DNA of 64,000 bases, taken from positions 255,130,001-255,194,000 of the forward strand of contig OZ024740.1 in assembly GCA_964016885.1 (NCBI GenBank), in the 5' to 3' direction. This document shows, one piece after another, positions 1-64,000 of the stretch. Origin of the DNA: Eledone cirrhosa (Eukaryota). The notes below the pieces were generated by a model, which ran no database searches, had not been told where the DNA came from, and worked only from the letters and a program-made list of their open reading frames with translations. Positions within the stretch are counted from its first letter, which is position 1; each line of letters starts with the position of its first letter. Position numbers and translations under genes: made by a program.

Positions 1-101
1 ATATCCTAGAAACGATCGTTAAATAATGAACTTTTTTTGTTTAATATAAGGAATTGTTTATTCATTATTTGTTTAATATTTTATATATATATATATATAT
101 T

Positions 102-1079
102 ATGAAGAGAGAAGAAACATTTAGATATAATTAGTAATAAAATGTATCATACCTAAACTGCTTCTAAATTCCTCGACTACGTAGTTTCGTGGCATAAACA
201 AAAACAATATATCATAAAGATATAGAGTACTTGCGAGGTCTGCCGACTTATCAAGAGGATACCTCATTTTACTAGTCTCAAGAACGCGTCTACACGACGT
301 GAGAAAGAATCCCAAAAGGCGGAGGGGGAGATAGTCACGCGATATAACGGTCGAGAAACAGAGCTAAGCCTCTTATAACCCCGAAGAAAATACCACGGAG
401 GCGGAGGGGGCATTTATATCGAGGCCGTAGAAGAGGTGGTATAGGAGGCGAGAAGTATGAGTAATGGAAGCTTTCCAGCTGTCCTCACACTTCAAAGATT
501 GCTCGACCAGAGGGAGTTATTAACAATATATTTAGAAACACACAGATACATGCGGACACACACATATATACATGAATGCATCCGCACCCAACTGTGAGTT
601 AAGGGTGCCAACTTCACCGATGTTGCTCAATGAATGACTGGGACAGACCTATCCAATTGAACTAGACTGAACCAGTATCAGAGTTAAAAATACATTATGA
701 AGAGAGAAGAAACATTTAGATATAATTAGTAATAAAATGTATCATACCTAAACTGCTTCTAAATTCCTCGACTACGTAGTTTCGTGGCATAAACAAAAAC
801 AATATATCATAAAGATATAGAGTACTTGCGAGGTCTGCCGACTTATCAAGAGGATACCTCATTTTACTAGTCTCAAGAACGCGTCTACACGACGTGAGAA
901 AGAATCCCAAAAGGCGGAGGGGGAGATAGTCACGCGATATAACGGTCGAGAAACAGAGCTAAGCCACCGATGTTGCTCATTCATTGAGCAACATCGGTGA
1001 AGTTGGCACCCTTAACTCACAGTTGGGTGCGGATGCATTCATGTATATATGTGTGTGTCCGCATGTATCTGTGTGTTTC

Positions 1080-1085
<6 letters not shown>
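102..1085 (-). mobile_element. Non-coding HHR-bearing repeat family F: 595-bp tandem unit, partial second unit and short fold-back
   Basis: 102-366 repeats at 697-961 (period 595). 980-1085 is the reverse complement of ~525-630, with a hairpin pivot near 965-995. Flanked by (TA)n. Diverged homolog at 50355-51295. Confidence 0.8.
170..259 (-). ncRNA. Type I hammerhead ribozyme, U3-A8 core variant (copy at 765-854)
   Basis: Minus strand: stem I TCCTC, core TTGATAA, stem II GTCGGCA...TGCCAC, GAAA, palindromic CTACGTAG, TC, stem I GAGGA. Confidence 0.75.
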
Positions 1086-1139
<54 letters not shown>

Positions 1140-1143
<4 letters not shown>

Positions 1144-2040
1144 TGTATACATGCACATGTATATATATATGTACGCATGGATTTGCCGAACATTTATTAT
1201 AATGTTCGGTTTGTTTGTAAACAAACATCCCGAATTAAGCCGTACAGTGTTTAGCAACCATCGTTTCCCTTTTGTTCAACACTGACAAAGGAACGATGTA
1301 CTAGTTTCAAGCTTATTAGCTATCGTCAGCAACGTATACTTTCCTGCCAGATGATTGAACGTCTGAAAGTATATACTTTCCTTATGCATATTAACGGCTG
1401 AGCAGCCTAATTTGCATTTCGAGTGAGTTAATCGGCCGGGCGAAAACACTGTACGGCTTAATTCGGGATGTTTGTTTACAAAGAAATCGAAGATTATAAT
1501 AAATGTTCGGTAAATCCATACGTACATATATATACGTGTGCATGTATGTATATATATACATACTACTGTACTTCTGTATACATATATGTATGTACGTATA
1601 CATTCTTATATTTAAGTAACAGCCGTACTAAGAGTGAGAAATGAAATTTCGTTTCATTTTTTCCATTTATCGTTTTCGGTGCGCCCGGCCGATTAACTCA
1701 CTCAATATACAAATTAGGCTGCTCAGCCGTTAATATGCATAAGGAAAGTATATACTTTCAGACGTTCAATCATCTGGCAGGAACGTATACGGTGCTGACG
1801 ATAGCTAATAAGCTTGAAACTAGTACAGCGTTCCTTTGTCAGTGTTGAACAAAAGGGCAACGATGGTTGCTAAACATTATACGGCTTAATTCGGGATGTT
1901 TGTTTACAAACAAACCGAATATTATAATAAATGTTCGGCAAATCCATGCGTACATATATATATATACATGTGCATGTATGTATATATATACATCCTACTG
2001 TACGTCTGCATACATATATGTATGTACGTATACATACTTA

Positions 2041-2045
<5 letters not shown>
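1140..2045. mobile_element. Family B HHR-bearing element in nested inverted copies
   Basis: ~1140-1440 is the reverse complement of ~1684-1980. Homologous to units at 7240-7830, 11665-12638 and 35050-35580. Confidence 0.8.
1789..1831 (+). ncRNA. Minimal type I HHR, family B (minus-strand copies 1293-1335, 7546-7588, 11816-11858, 12295-12337, 35258-35300)
   Basis: ACGGTG CTGACGA T AGCT-AATA-AGCT T GAAA CTAG TA CA(T/G)CGT. Stem I ACGGTG/CATCGT pairs fully in the 7546 and 11816 copies. Confidence 0.8.
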
Positions 2046-2111
<66 letters not shown>

Positions 2112-2368
2112 GACGTTGATTTTCGTTAATTCCTGAGCTGAAAACGATTCTCGCTAATTTATATTTATATATATATATATATATATATTTAATATACGTA
2201 TATATATATATGTGTGCATGTATCTATATATATATACATACTACTGTACATCTGTATACATATATGTATGTACGTATACATACTTATATTTAAGTAACAG
2301 CCGTACTAAGAGTGAGAAAGGAAATTTCGTTTCATTTTTTCCATTTATATATATATGTATACGTATAT

Positions 2369-2435
<67 letters not shown>

Positions 2436-2589
2436 GTAGGTCCCGGGTTGAGTCGGGGATAACCACAGTAAGTAAGGTACTCAATACATGGCAGAGTAAC
2501 ATTTTTTTATATTTTATAGAAGGAGCTTCTACAGGACTAGTACTGTTTCATTCAGATGAAATCTTCAGGAAATATATATATATATACTT

Positions 2590-3360
2590 CAATAATATTA
2601 AATAAATGGAAACTATATTTATAAAACCATATTTATTCTATTATATATATTTGAAGGGTACCAAAACTTTGGTACGCCCTCATCAGATAAAATACAAAGT
2701 TTGTTTTATAAATATTGACATATCCAGGAAGAAGATGTTTGAACTGTTAAGAACTTCTTCCTGGATATGTCAATATTTATAAAACAAACTTTGTATTTTA
2801 TCTGATGAGAGCGTACCAAAGTTTTCGTACCCTTGAAATATATATAACAGAATAAATATGGTTAAACTTTGGGAGGGTCATGTTGAAAATAAGAAACACA
2901 CGCACCAGTTGCTTTCACTTCAATTTATTATAAATTTCCGGTTGGTTGGTTGCTTCCACAACCGGATGGTTGTTCATATATTGTCAAAGTTCTTTCGTCA
3001 CACATTCTGTGAAGAAAAGAATCCCCAGTCACTGAAGAGGTCGCAGAATGTGTGAAGAAAGAACTTTGACAATATATGAACAGCCATCCGGTTGTAGAAC
3101 CAACCAACCAACCGGAAATTTATAATAAATTGAAGTAAAAGCACTAGTGCGTGTGTTTCTTATTTACAACATGACCCTCCCAAAGTATAACAATATCGGT
3201 TTCAACACACGTTTTCAGCTAAAGAATCTTGCTAAATATAGTTTCCATTTATTTAATAGCATTGAATATTATACTCCAGAAAAACTGTCTAGTGCTTCAA
3301 ATTAGTTATAAACATATATATTTGTTGAATTACCAACTAATTAAATATCCCTTTTGCTTA
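2590..3360 (+). mobile_element. Family D fold-back PLE 3'-end element, interrupted by a family A fold-back (2870-3235)
   Basis: Inverted arms 2625-2735 and 2755-2865. The sequence resumes at 3236 after the insert. HHR-like motif at 2794-2854 (CTGATGA...GAAA TATATA TA). Confidence 0.7.
2870..3235 (+). mobile_element. Non-autonomous fold-back copy of the pLTR of the intact PLE (family A)
   Basis: 3015-3235 is similar to 11350-11605. 2870-3010 is its inverted partial copy. HHR at 3028-3070. Confidence 0.85.
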
Positions 3361-3478
3361 TATATATATGTATTGAAGTTTTCGTTGAAAACAGAAAAAG
3401 TCATAGGAGTGAAGAGTGCTCTATGTAAGTACCAGAGCAAAATTTAATGTATAAAAAAACAACAATACAATATAATTA

Positions 3479-3548
3479 CCTCATTACCAGAGGTTTCCCG
3501 AATAAGGCGAATACGAAAGAAACGTCTTCATTCGTTCTTCGGACGAGG
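3479..3548 (-). ncRNA. Type I HHR, U4C variant
   Basis: Minus: CCTCGT CCGAAGA A CGAATGAAG...CTTATTCG G GAAA CC-TCT-GG TA ATGAGG. Confidence 0.6.
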
Positions 3549-4745
3549 CAATATAAAACATAGCTAAATATTTGGAAAGTCTCCTCAAGAAATGCAAAAA
3601 AAATTATGTAAATATAGGTAAAGGTAATACAATAGACATATAAAATATATAAAAAAATTTTTAAGAAATATAGTTAGGTGTGTGTATATGTATGTATATA
3701 CACTCACAGATGTACATATGTATGTACAAATGTGTGTGTATAGTGAAAATGTGTGCGTAAATATATATATGAGGGTAAGTATATCTGTGTATATGTAACT
3801 ACAGACACAGACATGAATGTCCGGTTGACAGATATACAGAAAAACAGGGTATTAGATACATTATAAGAATATGAAGGCACGCGTATAAACACACACACAC
3901 GCGCGTACACTTATATGCGGAAGAAAAAGAGGTAAGGGAGTCTAATAGTAAAAAGAAAGTATCATTCTCGATATATTTATAAAAATGGAACAATAATTTA
4001 GAAAGAAAATTGCGAAGTAAAGAAAACAAACAAGGTACACGCGTACATACACACATATATCTACAAGAAACGTATATCTATAAAATATATATATATATAT
4101 ACACGCAAAACGTGCAGACAAAAGCGTATGCAAGTATATATACACACACAGGATGCACACATATACATACATACACCTCGCCCCATGTATATCTAATCAC
4201 GCGTACGTACGCGACTGTATACTCAGACACACATACACACACATAAATATATACATACATATATACATACGCACACATACACATCCATACATTCAGTACG
4301 TACACACACACATACACATACATACACTCACGCACGTTGACCCGCTTACATGCGCACACATAAAAATAAGAATGTAAAAAAATAGATGTAAAAACACAGA
4401 TATAAAAACACACACACATACACATATATATACACACGCACGCGCGCGCACATACGGAGGCGTTCGTGTACATATACAGAAAGTATACACACATAAAGAC
4501 GCTCAGACACATAGATACAGGGTGTAAAACGGCCTTGTGAATAAGTGAGTACAAATATAAAAAATATAAGAATGGCTGCGAAATAACAGAAAATATCTGG
4601 AGTGGAAAACGCAAGTGACTACTGTAATCAGGTAGTGAAAAAAATAGGGAAGTAAAAAGTGGAAAGTGAAGATATTAGGTAAGTGAATCGGAGAATAAAG
4701 GGGGGGGGGGGTTAGTGGTGGATGTGAAGTAAAAAAAAAAAAAAA

Positions 4746-4776
<31 letters not shown>

Positions 4777-4889
4777 TAAAAATGAAATTAATAATAAGGT
4801 TAAAAATGAAAGTAAATCAGAAAAGGTAGTCTTAAAGAGAATAATAAGAGCTTATGGAGGATAAGTATCTGAAAGTGTGTTAAGTTTAT

Positions 4890-5735
4890 ATGAGCTGGAA
4901 AGCGGGTGTGAATTCATGTGTGGGCAACTGGTGAAAATTTTTGTCTTTGTGTTTAGGCAGGTCTTTGGTGATTTAAGTTTTGCAAAATCCAATATTTTTC
5001 ATTTATACAGAGCGTGCATTTTCTTGTTCCCCTTGCATATTCTTTAGATTGGTTCAAATGTGACCAATCCAATTTATATTGGATACCTTGGTCTTTCAAA
5101 TCCCATATTCTGCTAGCCAGAGCTGTTGTAAATCTTTTTTCTGGATGTCAAAAGGATGCGACATGTGAGTAATAACGCGTTTTGAATTTGTCTTGCGTCA
5201 TACCCACATATCGTTCACTGGTGGCTGGTTGGTTGTTGCTGATGGTTGTCACTTTAGCCGCATATACAATGGATTTGGTGTTGCATTTACCTTGTAATGG
5301 GCATTCACTTTTGATTCTAGAGGAGCAATTTTGATGTTCTCTAGATGATTTTTTGTTGATGATATAGGATTTAATAGGGGGACCGCACGAGTAGCTAATT
5401 TTGACACAGTTTCTATTAAAGATCTTATAGTATCTATGTGTTCTAGGGAAATGTTTATCTAAGAGCTCTAGGAATTTTTTGCCTACATTAGTTTTAACTG
5501 CTAGAGAGTAGGGGTGTGTGAACCAGATTATTTTTCTTTTCCTGTTTTTATGTTTAATAGAGTTAGTATAGTTGTGTATGTATTTAATCGGTTCGCTAAA
5601 ACCGCTATTTTGGAGGGCTTTATTATAGTAGGGGGATGCCTTATTGAAAATAGCTTCTGAGGAAGAGAGGGTGGAGATCCTACGGCTAATATTAGGGATA
5701 AGGATTTTAAAAACTATAGGAGGATGGCAAGAGCC

Positions 5736-5742
<7 letters not shown>
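4890..5742 (-). pseudogene. 5'-truncated Penelope-like element fragment (RT thumb/linker and GIY-YIG)
   Basis: Manual minus-strand translation gives INKGSCHPPIVFK, IIWFTHPYSLAVKTNVGKKFLELLDKHFP, KIFNRNCVKISYSC, CPLQGKCNTKSIVYAAKV and YVGMTQDKFKTRYYSH. Its 3' UTR probably runs to the HHR at 3479. Confidence 0.85.
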
Positions 5743-5773
<31 letters not shown>

Positions 5774-5774
5774 A

Positions 5775-6966
<1,192 letters not shown>

Positions 6967-7239
6967 AAGCCAAATTTTAAACATTTGACTTATTTATTTT
7001 ATTTTATTTTACATTACTCCGGAGTAACCAAACCAACCTGCGCACTTCGTTGAGTGCTTCAATCTGCATACTGAGGTGTTGGTATACAACTAACATATAC
7101 TAAATAAAAAATATATATATATTTATATATATATATATATAAATATAAATTCAGCGAGAATCGTATTTCGGCTGTTAGAAAAAGCGAAACGAAACGCAAA
7201 ATCGTAGAAATGCTGGCATATACATATATATATATATAT

Positions 7240-7353
7240 AAGTTGGAATAGAATGAAACGAAATTTCATTTCTCACTCTTATACGGCACTTACTTAAATG
7301 TAAGTATGTATGTATACGTACATACATATATGTATACAGACGTACAGTAGCAT

Positions 7354-7396
<43 letters not shown>

Positions 7397-7830
7397 CAGG
7401 CACACATATATATATGTACGTATCATTTTAGCGAATATTTATTATAACATTCGCTTTGTTCGCTTGTAAACAAACGGACAGCCTGATTTATACCGTACGG
7501 TGTTAAGGCAACCACGTCACCTTTTTGTTCAACACTGACACATGAACGATGTACTAGTTTCAAGCTTGTTAGCTATCGTCAGCACCGTATACCCTTCTGC
7601 CAAATGGTTGAACGTTCGAAAGTATATACTTTCCTTCTGAAAATTAACGGCTGAGCAGCCTAATTTGCATATCGAGTGAGTTCAGTCGGCCAGGCGCACC
7701 GAAAACGATAAGTTGGAATAGAATGAAACGAAATTTCATTTCTCACTCTTAGTACGGCACTTACTTAAATGTAAGTATGTATGTATACGTACATACATAT
7801 ATGTATTGAGACGTACAGTAGCATGTATAT
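7240..7830 (-). mobile_element. Family B tandem array, left part (continues at 11665-12638)
   Basis: AGTTGGAATAGAA at 7241, 7711, 11981 and 12460 (period 470-480). One HHR per unit. Confidence 0.85.
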
Positions 7831-7961
7831 ATATATATATATATATATATTGTTATACTTTGGGAGGGTCATGTTGCCAATAAGAAACACACGCACCAGT
7901 TGCTTTCACTTCAATTTAATTTAATATATATTTATAAATTTACAAATTTACAAATTTCTGG

Positions 7962-10900
7962 TTGGTTCAAAATCAAAAACATCAAAAACAAAAAAACAAA
8001 AACAAAAGCAACAATATACGCACACACATATACAACACACATCCCAGCAACAACAGACACACACACACAAACAACAATAACAACAACAATAGCAACATAC
8101 CCAGATACAACACCAACAATAGCAACATACCCAGATACAACAGACACGCAGACACAAACAACAATAACAACACACACGGAGACAACAATAACAACAACAC
8201 ACACATCAACAACAACAACAACAGCAACATACCCAGATACAACAACAACAGACACGCAAACACAAACAACAATAACAACACACACAACAACGATAACACA
8301 CACACACACGGAGACAACAACACACATCAACAACAACACACATCAACAACAACAACACACACACATTCAATGCCTCTCACCACCACTACAATCTTAACAA
8401 ACACACAGACACAGAAAACAAGTAATGACAGTAGCACAGAAATCAGAGAAATAAGAGAAAGTAATAGGATTAAAAGGAGTAGGGAGACTAAGGACAAAGA
8501 GAATAACCAAGACGAACACACAGACACACAAAATAGGGTAGATAACAACATTGAGCCAGTGGAAAGAGACAGGAGTAATTATGAGAGACATAGAAACAAC
8601 CATGAAGCTGAGGCTGCTGCTGTTGGTGGAAATAGAAACAACACAACTAACAATAGCACTAGTACACATAAAGCAGCAGCCTGGAACTCTCCGTTTTATA
8701 ACCCCTCCGATAAATCATTCGACCTACGACGAGTCCACGCCACGACTTTGCCATTTAACAAACGCACGCAGTTGCCGTCGCAGGTCGATGAACAAACAGA
8801 AGCACAATTTAGTATAGCTAAATCCGAACTTAGAAATATTATAGAACAGTATAGCAAGAAGCATAATAGAATAGAGGCCCAGCAACTGGGAGAAGAATCT
8901 GCAAATGGCTTGCGTAAGCTCATGCAGCGCTCGCGTAATGGAGAGATAGCATGCTTTCCAACAGACAAGTCTGGCAGAATGTCGGTTGACAGCCTGCCAA
9001 ACTACATCCAGGCAATGCAACCCCACATCACTAACACAAGAGAGGTAACACCACAGGAGCATGAGGATAGAGAAAAAACCCTCAATGCCCATATGGTGAT
9101 GTGGACAAATATAATGCAGCCCAACAAAAGGACTGCCAACAACTTCCAGGCCTGGAACAATGACGTGCCGGCGTTGTATGGGCTTCGAAAAGACCATAAA
9201 ACGGGCTGGGACCCTGTCGCGGGACCACCAACACGGCCAGTCTGTGGGGCTAACATTGCTAGTAACTACAGACTGTCCTACTTCCTCTCCCTGATCATAC
9301 GCCCCATCATTGAGATGTCCCCAGATGTGTGTGACAGCACGGAGGACCTCCTCAGCAGAATCGGCGCGGGTAACCGATCTGGGGACCTAACAAACTGCAT
9401 AATAGGCAGTATGGATGTTGTGTCCCTGTATCCATCTATTGACGTGGATTTTGCTGTGGAGAAATGCGTCGAAATGATCAGCGAGAGCAAGGTTGAGTTC
9501 CGTGGGATTGATACCAGTGAGCTGGGACTTCTACTTAAGCTTACCCATAGTAATAGTTACCTAGACACTTATGACCTTAGCAACCTGTGCCCTACAAGAC
9601 CAGCAAGAGGCAGACCACCTACCATTACCTCAATGGCCAAGAAAACCCACACAGATAGATGGAACGGGTGGACCAGAGCCATACGGACACCCGAAAACCA
9701 CGATGAACTGAAGAAAATGATTGCACATGCGGTAGGGGCCAGCATAAAATTAACCCTTAAGGAACATATGTTCAAATTTAATGGTAAAACATATGCCCAA
9801 GAGGAAGGAGCAGCCATTGGTGTTAGCATTGCAGGCGACATAGCTAACTTGTTCATGGTATGGTGGGACAGTAGACTTAAACAAAAACTTAAAGAACAAT
9901 TAGAAGACAGCTTAACCCTGATAATGTACTCCCGCTACGTAGATGATATAAACATCGTAGTTAAGACACCCCCACTAAAGAACAGTCAGGAACCAGAGAA
10001 AAACACAATGGAAAGCATCCAGCAAATAGCAAACTCCATCCACCAGAGCATTAGAGTTACTATAGACTACCCAAGTAGACACCCCAACCATCGATTACCT
10101 GTACTAGACACAGAGCTCTGGTTAGATACTATTAACAACCAAAAACAAATCCTCCATTCCCATTATGCCAAACCCATGACTTCCAAACATCTGATCCACC
10201 GAAACTCGGCCATTTCGGACCATACCAAAATCAACATACTGATTGCGGATTTGATACGGGTGATGAGAAATGTGTCCCGCATGTGCAACCCCGAAGAACT
10301 AGAGAGACACATACAACACTTCATCCACCGTATGCAGTTCTCTGGTTACAATCAGAGAGATAGAATCAGAGTGTATAAAGGAGCCAGAACCAAATGGGAA
10401 AAAATGGTAAATAATGACATAAATGGGACCTGCCCCTTGTATAGGAGCAAATTTTGGAATAGAATAGAAAGAACTAAGAACAAGGCCAATAGAATAAACT
10501 CATGGTATGATAGCAATAAATACCAGAGTGTAATGTTCATCAATACAACCCCTAGAGGCGAACTAGCCTACAAATTTAGAAGGGCCCTAAATAAACATAA
10601 TCTCAATATTAAGATAGTAGAAAGACCTGGTACCTCCGTAAAAACACTTATTAGCAAGACATACCCGTTCCAAAGACCCTCATGTATAGATAAGAAATGT
10701 ATAACCTGTAAAATAAGCCCCCATATTAACTGTAAAACTAGAAATGTAGTATATAGCATAAGATGTACTGAAGGACAATGTAGAAACAAAAATATAGTGT
10801 ACATAGGTGAGACAGCTCGTAGTATAGGGGAACGAATAAATGAACACTGGCGAGACCTCCAAGATAGTAAAGAATCATCTGTGCTCTACCAACATGCTAA

Positions 10901-11066
10901 GATAGAACACAGGGGTAAATTAGAGAGCATAGAAATAAAAATAGAATCCACACACAAGAAAGACGCAATGTTTAGGCAAATTACAGAGGCAGTAAGCATA
11001 AAAGAATTAAAACCAAAATTAAATAGAAAATATGAGTGGAACAGCAACATCACAACTTACAATTAA
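7962..11066 (+). CDS. PLE polyprotein with reverse transcriptase, Cys-rich linker and GIY-YIG endonuclease (likely Naiad/Neptune type). First ATG at 8370; the 7962 start is a TTG inside the inverted pLTR.
   Basis: DKSG; LYGLRKDHK..GPPTRPVCGA; GSMDVVSLYPSI; QEEGAAIGVSIAGDIANLFM; YSRYVDD; LPVLD; CxxxxCxxC..C; NVVYSIRC..VYIGETARSIGERINEH; EAVSI..PKLN. No internal stops. Confidence 0.95.
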   Translation: MVQNQKHQKQKNKNKSNNIRTHIYNTHPSNNRHTHTNNNNNNNSNIPRYNTNNSNIPRYNRHADTNNNNNTHGDNNNNNTHINNNNNSNIPRYNNNRHANTNNNNNTHNNDNTHTHGDNNTHQQQHTSTTTTHTHSMPLTTTTILTNTQTQKTSNDSSTEIREIRESNRIKRSRETKDKENNQDEHTDTQNRVDNNIEPVERDRSNYERHRNNHEAEAAAVGGNRNNTTNNSTSTHKAAAWNSPFYNPSDKSFDLRRVHATTLPFNKRTQLPSQVDEQTEAQFSIAKSELRNIIEQYSKKHNRIEAQQLGEESANGLRKLMQRSRNGEIACFPTDKSGRMSVDSLPNYIQAMQPHITNTREVTPQEHEDREKTLNAHMVMWTNIMQPNKRTANNFQAWNNDVPALYGLRKDHKTGWDPVAGPPTRPVCGANIASNYRLSYFLSLIIRPIIEMSPDVCDSTEDLLSRIGAGNRSGDLTNCIIGSMDVVSLYPSIDVDFAVEKCVEMISESKVEFRGIDTSELGLLLKLTHSNSYLDTYDLSNLCPTRPARGRPPTITSMAKKTHTDRWNGWTRAIRTPENHDELKKMIAHAVGASIKLTLKEHMFKFNGKTYAQEEGAAIGVSIAGDIANLFMVWWDSRLKQKLKEQLEDSLTLIMYSRYVDDINIVVKTPPLKNSQEPEKNTMESIQQIANSIHQSIRVTIDYPSRHPNHRLPVLDTELWLDTINNQKQILHSHYAKPMTSKHLIHRNSAISDHTKINILIADLIRVMRNVSRMCNPEELERHIQHFIHRMQFSGYNQRDRIRVYKGARTKWEKMVNNDINGTCPLYRSKFWNRIERTKNKANRINSWYDSNKYQSVMFINTTPRGELAYKFRRALNKHNLNIKIVERPGTSVKTLISKTYPFQRPSCIDKKCITCKISPHINCKTRNVVYSIRCTEGQCRNKNIVYIGETARSIGERINEHWRDLQDSKESSVLYQHAKIEHRGKLESIEIKIESTHKKDAMFRQITEAVSIKELKPKLNRKYEWNSNITTYN

Positions 11067-11363
11067 GGACAAAATGAAAACACACACACACATAGAACAA
11101 ACAACTTACAATTGAAAACACACACAAAATGAAAACACACACAAGACAAAATGAAAACACACACACACATAGAACAAACAACCAACCAACAATAAATAAA
11201 TAAATAAACAAACAAGTATAAATAGAAAAATAGAAAAATGAACACAAACACACACAGACACCCGGATGTGGCGCATGCGCAAACTGAGCACGCAACCCAG
11301 ACACAAACAAAATGGCGTAGGATAGAAGAAAGGAAAGGCACAGAAACGAAGAAAGAAATCCCC

Positions 11364-11408
11364 AGTCACTGAAGAGGTCACAGAGTGTGTGACGAAAGAA
11401 CTATGACT
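11364..11408 (+). ncRNA. Minimal type I HHR in the PLE 3' pLTR (family A; copies 3028-3070 +, 45067-45109 +, 44725-44767 -)
   Basis: AGTCA CTGAAGA G GTCAC...GTGAC GAAA GAAC TA TGACT. Confidence 0.85.
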
Positions 11409-11619
11409 ATATATATATAAACAACTATCTGGTTGTGGAACCAACCAACCAACCAGAAATTTATAAATTTGTAAATTTATAAATATATATTAAATTAAAT
11501 TGAAGTGAAAGCAACTGGTGCGTGTGTTTCTTATTGGCAACATGACCCTCCCAAAGTATAACAATATCGGTTTCAACACACGATTTCAGATAAAGAATCT
11601 TGCTAAACAAATTCAGAAA

Positions 11620-11664
<45 letters not shown>

Positions 11665-11669
<5 letters not shown>

Positions 11670-12092
11670 GCACACATATATATATGTACGTATCAGTTTA
11701 GCGAATATTTATTATAACATACGCTTTGTTCGCTTGTAAACAAACGGACAGCCTGATTTATGCCGTACGGTGATAAGGCAACCACGTCACCTTTTTGTTC
11801 AACACTGACACAGGAACGATGTACTAGTTTCAAGCTTGTTAGCTATCGTCAGCACCGTATACCCTTCTGCCAGATGGTTGAACATTCGAAAGTATATACT
11901 TTCCTTCTGAAAATTAACGACTGAGCAGCCTAATTTGTATATCGAGTGAGTTCAGTCGGCCAGGCGCACCGAAAACGATAAGTTGGAATAGAATGAAACA
12001 AAATTTCATTTCTCACTCTTATTACGGCACTTACTTAAATGTAAGTATGTATGTATACGTACATACATATATGTATACAGACGTACAGTAGC

Positions 12093-12148
<56 letters not shown>

Positions 12149-12566
12149 GCACACATATATATATGTACGTATCAGTTTAGCGAATATTTATTATAACATT
12201 CGCTTTGTTCGCTTGTAAACAAACGGACAGCCTGATTTATGCCGTACGGTGTTAAGGCAACCACGTCACCTTTTTGTTCAACACTGACACAGGAACGATA
12301 TACTAGTTTCAAGCTTGTTAGCTATCCTCAGCACCGTATACCCTTCTGCCAGATGGTTGAACGTTCGAAAGTATATACTTTCCTTATGAAAATTAACGGC
12401 TGAGCAGCCTAATTTGCATATCGAGTGAGTTCAGTCGGCCAGGCGCACCGAAAACGATAAGTTGGAATAGAACTAAATTTCATTTCTCACTCTTAGTACG
12501 GCACTTACTTAAATGTAACTATGTATGTATACGTACATACATATATGTATACAGACGTACAGTAGC

Positions 12567-12611
<45 letters not shown>

Positions 12612-12638
12612 CAGGCACACATATATATATGTACGTAT
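11665..12638 (-). mobile_element. Family B tandem array, right part (two ~478-bp units)
   Basis: Direct repeats 11665-12142 and 12143-12615, each with an HHR and an internal (TA)n. Confidence 0.88.
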
Positions 12639-13707
12639 CGTTTATTACTGCTATATATATTTCGGTGACAGCCATCTTTGGCTGTGACCTCTTCAGGCAG
12701 TCCGAATTAGTGTGGTAGAGGTGTATAACTTTGTCAATACTCTGATATTCCCAGTTCCTGGTTGGGTTGTTATTTCACTGAGGAACTGGATCATATCTAG
12801 ATATACACCTCAACAACATGTGTACTCGTCTCTACCACACTAATTAGGACTGCCTGAAGAGGTCACAGCCAAAGGTGGCTGTCACCGAAATATATATAGC
12901 AGTAATAAACGAAGACAAATTTTAAACATTTGACTGATTTATTTTATTTTATATTTATATATATATATATATATACATATGTATGTGTGTATATATATAT
13001 GTATGTGTGTGGGTGGGTGGGTTGGGGGTCTGAGTGTGCATGGATTTATACGTGTGTGTGTGTGTGTCTAGTCCCATATGCATATACTTTGTACATGCAT
13101 GGATGTATACAAGTGTGTATGTGTGTGTGTGTGTATGTTTACACCCATGTCCACATCATGTTTCCTCACTCGTCTGTATAGACACATATGTATGTATATC
13201 CTATGTATGTGTGTATGCGTGTATATATGTAAATATAGTTCCTTATGTATATGATTTTATATACACTCTGTATCTCTTCGTGTATAAATATCTTCCAAGT
13301 GCACTACCCCACCACCTCATTAACTCCTTGTAGCATGAGTCCCCTTAATAAACCCTTACGACACCCAAAACACCGCAATCTTTCATCCAGTATCATAAAC
13401 CGCACCACCACCACACCCACATGCGAAAACATTCTTTAGAATTAACCCACCAATCAAACTAAATTTCACTGACCAGCATATGTACATTAGATTTTCTCGT
13501 ACAACATGTATATTCATTCTATCATTACCACCAAAAAGGGTCTGACGAGCCGTTGATTACAGAGTCGGACTAGATCGATATAGATCGAACCTTGAGCTGA
13601 TCGGTGGCGAAACGCGCGTCACCAACCAATAAACGTAATGAAGGAGTAACCACTCGCCCTTGTTTTATTTTATTGCATGTATATATATATAGAGAGAGAT
13701 ATTTTTA

Positions 13708-13758
<51 letters not shown>

Positions 13759-13778
13759 TTTTTAATATGATATACGTA

Positions 13779-13790
<12 letters not shown>
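12638..13790. repeat. Right arm of the composite inverted repeat
   Basis: Reverse complement of 5775-6966. Confidence 0.9.
13539..13623 (+). ncRNA. Type I HHR with long stem II, family H (minus copy 5924-6008)
   Basis: GGT CTGACGA GCCGTTGATT...GATCGGTGGC GAAA CGCGCG TC ACC. Confidence 0.8.
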
Positions 13791-13864
<74 letters not shown>

Positions 13865-13865
<1 letters not shown>

Positions 13866-14235
13866 CTGCCTCAATACAAATCTTGAGAAGCTAGGCTTCA
13901 CAGGAACAGAAAGAACACAACTAGTTAGGAAATTACAAGTACAATCCATTAATGGAACAGTAAAAATATGTAAAACGTTCCAAAAATTTTGCATCTAATA
14001 ACTGCATATACACATGTACAGATACAAAGCATATACACATGCACACATACAACTGAAAACATCCACATCCACACATACAATAACATCCATATCTACACAT
14101 GCATGCATACATACATATCTACCTAGTTGATGTGTAAATTCCAATGAGAGAGTCTTGTGTCTATGTTAGAAACCGACTCTCTCTCTATTGGTAAAACTTT
14201 GTGAAATTATAAAACCAGAAGAACATACATACATA
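13865..14235 (+). mobile_element. 3' end of a Dong/R4-like LINE (same family as 25785-26160)
   Basis: Encodes NLEKLGFTGTERTQLVRKLQVQSINGTVKICKTFQKF. The 3' UTR matches 25920-26150. Confidence 0.7.
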
Positions 14236-14242
14236 CATATAT

Positions 14243-15024
<782 letters not shown>

Positions 15025-16144
15025 ATATATACAAGATGTACATACGTATGTGTACCCACACGCATGTGAGGGACCATGTTGTGAGCGTGGATGTAAACGT
15101 ATACACACACACAGACGGACACGCTCGTATATATCCATGCGCCCACACACACATGCATGCATACACACACGCACTTATGTACACACACACACATGCATGC
15201 ATACACACACGCAATTATGTACACACACACACATGCATGCATACACACACGCACTTATGTACGTGTACATACACCCATATATATATACACATGGACATAA
15301 ATAAACACACCCGCACACATACGTACATGGACAAATATACACAGACGTGCACCCGTATACACATCACCCCACACAGGCGCGCGCAGGGTTCACGCGGTGT
15401 TAGATGTGTGCGCCTTATATTCATCTTGTGCAGTCATGCTGGCCCCGCGGGCCTGCGCACGCGCTGTATGAATTTCCGGACGCATTGACGCGTACAGGCA
15501 TCGTACATACGTGGTAGAAAGGGTATGAGGATCGATGTTGAATAGTGGTGGTGAAATTACAGGTACAATATTTGGAGATGCGAACAGTTGCGGTGAACTG
15601 TATGTTGCTGGTTGTATGTTCGTGCCTCGTTGGAATGTGGTATCTGACATTTACAGGATCAGAAGCTTACAACGGGTTACAGATTAAAGTATGACAAAGA
15701 AAACAATGGTAATGAAATGAGAAATAGTGTGATAAAGCATTGGTGATTATCCCTATGTTGAGTTCAAGTCAGGTTTGTCCGTGGCACATGGTCAAATGTC
15801 AGGGTGAAGAAGGTGTTCTTCCTTGTTTGTCTGCAGTTTTTGAAATGTCAACACTTCCGGTTGGCCATCGCTTAAATAAACATACTAATTTTCTGTCACT
15901 AATTTTCCCCTAATGCAGTTTATATATAATATCGTCTTTTTTAATGTATCATGGATTACGTTACTGATTACATAAGAGAGTGTAACGCAGTCTTCGTTCA
16001 ATTTCTATGTATTATATATTGTCAATTACGATTTTATTTGATGTATCATATCTACATGTATATATACCTGCGTATAATATCAATATACACACTACACATG
16101 TTAGTAGAAAACCACCCGAGGGTGGTTTTTCTGCTAGTATATAT

Positions 16145-16682
16145 AATAAACATAATCTGAGTTTTTCGAATATTAATAATAATATTCGATTCGTTTGCAA
16201 TTAAGCCTCTTTTTTAAAGAAGCCTCTTTTTTAAAGCCATGTCAGTAGAAAGAGCCTCTCATTGGCTCTCATTGGCATGCAAACGAATCGAATATTATTA
16301 TTAATATTCGAAAAACTCAGATTACATTTATTGTATTCAGCAATGTAGAGCGAAAAATATTTTTTTATTTGAATATAGCAAAGTCGGCCATTAATCGCTC
16401 GTATCAGTCACTGTATATTCTAGAAAATATCATATATTTTCACTATCTCTGACAGTTGGCAGGTGAACAGTGAACTGTACTGATGAAGGGTGATACCCAG
16501 AAACTTTAGTGTCTACAGTTCTGTTTACATGCTAACACAAGAGCAAAAATGAGGAGGTTATTCTTCTGATATGGCTTTAAAAAAGAAGCTTGTTTGCATA
16601 ATTGCAAATGAATCGAATATTATTATTAATATTCGAAAAACTCAGATTACATTTATTGTATTCAGCCATATAGAGCGAAATT
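16145..16682 (+). mobile_element. Family G element with inverted and direct terminal segments (related fold-back at 26838-27058)
   Basis: The CGAATATTATTATTAATATTCGAAAAACTCAGATTAC block is inverted at 16150-16200 and direct at 16285-16355 and 16610-16680. Confidence 0.7.
16473..16520 (+). ncRNA. Type I HHR, family G
   Basis: AACTGTA CTGATGA A GGGT-GAT-ACCC A GAAA C-TTTAGT-G TC TACAGTT, with a 7-bp stem I. Confidence 0.8.
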
Positions 16683-16696
16683 TATATATATATATA

Positions 16697-17030
16697 ATTT
16701 GTTTTGCAAGGTTTTTGATATGAAATCGTGTGTCGAAACATATATTGTTATACTTGGGGAGGCTCATATTGTTGTAATAATATTGCCAGAAATAATAACA
16801 GAACACACTCACTGTTTAGTTGGTTTTCGCTTCTGTATCTTTTATATCTCCATAATTAATTCATTTGGCCATCAACGTTTATCATGGATTGACCAACGGT
16901 TAAAAATACAGATTTAAATATATACATATATAGTCTATCAAAGTTCTTTCGTTGCACATCTGCAACTTCATCAGTGGTACTATTATGTTCCCTAATAGCT
17001 CTGTTGAAATGGTCATGTGCCTACAATGAA
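16697..17030 (-). mobile_element. Family E PLE 3' terminus with HHR (16936-16979)
   Basis: Homologous to 43205-43720. Minus: TACCA CTGATGA A GTTGCA-GATG-TGCAAC GAAA GAAC TT TGATA. Confidence 0.75.
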
Positions 17031-17079
17031 ACACGCCCACACATGCCCTCACTCCCACACACACGCACACGCACAAACT

Positions 17080-17208
<129 letters not shown>

Positions 17209-17340
17209 ACATATATACACATATACATACATACACATACATACATATATACACATACATACGTACATATATATATATATATAAATTAATAAAAACAATG
17301 AAATAAAAACAAAGGACAGGTTCCTTGTATTGAAAAAAAT

Positions 17341-17479
17341 CATCATTTTACGATCGTTTCTGGGATATATATGTGTGTTGGTATGTATATCATGTTAAAG
17401 ATCTATGTAAAAAAATATTACAAATTATCAGAGGAGATATACATACCTTCACATATACATGTTAGCTTCAGAAATGATG
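17341..17479 (-). ncRNA. Possible HHR with very long stem II (core CTGAAGC)
   Basis: Minus: CATCATTT CTGAAGC...GAAA CGATCG TA AAATGATG, perfect 8-bp stem I. A similar 3' half sits at window positions 9-28. Confidence 0.45.
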
Positions 17480-18240
17480 AAGTATGTTTATTGAAAGAAA
17501 CAAAGTATTAATATAAAAGGTCTGTTTGGGAACAGGTTTTGAATTGACCAATAGAAAAGAGTTAGAGGTCAAGTTGATAGAATTACAGTAGTAGAACTTT
17601 ATGCTAGGAGTGGAGGAATGTAAATTTATGCTTTGGATGAAAAGAATACAATGGGGAAGAGAAAGATAGGGGTTAAAATGAGGTCAAGTCAAGGAGATAG
17701 TGAAGGAGTCCCCAAAAAATGTTGATATTATTAAAAAATGCTGTTAAAAGCGAAGGGAAAGAAATTTGTGGGATGGGAGTGTTAGTGAGAAATACTGATC
17801 CTATTTAAATTTCAAGGAACCTAGATACATAAAAGGAAATTAAATTTATTGATAGGTATACTTACAGAGTTAAAATTATATTAATTCTTATGAATGTGAT
17901 AAATATAGAAGTAAAAAAAAAAAAAAGTAAAAAATATATATAGAAAAACTGAAATAGATAACATTTTATAAAAAGCAGTGTATCTATCTAAACATCCATA
18001 ATATTAAAGATATTTATGAATTATATTTAATAATCCTAGGTATTAAATGTGATAAATAGGGGATGCGGTTAAAAGAAGTAATGAGGTTAAAGATAACTTT
18101 AGGTAAAGTGAGCTGTAAGAGGGAAATAAAATTATGAAATTCTCTATAGTAAATTTCTAATTATAGGTTAACTAAATTAAACATTTTTTTTAAAAATTAA
18201 TCAATGATTTGTAAAATATAAGAGTGAGGTATATATATAA

Positions 18241-18655
18241 GAGTCGATTCCTATCTTCATTGGCGGCTCGCCTAACCGAGGTAACTGATGATGCTCGTGA
18301 GGGCGCTTCGTTGTTCCAGTGCATCAGCCTCGCCATCACCCGAGGTAACGCTGAGAGCGTGCTGGATTGCCTCAAAAATTATTAGAGAGGTTCGCCAGTG
18401 CTCCTCGCGATAATGTTATCTTTTACTCTGGTAGCTGCTCGGTTGTACACCCCTTTCGCCTGCCTTTTGTAGTATGTGGTCCCAGATGTGTGTGCTAACT
18501 GCTTCTGTATTTGTTTGTTTTCTTTTCTTTTCACTTTCCTTTCCTGTTTCTTTTTTTTGTTTTCCCTTTCCTTTATATTACATTTGTTCGTGCTTTCGTT
18601 CTGTAAACATTGTATTATTATTATATTTCTTTTTATACAACTATGAATAAAGTGT
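18241..18655 (+). mobile_element. CRE-like non-LTR retrotransposon 3' fragment
   Basis: Translates SRFLSSLAARLTEVTDDAREGASLFQCISLAITRGNAESVL, resembling the QRxSxAIQRGNA C-terminal motif. Ends near AATAAA. Confidence 0.65.
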
Positions 18656-19519
18656 ATTTCAGGATCTAAGTCCGTAATTCTTCAATGGATCATATGAAAA
18701 TGCAGCTCTTACTTATTTATTCTGCCTTGAAGAATCGTTTGTGCTCGTCGAGTTTACATCACAACTCTCATTGCCTCTATTGAACCTCTGTTTGTTGCGA
18801 TAGTCTTTCTTCTTGCCTTAATCTTTCTGTTTCCTGTCTCAGGTTCTCTACACTTTCAGAAAGTTGCGATCATCTTTCTTGTCTTAACCTTCCTATTTCC
18901 CGTCTCATAGTCTGCTGAATGTCACAATGTTTACTTGTCCCTTTATTCCCAAGTCTTTTTTTATATTATTCGTGAGTTTCTCTTTTACTTAAAGATTTTA
19001 CCCGTTTGGTGGACATTGCAACGCACCCCCACCACCACCCCTCCCATCGATGAGCGGTGTTTTGGTGACATGATGAAATTAATCTTATTGGAAAATATCG
19101 TGAAAAAAACAATACAAAGCAATTTTTAAAAATAGAAATAAATGCAAATAGCAGCCTTAGAGAATAGGTTGACACTGTCATCTGAATTAAGTCAATAACA
19201 TGTGACACTATCCTCAAAAAGCTAAATTAATGTACACCGTAGATTAATTTCAAATAGTATCAATTGTTTCTGTGTTCTGTGAAATCAAAGACTGGTGAAA
19301 ACAACTTTATAAAAGCTAACGCAATATTGTTAAACATTCATCTGATACTTTCATCTATAGTTTAAGACGATTCTAGACTTCACACACATGCACACACACG
19401 CACAAACACACACACACACTCTCTATCTCTCTGAATATCTAACACTTTAATTGTAGCTCTCTCTGTATAACAGCCTCTCTCTCTCTGCCTCCTCTTTTGT
19501 CTCTCTCTCGCTCTGCCTG

Positions 19520-19565
<46 letters not shown>

Positions 19566-19612
19566 TCTCTCTCACTCTCTCTCCCTCTCTCTGCTCCTCT
19601 CTCTCTCTCTAT

Positions 19613-19927
19613 CTATCTATAAACTCTTCCTCCAAAGCACCTGAAACCCTGAAATGGCGTTGGTCCTTGAACAATATGCAGAAGTAGCCGTAAATAAAAA
19701 CAATCTCTGTTGTTGGGGTGGTCATTATAAACATGCCCAATAGCATTACTTACGTTGACTTCATGACCTTCCACTAAATGACCCTGCCTCCTTTGATTGC
19801 AGGTCTTGCAATTGGTCCAGGTGTAGTATGTTGGGATGTCAGCATATAGGAGAGATCGAAGAAATTCATCATTCTGGCAGAGTTTTAAAAAAGCAGTTAG
19901 AGTAGAGTCAGGTGGTGCTTGTGCCAA
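19613..19927 (-). pseudogene. Helitron Rep/helicase fragment
   Basis: TLTAFLKLCQNDEF..LLYADIPTYYTW..IGHVY..HP..CFYLRLLLHIVQGPTPF resembles the Helitron inter-domain region. Confidence 0.8.
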
Positions 19928-19929
19928 CT

Positions 19930-21459
19930 GATGAATAATATAGAATATGTAAATAATAACAATCCAAGTATTATTCCTAATAATAATAATAAAAATAATA
20001 ATAACATATATAAGAGTAACTCTAATAATTATAACTCAAACACACATACGTTAAATAAATCGAGAATACGAACTAGATCTAAACCAGTCATATGGTTTTC
20101 ACCCCCTGCTTCGGTCGCAGTTAAAACACCAATTGCAAAACTATTCTTTAAATCTCTTGACACCTCTTTCCCTACTCAACATAAATACCATTCCATTTTT
20201 AATAGACATACCATTAAATTCGCAAATTCTACAACCAGTAACATGGCCCAAAACATCGCCAAATTAAACGCCAAAATCCTAAAACCAAACCAACATAATG
20301 ATCATAATAATAGAGTTAACATTAATGATACTAAACCAAAATGTAATTGTAGAAATAAAAATAATTGCCCTTTGCAAAATAATTGTTTAGATAGTAATTT
20401 AGTTTATAAATGCACCGTAAAAACTGACCATAAAACATACAATTACATTGGATCAACCTCGTCCACAATCAAGTTTCGTTTCGCGAACCATAAATGCTCA
20501 TTCTCGAACTCTAAGAAGAAATCATTCACGTCTTTATCACAGCTCATATGGTCTTTAAAAGAGAAGAATTTAGAATACTCCATTCTTTGGACAAAACTTC
20601 GGAACTGTGGAATTTACCGCAACTCTAGTATACCAAATAACTGCCCGCTCTATACAATGGAGACTCTGTTGATTATTAATAATTATGAGACCCTAATTAA
20701 CAAAAAAGTGAATTATTCGCTAGTTGCGTCCATAAAGCTACGTCCACTTTTTAGCCTCACATAAAACGAGAAAGAAAGAACCAATAACAACTCGGTTACC
20801 AGGAATATATAATCAACAGTAAAAAACATCAATGGTCTTTAATATTGCTTTATTTTATAACTATCTATAGAAAAAACAACGTTAGAATGAATGACAATAT
20901 TTCAATTAACACGCCTAAACATTGATACACACGACATTATTTGTTAACTTTGATCAACACCATCATTTCATTATTTCTATCTATAATTTAGTACAATACC
21001 TAATCCTTACATATTTATGGAATTTATTTAACTGTGAATTTTTAATACATTTGTGATCTCTTTTAAATTTTAGTTTAATACCCAATCCATAAATTTTTAT
21101 GAATCTTATCTATAACTCCAAATTTTTAATGAGTTTTTGATTTATTATTTATAGTATAATATAGCATATATTTCTTTTAAATATACTTACTGTACTATAA
21201 AATCTAAATTTTGAGACGGATTCAAACATATATAAATGTGAATTTTTCGCTGTACTTTCGATCTCTTATTTATTTATAATATAATGTATTATAATATATA
21301 TGTAGTTATATATTGTATTTTATATATTTTTAAATATTTTAAAATATACCTACCACATTTCTATATATATGATTCAAATATAGAGAAAATATCCAAACTA
21401 AAAATTATTATAGACATTATTTTGAACTCTGTATTATCCATGCACTCATTGTTGTTTTT

Positions 21460-21499
<40 letters not shown>

Positions 21500-22486
21500 A
21501 ATGTAACACGTTGAACTCTACTTTATAAAATTATAACTGCTATCATTTACCTAAAGTATACTACACTAATAATAGCTAATATATATCTATATATATACAT
21601 CCCTATATCTAATAATATGTTCATATCTTGGTTGAAGAATAATTAGTACATTTACACCCAGTTATACATATGTATATATTTATCCTTAACATATTATTTT
21701 TATTTTTATCTTCGTCATTATTATTTACCTTAAACATACTGGCTCATTAATATATACCTATATACATAATAGTTATTTAAATATTTATAACAATAAGTAC
21801 TTCAAAAGCTTTACATACCTAATATGTTGGTATCTTTGTTAAGGTTTAAATTTAAGTAAATAATCAACAGTATAATATTTCATTCTTTATGTGCCAGCTA
21901 AATCCTTTAAATGTTATTCTCACAATTCAGAAGTTTAGAAATGATAACACACTTATCGAATTTATATAAATAATATATAAATAACTAGCAGATAATCCTG
22001 AAATCTGGAGTCTTCACCCTAATATTATAACCCCCCCCCCCACACACACACACTTTATTTTTCCCTTTATATAAATCTTTTTTCAGTGGCTATCACTGGC
22101 TGTTATGATTCATGAGACGTTTTCCTAGATATATTGTAGTATCATACACTTTAAAATTTTAGAACTCTTACAGTATGCAACGTTTTTTATTACTCACACA
22201 TTCTCTAATGAATTTATTACGTTTTCGCATTTTCTCATAGATGGGATATAAGTAAAATTTTCTATCGGGTTAATCACTACCTTGATTAAATCTTAACCAT
22301 TTAACATCTCAGGGTATGTCATATATCATTATATTTTGTCTGATGAGGATGTACTGTTGTACATCCGAAATATGTATAATAAAATGTAATTGATCAAAAG
22401 AATATCTATGTTATTAATACTTATATTTTAATATTAATAACTCCAGAAAATTATTTTCCGTTGAGTGCTTGCAATCTACTGTAAAA
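19930..22486 (+). mobile_element. 5'-truncated PLE: linker/GIY-YIG ORF remnant (19919-20764), ~1.6-kb AT-rich 3' UTR, HHR and tail
   Basis: VIWFSPP..IFNRHTIKF..CNCRNKNNCPLQNNC..NLVYKC..YIGSTSSTIKFRFANH..SLSQLIWSLK. HHR at 22333. Confidence 0.85.
22333..22385 (+). ncRNA. Canonical minimal type I HHR (family D type)
   Basis: ATTTTGT CTGATGA GGATGTAC-TGTT-GTACATCC GAAA TATGTA TA ATAAAAT. Confidence 0.9.
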
Positions 22487-22525
22487 CTCATTCTTTGACA
22501 ATCATTGAATATTGTTTAACAATTT

Positions 22526-22557
<32 letters not shown>

Positions 22558-22561
22558 TACA

Positions 22562-22639
22562 CAGGGTGTCCCCCAAAAATGTATATACACTTTTTATTAG
22601 AATTCTGTTGAAGTGTGTATATATTTTTGGGACACTCTG
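22562..22639. mobile_element. Tiny Tc1/mariner-type MITE
   Basis: TIRs CAGGGTGTCCCCCAAAAATGTATATACAC and GTGTATATATTTTTGGGACACTCTG in a TA context. Confidence 0.6.
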
Positions 22640-23222
22640 TATATATATATATATTTATATATACAAAAACATATACAGTAAACACTCACACATACACATG
22701 CAAACACATACATATACGGAGGCGAGTATAATGAGAAAAACGATCAAAAAGAGGCACTGAAACATTTTCGCACTCTCATTAATATTTAAGTGTGTAGATA
22801 TACACACAGTGGAACCTCGTTTCAAGAATTTAAAAGAATGGAAAGTAAGAAAATATTGCAGAGGAGCCCGGCAGTACGGTGTCCACGCATGAGGTCTCAA
22901 CAGTGACCGGTGAGAAGGGCAAGCGGTCGGACAATCCCCAATATCTATTTATCTTCCTTTCCTCTGCATAGCGGGCTGCAGTACCGGAGTTTATGGCCGA
23001 AGAGACGAAGTTGGATGTGGAGAATATGTCACATGTGGCGAATATGTCACATGTGGCGTCCTAGATGAGGGATCTACCTCCTTCGAATGGGAAGAGGGTC
23101 ATTCCACTGGTGTGATTGCCGTCTCTACGGTCAAATCCCTGCTGGCTCCAGTTGTGATGGGAAACCATCAACGACCGCCCCGCAACGGCATTTATGTGGT
23201 TAACACACGTGGAGCGTACTGG

Positions 23223-23705
23223 TTAAGGAGGGTACAGAATTGATCCACGCGCCGCTGTGGGACAGGCGAGGCCGTGTTGGTCCAAGCCAGACTCGATCCG
23301 CCCGAAAGAAGACCTACATTTGATGTCATTCCAGTTATGTTGGACATTTGTATACTGGGACACAGAGAGGCCTTTGCCTGTCCAGAGAGGCCTTCGCTTG
23401 TTCAAGCTCTGAGGCCACGCCAGGTTCGGCCGTCTGGTTGCGAATATCGCTGACGTGTGCATCACTGGAAGAAATTGAGGAAAGGTAGGCAGGTAGAGCC
23501 AGATCTGAAGCTGATCGGAAGCCGAGGCCACCGAACCTCGCTGGGAGCTTCGCCTGTTGTCAGCCGACGCTGTCGAAATTGACATCGCAGATCAGTTCCG
23601 CACAGTTTTGGATGGTGGCATCGAGTTCACCGAGGTCCTCGTGGGGGTAACAAGGTGCACCACGCAACGTGAACATAAATTTAGCGAGGGCGAAAGCTCC
23701 TGCGA
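23223..23705 (-). pseudogene. CRE-like LINE fragment (post-RT region)
   Basis: Manual minus translation FALAKFMFTLRGAPC...QQAKLPARFGGLGFRSASDLALPAYLSS, with stops. Confidence 0.7.
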
Positions 23706-24062
23706 AAGATCCTTCGTGTGTCCTGGCGCGACCGAGTGCGAAACGAGGAGATCCTGCGGAGAGCCGAGTCGTGGACGCTACAGAGAGTGGTCACGGAGCG
23801 TCGGTGCCGTCTGGCTGGCCATATTCTGCGTCTTCCAAATGAACGGCATTCAAAAACAGCGATGAACTGGACTCCGCTTGGCTGTAAACGGAGGCGGGGT
23901 TGCCCAAGTATCACCTGGCGACGAACGTTCCGGAAGAACCTGATGGCAGCCAACATCACCTGGCACGGTCTCGAAAAAGTTGCCGCTGGTCGTGACCGTT
24001 GGCAAGTACCTACTGCTCGATGCGCCGAACGGCGCGGAAGAATCTAAGACTAAGACTAAGAA
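23700..24062 (+). mobile_element. RTE-clade LINE 3' end with (CTAAGA)n tail
   Basis: SWRDRVRNEEILRR..LAGHILR..KRRRGCP..TWRR..DRW, followed by CTAAGACTAAGACTAAGA. Confidence 0.85.
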
Positions 24063-24453
24063 GTATATATATACATACACACATGATGGCTGCCCCCTCG
24101 TTATCGAGTATGGCCATTACTAATAATTATTAATTAATTCTATCGTGCAATGCCTGTGTGTGAAGATATTTTTTAAAGTGAGGAAAGACTGTGCACTGAG
24201 CCAATCCCACTCTCTGAGCGACAGTAGCTATAACCTGAAAAGAAGAAAAGATCAACATCATCGGTAACTACTGAGCCGCAGGTTTTATATCGGAGTTATC
24301 CCAGTTTCCCGAGTTGCCTTCTAGAAGTGTTTTATGTATATGTATGAGTGTAACATATGAGATGTCAACATTAATGGACCTGTTATTTTTCTCTAAGAAC
24401 ATTTTTCCAACTCCACCCCGCCCGTCCCTTCAATTCTTCTAATTCTCATTCTT

Positions 24454-24489
24454 TCTTCTGATGAAGGACTAGCGTGCGAAACGTTAAGA
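24454..24489 (+). ncRNA. Degenerate minimal HHR
   Basis: TCTT CTGATGA AGGAC-TAGC-GTGC GAAA CG TT AAGA. Confidence 0.5.
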
Positions 24490-24587
24490 CCCTCTTCCTG
24501 CTATTTCAAGCGTTAACCTTCCATATACTGTACCGATTGTATTGTTATTTCTGTTTTCCTTTTACACACACACACACACACACACAT

Positions 24588-24634
<47 letters not shown>

Positions 24635-24749
24635 AACATACATACATGCATACATACATATTACACCCGATTAAGAAAAATGTGGTCATCGGAATAATCT
24701 GCGCACAATAAAACAATGGCTCAGAATGTGTTTGCTTTGCCTGTTCTAA

Positions 24750-26160
24750 CACAAACGTTTGGAAACTCTATTGGACGAAAGACGAAATTCGAGCAATTGA
24801 TGTTAAAACCTTACAAATCCTAAACAACACCGGAAACTTCTACATCAACAGTGACATAGGCTGCCTCTACTTGAGACGTAAGCAGGGAGGCAGAGGCCTA
24901 ACATCAGTCAAGACAGCATTTGAGTGTCGCATCATATCCCTCCGATATCTACGAGTGTAGGAGCCCATCTATTGAGCAAGTCTGTCTGCATGATACAGAT
25001 AAGATCATGAGAGTTAGGAAGGAACTCATTGCAAGATACTCCCTGCATGATAATCAAAGATTCACACCCAGGGAAATTGCCCAGCAGTACCGTAATGATC
25101 AAAAGCTGTGTGCTTATCAGCAAAAAATCATGCACCGATATATTGCTAGGAGGCTCCATAGTGAGAGTAAAGGACATAGTGAGAGTAAAGGACATAGTGA
25201 GGGCAAGCAAAGTAGTCATCACGGACTAACAACCGCTATATTGGCTCGCACATTGAAGGATATGGTTTTGCAATCCAAGAACAGAAAATCAATACAAAAT
25301 ACCTGATTCATAAAAGAGATAGGGATACAGGCAAAACACCTAGATGAAGATGTCACCCATGTCATAAGCAGCTGTCCAAAAATGTCATCACGCTACTATC
25401 TACCCATGAGTCATGATGTCGTGGCCAAAACACTATACAATGTAATCCGTAGAAAGGATAGCCCCGACAATAAACATATTAAATACTACAGCAATCTGGA
25501 AAACATACATATATACTTAATATGAAAGAGTACTGGTGAAATGTTCCAGTAAAACCCCCCAATAAAATGCAGGCATAACAGACCAGTTATAATGATATGG
25601 TAGAGAAGTGGGAGTTGGTTGCCCACATAATATTAAAGATTAGCGAAAAGGAGAATATCTATGCAGAACTAATGGGAAATCTGCAGATACTCCACCCTGA
25701 CTATACCTTCAGATTTATACCTGTGATTATTGGGGCACTGATTATTGGGGCACTGATTATTGGGGCATTGATATATTAGTAACTAGGTACAAATCTTGAG
25801 AAGCTAGGCTTCACAGAACCAGAAAGAACACGACTAGTTAGAAAATTACAAATACAAACCATTAATGGACCAGTAAAAATATGTAAAACATTCCAAAAAT
25901 TCTGCAGCTAATAACTGCCTGTACACATGTACAGATACAAAACATATGCACACGCACACATATAACTCAAAACCTCCCCATCCACACATACAATAACATC
26001 CATACATGCACACACACGCACACATGCAGATATGCATACATATCTACCTAGTTGGTGTTGTTTAAATTCCAATTAAAGTCTTGTATCTATGTTAGAAACC
26101 GACTCTCTCTCTATTGGTAAAAATGTATAAACTTATAAAACCAGAAGAACATACATGCAT
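24750..26160 (+). pseudogene. Decayed Dong/R4-like LINE 3' half
   Basis: WTKDEIRAIDVKT..SDIGCLYLRRKQGGRGL; HVISSC..HDVVAK; HNRP; FIPVIIGAL; several frameshifts. Confidence 0.75.
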
Positions 26161-26203
26161 AAACATATGTGTGAGTGTGTGTGAACACATACAACTCACA
26201 CCG

Positions 26204-26244
<41 letters not shown>

Positions 26245-26246
<2 letters not shown>

Positions 26247-26688
26247 ATTAAACAAATGGAAATTACATTTATAAAACCATATTTATTTCATTATATATAT
26301 TTCAGGGATATCATATTAAAAATATGGTATGCCCTCTTCAGACAAAATACAATATATAGACAGTTTTATAAATAAATTTGACATACCTTAGAGTTTACAA
26401 CTTCCATTTAAAAAGTTGTTACGGTAACAATTTTTTAAATGGAAGTTGTAAACTCTAAGGTATGTCAAATTTATTTATAAAACTGTCTATATATTGTATT
26501 TTGTCTGAAGAGGGCATACCATATTTTTAATATGATATCCCTGAAATATATATAATGAAATAAATATGGTTTTATAAATGTAATTTCCATTTGTTTAATA
26601 TCATTAAATACTCCAAAACCTGTTGAGTGCTTTTATATCAGTTATAAAATATTTACTCGTTGTAACCCAACATTTTAAATAAAACTTT

Positions 26689-26692
<4 letters not shown>
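26245..26692 (+). mobile_element. Family D fold-back element with HHRs on both arms (26497-26562 +, 26283-26348 -)
   Basis: Near-perfect palindrome centred at ~26423 plus a ~90-nt unduplicated tail, in (TA)n. Confidence 0.85.
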
Positions 26693-26733
<41 letters not shown>

Positions 26734-26765
26734 GTATATATATATATATATATAAATATATATAC

Positions 26766-26840
<75 letters not shown>

Positions 26841-27059
26841 AAAAGTAATCTGAGTTTTTCGAATATTAATAATAATATTCGATTTGTTTGCAATTATGCA
26901 AACAAGCCAACACAAGAGCAAGAATGAAAGGCTCATTCTACTGACATGGCTTTAAAAACGAGGCTTATTTGCATAATTGCAAACGAATCGAATATTATTA
27001 TTAATATTCGAAAAACTTAGATTACATTTATTGTATTCAACCATGTAGAACGAAAATTT

Positions 27060-27094
<35 letters not shown>

Positions 27095-27656
27095 ATAAAT
27101 TATCGAGATTCGCACTTCGGCCCACGAAATAACGAAAAACAACCTCCGAGATGTGTGGCAAGTGCTCAATGATTCAGATGAACCAGAGCTATAACAAACG
27201 TTAAAGGCCAAACACACTGAGACGATGGTTAAACAATCATTCGCATAGCCAAATGAGACGATCAAGTAATTCGGGTATTGAAAATTTACCCGGACCCCTG
27301 GAAGGTTGGTAAAATCCAGTATATGGGTTTCTGCGGCTCCTAAATCAAGTACCGTCCGCTTACATAAATAATGTCAGGCTTCTGGTAAGATGATTGAACA
27401 AGGAAGCCACTTTCTCAACAATGTTAATACAAGGACTGACTATTGCTGACCCCACGTGGGGATCGGCAAGGGAGGCAACCCCTATATCAGGCGAATGAAT
27501 TCAGTTGTGTATATTTTTGCAAGAATGCAAAAATATCACAAATCGAATAGAGTTCTCAACAGAAGGGTTAAAATTAACATAAGCTATTCATCAGTCAATA
27601 GAATCAACTAAAAAATCAAGAAAATTAACTGGTCAATAGCTAAAGTCTGGAGAATA

Positions 27657-27715
<59 letters not shown>

Positions 27716-27977
27716 GTATAAAAACGAAAAATCAGTGATGCATCTGGATTCAGTTTATTGCGTGTTACAATTGTTTCGCCGGCAGGTAGCTCGAGACATG
27801 ATCACTCTATGGATCTGGCTGATTCTACGGCTGCAGGTTCCTTCGGACACGGGCAGTTCGTTCAGAGAAAATTTTCTCACTCGTTTTTATACTATCCACA
27901 CTCTCCTCTGTATGAATATTGAGTGCAAATTTTGGCATACCGCCTATGGAAGCACCATAGCTACCATTATACACACG

Positions 27978-28013
<36 letters not shown>

Positions 28014-28054
28014 GTATATATATACATATATATATACACACAATTTTCTGTTTG

Positions 28055-28143
28055 GATTCACAATTGTGAGGTTGTGAGTTCGATTCCTGGACCGGGTGAT
28101 ACGTTATGTCCTTGAGCAAGACACTTTATTTCACGTTGCTCCT
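28055..28143 (+). mobile_element. tRNA-derived SINE fragment (related copy 28690-28780)
   Basis: B-box-like GAGTTCGATTCC followed by CCTTGAGCAAGACACT. Confidence 0.6.
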
Positions 28144-28243
28144 TCTACCTGGAGTTGCGACTGATAGATAGTACTAGCAACTGGCAAGACTGACGAAAAC
28201 ATTGTTTCCTCGGTCCGATACCCCCCCCCCCCCACACACACAC

Positions 28244-28277
<34 letters not shown>

Positions 28278-29109
28278 GTTTCTGTCGTCTTACAAACTGA
28301 CGCACACACATTCACGCACGCGCTCACATGCACACACACCCACACCCAAACATTCACACACATATACACACATATCGACGTGTGGTGTTGTGCTAATGTA
28401 ATAATGCTTTGTCGCTGCGCACGTCAGAGATATCCATCAAACGTGATTGGCTGCACAGCTGTGAAGCGCAGCCAATCAGTGATTGAGATCTGAAAGCGAT
28501 TAAGATAGGAGTTTTCAGTGGAAGGTGTTGAGAGATACGTTGCTGTGATGGTCGCCACCAATTGCTCTTATCAGAGACATTAAATAACGGTCTTAGACTG
28601 TTTATTGGACATTTTAGAGAAGATAGATAAATATATCGTTTTTAAATTACCAGTTACGTGCTTTAGTAGTTCATGGCTGCACGCCACCTAGTGGTTAGGT
28701 TGCTGGACTCACGACCATAAGGTTGTGAGTTTGATTCCTGACCCGGATGTCGTGTGGTGTTCTTGAGCAAGACGCTTCATTAAAAATGACTCAACAAACA
28801 TCCTATGAGAATTCATCTCGTATCGTATGAGGCCAGCTAAACTTATACGGAAGTATATAAGAGACGGCTGGATTCTGCGCGGCAGGTGTCAGTAATTTTA
28901 TGACAAGGGTGACAACTCAATTAGACTATTGCAGGTGGGGGGGGGGCACTTTTGAAGAACGATTGCTTGTGGTAGTTCAGTCTGGATTACATTTCTTGTT
29001 ATCTTGGGTCCTTCCAGTTACGTAATAGAAACTTTGCAGCGTGGGGGCAGCGATTAAAAAATCGTCTCTCGTATTATGGCAAATGTTATTACGTTACGTC
29101 TGGTGGTGG

Positions 29110-29290
29110 ATTGGCAGTATCGGTAGAGGGTCGGACGCCATGCTTTCCAGCATAGTTACGTCCCTTTACGATCTGAGTTCAAATCCCGCCGAGGTTGACT
29201 TTGCCTTTCATCCTTACGGGGTCGATAAAATAAAGTACCAGTAATGCACTGGGTAATTGCTGGCCTTGTGCCTAAAGTAGAAACAGTTAT
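29110..29290 (+). mobile_element. tRNA-derived SINE (copies 37385-37530 -, 37690-37828 +, 41562-41675 -, 59975-60150 -, 63960-64000 +)
   Basis: A-box-like TGGCAGTATCGG, B-box-like GAGTTCAAATCC, and a shared core TTTGCCTTTCATCCTT.CGGGGTCGATAAAATAAAGTACCAG in several copies. Confidence 0.8.
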
Positions 29291-29336
29291 TACGTAACGT
29301 CTGCAATATATTCACTTTTTAATCGATGCAAAACTT

Positions 29337-30580
29337 TCAGGACACTGCTCCATTTCCGTATGGCCTCGATTTGGTTATAACTTTCCATTGAATGGAGGAA
29401 TTCACGTCTGCATCCTTGCGTGACCATACGTGGGTTACCAACTTCGTGGACGAATGCTTATCAGAGTGTCTAAAGGTCGTTTGATGGTTAACGAAGCGTT
29501 CTTTAAACCGGCCCTCTGACATTCCTACATAGGTTTTGAACTCCTGCTGTTGATTTGATCGAGTGGATGTAACTTCAGCCTCATAGACGATTGCGGCTGT
29601 GTTGAAGAGAGAATGGTTCCGGCTTTGTGCAATAGCATCCGGGTGGGGAATATCTCTTGGGGTTTGTGTTGATGTGGGCTTTCATATTGTTGGCACAGGA
29701 ATATCCCAGTTTCACCCTGTGACGATTAAAGATAGATTTTTATTTCTGCCCTATAAGGAAGTGCTTGTCTAGGACCGCTAAGAATCTCTTACCTTCATTA
29801 CTTTTAACCCCAAGAGTTTCGAAGTAATCGGGAAGGGTGGGCAGAACCAAATTTTATTTTATTTCTATTTTTCTTTCTACTGGTAGTGTGATTGGAAGGA
29901 GACTAAGAAATTTTATCGGAGAAGCCGCTGTTGGCTATTGCAGTTTTATAGTAAGGTACCGCTCTGTCAAAGATGGCGTTGTTCGAAGAAAGATTTGAAA
30001 TCCTTGTGCTGATGTTTTTATCGAAGTTTTAAAGACCGTAGGTAGGTGATATGAGTCCTTGTGTATATAAATTAATTTTTCATTAAGTTTGTGGAAAGGT
30101 CTGAATGTGTGTGTGCGAAGGTCTAGTTCGGCAATTTGACTCACTGCGTATCTAATATATATAACTCGACCAAATCGCATACATCAGCACTGTTGAATAA
30201 TCTCACTGGGACATCAAATAGTTCTGAAGTATTTTTTTTTTCTTTCGCCCAGGCTACACCATTAATGAAGAGCAGGGTTTTACTGTTAGATCTGTCTATC
30301 TAAGTCATGAACTTCAAGTCATGAACTTCTTATTGATCTGTCTATCTTAGTCATGGACGTCAATGCTTTATCCAACAGGGTCGAACTGGATGAATTTAGC
30401 TTTGTTGGTGTTGAAGGAGTTAAACCAATTAACAACTGGGACATGTTGAATTTCTTCCTAATGAGTCAAACTGGTCCTCTAAGAATAGATTTGCTAACTA
30501 TCCCCATCTCTGTCCATGCTGGGTTCAACAAGTTGCAAGTGGAGTTAGTAGCAAAATTGGCTTTTTATGATGCTTAAGGC
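29337..30580 (-). pseudogene. Highly decayed PLE (RT N-terminus to GIY-YIG)
   Basis: Fragments CNLLNPAWTEMGIVSKSIL; FRPFHKLNEKLIYIHKDSYH; YVGMSEGRFKERFVNHQTTF..STKLVTHVW. Confidence 0.75.
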
Positions 30581-32133
30581 CTCACGCTTAGTTAGGTATT
30601 TTAGTTTCTGATCTACGGTTGTTTTATATATAACATTTCATTATTACCATTATTACGCTCTCTACGAACAAATTCATATATCAACTTATTCATTTAATTA
30701 TTTATTTATTTACCTGGTAGCCGCCGTCCGCCTATTGTAATATGATTGTCTTATATATACTATTATATTATTATCTTTATTATCACACTCTGTATGAACA
30801 AATTCATTCATTAACTTATCATTTTTATTTCTTTTTGGGTGGCCAATATGGTCACCCTCCCATTTAGTTCCTTTTTACACAAAAGCTAAACATTGAATGT
30901 CCAAATCACATACCAATACGCGCGCACGCATGCAGACACATATGAATCGTTACACAAACACTCACACACGCACATGAATATACATGTATATATACATACG
31001 AATTGCCCTACCTGTTGCACTTCAACACCCACATAAAGAATAGGGCCGATACTTATATATATGTAGCGAAATCTATCCGCACAGTGACCCTCGAATGACA
31101 CTTTGCTGTCATTTCTCTAGGTTATCTCCTTTGGCGTCAGTTGTCTGAAGTAGCAGCTCACTTTAAGGTGAAATCAAAATAGGTTCTCAGGCAAGTCGAC
31201 AGGGAACCTTCTTACAAGTCAGTTTGCTCTGGTCTCCCGCGAACGACGCATCAGGTCTACCCATCAAGCCACTAGCAAGATGTAGCCCTCGGGTAAAATA
31301 TCTCTCTGGTTTGCCTGTGGGCAGGGCCACAAGAAATAACAGCCAGCCACTTCTATAAAGCAAGTTACCTTGTATTGCTGCACACACACAGTCATCCTAC
31401 CCAAACATATCTCACACACATTCTTCAGGTAACAGAAATTCTCTCCTCGTTGTTTGTTGTTCATATCTTTTGGCTATAACAAAATGTTAATTCAAGTGTT
31501 TCCGTCGTCAAATACTTGACAATAAATCTCATATAACAGTAGCAGGGTGTTTTCATTCTTCCATAACCCTAGCGGTGTGATCGGGAAAAATCACTTTCTC
31601 CACGATATAAAACACATTCGTTTTCTACAGATGTACACATTGGTTAACTATCGCAATTATCTACAACCAATACGCATCATCATCATCGTGCACTCTTCTG
31701 CTACAGTAAGAACCTCAACTCACAATCACACTCAAACATCCCGTTACATCATCTCAAATCACAACAAACACGCCAGTTTGAAGAGCATATCGATACACAC
31801 TTACTCACACATACCCCCCCCCCTCACGCACACATACATATATATATAAACTATCTTTTCTCCTCCAAAAGGTGTGCCAGACTGAAGCACACTGAGAATT
31901 ATGTTAAGGGTTGACGTGGAATGCTCAACCACTTGCGCGTTAATTTCCAGAGCCAAGCTGTTCCCTTAATGAAATAACTGGGACACTCGTCGGCGAAAGC
32001 GACGGAATCGAACACACATTAGTGAATAAGCATATCAATGGTTTTATGATTATAGCGTCATTTGAAAGAGATTTGGCTGCTATTCCTAGCTGGTCGAGCA
32101 AATGCATGGAGTCTCCTTTCTCACCTCATTCAT

Positions 32134-32191
<58 letters not shown>

Positions 32192-34935
32192 GGAGGTGAG
32201 TTTTATTTATAATAAAGCAATGCAGATATCGGATAAGAAGCACTCTACAGTTTGTAGGACTGGAGTATACATAATATATAACATCAAAAGATGGTTAAAA
32301 GAGTTCCATGTATTTTATTATGCGCATTTCAAAAACAAATATCATCATGCAATAACATCAGATAAAATAGGAAGACATGATATGAAGGTTAAAAACACTT
32401 GTGGATAGTGCAGTTTTAAATCAACATATGAAAAGTAGTTTTAGATTGATGTGTAATATTGGGGAAATATTTTTTTGAGGGGGGTGGGGGGGTGGGAAGA
32501 GGAGGAGATGAGAGTAAAAAGTGGAGGGGGAGGAGTATAATGAGGAAGGATGAGATAGGAGGAGAGATGGGTGATAGAGAGAGAGAGATAGCTTTTATAA
32601 CTGAGAAAAATATATTGTTTTACATAGAGAGGTTGAAAAACCGTTGGAAGATAATGTATAAATTAAAAGAATTTGAAAATTAACGAAGAGAAAAATAATG
32701 TAAAGTTAAGGTTTGTATATTGAAGGGTTTAATAATATGTGCGATGAAAAGAAATTGTTAATATGTATTAAGAATAATATTTAAAGGTTTAATAATATGT
32801 GCGATGGAAAGAAAATGTTAATATGTATTAAGAATAATATTTAAGGGTTTAATAATATGTGCGATGGAAAGAAAATGTTGATATTTATTATTAAAAAAAC
32901 AAAAGTAATGTAAGTAAGGATATATTGTGAGATGAGCATGAATAAGTTAGATGAAAGTGAGAAAAAAATAATGAATAGAGGATGAATAATCTAACGTAAA
33001 AAAAAAAAATGTTTATGTTTACGAAGGATTTTTTCAAGGTGATATAAAGTAAGAATATATTGTATTGTGTAATAATTGTTTCTATGTTAGGCACAGTGAG
33101 AAAAGGTACAGATTAGGGGTTAGAAATTAAAAGAAAAAGAAAAGAAAAGGAAAAGGAAGAAAGGGAAGTGATAAATAGGAGTGATATAGAATGAGTAACA
33201 AGTATTATATAATGTATAATAAATAACTTTGAAATAAGGTAGAAAGATGGGTATATTTTTAAAGAAGTATATATATATATATGTGCCTTTGAGAAAAGGA
33301 TTCTGAATTGATAAAGTTTAGGATATTAGCTGTATACTTTATTGAATGTTCTGTGGAATTTATGCAAGCAGAGAGAAAACAAGTCAGTGCGTCTATTTAT
33401 TATAGAATCTAAATTAGAGATAATGGTAAATTTTTCATTTAGTCAGAGATTGCAAGTCTTGGATAGAGAACTGTTCAAGTATGAAGCAGCAGAAGAAACC
33501 TTTTTCCAAGAGATGTTATATTTAATATTTTTTGTCTTTCAAGGACCATATGAGTTCTGAGAGAGCCGTGTTGGTTCTTTTAAGTCGGCATAGCTCGTCT
33601 TTATAATTACCTTTCGTCTTTTAAATACCAACTTAAAAGAACCAACACGGCTCTCTCAGAACTCATATGGTCCTTGAAAGACAAAAATATTAAATATAAC
33701 ATCTCTTGGAAAAAGGTTTCTTCTGCTGCTCCATACTTGAACAGTTCTCTATCCAAGACTTGCAATCTCTGACTAAATGAAAAATTTACCATTATATCTA
33801 ATTTAGATTCTATAATAAATAGACGCACTGACTTGTTTTCTCTCTGCTTGCATAAATTCCACAGAACATTCCATAAAGTATACAGCTAATATCCTAAACT
33901 TTATCAATTCAGAATCCTTTTCTCAAATATATATATATACTTCTTTAAAAATATACCGATCTTTCTACCTTATTTCAAAGTTATTTATTATACATTATAT
34001 AATACTTGTTACTCATTCTATATCACTCCTATTTATCACTTCCCTGTCTTCCTTTTCCTTTTCTTTTCTTTTTCTTTTAATTTCTAACCCCTAATCTGTA
34101 CCTTTTCTCACTGTGCCTAACATAGAAACAATTATTACACAATACAATATATTCTTACTTTATATCACCTTGAAAAAATCCTTCGTAAACATAAACATTT
34201 TTTTTTGACGTTAGATTATTCATCCTCTATTCATTATTTTTTTCTCACTTTCATCTAACTTATTCATGCTCATCTCACAATATATCCTTACTTACATTAC
34301 TTTTGTTTTTTTAATAATAAATATCAACATTTTCTTTCCATCGGACATATTATTAAACCCTTAAATATTATTCTTAATACATATTAACATTTTCTTTCCA
34401 TCGCACATATTATTAAACCCTTAAATATTATTCTTAATACATATTAACAATTTCTTTTCATCGCACATATTATTAAACCCTTCAATATACAAACCTTAAC
34501 TTTACATTATTTTTCTCTTCGTTAATTTTCAAATTCTTTTAATTTATACATTATCTTCCAACGATTTTTCAACCTCTCTATGTAAAACAATATATTTTTC
34601 TCAGTTATAAAAGCTATCTCTCTCTCTCTATCACCCATCTCTCCTCCTATCTCATCCTTCCTCATTATACTCCTCCCCTCCACTTTTTACTCTCATCTCC
34701 TCCTCTTTTTCACCCCCCCCCCTCAAAATTTTTTTTCCCCCAATATTACACATCAATCTAAAACTACTTTTCATATGTTGATTTAAAACTGCACTATCCA
34801 CAAGTGATTTTAACCTTCATATCATGTCTTCCTATTTTATCTGATGAAAACACAAATGTTATTGCATGATGATATTTGTTTTTGAAATGCGCATAATAAA
34901 ATACATGGAACTCTTTTAACCATCTTTTGATCTTA
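32192..34935. mobile_element. Giant fold-back of a PLE 3' end (~1.3-kb inverted arms 32275-33588 and 33628-34935)
   Basis: The arms are near-identical reverse complements. The centre encodes a GIY-YIG C-terminus (TALSELIWSLKDKNIKYNISWKK..CNL). HHR at 34833-34903. Confidence 0.9.
34833..34903 (+). ncRNA. Type I HHR
   Basis: TATTTTAT CTGATGA [AT-rich stem II] GAAA TGCGCA TA ATAAAATA. The opposite-arm copy (32311-32370) has a deletion at the core/stem II junction. Confidence 0.75.
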
Positions 34936-35049
34936 TATATTATATATATATATATATAAGTATGTATGTATGTATGTATGTATGTATGTATGTATGTATG
35001 TATGTATGTATGTATGTATGTATGTATGTATGTATGTATGTATGTATGT

Positions 35050-35578
35050 ATGTATACGTACATTCATATATGTATACAGACGTACAGTAGTATGTATATA
35101 TATACATACATGCACACATATATATATATATGCACGTATCGGTTTACCGAACATTTATTATAATGTTCGGTTTGTTTGTAAACAAACAAACAGCCCAAAT
35201 TACGTCGTACAATGTTTAGGCAACCGCGTCACCTTTTTATTCAACACTGACACAGGAACGATGTACTAGTTTCAAGCTTATTAGCTATCGTCAGCATCGT
35301 ATACCTTCCTGCTAGATGGTTGAACAAAAAGGTCACGTGGTTGCCTAAACACTGTACGGCGTAATTCGGGCTGTTTCTTTGTTTACAAACAAACCGAACA
35401 TTATAATAAATATTCGGTAAACTGATACGTGCATATATATATGTGTGCATGTATGTATATATATATACATACTACTGTACGTCTGTATACATATATGTAT
35501 GTACGTATACATACATACTTACATTTAAGTAACTGCCGTACTAAGAGTGAGAAATGAAACTTCGTTTCATTCTTTTCC

Positions 35579-35582
<4 letters not shown>
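35050..35582. mobile_element. Family B fold-back
   Basis: 35055-35245 is inverted against 35320-35510. HHR at 35258-35300 (-). Confidence 0.8.
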
Positions 35583-35627
<45 letters not shown>

Positions 35628-35629
<2 letters not shown>

Positions 35630-35852
35630 AGGAAGTTATAGTTCACGTGAAGCATTGTGTAATGAGGTATAAACGTTTGTATATGTATAATAAAGCCAAA
35701 ACAATGCAGGTATGGACATAGAATAAAGAATGCAAATGCAAAAGATATTGTTGACAATTAGTCTTTTAGCTTAGATTTATTTAAATGTCCTTAATTTTCG
35801 AGATAATTCTTCTTCGGACGGAAGGAAAACGGTTAAACCAGTGTTCTAAATA

Positions 35853-35919
<67 letters not shown>

Positions 35920-36050
35920 CTATTTAGAACACTGGTTTAACCGCTTTACTTCCCTCCGAAGAAGAGATATTATCTCGAAAATTAAGGACATTTAAATAAA
36001 TCTAAGCTAAAAGACTAATTGTCAACAATATCTTTTGCATTTGCATTCTT
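35628..36050. mobile_element. Fold-back element with U4C HHR-like motifs (35953-35987 +, 35788-35820 -) and a (TA)n spacer
   Basis: 35723-35853 is inverted against 35919-36052. CCT CCGAAGA A GAGAT-ATT-ATCTC GAAA AT TA AGG. Confidence 0.65.
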
Positions 36051-36081
<31 letters not shown>

Positions 36082-38311
36082 TTGTGTGTGCCCGCGTGCG
36101 CCTATGTAACGTGGGAGCAGTGTTGTCCTTATATGGTCATAGTTATTCATTAGTACCAATGTACAAACATAGCGAATTTGTATTGGTGGTGGTGGCTGTG
36201 GGAGACATCAGTGGAGTGTCACAACAGTTTCCGTTAATATACGATGTTTATCGCCAGTTATTTACCAAAATCATTGTTTCCCATTGACGGCCATAAATTA
36301 TGGCGATGTCGGTGCCGAGATATTCACGTTCGGGCATTGCTTGTGTCCGCCGCCACGACAATTCACGCACTGCTCTGGTTTTCACCTCTTCATTTAAACT
36401 TTTACGCCGTCAACACACTACACCCACACACAACACAACACACACACACACACACACACACAAACATACACATACCCGTGCGTTCTAGCCCACGCGATTA
36501 TACAAAAACACAGATACCGTTTTATACATACACATATTTTATACAAATATTTGAAACACATACACACACACTTACACAAATTCAGCACACACACACACAT
36601 ACACTTATAGAAAAACACACAAAACGTACTCGTATATACACACAGACATATTCACATACACATTTTATACAAATGCATGCAAACGTGCATACAAACACAC
36701 ACGCAGACTTATATTAATACACACATATCCCCGTATTTATAGGCACACTTATATAAAATCAAACACCTGCATATACACACGCACACGTACACATATATAT
36801 ACGCACACATACACACACCTATATAAACAGACACATGCATATACACACATATTAAAACTGTTATATATACATAAGCATATATCATATACTGTGGGGCCTT
36901 AACTATTGATTGAGTCGTAGGGGCGCTGTTGTGACACACAATGTGTCTTGACCTGAACACAGCCGATTTCTTGTAAACAATAGCAAGTAATTTTGTTACT
37001 TATTATAGTCTTCTGACGATAGTCTTTTGGACACGAAATATTTAGGACAGGTAAATAACAGGTTGCTTTCAATATTTTCCGAAATCTACTGTAATTTTAC
37101 ATTCGTGTAGCCTTCGAAGAACATACTGCTTTATATACTAACACATTGCTTCAACTACAATGCCCTCAGTTACTGGGACGTCATTTACTTAGTTATAGAA
37201 AAAATGTAAAATATTCGAGAAATTTAGCTGATAACATAAACATTTTGTCTCTCTTTTTTTTTTTACCCATAACTCCTTGCAGAGTTGTACGGGTGACATT
37301 CCAGGTCAGAAGACAGCCAATTTGTGTCAAAGAAAGAGAGGGAATACTAGAAAATTGTGAAAAAGAGGAATAATCGCCTCAAGCACTGTATTGGTGCTTT
37401 TTTTTATCGACCTCAGGAGGATGGGAGGCAAAGTCGACCCCGGATGATTTGAACTTAGATCGCAGAGTACCAAAATGAATACCGCAAACATTTCACCAGA
37501 TGTTCTAACGATTCTGTCAATTCGCCGCCAGCATATACATTTACACGCTTAGAGAAATACACGCCCCCCCCCCCCCCCCTCCACAGCATGCACACACACA
37601 CACGCACGCACGCATACACACACACACACACATATATACATATACAACATTTGTTTTCTTAACGTGGTGGATACCTAGAGTGCAACATAGAGTTATGGCC
37701 CTTTACGTTCTGAGTTCAAATCCCACCGAGGTAATTTTGCCTTTCATCCTTTCGGGGTCAATAAAATAAAGCACCAGTAATGCACTGCAGTAATTGCTGG
37801 CTTTGTGCCAAAAGTAGAACCAATTATTAATATTCAGTTTGTTTACAAGCAAACAGCCTCATAAAAAGCACGTGGTAGATGACGACGTCATTGTTTTGTT
37901 AGGGTGGTAGCTCAGAGAAAACAATCAAGCTGCAGAAAGAACTTGGAGAACAATCCAGGAAAAACAACGTCCTTCGAAAACAGCAGAAGCCAAATGGAAG
38001 AGACGAAGAGAGGCCGAAGAAAAAGCAGAGCTTTCCATTCGCTGGCTGCCCAAGTTTTTCTGCTAATGAGACGAACGCGTTTACCCCCCCCCCCTGCCCC
38101 CATTTATTGCAATGGCTTACATTTTTTAACACTATATCTTCCTTTCTTCTTTCTTTTTCTTCCTTTCTTTTTTATTTCTTTTTTTCTTTGTTTTATTTGT
38201 CTCGTGCTATAAGAGGCACCACATTTTCCCCTGACGTCACACAAAATTCTATGCGTATTTATCTTTAATGCTATAAATTAATATTTCGTCTCCCGTCTCT
38301 TTCTCCACTCG

Positions 38312-38343
<32 letters not shown>

Positions 38344-38842
38344 TTTAGTATAAGTTTGGTAGAAATATCCAAGAGCACTGAGTCCATAGAACAAGTTAAG
38401 TATAATTAGTTACAGTAGTGATGTATACAGGTATTTAAGTGTCGTTGGGTTATACACACCAACTCATTCAGTCTGTTATATCAGCCTGTAATTTTGCAGT
38501 TAGCAATAAATAAACAAATATTTTAGATAATGTAAAGGGAGGTAACTATCATAAACAAATACAAAGGGTAGGAACTCTTGCAAAGTTAATAATTCAAAGA
38601 AATTAAATTCTTTGAAATTAAAATCAGTTAGTCTGGCCTATACCATTTTCTCACTATGAATTTTGCTTTGTGACGACAGCGACTAAAGCAGTCGCGGCGA
38701 GTATTTAAGCAGTATTTCTCCGAAGCCAGCTGCGTGAATATATTTCACTTTTCCGAGTTACATAGCAGGCAAAATTTTGGTCCATTAATATAGGGGTGGA
38801 TTTTTCTAATATACTCAATTTATATGTATGTGTGTGTGTATG

Positions 38843-38874
<32 letters not shown>

Positions 38875-39309
38875 CCCCCCCCCCCACACACACACATACA
38901 CAAAGAGTTATGGAATATGGAATAACAGATGAAAGAGAAAAGCAGAAATGAATGTGTATTATTCTATGATGTGTTCCTGCCGATATATGTATGCATGTAT
39001 ATACATAAACAACAACAAAGCTAAAAGAAGGAGTGTGTAAGAGGGGTAGGGTGGAGAAAAGTATAGGTAGCGGGTGGATTAAAGAGAGGGATGTAGTGGG
39101 ATGGAGTACAGAGAGTGATAAGGGGAGAGATACTGCGGGTGTGTGAGTGAGTGATCGTGTGTATGTGATTGCATGTGCGAGAATAGCGACAGCGAGTGTC
39201 ATTCCATGGGGATTATGACAATAGAAATATACAAACATACACACGTAACAAATATATATATATATTATATATATATATATATATACATATATATATGTGT
39301 GTGTGTGTT

Positions 39310-39370
<61 letters not shown>

Positions 39371-40349
39371 TTATAAGTTTTATATTCATTATATGTATAT
39401 ATAACATATATTCATTATATATATATATGTGTGTGTGTGTGTGTCTGTGTGTATGTGTATGTATGTATATAGTGTTTGTAACATATTCACAGGCACATAT
39501 AGACACAAACTCACAAGTATGATGCGTACACCCAGCTATTCGTGTACATAAACATTCTCACCAGAATACACATATATGTACATAAAACACACATCCCTAC
39601 ACACATATATACACATGCTTACACATATATACAAGAACTCGTATACAAAACACAAATAAAAACTGAAACAAAATAACAAACAAAAACATAACAGTAACTA
39701 CAACAACAACAACAGCAACTACAGAAACAACAACAACAAAATAACAATTACAACAGTAACAACAACAATCACAACAACTGCAACGACAGCAAAAAAACCC
39801 ACAACAGCAACAACAACCATTACAACAACTGTTACAACAACCATAACAACAACAGTAACAACAACCACAACAACAGTAACATTAACAACAACCACAATAA
39901 GAGTAACACTAACAACAACTAAAACAACAATTGAACGATGAACACGAAAGTGAAAATTGAATGGAAAATGGTGAACAAAAGACATGACCGCGTTTTTCAT
40001 AGGAACTTCCACCACCACCACCACCAGCACCACTACCCCAGCCACCACCGCCACCACTCCAACGTTACTGAAAGACCTTCACATAAAAAGCTCAATAGAT
40101 GGCGTTAGATCTCTTATCTCAATTTTCCAGTTCCAATCGTCCTAACCCCAACCACTCAACTTTACTCACCAACAAAACCCCGCTACCTTTTATTTCTTTA
40201 TTCCTTTTTCTCCTTCATTTTCATTCCTAACCCCTTTACTTTGTCACTAAATTTCTTTCTTTCTTTCTGTCTTGCCTTCATTCTTTCATTCAAACATTTT
40301 TCTTTCTTTTCTTTTCCTTCATTTTTCCCTTTTTTAATTCTCTGCCTCA

Positions 40350-41243
40350 TTCTTCTTCTTCTTCTTCTTCTTCTTCTTCTTCTTCTTCTTCTTCTTCTTC
40401 TTCTTCTTCTTCTTCTTCTTCTTCTTCTTCTTCTTCTTCTTCTCCTCCTCCTCCTCCTTCTTCTTCTTCTTCTTCTTCGTCTTCTTCTTCTTCTTCTTCT
40501 TCTTCTTCTTCTCCTCCTCCTTCTTCTTCTTCTTCTTCTTCTTCTTCTTCTTCTTCTTCTTCTTCTTCGTCTCCTTCTCCTCCTCCTCCTTCTTCTTCTT
40601 CTTCTTCTTCTTCGTCTTCTTCTTCTTCTTCTTCTTCTTCTTCTTCTTCTCCTCCTCCTTCTTCTTCTTCTTCTTCTTCTTCTTCTTCTTCTTCTTCTTC
40701 TTCTTCTTCTTCTTCTTCTTCTTCGTCTCCTCCTCCTCCTCCCCCTCCTCCTCCTCCTCNNNNNNNNNNNNNNNNNNNNNNNNNNNNNNNNNNNNNNNNN
40801 NNNNNNNNNNNNNNNNNNNNNNNNNNNNNNNNNNNNNNNNNNNNNNNNNNNNNNNNNNNNNNNNNNNNNNNNNNNNNNNNNNNNNNNNNNNNNNNNNNNN
40901 NNNNNNNNNNNNNNNNNNNNNNNNNNNNNNNNNNNNNNNNNNNNNNNNNNNNNNNNNNNTTCTTCTTCTTCTTCTCCTTCCCCTCTTCCTTCTTCTTCTT
41001 CTTCTTCTTCTTCTTCTTCTTCTTCTTCTTCTTCTTCTTCTTCTTCTTCTTCTTCTTCTTCTTCTCCTCCTCCTCCTCCCCCTTCTTCTTCTTCTTCTTC
41101 TTCTTCTTCTTCTTCTTCTTCTTCTTCTTCTTCTTCTTCTTCTTCTTCTCCCCCCTTCTTCTTCTTCTTCTTGTTCTTCTTCTTCTTCTTCTTCTTCTTC
41201 TTCTTCTTCTTCTTCTTCTTCTTCTTCTTCTTCTTCTTCTTCT
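40350..41243. repeat. (TTC/TCC)n microsatellite spanning a 200-N assembly gap (40760-40959)
   Basis: Seen directly in the sequence. Confidence 0.98.
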
Positions 41244-41898
41244 CACTTATTCGTGAAGGGGTCGTGGGGGAAGAGTCCTCAAACACTTCTTCCAGCGGGT
41301 CCTGTTACAAGCAAACGTCACCAATCAATTCGGCTGGATTCCTAAGCGAGACCAGCGGAGCTCATGGATGTTATCCAACCATCTTCCTTGAACAGAGTGG
41401 GGGTCTACCCCTGTGTCTCCTGCCGGGTGGTGTTGCCCGTAAAATCTGTCCAGCGATTTTTTCTGATACCTTCTAACCTTTTATTGTTGTATTGTTAGAC
41501 TGTAAGTCAAATTTGGTGGACAGAGACTGTAGGGAATGAAAGGAGGCGGCGCGTCTAAATAATTATTTCTACTTTTGGCACAAGGCCAACAAAAAACCCC
41601 AATGCATTACTGGTGCTTTATCCCGTAAGGATGAAAGGCAAAATTAACCCGGGCGGGATTTGAACTCCGATCGTTTCAATAATATCATCACCACTGTTTT
41701 ATATCCGTTTCTCCATGATTGCATGAATTAGACTTAATGTGCACCCCTGGCTGGACTCGAATCATCAACCTTTCGGATATAATCTTAGCTATCTTGAAAA
41801 GTCGGGATGGTCACAACTGGAGCATTCTGGATCAAACGTCTGCTGCATCAGAACTGACCCGGGGCTTAACAACAACTGCACAACAATTATAATTTTAC

Positions 41899-41930
<32 letters not shown>

Positions 41931-42800
41931 CCATCATCATTATTATCTTGGTCGTAGTTGTCGCCAACATCCTCACCACCACCACCACTACCACTATCAT
42001 TGTCATCATCATCACATTTATAGTCATCTTCATCTACTCAATTTTCTTCCAGAGACCCCCTGACATTAACCCACACCCTACTAACAAACCATACTCCCCA
42101 CTAAAACCCAATCCCCTTTCTTATCTTTATTTCCTCTTACATTTTCGGGGAGGGGGATCTCCTTCCTCACCCCACCTTTTCCTTTGCTTTTACCCTTCTA
42201 TTTCTCAATTTAACACCCTCCACTTTCTCTCTTTTCTCCTTGCTCTCCTTCTCTCGTTTTTTCCCGTCCTCTACTTTCTTATTCATCTCCCTCTCTCAGT
42301 ATCTCCCTTCCTCTCCTTCCTCTCCCGCTCACGTTATCTCCCTACCTCTCAACAACGTCTTCATACCTTCCTCCTCCTCATCTCCCCTTCCCTTGTGCTT
42401 CAGTTTAACCCCCCTCCCCACCATATCCTTGTACTTCTCATTTTCAAGCCTCTTTCGCTTCTTCTGTTCTCTTCTCATCCCCCTTCACTCGACATATCCC
42501 TTCCTTTCACCACCACCACCCTACTACCTCATATATCAGCCAACCACCCACAAACAGTGCCACAATGTGATTAAAACCCTATCTTTACCCACACTTCACT
42601 ATCCAACCTAATCAATACATTACCCCAGACACTCATCCCTTACCACTGCCACCACCTAGCCCCCAAGCCACCATCACCTTCACCATCACCACCTAAGACT
42701 TCAACACAACAACAACAAGCAACACGACGACGATGTCACCCAGTCACCTAGTCACCTAGCCACTACCACGTATCTATCTATCAGTCTGTCTCTCTGTCTC

Positions 42801-42951
<151 letters not shown>

Positions 42952-43130
42952 GCAAAGAGAGAGATGGATGGATGGATGGGGAGACAGACTGACAAACAGA
43001 CAGACAGATAGATAGATAGATAGATAGATAGATAAGATAGATAGATAAGAAAGATAGATATATAACTAGATAGATAGAGAGACATACAGACAGACATACA
43101 GACTATGTATATATCAATATTTACCGTAAG

Positions 43131-43204
<74 letters not shown>

Positions 43205-43209
<5 letters not shown>

Positions 43210-43720
43210 ATACTTGGGGAGGGTCATATTTGTGTAATATTGCCAGAATTAATAACAGAACACACTCACTGTTTGGTTGGTTTTCGCTTCTCGCTGTCTT
43301 TTATATCTGCAATCTAACTTACTCGGTCCTCAATGTTGCCATTGACTGACCGGCGGTCAAAAATAATACAGATCCAATATAAACACAAACACATATATAT
43401 ATAGTTTAACGGGAGGAAACAATAGCACCACTGATGATGTTGCAGATGTGCAACGAAAGAACTCTGATAGACTATATATATGTGTTTGTGTCTATATTGG
43501 ATCTGTATTATTTTTGACCGCCGGTCAGTCAATGGCAACATTGAGGACCGAATAAATTAGATTACCGATATAAAAGACACAGAAGCGAAAAGCGAAAACC
43601 AACCAAACAGTGAGTGTGTTCTGTTATTAATTCTGGCAATATTACACAAATATGACCCTCCCCAAGTATAACAATATTTGTTTCGACACACGATTTCATA
43701 TAAAAAACCTCGCAAAACTA
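43205..43720 (+). mobile_element. Family E fold-back with HHR (43427-43468)
   Basis: 43205-43404 is inverted against ~43470-43673. CTGATGA T GTTGCA-GATG-TGCAAC GAAA GAAC TC. The tail resembles family A. Confidence 0.8.
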
Positions 43721-44437
43721 TATATATATTATATATATATATATATAATCTTACGGTAAATATTGATGCAATTCAATTCAAGCACTCGACGTATTTTTTC
43801 CACATAGCAAAAAAGGAGTATATTTAGAAGGGGAAAATGCGAAGTAGTTTCAAGTCCTTTACTGATAATGCTGTGATTTCAATGACGACAGTGGCCACAC
43901 GATTCCGTTTCTGTTTGGATTGTCTTGGGAACGTAAAATTATTATATAAGAAACTGTCTGATGATGTCACCAATACGGCGAAAGCTTTGGATAACCAAAG
44001 ATGTGGGTTCAACTCCCATGTACGTCAATACATATCTATACTCAATGTAATAACTGAAGACAGAATAAAAACACACACAAAAAAGACACAGACAGCAAAA
44101 CAGCAAAGGATACACACACATAAAACACACGTAGACAAGACAAACAAAAACAGACACACAGACGCAGGCGCAAACCCATATACAGAAACGCACCACAAAA
44201 CAAACACAAGATGGAGTAGAAGTATAAAACCAGGTAAAAGAGGAGCACAAAACATATTCATTGAGGAGTTCACAGAAAGAACTTTGATAAACAGATGAAT
44301 AATGAACAATAAAGGTACATTGAAAATTATATGGGGCATGTGTTTCTTGCTATTGGCAATATTGGCAACATGACCACCCCTAAATAAAACAATATCGGTT
44401 TCAACACACGATTTTACATCAAGAATCTTGCAGAACA

Positions 44438-44491
<54 letters not shown>

Positions 44492-44542
44492 CACACGCAC
44501 GCACACACACACTCTTATAAATATATATATATATATATATAA

Positions 44543-44575
<33 letters not shown>

Positions 44576-44578
<3 letters not shown>

Positions 44579-45320
44579 TTATGCTTTGGGAAGGTCATGT
44601 TGCCAATAAGAAACACACTCACCAGTTGCTTTCACTTCAATTTATTATAAATTAAATTTATAAATTTAGGAATTTATAAATTTCCGGTTGGTTGGTTCCA
44701 CAACCAGACGATTGCTGATATATTGTCAAAGTTCTTTCGTCACACATTCTGTGACCCCTTCAGTGACTGGGGATTATTTTCTTTGTTTTTGTGCCTCTCC
44801 TTTGTTGTCCTACGCCATCTTGTTTTTGCGTGCGCTGTGTGCTTAGTTTGCGCATCACAACTTACAATTAAGGACAAAATGAAAACACACACATAGAACA
44901 AACAACCAACCGGTAACATGTAAATAAACAAATAAATAAACAGATATAAACACACACAGACACCCGGATGTAACACATGCGCAAACTAAGCGCACAACAC
45001 ACACAAAAACAAAATGGCGTAGGACATAACAAAGGAGAGGCACAAAAACAAAGAAAAGAATCCCCAGTCACTGAAGAGGTCACAGAATGTGTGACGAAAG
45101 AACTTTGACAATATATGAATAATCGCAGCTTGTGGAACCAACCAACCAACCAACCGGAAATTTATAAATTCCTAAATTTATAAATTTAAGTTATAATAAA
45201 TTGAAGTGAAAGCAGTAGTTGCGTGTGTTTCTTATTGGCAACATGACCCTCCCAAAGCATAACAATATCGGTTTCAACACACGTTTTCAGATAAAGAATC
45301 TTGCTAAACAAATTCAGAAA

Positions 45321-45322
<2 letters not shown>
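44576..45322 (+). mobile_element. Non-autonomous fold-back derivative of the intact PLE (family A)
   Basis: 44854-45322 is similar to 11048-11622 (last codons, 3' UTR, HHR, tail). 44576-44854 is an inverted partial copy. Confidence 0.9.
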
Positions 45323-45405
<83 letters not shown>

Positions 45406-45988
45406 CATAAACAGTTGCTGTAAAAGCCACGTCGGTCATATGTCAAGAAGTTTGTATGCCACAAATGGCAGCAAGAAAGCAAGATTTTGTGTCTGGGGGT
45501 GTGGTAGGCCCGACGGTGGACTCGAAGGTTCTGTAAGATGTTTGGGGATGGGGGCGGACAAGAGTGGCATTACGCAGCAGTAGCAGTTGATTATGTTAAT
45601 CTCTTGTATCATTAATCAACTACCCCACCTGTCACGCATTACTATGCCTTTAAAAAATAAATAGCTACTTCTACCGCTCTTGGCTGTGTATGTGTGTGAG
45701 TGAGTGTGAGTGTATGTGTGTGAGTGAGTGTGAATGTATGTGTGTGAGTGCGTGTGTGTGAGTGAGTGTGAGTGCATGTGTGAGAGTGGGTGCCTGTGTA
45801 TGAGTGTGCGTGTGTGAGATTGTGTGTGTGTGTGAGAGTGTGTGTGTGTACGTATGTGTGAGTGTGTGTCTGTGTGTAAGTGTGTGCGTGCTTGTGAAAG
45901 ACTCTGCGTAAAAGTGTGTGTCTATGCATGTGCTTATGGATGTTTATGTGTATGCGTTTCTGCTTGATGATATTACCGTTGTTGATGC

Positions 45989-47322
45989 TGTAACAGTAGT
46001 GGTAGTTGTCACTGTTATTGCTATTGTAGCTCTTGCTGAGTTGTTGTAACAGTAGTGGTAGTTGTCACTGTTATTGCTATTGTAGCTCTTGCTGAGTTGT
46101 TGTAACAGTAGTGGTAGTTGTCACTGTTATTGCTATTGTAGCTCTTGCTGAGTTGTTGTAACAGTAGTGGTAGTTGTCACTGTTATTGCTATTGTAGCTC
46201 TTGCTGAGTTGTTGTAACAGTAGTGGTAGTTGTCACTGTTATTGCTATTGTAGCTCTTGCTGAGTTGTTGTAACAGTAGTGGTAGTTGTCACTGTTATTG
46301 CTATTGTAGCTCTTGTCGAGTTGTTGTAACAGTAGTGGTAGTTGTCACTGTTATTGCTATTGTAGCTCTTGCCGAGTTGTTGTAACAGTAGTGGTAGTTG
46401 TCACTGTTATTGCTATTGTAGCTCTTGCTGAGTTGTTGTAACAGTAGTGGTAGTTGTCACTGTTATTGCTATTGTAGCTCTTGCTGAGTTGTTGTAACAG
46501 TAGTGGTAGTTGTCACTGTTATTGCTATTGTAGCTCTTGTTGAGTTGTTGTAACAGTAGTGGTAGTGTCACTGTTATTGCTATTGTAGCTCTTGCTGAGT
46601 TGTTGTAACAGTAGTGGTAGTTGTCACTGTTATTGCTATTGTAGCTCTTGCTGAGTTGTTGTAACAGTAGTGGTAGTTGTCACTGTTATTGCTATTGTAG
46701 CTCTTGCTGAGTTGTTGTAACAGTAGTGGTAGTTGTCACTGTTATTGCTATTGTAGCTCTTGTTGAGTTGTTGTAACAGTAGTGGTAGTGTCACTGTTAT
46801 TGCTATTGTAGCTCTTGCTGAGTTGTTGTAACAGTAGTGGTAGTTGTCACTGTTATTGCTATTGTAGCTCTTGCTGAGTTGTTGTAACAGTAGTGGTAGT
46901 TGTCACTGTTATTGCTATTGTAGCTCTTGCTGAGTTGTTGTAACAGTAGTGGTAGTTGTCACTGTTATTGCTATTGTAGATCTTGCTGAGTTGTTGTAAC
47001 AGTAGTGGTAGTTGTCACTGTTATTGCTATTGTAGATCTTGCTGAGTTGTTGTAACAGTAGTGGTAGTTGTCACTGTTATTGCTATTGTAGCTCTTGCTG
47101 AGTTGTTGCAACAGTAGTGGTAGTTGTCACTGTTATTGCTATTGTAGATCTTGCTGAGTTGTTGTAACAGTAGTGGTAGTTGTCACTGTTATTGCTATTG
47201 TAGATCTTGCTGAGTTGTTGTAACAGTAGTGGTAGTTGTCACTGTTATTGCTATTGTAGATCTTGCCGAGTTGTTGTAACAGTAGTGGTAGTTGTCACTG
47301 TTATTGCTATTGTAGATCTTGC
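45989..47322. repeat. 56-bp minisatellite, ~24 copies
   Basis: Unit TGTAACAGTAGTGGTAGTTGTCACTGTTATTGCTATTGTAGCTCTTGCTGAGTTGT, with no spacers. Confidence 0.97.
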
Positions 47323-47891
47323 TCTTCTTCATGATTATGATGTCGTACTTTTTGATAACGCGGCTGATGTTGCTGTTGTTGTTATTGCAGTTGATGTTGT
47401 TGTTATTGTTGGTGTTGTTTGTGTTTGTGTGTTATTGTTTTGTTTGAGATGGATTAATGGGAAGAGATATGAGATTGCAGAAGGGAGGGAAAGAAGTGAG
47501 GGGAAACCTGACCGAACACCCCGGGAGCATTTAGTCCGTCCATCGGTTTGTTTGACCACTAAACAGAAGTTCTTCTAATGAGACCACAGATTATGGATAC
47601 ATAAATACACACACACACACTCACACACGTATATATATATATATCTAAATACAACTAAAACTCTGTGATTGTGTCTTCTCTGAAATTTAATATACCCAAA
47701 ATCGCGCATAATGGGTTAAATACTTTGAAAGGATGTTCATCCTGAAATGAGAATACAAGTGGAATAAAACAAGTTTCGCGTAAATCGGAACACGGGTTCC
47801 CAAGATATGGGTTTTTTCCGGGTACTTTCATAAATAGCGAGATATGAAGATAGAGAGAAAGAGATAGTGGTTGTGAGAGAGTAGATTGAAA

Positions 47892-47957
<66 letters not shown>

Positions 47958-47965
47958 TACGCGCG

Positions 47966-48074
<109 letters not shown>

Positions 48075-48582
48075 CTGGTGGCGTTGTTGAAGGAAACTAT
48101 AACAGATGACTTCAGAGAATCAGCATTACTGTATCTCGCTCGAGTTTGTGACTGAATATTAAGTCATAGGTATCATATAGGACCGGGTGTGTGAGGCAAT
48201 TATTTCTTGCTAAATAGGGGAGGGTTTCTATGTGTGTGTATATATGTACATATATATATATATATATATAATTTAATACATTAACAGAGAAAGCTTTAAG
48301 CAATACTCCGACCGACTTCCGTCTCACTCAACAAAACTAGGATATACCTTAGTATAATCCCAATTATACGTTTGGGGTGCTAACTATACGTATTTTGAGG
48401 ATAGCCAGTTGTATTTTTTATGAGACATAATTAAATACATTCCTCTTTCCATGTATATATATATATACATATATATATAGGCCTTCCAATTTCATTTTAC
48501 ATTATATACATGTCTGCGTAAATTTTAATTTTTCTTGAATTATTTTTAAGTGAACGTGACCCAACGGCTCACGCGCAGTATA

Positions 48583-48685
<103 letters not shown>

Positions 48686-48784
48686 TGTGTGTGTGTAGCA
48701 GGCTTGAAAAGCCATATCCGAGTGTGACACATATGAACCTGACAAGCGATTGCAATACACTTAGCGTGAGTTTGCAGCCATCAT

Positions 48785-48816
<32 letters not shown>

Positions 48817-48854
48817 GAATTATAAGAATCAAAGAACTGTTCAAAACATATTTA

Positions 48855-48898
48855 TGCTTACAACTGTTTCCTCCAAACCGTTTGGATTCTTCAGAGCA
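48855..48898 (-). ncRNA. Type I HHR
   Basis: Minus: TGCT CTGAAGA A TCCAAAC-G-GTTTGGA G GAAA CAGTTG TA AGCA. Confidence 0.75.
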
Positions 48899-49046
48899 AT
48901 TTATTATTGAATGAACACTTATATGACCTCCTTTTCACCCAAGAGACATACTTACTGGTAATAAGGTAGTACTATTTAGGGTTTATAAAAATATATATAA
49001 CTACAAAAGGTTTTTGCATTTGCATAACCATAAATAGTATAATCAA

Positions 49047-49107
<61 letters not shown>

Positions 49108-49283
49108 TAAAAAGGAAAAGAAAATGTTGACAAATTTTTCCCAGTGAAAAATAGTTTAATTAGGAATAATTATAAATTAGTAATAAGTATTAGTTAGTAT
49201 TCAGTTTTAGGTTTAAGTATTTACCGGATGCGCATTTCTTATGCTTTTCAAAATTAATTTTTGGATATATATATATACATATA

Positions 49284-49337
<54 letters not shown>

Positions 49338-49338
<1 letters not shown>

Positions 49339-49771
49339 GATATTAACAAATGGAAACTATATTTATAAAACCATATTTATTTCATTATACATATTTCAAG
49401 GACACCAAGTTAAATTATGGTGTGCTTTCATCAGATAAAATATAATATAGACCAGTTTTATAAATAAATATTGACATACCCTTAAAGAATGCAACCATTA
49501 CTGTTGGAAGCTCCCGGATAGTAATGGTTGCATTCTTTAAGGGTATGTCAATATTTATTTATAAAACTGCTCTATATTATATTTTATCTGATGAAAGCAC
49601 ACCATAATTTAACTTGGTGTTCTTGAAATATGTATAATGAAATAAATATGGTTTTATAAATATAGTTTCCATTTGTTAATATCGTATTTTTACTCCAAAT
49701 ATTTGTTGAGTGCTTTATATCAGTTATAAAAATATTTGCTTGCTGTATCCCAACAATTTAAATAGAACTTT

Positions 49772-49775
<4 letters not shown>
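49338..49775 (+). mobile_element. Family D fold-back with HHRs (49580-49644 +, 49378-49442 -)
   Basis: Palindrome centred at ~49510 plus a ~90-nt tail. Related to 26245-26692. Confidence 0.85.
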
Positions 49776-49813
<38 letters not shown>

Positions 49814-50043
49814 TAAACTCAAATAGTCTTTTACAATTAAATAGCTCAAAGTAAGGAATATTTCTGAGCCGTGTAATACAAATGAATATATGATTGGGAT
49901 AAACACTAATTAATTATGATAGGGATAAAAATACTAAATACTAATTAATATTAATTAGTATTTTTCAATCTAGCTAACTTGGTCATTTCCAATGCACACG
50001 CATGTATACTTGTATCAGTGTTTATCCCTTTCCTATATTCATT

Positions 50044-50127
<84 letters not shown>

Positions 50128-50146
50128 TATATACATATATATATAC

Positions 50147-50178
<32 letters not shown>

Positions 50179-50278
50179 CAAAATTATTTTTGAAAAGCAT
50201 AAGAAATGCGCAACCGGAAAAATTTGTCAGCATTTTTTTTTTTTCTACTAATATATCACAACTCGTGTGTCACACCTC

Positions 50279-50351
<73 letters not shown>

Positions 50352-50357
<6 letters not shown>

Positions 50358-51289
50358 ATTATGAAGAGAGAAGAAACATTAGATATAATTAGTAATAAGA
50401 TATATCATACCTAGCTGCTTCTATAGTCCCCGACTACGTAGTTTCGTGGCATATTATGCAAAAAACACTTTATCATAGAGATATAGAGTTTTTGTGAGGT
50501 TCTGCCGACTTATCAAAGGGATACCTCATTAAGGATTTCAAAACTCGTCTGTAATGCGCGAGATAGAATCTCGAAAAGGCGGAGGGAATGTCAATCACGT
50601 GATACAGCGGTCAAGAAACAGAGCTAAGCCCCTTATAACCCTGAAAAAAATACCACGGAAGCGGAGGGGGTATTCATATCAAAGCCGTAGAAGAGGTGGT
50701 TTGAGGAGGCGAGAAGTATGAGTAATGGTAGCTATCCAGCAGTCACTACACTTCAAAGGTTACTCGACCAAAGGGAGTTATAAACAATATATAGAGAGAA
50801 ACACGCAGATACATGCGGACACATACATATACATGAATATATCCACACATATCCGCCTCCGTGGTATTTTTTTCAGGGTTATAAGGGGCTTAGCTCTGTT
50901 TCTTGACCGCTGTATCACGTGATTGACTCTCCCTCCGCCTTTTCGAGATTCTATCTCGCGCATTACAGACGTGTTTTGAAATCCTTAATGAGGTATCCCT
51001 TTGATAAGTCGGCAGAACCTCACAAAAACTCTATATCTCTATGATCAAGTGTTTTTGAATAATATGCCACGAAACTACGTAGTCGGGACTATAGAAGCAG
51101 CTAGGTATGATATATCTTATTACTAATTATATCTAATGTTTCTTCTCTCTTCATAATGTACTATATAGTCTGATGCTGAATCAGTCTAATTCATTCGGAT
51201 TGTTTTGTCCCGGTTATTCATAAAGCAACATCGGTTGAGGCTGGCACCACTAACTCAGGGATATGTGTGGATATATTCATGTATATGTG

Positions 51290-51295
<6 letters not shown>
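50352..51295. mobile_element. Family F (diverged) fold-back with two U3-A8 HHRs (50427-50521 -, 50996-51089 +)
   Basis: 50352-50665 is inverted against 50853-51165. TCCCT TTGATAA GTCGGCA...TGCCAC GAAA CTACGTAG TC GGG(G)A. Confidence 0.8.
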
Positions 51296-51349
<54 letters not shown>

Positions 51350-51350
<1 letters not shown>

Positions 51351-54300
51351 TCAGGTTTGAGGTTCACCACTGTATAGAGCTGGTCTATTCCGTATGGTCA
51401 ATCGTAATGCAATAATATAGAGAGTACTCAACGTAAAGCAGTTCAACCGTCTTTGTTTTTGTAGTTGGTGGTGCTATTACGGAGTTAAATATTATAATGA
51501 AATGACAGGAGGCTGGATTTGTGTAAATCCTTGAAAGGTTTATTATACTATGATCATTTCAATGACCGGGTTCCGTATGAATCCGGTGATATCATCAGGT
51601 ATTCGAAATATAATACGTGAATGTAATAGATAAAATCCATGGGGCTGAAAATCGAGGACCCGAGGGCGACCGCTATTCTGTTCCTTCAACCTCAGCCGGT
51701 CGCCCTGGAGTGACGTGGCTAAAGTTTATAGTATGCTACTACCGGTCAGATAAACGAAAACAGAAAGGGATGGGAGCATAAGTTAACGTCGATCTCATGA
51801 CACAAGGTAAAAGAAAGAAAGAAAGGAAGGAGAGAGAAGAAGGGGGAAGAAAGAAGAAGAGAAGCCAGGGTTAATGTCAGCTAAAAGAAGAAAGGCAATT
51901 ACTACCGGTCAGATATAGGCAAGCAAGAGGGGGAAGGAAGATAAGTCTGCGGGAGGAAGACAGGAAGAGGGGAGAAGAGAAGGAAGAGAAGAGAGAAGTA
52001 GAAAAGTAAGGGTTGATGGCTACAAGAAGGAAGATAGAAAGAAAGAGGAAGAAAGGTCGATATTAATGTCAGACCACAGTCAAGCCAGGAGTGGCGCGAG
52101 AAAATGTTCACAGGGACCCGCATCTTAGCAGAGGTGAATATATTGGGAGTCAGTGTGTTACTTCTAGGATGAAGTTAAAAAAATTAATAATCAATATTCA
52201 ATATTAAAGAGGTTAGAAAATTTAAAGTTCAACAGTTTAACATTTTATTATATAATAGTTCCGATTTGTTCTGTAATTTAAGGGTACTATGTGGCGGTTA
52301 AAACACCGGCCGCGCCCCGGGCCCCATGGCGAATTAAGCTACGCCGAGTATTTTCATTTACTGAAAGTGAAGGAACAGAATAGCGGTCGCCCTCGGGTCC
52401 TCGATTTTCAGCCCCATGGATTTTATCTATTACATTCACGTATTATATTTCGAATACCTGATGATATCACCGGATTCATACGGAACCCGGTCATTGAAAT
52501 GATCATAGTATTATAAACCTTTCAAGGATTTACACAAATCCAGCCTCCTGTCATTTCATTATAATATTTAACTCCGTAATAGCACCACCAACTACAAAAA
52601 CAAAGACGGTTGAACTGCTTTACGTTGAGTACTCTCTATATTATTGCATTACGATTGACCATACGGAATAGACCAGCTATATACAGTGGTGAACCTCAAA
52701 CCTGAATAAATAATGCTCCTGAAATGTTGAGCACTCCAAAATGTAATAATGAACAGCGGCATGGGATTGAATATATCTAACCACAATTCGAACTTTGGCT
52801 ACCCGGTGTTTTCGCCTGGCCCATTGCAGTCAGATAATGCTATATGCATTATCTGACTGCAACTTGAACTATATTGTATTTCTCCTGTGTCTTGAACTCT
52901 CCATTTAATAGACAACGACTCTTTGTTTATTTATATCTTTACATCTTTATTTGCTGTATTAATGCTCCTCCACGTATTCTACCTCTATACATCCATGTAC
53001 TTTCTACTTCCCTTATTCGGACTTTTACTCGCGTGTACCCTTAGCACACGTCACTGGAATATCTCCCCCTGGGAACATAAATACCGCAACCTGAACTATA
53101 TTGTATTTCTCCTGTGTCTTGAACTCTACATTTACTAGACAACGACTTTTGTTTGTTTATCTATATCTTCACATCTTTGTTTGCTATATTAATGCCTTTC
53201 CACGTACTCTACCTCTATACATCCATGTACTTTTTACTCCCCTTATTCGGACTTTTACTCGCGTGCACCCTTAGCACACGACACAGGATTGCCCCCCCCC
53301 CCCGGGAACATAAATACTGCAACCTGAACTATATTGTAATTCTCCTATGTCTTGATTTCTCCATCTTACTCCAACACCACTCTTGTTGGTTTATTTACAT
53401 GTTTATACCTATATATTGATATGTTTATATATTTATACCTCTGCTGTACCAATGTGCTCTTCCACGTATTCCACTTCTATGTATCCATGTATTTCTACTC
53501 CTCACATTGGGACCTGTACCCATTAGCACACGTCACTGGAATGTCTCCTCCTGAGAACAAAAATTAAACATTACACGACTATATCCCGTACTCTACATCC
53601 CACTAGGATAAATTACAGATCTACATAATACAATTAACGTTTCTTCATAAAAGACTCTATTTAATTAAACCTCGCAACCCAAAACCTCATAGAAGTTATT
53701 TGAATGTTTAATCTTCAATTTTCTGTTTGTTCAATTCTCAATCTTCTTACTCCTTAGTTTTATAATGTTATTCTGAATTCTTTCAACTTCATCCGATAGA
53801 GTTAAGCAAAATTCTAAAGTTCCAACTTTCTGTCGGACCGTTGGGTGGGTTTTAGCGGCGGCGCAACCGGCTCCCTGGCGAACGAGCTCACCTGGAGTGC
53901 TTGGAAAAATAAATTTCCCCTTCTTTCGGTAAATGAAAATACTCAGCGTGGCTTAATTCGCCATGGGGCCCGGAGCGCGGCCGGTGTTTTAACCGCCAAA
54001 TAGTACCTTTAAATTACAGAACAAATCGGAACTATTAGATATATCAACCTGAAACTGTTGAGCTTTAAATTTTCTAACCTCTTTAATATGGAATATTGAT
54101 TACTAATTTTTTAACTTCATCCTATAAGTCTAAACATTGTAACACACTGACCCCCAATATATTCACCTCTGCTAAGATGCGGGTCCCTGTGAAAATTTTG
54201 TCGCGCCACTCCTGGCCCGACTGTGGTGTGACATTAATATCGACCTTTCTTCCTCTCTCTTTCTATCTTCCTTCTTGTAGCTATCAACCATTACTCTTTT

Positions 54301-54976
54301 ACTTCTCTAAGCAAAATTTTAAAGTTCCAACTTTCTGTCGGACTGTTGGGTGGGTTTTAATGGCGGCGCGACCAGCTCCCTGGCGAACGAGCTCACCTGG
54401 AGTGCTTGGAAAAATAAATTTCCCCTTCTTTCAGTAAATGAAAATACTCGGCGTAGCTTAATTCGCCATGGGGCCCGGGGCGCGGCTGGTGTTTTAACCG
54501 CCACATAGTACCCTTAAATTACAGCACAAATCGGAACTATTATATAATAAAATGTTAAACTGTTGAACTTTAAATTTTCTAACCTCTTTAATATTGAATA
54601 TTGATTATTAATTTTTTTAACTTCATCCTAGAAGTCTAAACACTGTAACACACTGACTCCCAATATATTCACCTCTGCTAAGATGCGGGTCCCTGTGAAC
54701 ATCTTCTCGCGCCACTCCTGGCTTGACTGTGGTCTGACATTAATATCGACCTTTCTTCCTATTTCTTTCTATCTTCCTTCTTGTAGCCATCAACCCTTAC
54801 TTTTCTACTTCTCTCTTCTCTTCCTTCTCTTCTCCCCTCTTCCTGTCTTCCTCCCGCAGACTTATCTTCCTTCCCCCTCTTGCTTGCCTATATCTGACCG
54901 GTAGTAGTTGCCTTTCTTCTTTTAGCTGACATTACCCCTGGCTTCTCTTCTTCTTTCTTCCCTCTTCTTCTCTCTC

Positions 54977-55071
<95 letters not shown>

Positions 55072-55388
55072 TTACCTTGTGTCATGAGATCGACGTTAAC
55101 TTATGCTCCCATCCCTTTCTGTTTTCGTTTATCTGACCGGTAGTAGCATACTATAAACTTTAGCCACGTCACTCCAGGGCGACCGGCTGAGGTTGAAGGA
55201 ACAGAATAGCGGTCGCCCTCGGGTCCTCGATTTTCAGCCCCATGGATTTTATCTATTACATTCACGTATTATATTTCGAATACCTGATGATATCACCGGA
55301 TTCATACGGAACCCGGTCATTGAAATGATCATAGTATAATAAACCTTTCAAGGATTTACACAAATCCAGCCTCCTGTCATTTCATTAT
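51350..55388. mobile_element. 4-kb non-coding composite element with ~0.9-kb terminal inverted arms, three HHR-bearing pLTR-like segments and internal tandem duplications
   Basis: 51495-52365 is inverted against 54432-55388, and 52368-52707 against 51352-51690. ~230-bp triplication at 52860-53565 and ~500-bp duplication at 53805-54810. Confidence 0.8.
52453..52512 (+). ncRNA. Type I HHR (copies 55280-55337 +, 51545-51602 -)
   Basis: AATAC CTGATGA T ATCACCGGATTC-ATACG-GAACCCGGTCAT T GAAA TGATCA TA GTATT. Confidence 0.8.
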
Positions 55389-55409
55389 ATATATATATAT
55401 ATATATATA

Positions 55410-55596
55410 ACGGACGAAATGTGGTAAGGAACCTGGTGGACCATAACGCACCAAAGTACTCAATACTTAGGGTAGTAAAGTGGGTAATAGGAACGAGTTG
55501 GACCCCGACGGCTGAGCTCAAGCCGTTTCGACGGCTAATTCTGGACGAATTAGCCGTAGAAACGGCTTGAGCTCAGCCGTCGGGGTCCAACTCGTT

Positions 55597-55601
<5 letters not shown>
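55410..55601. mobile_element. Short fold-back element: ~55-bp near-perfect hairpin plus tail
   Basis: 55487-55541 is inverted against 55547-55601 with a 5-nt loop. The tail carries AAGTACTCAATA. Confidence 0.65.
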
Positions 55602-55660
<59 letters not shown>

Positions 55661-55759
55661 TAAATAAGAAAGGGTAATATTTTGTATTACCCAATTACCA
55701 GAAAAAACAATTAGCTCAATGTAAAATATCAGATTATTACAGAGCAGCTAATTGAAATT

Positions 55760-56130
55760 GAAAGCTAATTGAAATAAAAAAAGTGGTACCTCAAGGCCGT
55801 TACAATACCAGTCATTGTGGGAGCACTGGGAATGATCAAGAAAGGAACAGAACAGTATTTGAGGATGATTCCTGGTTTACCCTCTCTGCAAGAGGTGCAA
55901 AAAATTGTTTTGACTGGTAGTGCACACGTATTAAGAAGAACACTATCTCTTTGAGAATGATATCGTCCCCCTTCCCTCTTGTGTGGATGTGTGTGTGAGT
56001 AGAGCACTATCTCTGTAAGATTATATCCCGCTGTAAGAATGATAAGCTGTATTCAATGTGGTGTATTAACTGGCTTACCAATGTATACAATGCATTTATT
56101 TGCCCTAGGAGTCAGGAAAACACTCGGCAA
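55760..56130 (+). mobile_element. Dong/R4-like LINE 3' end
   Basis: AVTIPVIVGALGMIKKGTEQYLRMIPGLPSLQEVQKIVLTGSAHVLRRTLSL*. Confidence 0.8.
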
Positions 56131-56139
56131 TATCAGAAA

Positions 56140-57390
56140 CAATACTTAAGAACGGAATTGAATGCAAGGAATAGGATCGATGCCATAAACACGCTTGCCA
56201 TACCAGTAGTAACCTACAGTTACAATGTCATCAACTGGTCAAGCACAGAGATCCGTAGGTTCGATAAAAAAATTCGAAAATTCTTAACCATGCACAGAAT
56301 GCATCACCCTAAGGCAGATATAGATAGAATATATCTCCCTAGGAAAGAAGGAGGACGTGGGTTAATCCAGTTAGACATTGCGTTGAAAACTGCAAGAATT
56401 GGATTATCTACATATCTAAGGGAATCACATGATTGGATGATCAAACTCGTTTTGAAACACGAAAGCATCAAAAGATCATATTCCATTACAAAAGATGCCC
56501 AAAGATACAGTAATGGACTACAAATTTCAGAAGTCCCATTTACTGCTGAAATGGAAAACACAGAAAAAGCAAAGCAGGTAAAAGTAACTGCAAAGAAAGA
56601 ACTGCTACAGAAACTGGCTAAGAAATGGCAAGAAAAGCCTCTGTATGGAAAATACCCAGAGCGAGCTAACAATCCTGATGTTGACAAAACTTTAACCCAT
56701 CAGTGGTTGGCATCCTCTGGACTGAAATCGGAGACTGAAGGACTGATTATATCAGCACAAGATCAGTGTCTGCCAACAAAAAATTACCAAGCCAACATAA
56801 TAAAAAATGGATGCAGCCCATTATGCCGTGTATGCAAAAAACAACTAGAGACCATTGACCATATAATTTCAATGTGCAGTCCTATAGCTCCAACCGAATA
56901 CCTAAACAGGCATGACAGAGCTGCACAATACATACATTGGATAATGTGTAAGCATTTTGACCTGCCCCATCAAAAGAATTGGTGGGAGCATCAACCACCT
57001 CCCATATTTGAAAAAGATCACATCTCAATCTTGTGGAACTTTAGCATCCAAACAGACCGAAAAATAGATGCAAACAGACCTGATATAATATTGAAAGACT
57101 TTAAAAAGAGGGTATGCCTGCTAATTGATATGTCTGTTCCAATAGACAAGAATGTATCTATAAAAACATTTGAAAAATTGAGCAAGTATAAGGACCTGGA
57201 GATAGAAATTGGAAAAATGTGTAAATTGAGAACTAAAACAATACCAGTGGTTGTAGGCGCTCTGGGAATGATACCTAAGGGGTCTAATGATTACTTATCG
57301 CAAATCCCAGGAAACCCGCGTATAGGAGAAATACAAAAGATAGTACTAATGGGAACTGCCCATATACTAAGGAAGATTCTGTCAATATAA
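56140..57390 (+). pseudogene. 5'-truncated Dong/R4 LINE ORF (RT thumb, CCHC knuckle, restriction-like endonuclease)
   Basis: AINTLAIPVVTYS; YLPRKEGGRGL; CRVCKKQLETIDHIISMC; RHD; RPDII..IDMS..EKLSKY. Confidence 0.9.
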
Positions 57391-57533
57391 GTACATCACA
57401 AGTCTAAACACTAAAGATGCATGTGTGAATATGTATGTTCTTTCTTGAACATGGCGGACCTTGTTGTCTCTTGAGGTCACTGGTTGTGACTTGGTGATAA
57501 CTCGTATGAACATAAAGCAAGATAAATGCAACT

Positions 57534-57567
<34 letters not shown>

Positions 57568-57777
57568 TAATAATAGTACTATCTCAAAAAGTTTCCAGGA
57601 ATGGTTAAAGAAAATTGGCCCCACCACGCTTTTTGGAACGCTTCAAAAGGCATGCTTGCTGGGAACAGCAAGAACTCTCCGATACGTCCTGAATATCTCA
57701 GGCTGCAGGTAGTGGTTTGATATTCATTTCAACAAACTTTCCTGTTAACTAACATCAATGACTGAGACTCAAAGAAC

Positions 57778-57821
<44 letters not shown>

Positions 57822-59615
57822 TTGGATGATATCTACATATCTAAGGGAATCACATGATTGGATGATCAAACTCGTTTTGAAACACGAAAGCATCAAAAGA
57901 TCATATTCCATTACAAAAGATGCCCAAAGATACAGTAATGGACTACAAATTTCAGAAGTCCCATTTACTGCTGAAATGGAAAACACAGAAAAAGCAAAGC
58001 AGGTAAAAGTAACTGCAAAGAAAGAACTGCTACAGAAACTGGCTAAGAAATGGCAAGAAAAGCCTCTGTATGGAAAATACCCAGAGCGAGCTAACAATCC
58101 TGATGTTGACAAAACTTTAACCCATCAGTGGTTGGCATCCTCTGGACTGAAATCGGAGACTGAAGGACTGATTATATCAGCACAAGATCAGTGTCTGCCA
58201 ACAAAAAATTACCAAGCCAACATAATAAAAAATGGATGCAGCCCATTATGCCGTGTATGCAAAAAACAACTAGAGACCATTGACCATATAATTTCAATGT
58301 GCAGTCCTATAGCTCCAACCGAATACCTAAACAGGCATGACAGAGCTGCACAATACATACATTGGATAATGTGTAAGCATTTTGACCTGCCCCATCAAAA
58401 GAATTGGTGGGAGCATCAACCACCTCCCATACTTGAAAAAGATCACATCTCAATCTTGTGGAACTTTAGCATCCAAACAGACCGAACAATAGATGCAAAT
58501 AGACCTGATATAATATTGAAGGACTTTAAAAAGAGGGTATGCCTGCTAATTGATATGTTCCAATAGACAAGAATGTATCTATAAAAACATTTGAAAAATT
58601 GAGCAAGTATAAGGACCTGGAGATAGAAATTGGAAAAATGTGGAAATTGAGAACTAAAACAATACCATTGGTTGTAGGCGCTCTGGGAATGATACCTAAG
58701 GGGTCTAATGATTACTTATCGCAAATCCCAGGAAACCCACGTATAGGAGAAATACAAAAGATAGTACTAATGGGAACTGCCCATATACTAAGAAAGATTC
58801 TGTCAATATAAGTACATCACAAGTCTAAACACTAAAGATGCATGTGTGAGTATGTATGTTCTTTCTTGAACATGGCGGACCTTGTTGTCTCTTGAGGTCA
58901 CTGGTTGTGACTTGGTGATAACTCGTATGAACATAAAGCAAGATAAATGCAACTATAATAATAATAATAATAATAATAATAACATAATAAAAAATGGATG
59001 TAGCCCATTATGCCGTGTATGCAAAAAACAACCAGAGACCATTGACCATATAATTTCAATGTGCAGTCCTATAGCCCCAACCGAATACCTAAACAGGCAT
59101 GACAGAGCTGCACAATATATACATTGGATAATGTGTAAGCATTTTGACCTGCCCCATCAAAAGAATTGGTGGGAGCATCAACCACCTCCCATACTTGAAA
59201 AAGATCACATCTCAATCTTGTGGAACTTTAGCATCCAAACAGACCGAAAAATAGATGCAAATAGACCTGATATAATATTGAAGGACTTTAAAAAGAGGGT
59301 ATGCCTGCTAATTGATATGTCTGTTCCAATAGAGGTAGGCGCTCTGGGAATGATACCTAAGGGGGCTAATGATTACTTATCGCAAATCCCAGGAAACCCG
59401 CGTATAGGAGAAATACAAAAGATAGTACTAATGGGAACTGCCCATATACTAAGGAAGATTCTGTCAATATAAGTACATCACAAGTCTAAACACTAAAGAT
59501 GCATGTGTGAATATGTATGTTCTTTCTTGAACATGGCGGACCTTGTTGTCTCTTGAGGTCACTGGTTGTGACTTGGTGATAACTCGTATGAACATAAAGC
59601 AAGATAAATGCAACT

Positions 59616-59652
<37 letters not shown>

Positions 59653-59969
59653 TAATAATAGTACTATCTCAAAAAGTTTCCAGGAATGGTTAAAGAAAAT
59701 TGGCCCCACCACGCTTTTTGGAACGCTTCAAAAGGCATGCTTGCTGGGAACAGTACTAATGGGAACTGCCCATATACTAAGAAAGATTCTGTCAATATAA
59801 GTACATCACAAGTCTAAACACTAAAGATGCATGTGTGAGTATGTATGTTCTTTCTTGAACATGGCGGACCTTGTTGTCTCTTGAGGTCACTGGTTGTGAC
59901 TTGGTGATAACTCGTATGAACATAAAGCAAGATAAATGCAACTGTAATAATAATAATAATAATAATAAT
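56140..59969 (+). mobile_element. Head-to-tail stack of 5'-truncated Dong/R4 copies separated by (TAA)n
   Basis: The same 3' end KILSI* plus ~145-nt UTR at 57390, 58811, 59472 and 59800. Short 3' ends of a second family at 57575-57780 and 59660-59752. Confidence 0.92.
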
Positions 59970-60189
59970 GGTTTTTTATATAGGCTCAAGGCCTATATAA
60001 AAATTTGGAGGGAGGGAAAGTCGATTAAATCGACTCCAGTGCGTGACTGGTACTTTATTTTATCGACCCCATAAGGATGAAAGGCAAAGTTAATCTCGGC
60101 GGGATTTGAGCTCAGAGCCGCAACTCTTTGCTGCAAAGCATGGCGTTCGACCCTCTACCGATACTACTACTACTAATAATAATAGTAAT

Positions 60190-61500
60190 AAACGAAAGAT
60201 ATATACTTTATATCATCACTATTTATTTCATTATATATATTTAGAAGATGTAAGGTTTATGTATAACATCAAACAACATGTCCTCGTCAGACAAAATACA
60301 GTTGGTTTAAAACGTTTTATAAATTATTTAAAATATAACGCAATTATATTGGTAAAAAAAAAGTGACCGTTATTCAGTTTATATATTGCTTATATTCAAA
60401 TAAACTAAAAATATATGTTATATCAAAGAAAAAAAAAAGGAAAAAATATTCTAGGAAACGAAAGTAGCATTATAAAAATATAATAATAAAGGGGAAAGAA
60501 TTTGGATTACAAAATTTGTAGGTAAATTATCTTTGTTTATTTATAATTTGATTTTGAAATTATACGAGTTGAAAAGTATTTAATAATTGATATGGGTTTA
60601 TATATATAACTGAGTAGGTTATAATGTTGTGAGGTAAATTATTTAGTTCAAAAGAAGGGAAATAATTACCGAGGTCAAATTTATCAATTCAATAATTTTA
60701 TTTAAGTAGGTAAAATACGAATAGAAGAGACTATACATACTTTGTGTAACTATTTTAGAAGGAAAGATGTATGCATTATAGCTTAATTTATTAATTTACA
60801 TTAAATTTAATTTATTTAAATACAACCTAAAGTTAAGGTAGATGAAAAAATTGTAACGAAGAAAGATTATAACGGAGAAAAATAACGGAGGAATATTAAT
60901 TAACTTATTTTCTCCAATAATCTAGAGTTTCAAAATAAAGATAACAAAATCGCTTAAAAATTATATATAAAGGAATATTTTGTTATTTTTTATATAAAGC
61001 TTAACTAAGAACTCTAAACATTTTCGAGAATAGGTGGAGACAAGAATTATAAATTATATATAAAGGAATAATCTCTATTTTGTTATCTATTATAAAGCTT
61101 AACTAAAAACTCTATGAAACGTTTTCGAGAATTGGTGGAGGCACGAATTAAAGATTCCAGATTAAAGATTCTATTATTAAAAATATAAAGAATTTCAGTG
61201 GTACAGAGGTCACAACACTTAGAAATGGAAGAATTTTTATAGGGTAAAGCATTAGAAAGTTTGTGCCAAGAAAGAGAATATTCTATATTATTTTCTTTAA
61301 GCAACCAAATTAATTCAGATAAAGCTGTACTTAATCTTTTATCTTCTCTTTTGAACGTGTGACGATGGTTGTATTACCTTTCTTATGGTTGTACTACCTT
61401 TCTTTAAATTCAGAGGAAGTGACACCAATATAATTACAAGACTTATCTTTTGTTTTAACAATGCATTTATGAACTAAATTACGATCAAGACAGTGAATCA
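60190..61500 (-). mobile_element. 5'-truncated PLE 3' end (GIY-YIG remnant 61083-61495, AT-rich UTR, decayed HHR 60222-60299)
   Basis: CLDRNLVHKCIVKTKDKSCNYIGVTS; STALSELIWLLKENNIEYSLSW..CDLCTTE; minus strand TATTTTGT CTGACGA GGAC. Confidence 0.75.
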
Positions 61501-61509
61501 CCTTTCCTA

Positions 61510-61547
61510 TCATATCATGTTTCCGGATACAATGTGAGCCACAGTCT

Positions 61548-61620
<73 letters not shown>

Positions 61621-63815
61621 GATCCTACACAATGAGCTACCATACTCCTTGTTAATATGGTGTTTCACCCACTTCGTTCTGAGGGCTTGCTCTTGTGCAG
61701 CCATTAGCATTCCTTCTGTAGCTTTTTTAAGGTCTCCTCTTTTTAACCAGTTCCATGTCTGTGGATCTCTGAATTCCGTTTTCTTAAAGAAGGTGCCATG
61801 AAGGGATTTTTCATGACGGTTTCTCTTCCTCCTTGCTGTTATTTCTTCCTTAGACATCCCCTGGTCTACTTTATTCTCCTTCAGTAAAACTTTGAGCAAT
61901 GACTCACTTCTGTCAGACACATATTTGTGCAGACTGTTTTTCTCCATCTGAACACAGTCCTCTGTGCTGATAAGACCTTTTCCACCTTCAGATCTCTTTA
62001 AGTAGAGTCTATCAACATCACTCCTCTTGTGGAACATGCTGTAGGTAGCCATTAGCTTCCTAGTCTTTCTATCCATTTCTTTTTGTTCAGCAACATTCCA
62101 TTTCAGAATTCCCGCACTGTACCTAATAATAGACACAGCTCGGGAATTTACTGCACCTATGACATTCCTACAATTTAGATGTGATTTTAGTATGTTCCTT
62201 ACTCTCCTTATGTATTCTCTTATGAATTCCTTCATTTTTTTGTTCTTGATGTCATCTGCCTCCAGAACACCTAAATATTTGTATCCTTCTTCAGTGTCAA
62301 TTTCCTTTATCATCTCACCTGTTTGTACCTGGATTCCGTTGCTTCTGTTCAATTTACTCCTCTTCATCACTAGGACTCCACACTAACATCAAATTGTATA
62401 CATATATCATTGCTGAAAATACAGACAGGGTTAGCAAGAACATCCAACTCCCTCTCACCTTTAACAAAGAGTTTAAGATCGTCCATGAAGAGCAGGTGGT
62501 TGATGGTAAGCACTCCTTTTCCCATATTGTATCCTTCTCTCACTTTTCGCAATATGAGGGACAAAAGTATGAGGGCAAGGACAAACAAAAAAGGGGACAA
62601 ACTATCTCCTTGGAAGATACCTCTCTTGATCTTCACGCCTCCCAATGATTCTCCACCTGATGTTAGCTCTGTTTCCCAGGACTTCATACTTTTACTTAAT
62701 AGCTGTCTGATATTGTCTGCCACCTTGAAGATCTCTAGGCCTTTGGTTATCCAACAATGAGGTACCATGTCGAATGCCTTTTTGTAATCTATACATCCCA
62801 TGGTAAGACCAGTATGCCTCCTCTTGCAATTCCTTATTACCATCTTATCAATAAGTAACTTTGCACTTTTTGCTACTATGCGTTTCCTCAGTTCCTCTAT
62901 GATAACATTGAACTCTTTTCCCCTAGTTTTGTATTTTATTTTCAATCTATCTTTAATGTCTATGTTTTGTAATGTCCCGTACTGTAAAGACTCAAGCTTT
63001 CCAATGTCTTTTCTCATTTCCTTGATTTGACCATTCAGTCGTTTCCTTTAGTTTTTATAACAAGCAATTTTTTCACCACATTTGCGGTTGCTTTGAGGAT
63101 ATTGTTGCATGGGTGAAGGTTCCTCGCATCAAGGTATGGGATAACCCTGTTTACCTTGGTTGTTGTTTCTTTTAACGTTTTCCTGTCTACAAATCTTAGG
63201 TTCATAGGATTTCCACTATCATTGTTCATTTCAGCGACCACTAAGTTCAGAATATCAACCAAATCTTGCCCTAGCCCGTCAGCATTCATTTCCCCAATAG
63301 CCTTATCTTTGTTCCAGGTATTATTTATTCCAGCATTCAGATCATTGTCTGCTTCGGTTGCTTCCTCAGGTCTCTCAACCTCTTCACCTTCATTTCCCAC
63401 TGGTTCATTTGCCTGATATACTCTACTCTCCATTTCCAACTCAATCTCTCTGCTCAGTTCCTCCAGTTGCAGCTCGCTTATCCATCCATTACTTCTTATT
63501 ACACGAGCCTGCCCGGCCAATTTTTGTTCATCTAATTTAAATAGACCAATCTCGTTCCAGTTGTTATGCATCCGTTTCCTATAGCATTTTCCCATGGGGT
63601 TACTCTTCAGGTAACATTTCATGACAGTTCTATTCAATTCTTTCGTCCAGTTGGTTCTTGTCCCATTCCTTCTTCCTCCAAAACCAGCAGTATTTGGATG
63701 ACAGCCAGGTCCCTGCTGCTGGGCCATGGAGCACTTACTGGGTGAGAGTCTTTCACATGAAGTTCCAGCCTCCTTTTCACCGTTATTCGAACTGTATAGG
63801 TTTGACATTTAAACA
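61510..63815 (-). pseudogene. Decayed Dong/R4 LINE (N-terminus, RT, thumb) with frameshifts, an internal deletion and a (GA)n insertion
   Basis: IDYKKAFDMVPH; RGIFQGDSLSPFLF; NHLLFMDDLKL; YKYLGV; RLYLKRSEGGKGL; TEGMLMAAQEQAL. Confidence 0.9.
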
Positions 63816-64000
63816 CGCATATCGAGGATTAGTGAATTTATGGTTGCACCACGGTTTTTAGCGTGACACCATTACGTTTTGGGGCAATTTATGTGACATT
63901 TATCTATCATTATTTTTTGTTCTGTTTTTAATGTTTTCCAAATGTGAATCCTGAAGTCATATTGGCAGTATCGGTAGAGCGTCGGACGCCATGCTTTGAC

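Follow-up and report, generated by a model that had tools for sequence, protein, structure and literature searches.

5'-truncated copy of a young (TA)n-targeted Penelope-like element in Eledone cirrhosa, with likely two-site priming, a Nematis-like endonuclease and a probably separate long-fingers reverse transcriptase lineage

Could a reverse transcriptase (RT) insertion of telomerase size occur in a Penelope-like element (PLE) with a C-terminal endonuclease (EN)? Among the PLEs, the clade Nematis was reportedly defined by Arkhipova in 2006. Canonical C-terminal-EN PLEs are said, in the parts of PMC8557442 drawn on here, to have no fingers insertion as large as that of TERT. Here, we describe a PLE family with one copy in a window of 64,000 nucleotides of Eledone cirrhosa DNA, and compare it with the described systems. 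Nematis, as far as those parts of PMC8557442 go, is alike in its single ORF ordered RT-linker-EN, the reduced CX2-5CxxC linker, the CCHH residues and the hammerhead in the pLTR. Unlike Nematis, the window family has a conserved insertion of ~70 aa between RT motifs A and B, an ORF of 1,268 aa and DKS, and its RT branch is separate from the short-linker PLEs sampled. Naiad and Chlamys share the (TA)n bias and an insertion in the fingers (same parts of PMC8557442), but they differ in domain order, CxC, DKA and hammerhead status, and the insertion of the window family is longer.

The Poseidon element PAc of Anolis, in the portions of PMC11167929 used here, likewise starts reverse transcription at two internal sites, a short way into the ORF, which define the tail; both target strands are cut and extended, as may also be the case for the window family, and the target is AT-rich. 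However, the PAc clade is without a zinc linker, whereas the window family has CX4CXXC, and the sites of the window family are 60 nt apart and used one each per insertion, against tails of usually 30-40 bp in the literature portions consulted. Telomerase RT provides the closest solved folds, and its own insertion corresponds in position and roughly in length (the A-B distance of human TERT is about 122 by hand count in the consulted Fig. S1), although the window family has an EN and the likeness seen so far between the insertions is one of place and length. In addition, the Penelope families of Adineta resemble it in an ORF start inside the pLTR, a one-sided tail, an inverted pLTR and Asn-rich in-frame inserts, but belong to the Penelope/Poseidon clade and, in the parts of PMC3846280 seen, have only a short Cys-rich insert (motifs 3-4, Pen3/Pen5a).

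The window copy and its family

The window copy lies on the forward strand between two (TA)n flanks, 7826-7850 and 11622-11666, the left one being the target microsatellite, which is the spacer of a retrozyme array (family A, below). The uninterrupted frame at 7938-11066 (1,042 aa from stop to stop; 898 aa from the first ATG at 8370) combines a telomerase-related RT with a GIY-YIG EN in one ORF. The sequence-only reading was therefore right in recognizing a PLE and in listing RT motifs, a Cys-rich linker and a GIY-YIG domain, which span 8961-11024. Partial tandems (pLTR), an inverted truncated copy and a one-sided tail, all features of EN+ PLEs, were also found. The frame comprises an Asn/Thr/His-rich low-complexity stretch (7992-8700), a telomerase-like RT with DKSG, motifs A, B and C (YVDD) and thumb (8961-10300; DKSG at 8961, motif A at 9411, GAAIG at 9807, YVDD at 9936), the conserved ~70-aa insertion between motifs A and B (9490-9700, limits approximate), the CX4CXXC linker, a short distance from the GIY motif as in Nematis (10683-10709; judged by eye from Figs S2 and S7 of PMC8557442 as consulted) and the C-terminal EN with its CCHH, R, H, E and N residues (10743-11024; aa 1162-1255 of 1,268). 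The fold of the latter matches I-TevI (1ln0; Z 10.3, rmsd 2.1, 88 aligned). The 3' UTR or pLTR body (11067-11541) contains a minimal type I hammerhead motif at 11364-11408, as had been read from the sequence, with a predicted cut 3' of 11403, a stem III of A-G-AA-C-U and a loop that is not self-complementary; an Rfam search returned no ribozyme at gathering score. The start of a next unit follows at 11542-11622, with the ORF ATG at 11542, the short terminus (+26) at 11567, the tail and the long terminus, which is +81 here and usually +86.

The copy had been described as intact. The full unit of the family is a tandem monomer of 4,279 bp, whose 1,268-aa ORF starts inside the pLTR, with its ATG at the position equivalent to 11542. 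Compared with it, the window copy is 5'-truncated at ~7980, where its frame begins relative to full copies. Residues ~245-1268 remain, open to the stop (7980-11066), while the first 244 codons, which include an LPPKF motif, and the upstream pLTR are absent. At the head-to-head truncation junction stands A-rich filler (7968-7979), preceded by a short inverted arm on the reverse strand (7847-7967), which ends outward at the short (+26) terminus and matches 11447-11567 over 121 nt with one mismatch. Thus the inverted 5' piece is near-identical, as had been stated, but it is a second copy of the 3' end and not a promoter-bearing upstream pLTR. Since the N-terminal domain and the upstream pLTR are missing, the window copy was probably dead on arrival, and by itself would be an ordinary dead insertion.

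Intact units are present outside the window. The ORF is open in 22 of 37 full-span units, 70 of 81 cores are open, the mean pairwise distance is 0.48% among 68 ungapped cores, and the 40 best candidate copies are 99-100% identical. It should be noted that the copies analysed were the best-scoring candidates, a sampling that favours young and intact ones. In the ungapped cores, 33 synonymous and 96 nonsynonymous singletons were counted versus 23 and 22 shared variants (p=0.003). These comparisons suggest a very young and very recently mobile family, and from its age present-day activity may be supposed. The earlier description 'possibly active' consequently suits the family, with its low divergence and open units, but not the window copy. 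Pieces 99-100% identical to the family are carried by three other organisms, which could reflect either close kinship or horizontal transfer.

Relatives of the 3' end had been noted near 2870-3235 and 44576-45322; we located them at 2856-3236 and 44573-45328 (both on the forward strand), with 76-80 and 82-85% identity, respectively. The former is a short inverted copy resembling an older subfamily, and the latter is a 5'-truncated inverted copy of that subfamily, with the short end left and the long end right. Their classification as non-autonomous derivatives is not supported, because of the 19 copies of the second type (44950-45322) in the genome, 10 continue at least 300 nt into an ORF of ~90% identity to that of the window element, and such pieces are truncated copies of the older subfamily. 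The repeat at 43202-43718 and 16696-16771 (family E of the sequence-only reading, if so meant) is the pLTR of a sister family, forming an inverted pair at 43202-43718 on the forward strand; the sister family has its own ORF elsewhere, with ~55-85% aa identity in pieces.

Clade assignment of the reverse transcriptase

The distance between RT motifs A and B is 133-139 aa in 72 of 72 relatives and 124-166 aa in all 72 parseable sequences among 146 further representatives, that is, 124-166 aa in 144 of 144 relatives measured; it is 62-67 aa in Neptune, Hydra and short-linker PLEs (with one mis-parsed 93). The insertion bears the motifs ELGL.L.L, CP.R..GRPPTIT and RW.GW, with pLDDT 83-98. In the RT tree, the long-fingers RTs form their own long branch (SH-aLRT 96, stem 1.97), apart from the Neptune-type rows and from 24 unnamed short-linker rows. 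Note that this was a quick search, which omits 10 rows whose motifs could not be parsed and leaves the deep node open. The RT phylogeny proposed as a check thus gives a separate branch, but its rows include no named Nematis, Poseidon, Naiad or TERT; sequence searches brought up no Naiad. A search of the genome for a TERT outgroup gave no match, its control being equally silent. By fold, TERTs came out on top (Z 14-15.6, rmsd 3.3-4.6, 272-378 aligned). Tribolium TERT is not known to have the full IFD. Since it scores nearly as high as human TERT (14.0 versus 15.6), the fold score does not support homology between the insertion and the IFD.

The element had been assigned to Naiad, and its (TA)n preference and motif A-B insertion are indeed Naiad traits (PMC8557442, parts consulted); moreover, Naiads are present in cephalopods. 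However, neither trait is exclusive to Naiad, and the (TA)n preference is equally true of Hydra and Neptune. What defines Naiad (same parts of PMC8557442) is an N-terminal EN together with CxC, DKA and the absence of a canonical hammerhead, whereas the EN is C-terminal in the window copy and in full-length copies, DKS is found in the window and DKS or DKT in aligned relatives, and the hammerhead is complete in its minimal type I form. No EN or CxC was found in the N-terminal 244 aa, nor an EN within aa 1-254, the single-sequence fold of which (pLDDT 41) is too low to use. The A-B distance of 135 aa also exceeds that of about 88 in the Naiad rows of Fig. S1, as consulted (hand count). Because the EN follows the RT, joined to it by a short zinc linker of Nematis type, and the hammerhead is present, Naiad is excluded, the element being almost certainly no member of it. 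A plain Nematis-clade element, with the fingers insertion as a subclade trait already among curated families, is a serious possibility, if one we lean against. The C-terminal EN with CCHH and the reduced CX2-5CxxC linker agree with Nematis (by eye, Figs S2 and S7 as consulted), and both resemble the Nematis_Pp/C4 rows there (short CxxxxCxxC-6aa-C, IVERPG, HAKIEH). The Nematis rows of Fig. S1, in the part seen, are however without the insertion (135 aa here against 62-67), the 24 short-linker, short-fingers rows sampled lie on a separate branch, and the full protein is below the Pfam cut-offs for both RVT_1 and GIY-YIG.

Other clades were rejected: the CxxC-GIY spacer is 6 aa and not long as in Neptune, and four Neptune-type RTs of the genome lie on another branch; the Hydra combination (CxCX5C linker, DKT, no CCHH, <3 kb) is not seen; and the CX4CXXC at 10683 disagrees with Penelope/Poseidon, which have no zinc-finger linker between RT and EN. 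Our literature search, with Repbase outside its scope and a prior description thus possible, found no account of PLEs that combine a C-terminal EN with a long insertion in the fingers. Judged from sequence, the RT is best assigned to a widespread lineage of its own, whose fingers carry an insertion of TERT size, the linker and EN being Nematis-like. We hold with good confidence that the window contains a 5'-truncated copy of a young (TA)n-targeted PLE that uses two-site priming and joins a Nematis-like EN to this long-fingers RT lineage.

Priming at (TA)n and retrozyme family A

At least 10 of 12 positions are alternating TA after 104 of 114 termini, compared with 5.1% of window positions, and 13,325 exact short-end (TA)n junctions were counted genome-wide (control 0). 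Insertion into (TA)n with a preference for it, claimed before, is therefore confirmed, and on this strong preference the protein is a good candidate for a (TA)n-specific RT-endonuclease. The termini lie at +26 (short) or +74 to +86 (long) of the ORF, and each ends in ATAT followed by (TA)n; within the first 300 nt, an ATAT tetramer finishes at no position other than +26 and +86 (blast counted +81 termini as +86). Among 50 end pairs of inverted insertions, 46 have one long and one short end, three have two long and one has two short ends (p=2e-10); the pairing script overlooked one more long-long case (L068/L004). Target-site duplications are unreadable within (TA)n, except for one suggestive case (L018, ~70 nt). 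A hairpin linking the two start sites is unsupported (z -0.5 to -0.7), and by eye no two tandem copies of one hairpin were seen after both sites.

Two primings on a single RNA best account for the pairing of one long with one short end in inverted insertions. The EN would cut both strands of (TA)n, each 3'-OH would pair with the four nucleotides ATAT at a site chosen by the protein, and the two cDNAs, stopping at random points, would be joined head to head through microhomology or slippage. By analogy with PAc, a dimer may carry out both primings, and the fingers insertion may keep the primer-template duplex, very short as it is, in place, a role that the IFD reportedly has in telomerase. Against the pairing step stands PAc, which starts without target homology (PMC11167929, portions used), unlike the window family, in which the ATAT at the end of each site matches (TA)n. 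Both arms appear to derive from one source, since the own partner arm is the closest in 28 of 41 cases and private variants are common to both arms in 20 of 41; gene conversion between arms could also account for the shared variants.

These variants would also fit a fold-back of one cDNA on itself, as self-priming has been proposed for Penelope palindromes (PMC3846280, parts seen), and in tandem copies the first cDNA includes the tail from the junction upstream. Thus, the inverted arm of L066 has the same A>G cluster as the upstream pLTR, and therefore the two sites used need not neighbour one junction. Yet 19 junction-free insertions include 6 whose shorter arm bears a +27 to +86 tail that is absent from the longer arm, and the internal (TA)6 at 11409-11420 is never an end among the 114 termini seen, which makes the fold-back quite improbable. 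A shade less probable still is that the (TA)n beside the termini was written by the RT, slipping on AUAU as telomerase does, and did not exist beforehand as a target. In its favour, ATAT closes both start sites, the RT is telomerase-like with an IFD-sized insertion, and the two flanks of the window copy total ~70 nt against 40-50 nt in other family A spacers; but the spacer holding the window copy is (TA)n in every other array unit, flanks often have locus-specific interruptions repeated on both sides, and direct copies without an inverted arm also show (TA)n at the truncated 5' end.

The array of family A surrounding the element lies on the reverse strand at 7238-7825 (hammerhead 7546-7582, long terminus at 7238) and 11667-12644 (429-nt units, hammerheads 11816-11852 and 12295-12331). 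Its ORF-less tandem units with a predicted type I hammerhead each are those of metazoan non-LTR retrozymes (PMC7229834 and 10.64898/2026.07.22.740005, as consulted). Unlike the retrozymes known from these portions, its units contain (TA)n, serve as element targets and have no homology to the pLTR of a neighbouring PLE. One array of the family, on C28, has ~30 units. That the protein of the window element mobilises family A in trans is conceivable but unlikely. Family A ends either at position ~60 or at position ~118 of its unit, a spacing of 58 nt, and one end of each kind occurs in 10 of 10 (TA)n insertions with both ends seen. However, family A and the window element have no common sequence (local score 20 versus a shuffle mean of 20.5), and the copies of family A, at 95-97%, are older. 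The genome also harbours five or more Neptune-type families, besides one Hydra, one short-linker and one sister family, and one of the Neptune families shows ~60-nt end spacing too; in eleven copies of Neptune type or with a short linker, homology of the 3' region to family A does not rise above shuffles. Because there is no sequence link, the earlier proposal of the element as driver of family A is unproven, although the 58-nt spacing fits.

Significance

The general build of the PLE is already known; a piece of ~70 aa at the telomerase position of the RT was, in our literature search, not on record for a C-terminal-EN element. In the eight-clade PLE scheme, a fingers insertion is a mark of N-terminal-EN elements and telomerase, and no C-terminal-EN clade has one. 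A large lineage that departs from this scheme matters for the question of whether PLEs and TERT owe the IFD to their common ancestry, and such a lineage is easily missed because it falls below the Pfam cut-offs for RT and GIY-YIG. It is close to an even call, tilting slightly to the negative, whether this is a ninth PLE clade spread across marine invertebrates, a strictly microsatellite-targeted RT-endonuclease with a Nematis-type C-terminal EN, a TERT-sized insertion, 4-nt (TA)n priming at two alternating sites and hundreds of near-identical full-length units. How PLEs build tandem and inverted insertions and choose microsatellites is named as an open question in the consulted parts of PMC8557442 and PMC11167929. 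Because copies of the family are intact, its two start sites sharp and its target simple, it would be an unusually clean system in vitro, where priming guided by homology and what the linker and the insertion contribute may each be tested separately.

The element copy and its full-length unit

The Penelope-like element (PLE) copy contains an uninterrupted frame of 1,042 codons (7938-11066, plus strand), which encodes DKSG, RT motifs A and B, YVDD, a CX4CXXC linker and then GIY-YIG, with CCHH at the C-terminus. This frame agrees with the sequence-only reading, as do the inverted 5' arm (7847-7967 versus 11447-11567, one mismatch), the 3' minimal type I hammerhead motif (11364-11408) and the (TA)n on both flanks. 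For the protein, Pfam returned RVT_1 only, below threshold; among named proteins an Octopus vulgaris one comes closest (68%), which makes an octopod the likely host. In the AlphaFold model built from 72 relatives (pLDDT 90.6), the best structural matches are telomerase RTs, and residues 652-749 resemble the GIY-YIG domain of I-TevI (Z 10.3, rmsd 2.1).

The copy had been described as intact. However, tandem copies yield a monomer of 4,279 bp, and the ATG of its 1,268-aa ORF sits inside the pLTR (equivalent to window 11542). Compared with the full monomer, the window copy, joined at codon ~243 via A-rich filler, is truncated, lacking 244 residues and the upstream pLTR; taken as a single copy, it is ordinary. 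Near-identical copies are numerous in the 3.0-Gb genome: of 3,398 candidates the best 40 were scored, and all are 99-100% identical to the element. The 68 ungapped cores have a mean pairwise distance of 0.48%, in a sample of best-scoring copies that is biased toward young and intact ones. Singletons look neutral (33 synonymous, 96 nonsynonymous), whereas shared variants look purified (23 and 22; p=0.003). Of the 37 full-span units, 22 keep an open frame. Judged from these sequences, the family is young and probably recently active. Exact 5' read-through junctions number 439 in the genome, counting in a 12-unit micro-tandem; this 46-bp repeat of at least 12 units (G000:C1:132947037-132947570) derives from the long-terminus junction. 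Three other organisms carry element pieces, 99-100% identical over 120-530 nt.

The pieces at 44573-45328 and 2856-3236, formerly taken for non-autonomous derivatives, belong to an older subfamily, of which they are inverted copies cut short by truncation. Of the 19 relatives of 44573-45328 in the genome, 10 extend at least 300 nt into an ORF ~90% identical. The pLTR of a sister family, which has its own ORF, lies at 43202-43718.

Termini and target

The proposed (TA)n preference is borne out, since at least 10/12 alternating TA directly follows 104 of 114 termini, versus 5.1% of window positions; across the genome, 13,325 exact short-end junctions were found, older subfamily included. Measured from the ATG, termini are short (+26, n=51, with +25/+27 counted in) or long (+74 to +86, n=63), and within the first 300 nt ATAT ends at +26 and +86 only. 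Among 50 script-paired inverted insertions, 46 are short-long, three long-long and one short-short (p=2e-10); another long-long insertion (L068/L004) was found by hand outside these 50. An insertion's two arms resemble each other more than they do other copies: the partner arm is the closest in 28/41 cases, and private variants are in common in 20/41. A tail held by the shorter arm is missing from the longer one in 6 of 19 insertions without a tandem junction, so the shorter arm cannot be the longer arm's copy; one-sided tails of PLEs are already described in passages of PMC3846280 and PMC8557442.

In a sister family the long end is at ~+69 or ~+85, in other sequence and again at TA microhomology, which suggests a set start position at which pairing picks the precise base. 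Each of the element's two start sites would base-pair with 4 nt of the target. For PAc, the Poseidon PLE of Anolis, passages of PMC11167929 describe both strands being cut and extended from two internal sites. The termini and arm data fit this two-site, both-strand scheme, but the element, unlike PAc, would have 4-nt target pairing at both sites.

At one locus (L018), an interruption present on either side of the insertion suggests a ~70-nt target duplication, in this single case. At another (L066, G000:C1:2082500-2090500), monomer 4048-4196 holds a cluster of ~30 A>G changes, common to the inverted arm and upstream pLTR, that looks like ADAR hyper-editing copied into DNA.

Family A and other repeats

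The element is inserted into the family A array (7238-7825, 11667-12644), whose units, 429 nt long plus (TA)n, carry one hammerhead apiece and no ORF, which points to a retrozyme. Arrays reach ~30 units (L165-L166, G000:C28:19365500-19385300), with copies 95-97% alike. The ends are 58 nt apart, with short-long pairing in 10/10 insertions showing both ends. The suggestion that the element drives family A is not upheld: no sequence common to the two was found, and the 58-nt spacing does not single out a driver, since one Neptune family also has ~60 (one insertion); termini of the Hydra-type family are ~100 nt apart (hand count).

PLE-type elements around family A are nested inside one another's TA tracts. 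A second hammerhead-bearing inverted repeat family (6681-7110 and 12638-12955; motifs at 6909, 12647-12696 and 12854) lies on either side of the array. Hydra-type fragments occur at 5148-5807 (minus) and 19901-20764 (plus), with a hammerhead at 22340-22388; this family is older and large (CxCX5C linker; 99,981 first-look candidates in the genome). The genome also contains one short-linker family alongside at least five of Neptune type (L217-L236); among the Neptune-type ones, two carry ORFs of 938 and 1,096 aa. Further hammerhead-like motifs are at 26284-26562, 34841-34903, 49378-49644, 16480-16521 and 48855-48894, two being inverted pairs. Broken non-LTR retrotransposon ORFs (RVT_1, zf-RVT; internal duplications) occupy 55999-63808, and a 56-bp unit, repeated 24 times in tandem with 98% matches, fills 45989-47323.

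The lineage of the element

The element had been assigned to Naiad. Passages of PMC8557442 give Naiad an N-terminal EN, CxC, DKA and no canonical hammerhead, and none of these is true of the element, which has a C-terminal EN, DKS and a hammerhead. By eye, its linker-EN module is Nematis-like. The RT motif A-B span is 135 aa, versus ~88 in Naiad and about 122 in human TERT (hand counts, Fig. S1 of PMC8557442). It is 133-139 aa in 72/72 aligned sequences, 124-166 aa in all 72 motif-parseable sequences from 146 further representatives (EN motif behind RT in 39, none seen in 32, flagged in front in one) and 62-67 aa in Neptune, Hydra and short-linker PLEs. The fingers insertion between the motifs has conserved motifs and a confident fold in the predicted model; the IFD, which occupies this place in telomerase, is lacking in canonical PLEs whose EN is C-terminal, according to parts of PMC8557442, with sporadic cases in Coprina only.

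In a quick-search tree of insertion-stripped RTs (10 rows dropped, all rows unnamed), 26 long-fingers RTs form a single long branch (SH-aLRT 96), separate from the Neptune-type, Hydra and short-linker rows, with the deep node unsupported either way. The long-fingers lineage is large, with at least 150 clusters at E<1e-100, and its named matches are from octopus and sea cucumber. No published description of it was found in the literature searched. From its sequence, the element is a Nematis-like PLE, probably (TA)n-specific and recently active, with a fingers insertion of TERT size in its RT. Its lineage might constitute an unnamed PLE clade, a reading we hold with slightly less than even confidence. 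The interest of the element lies in this lineage, not in the window copy.
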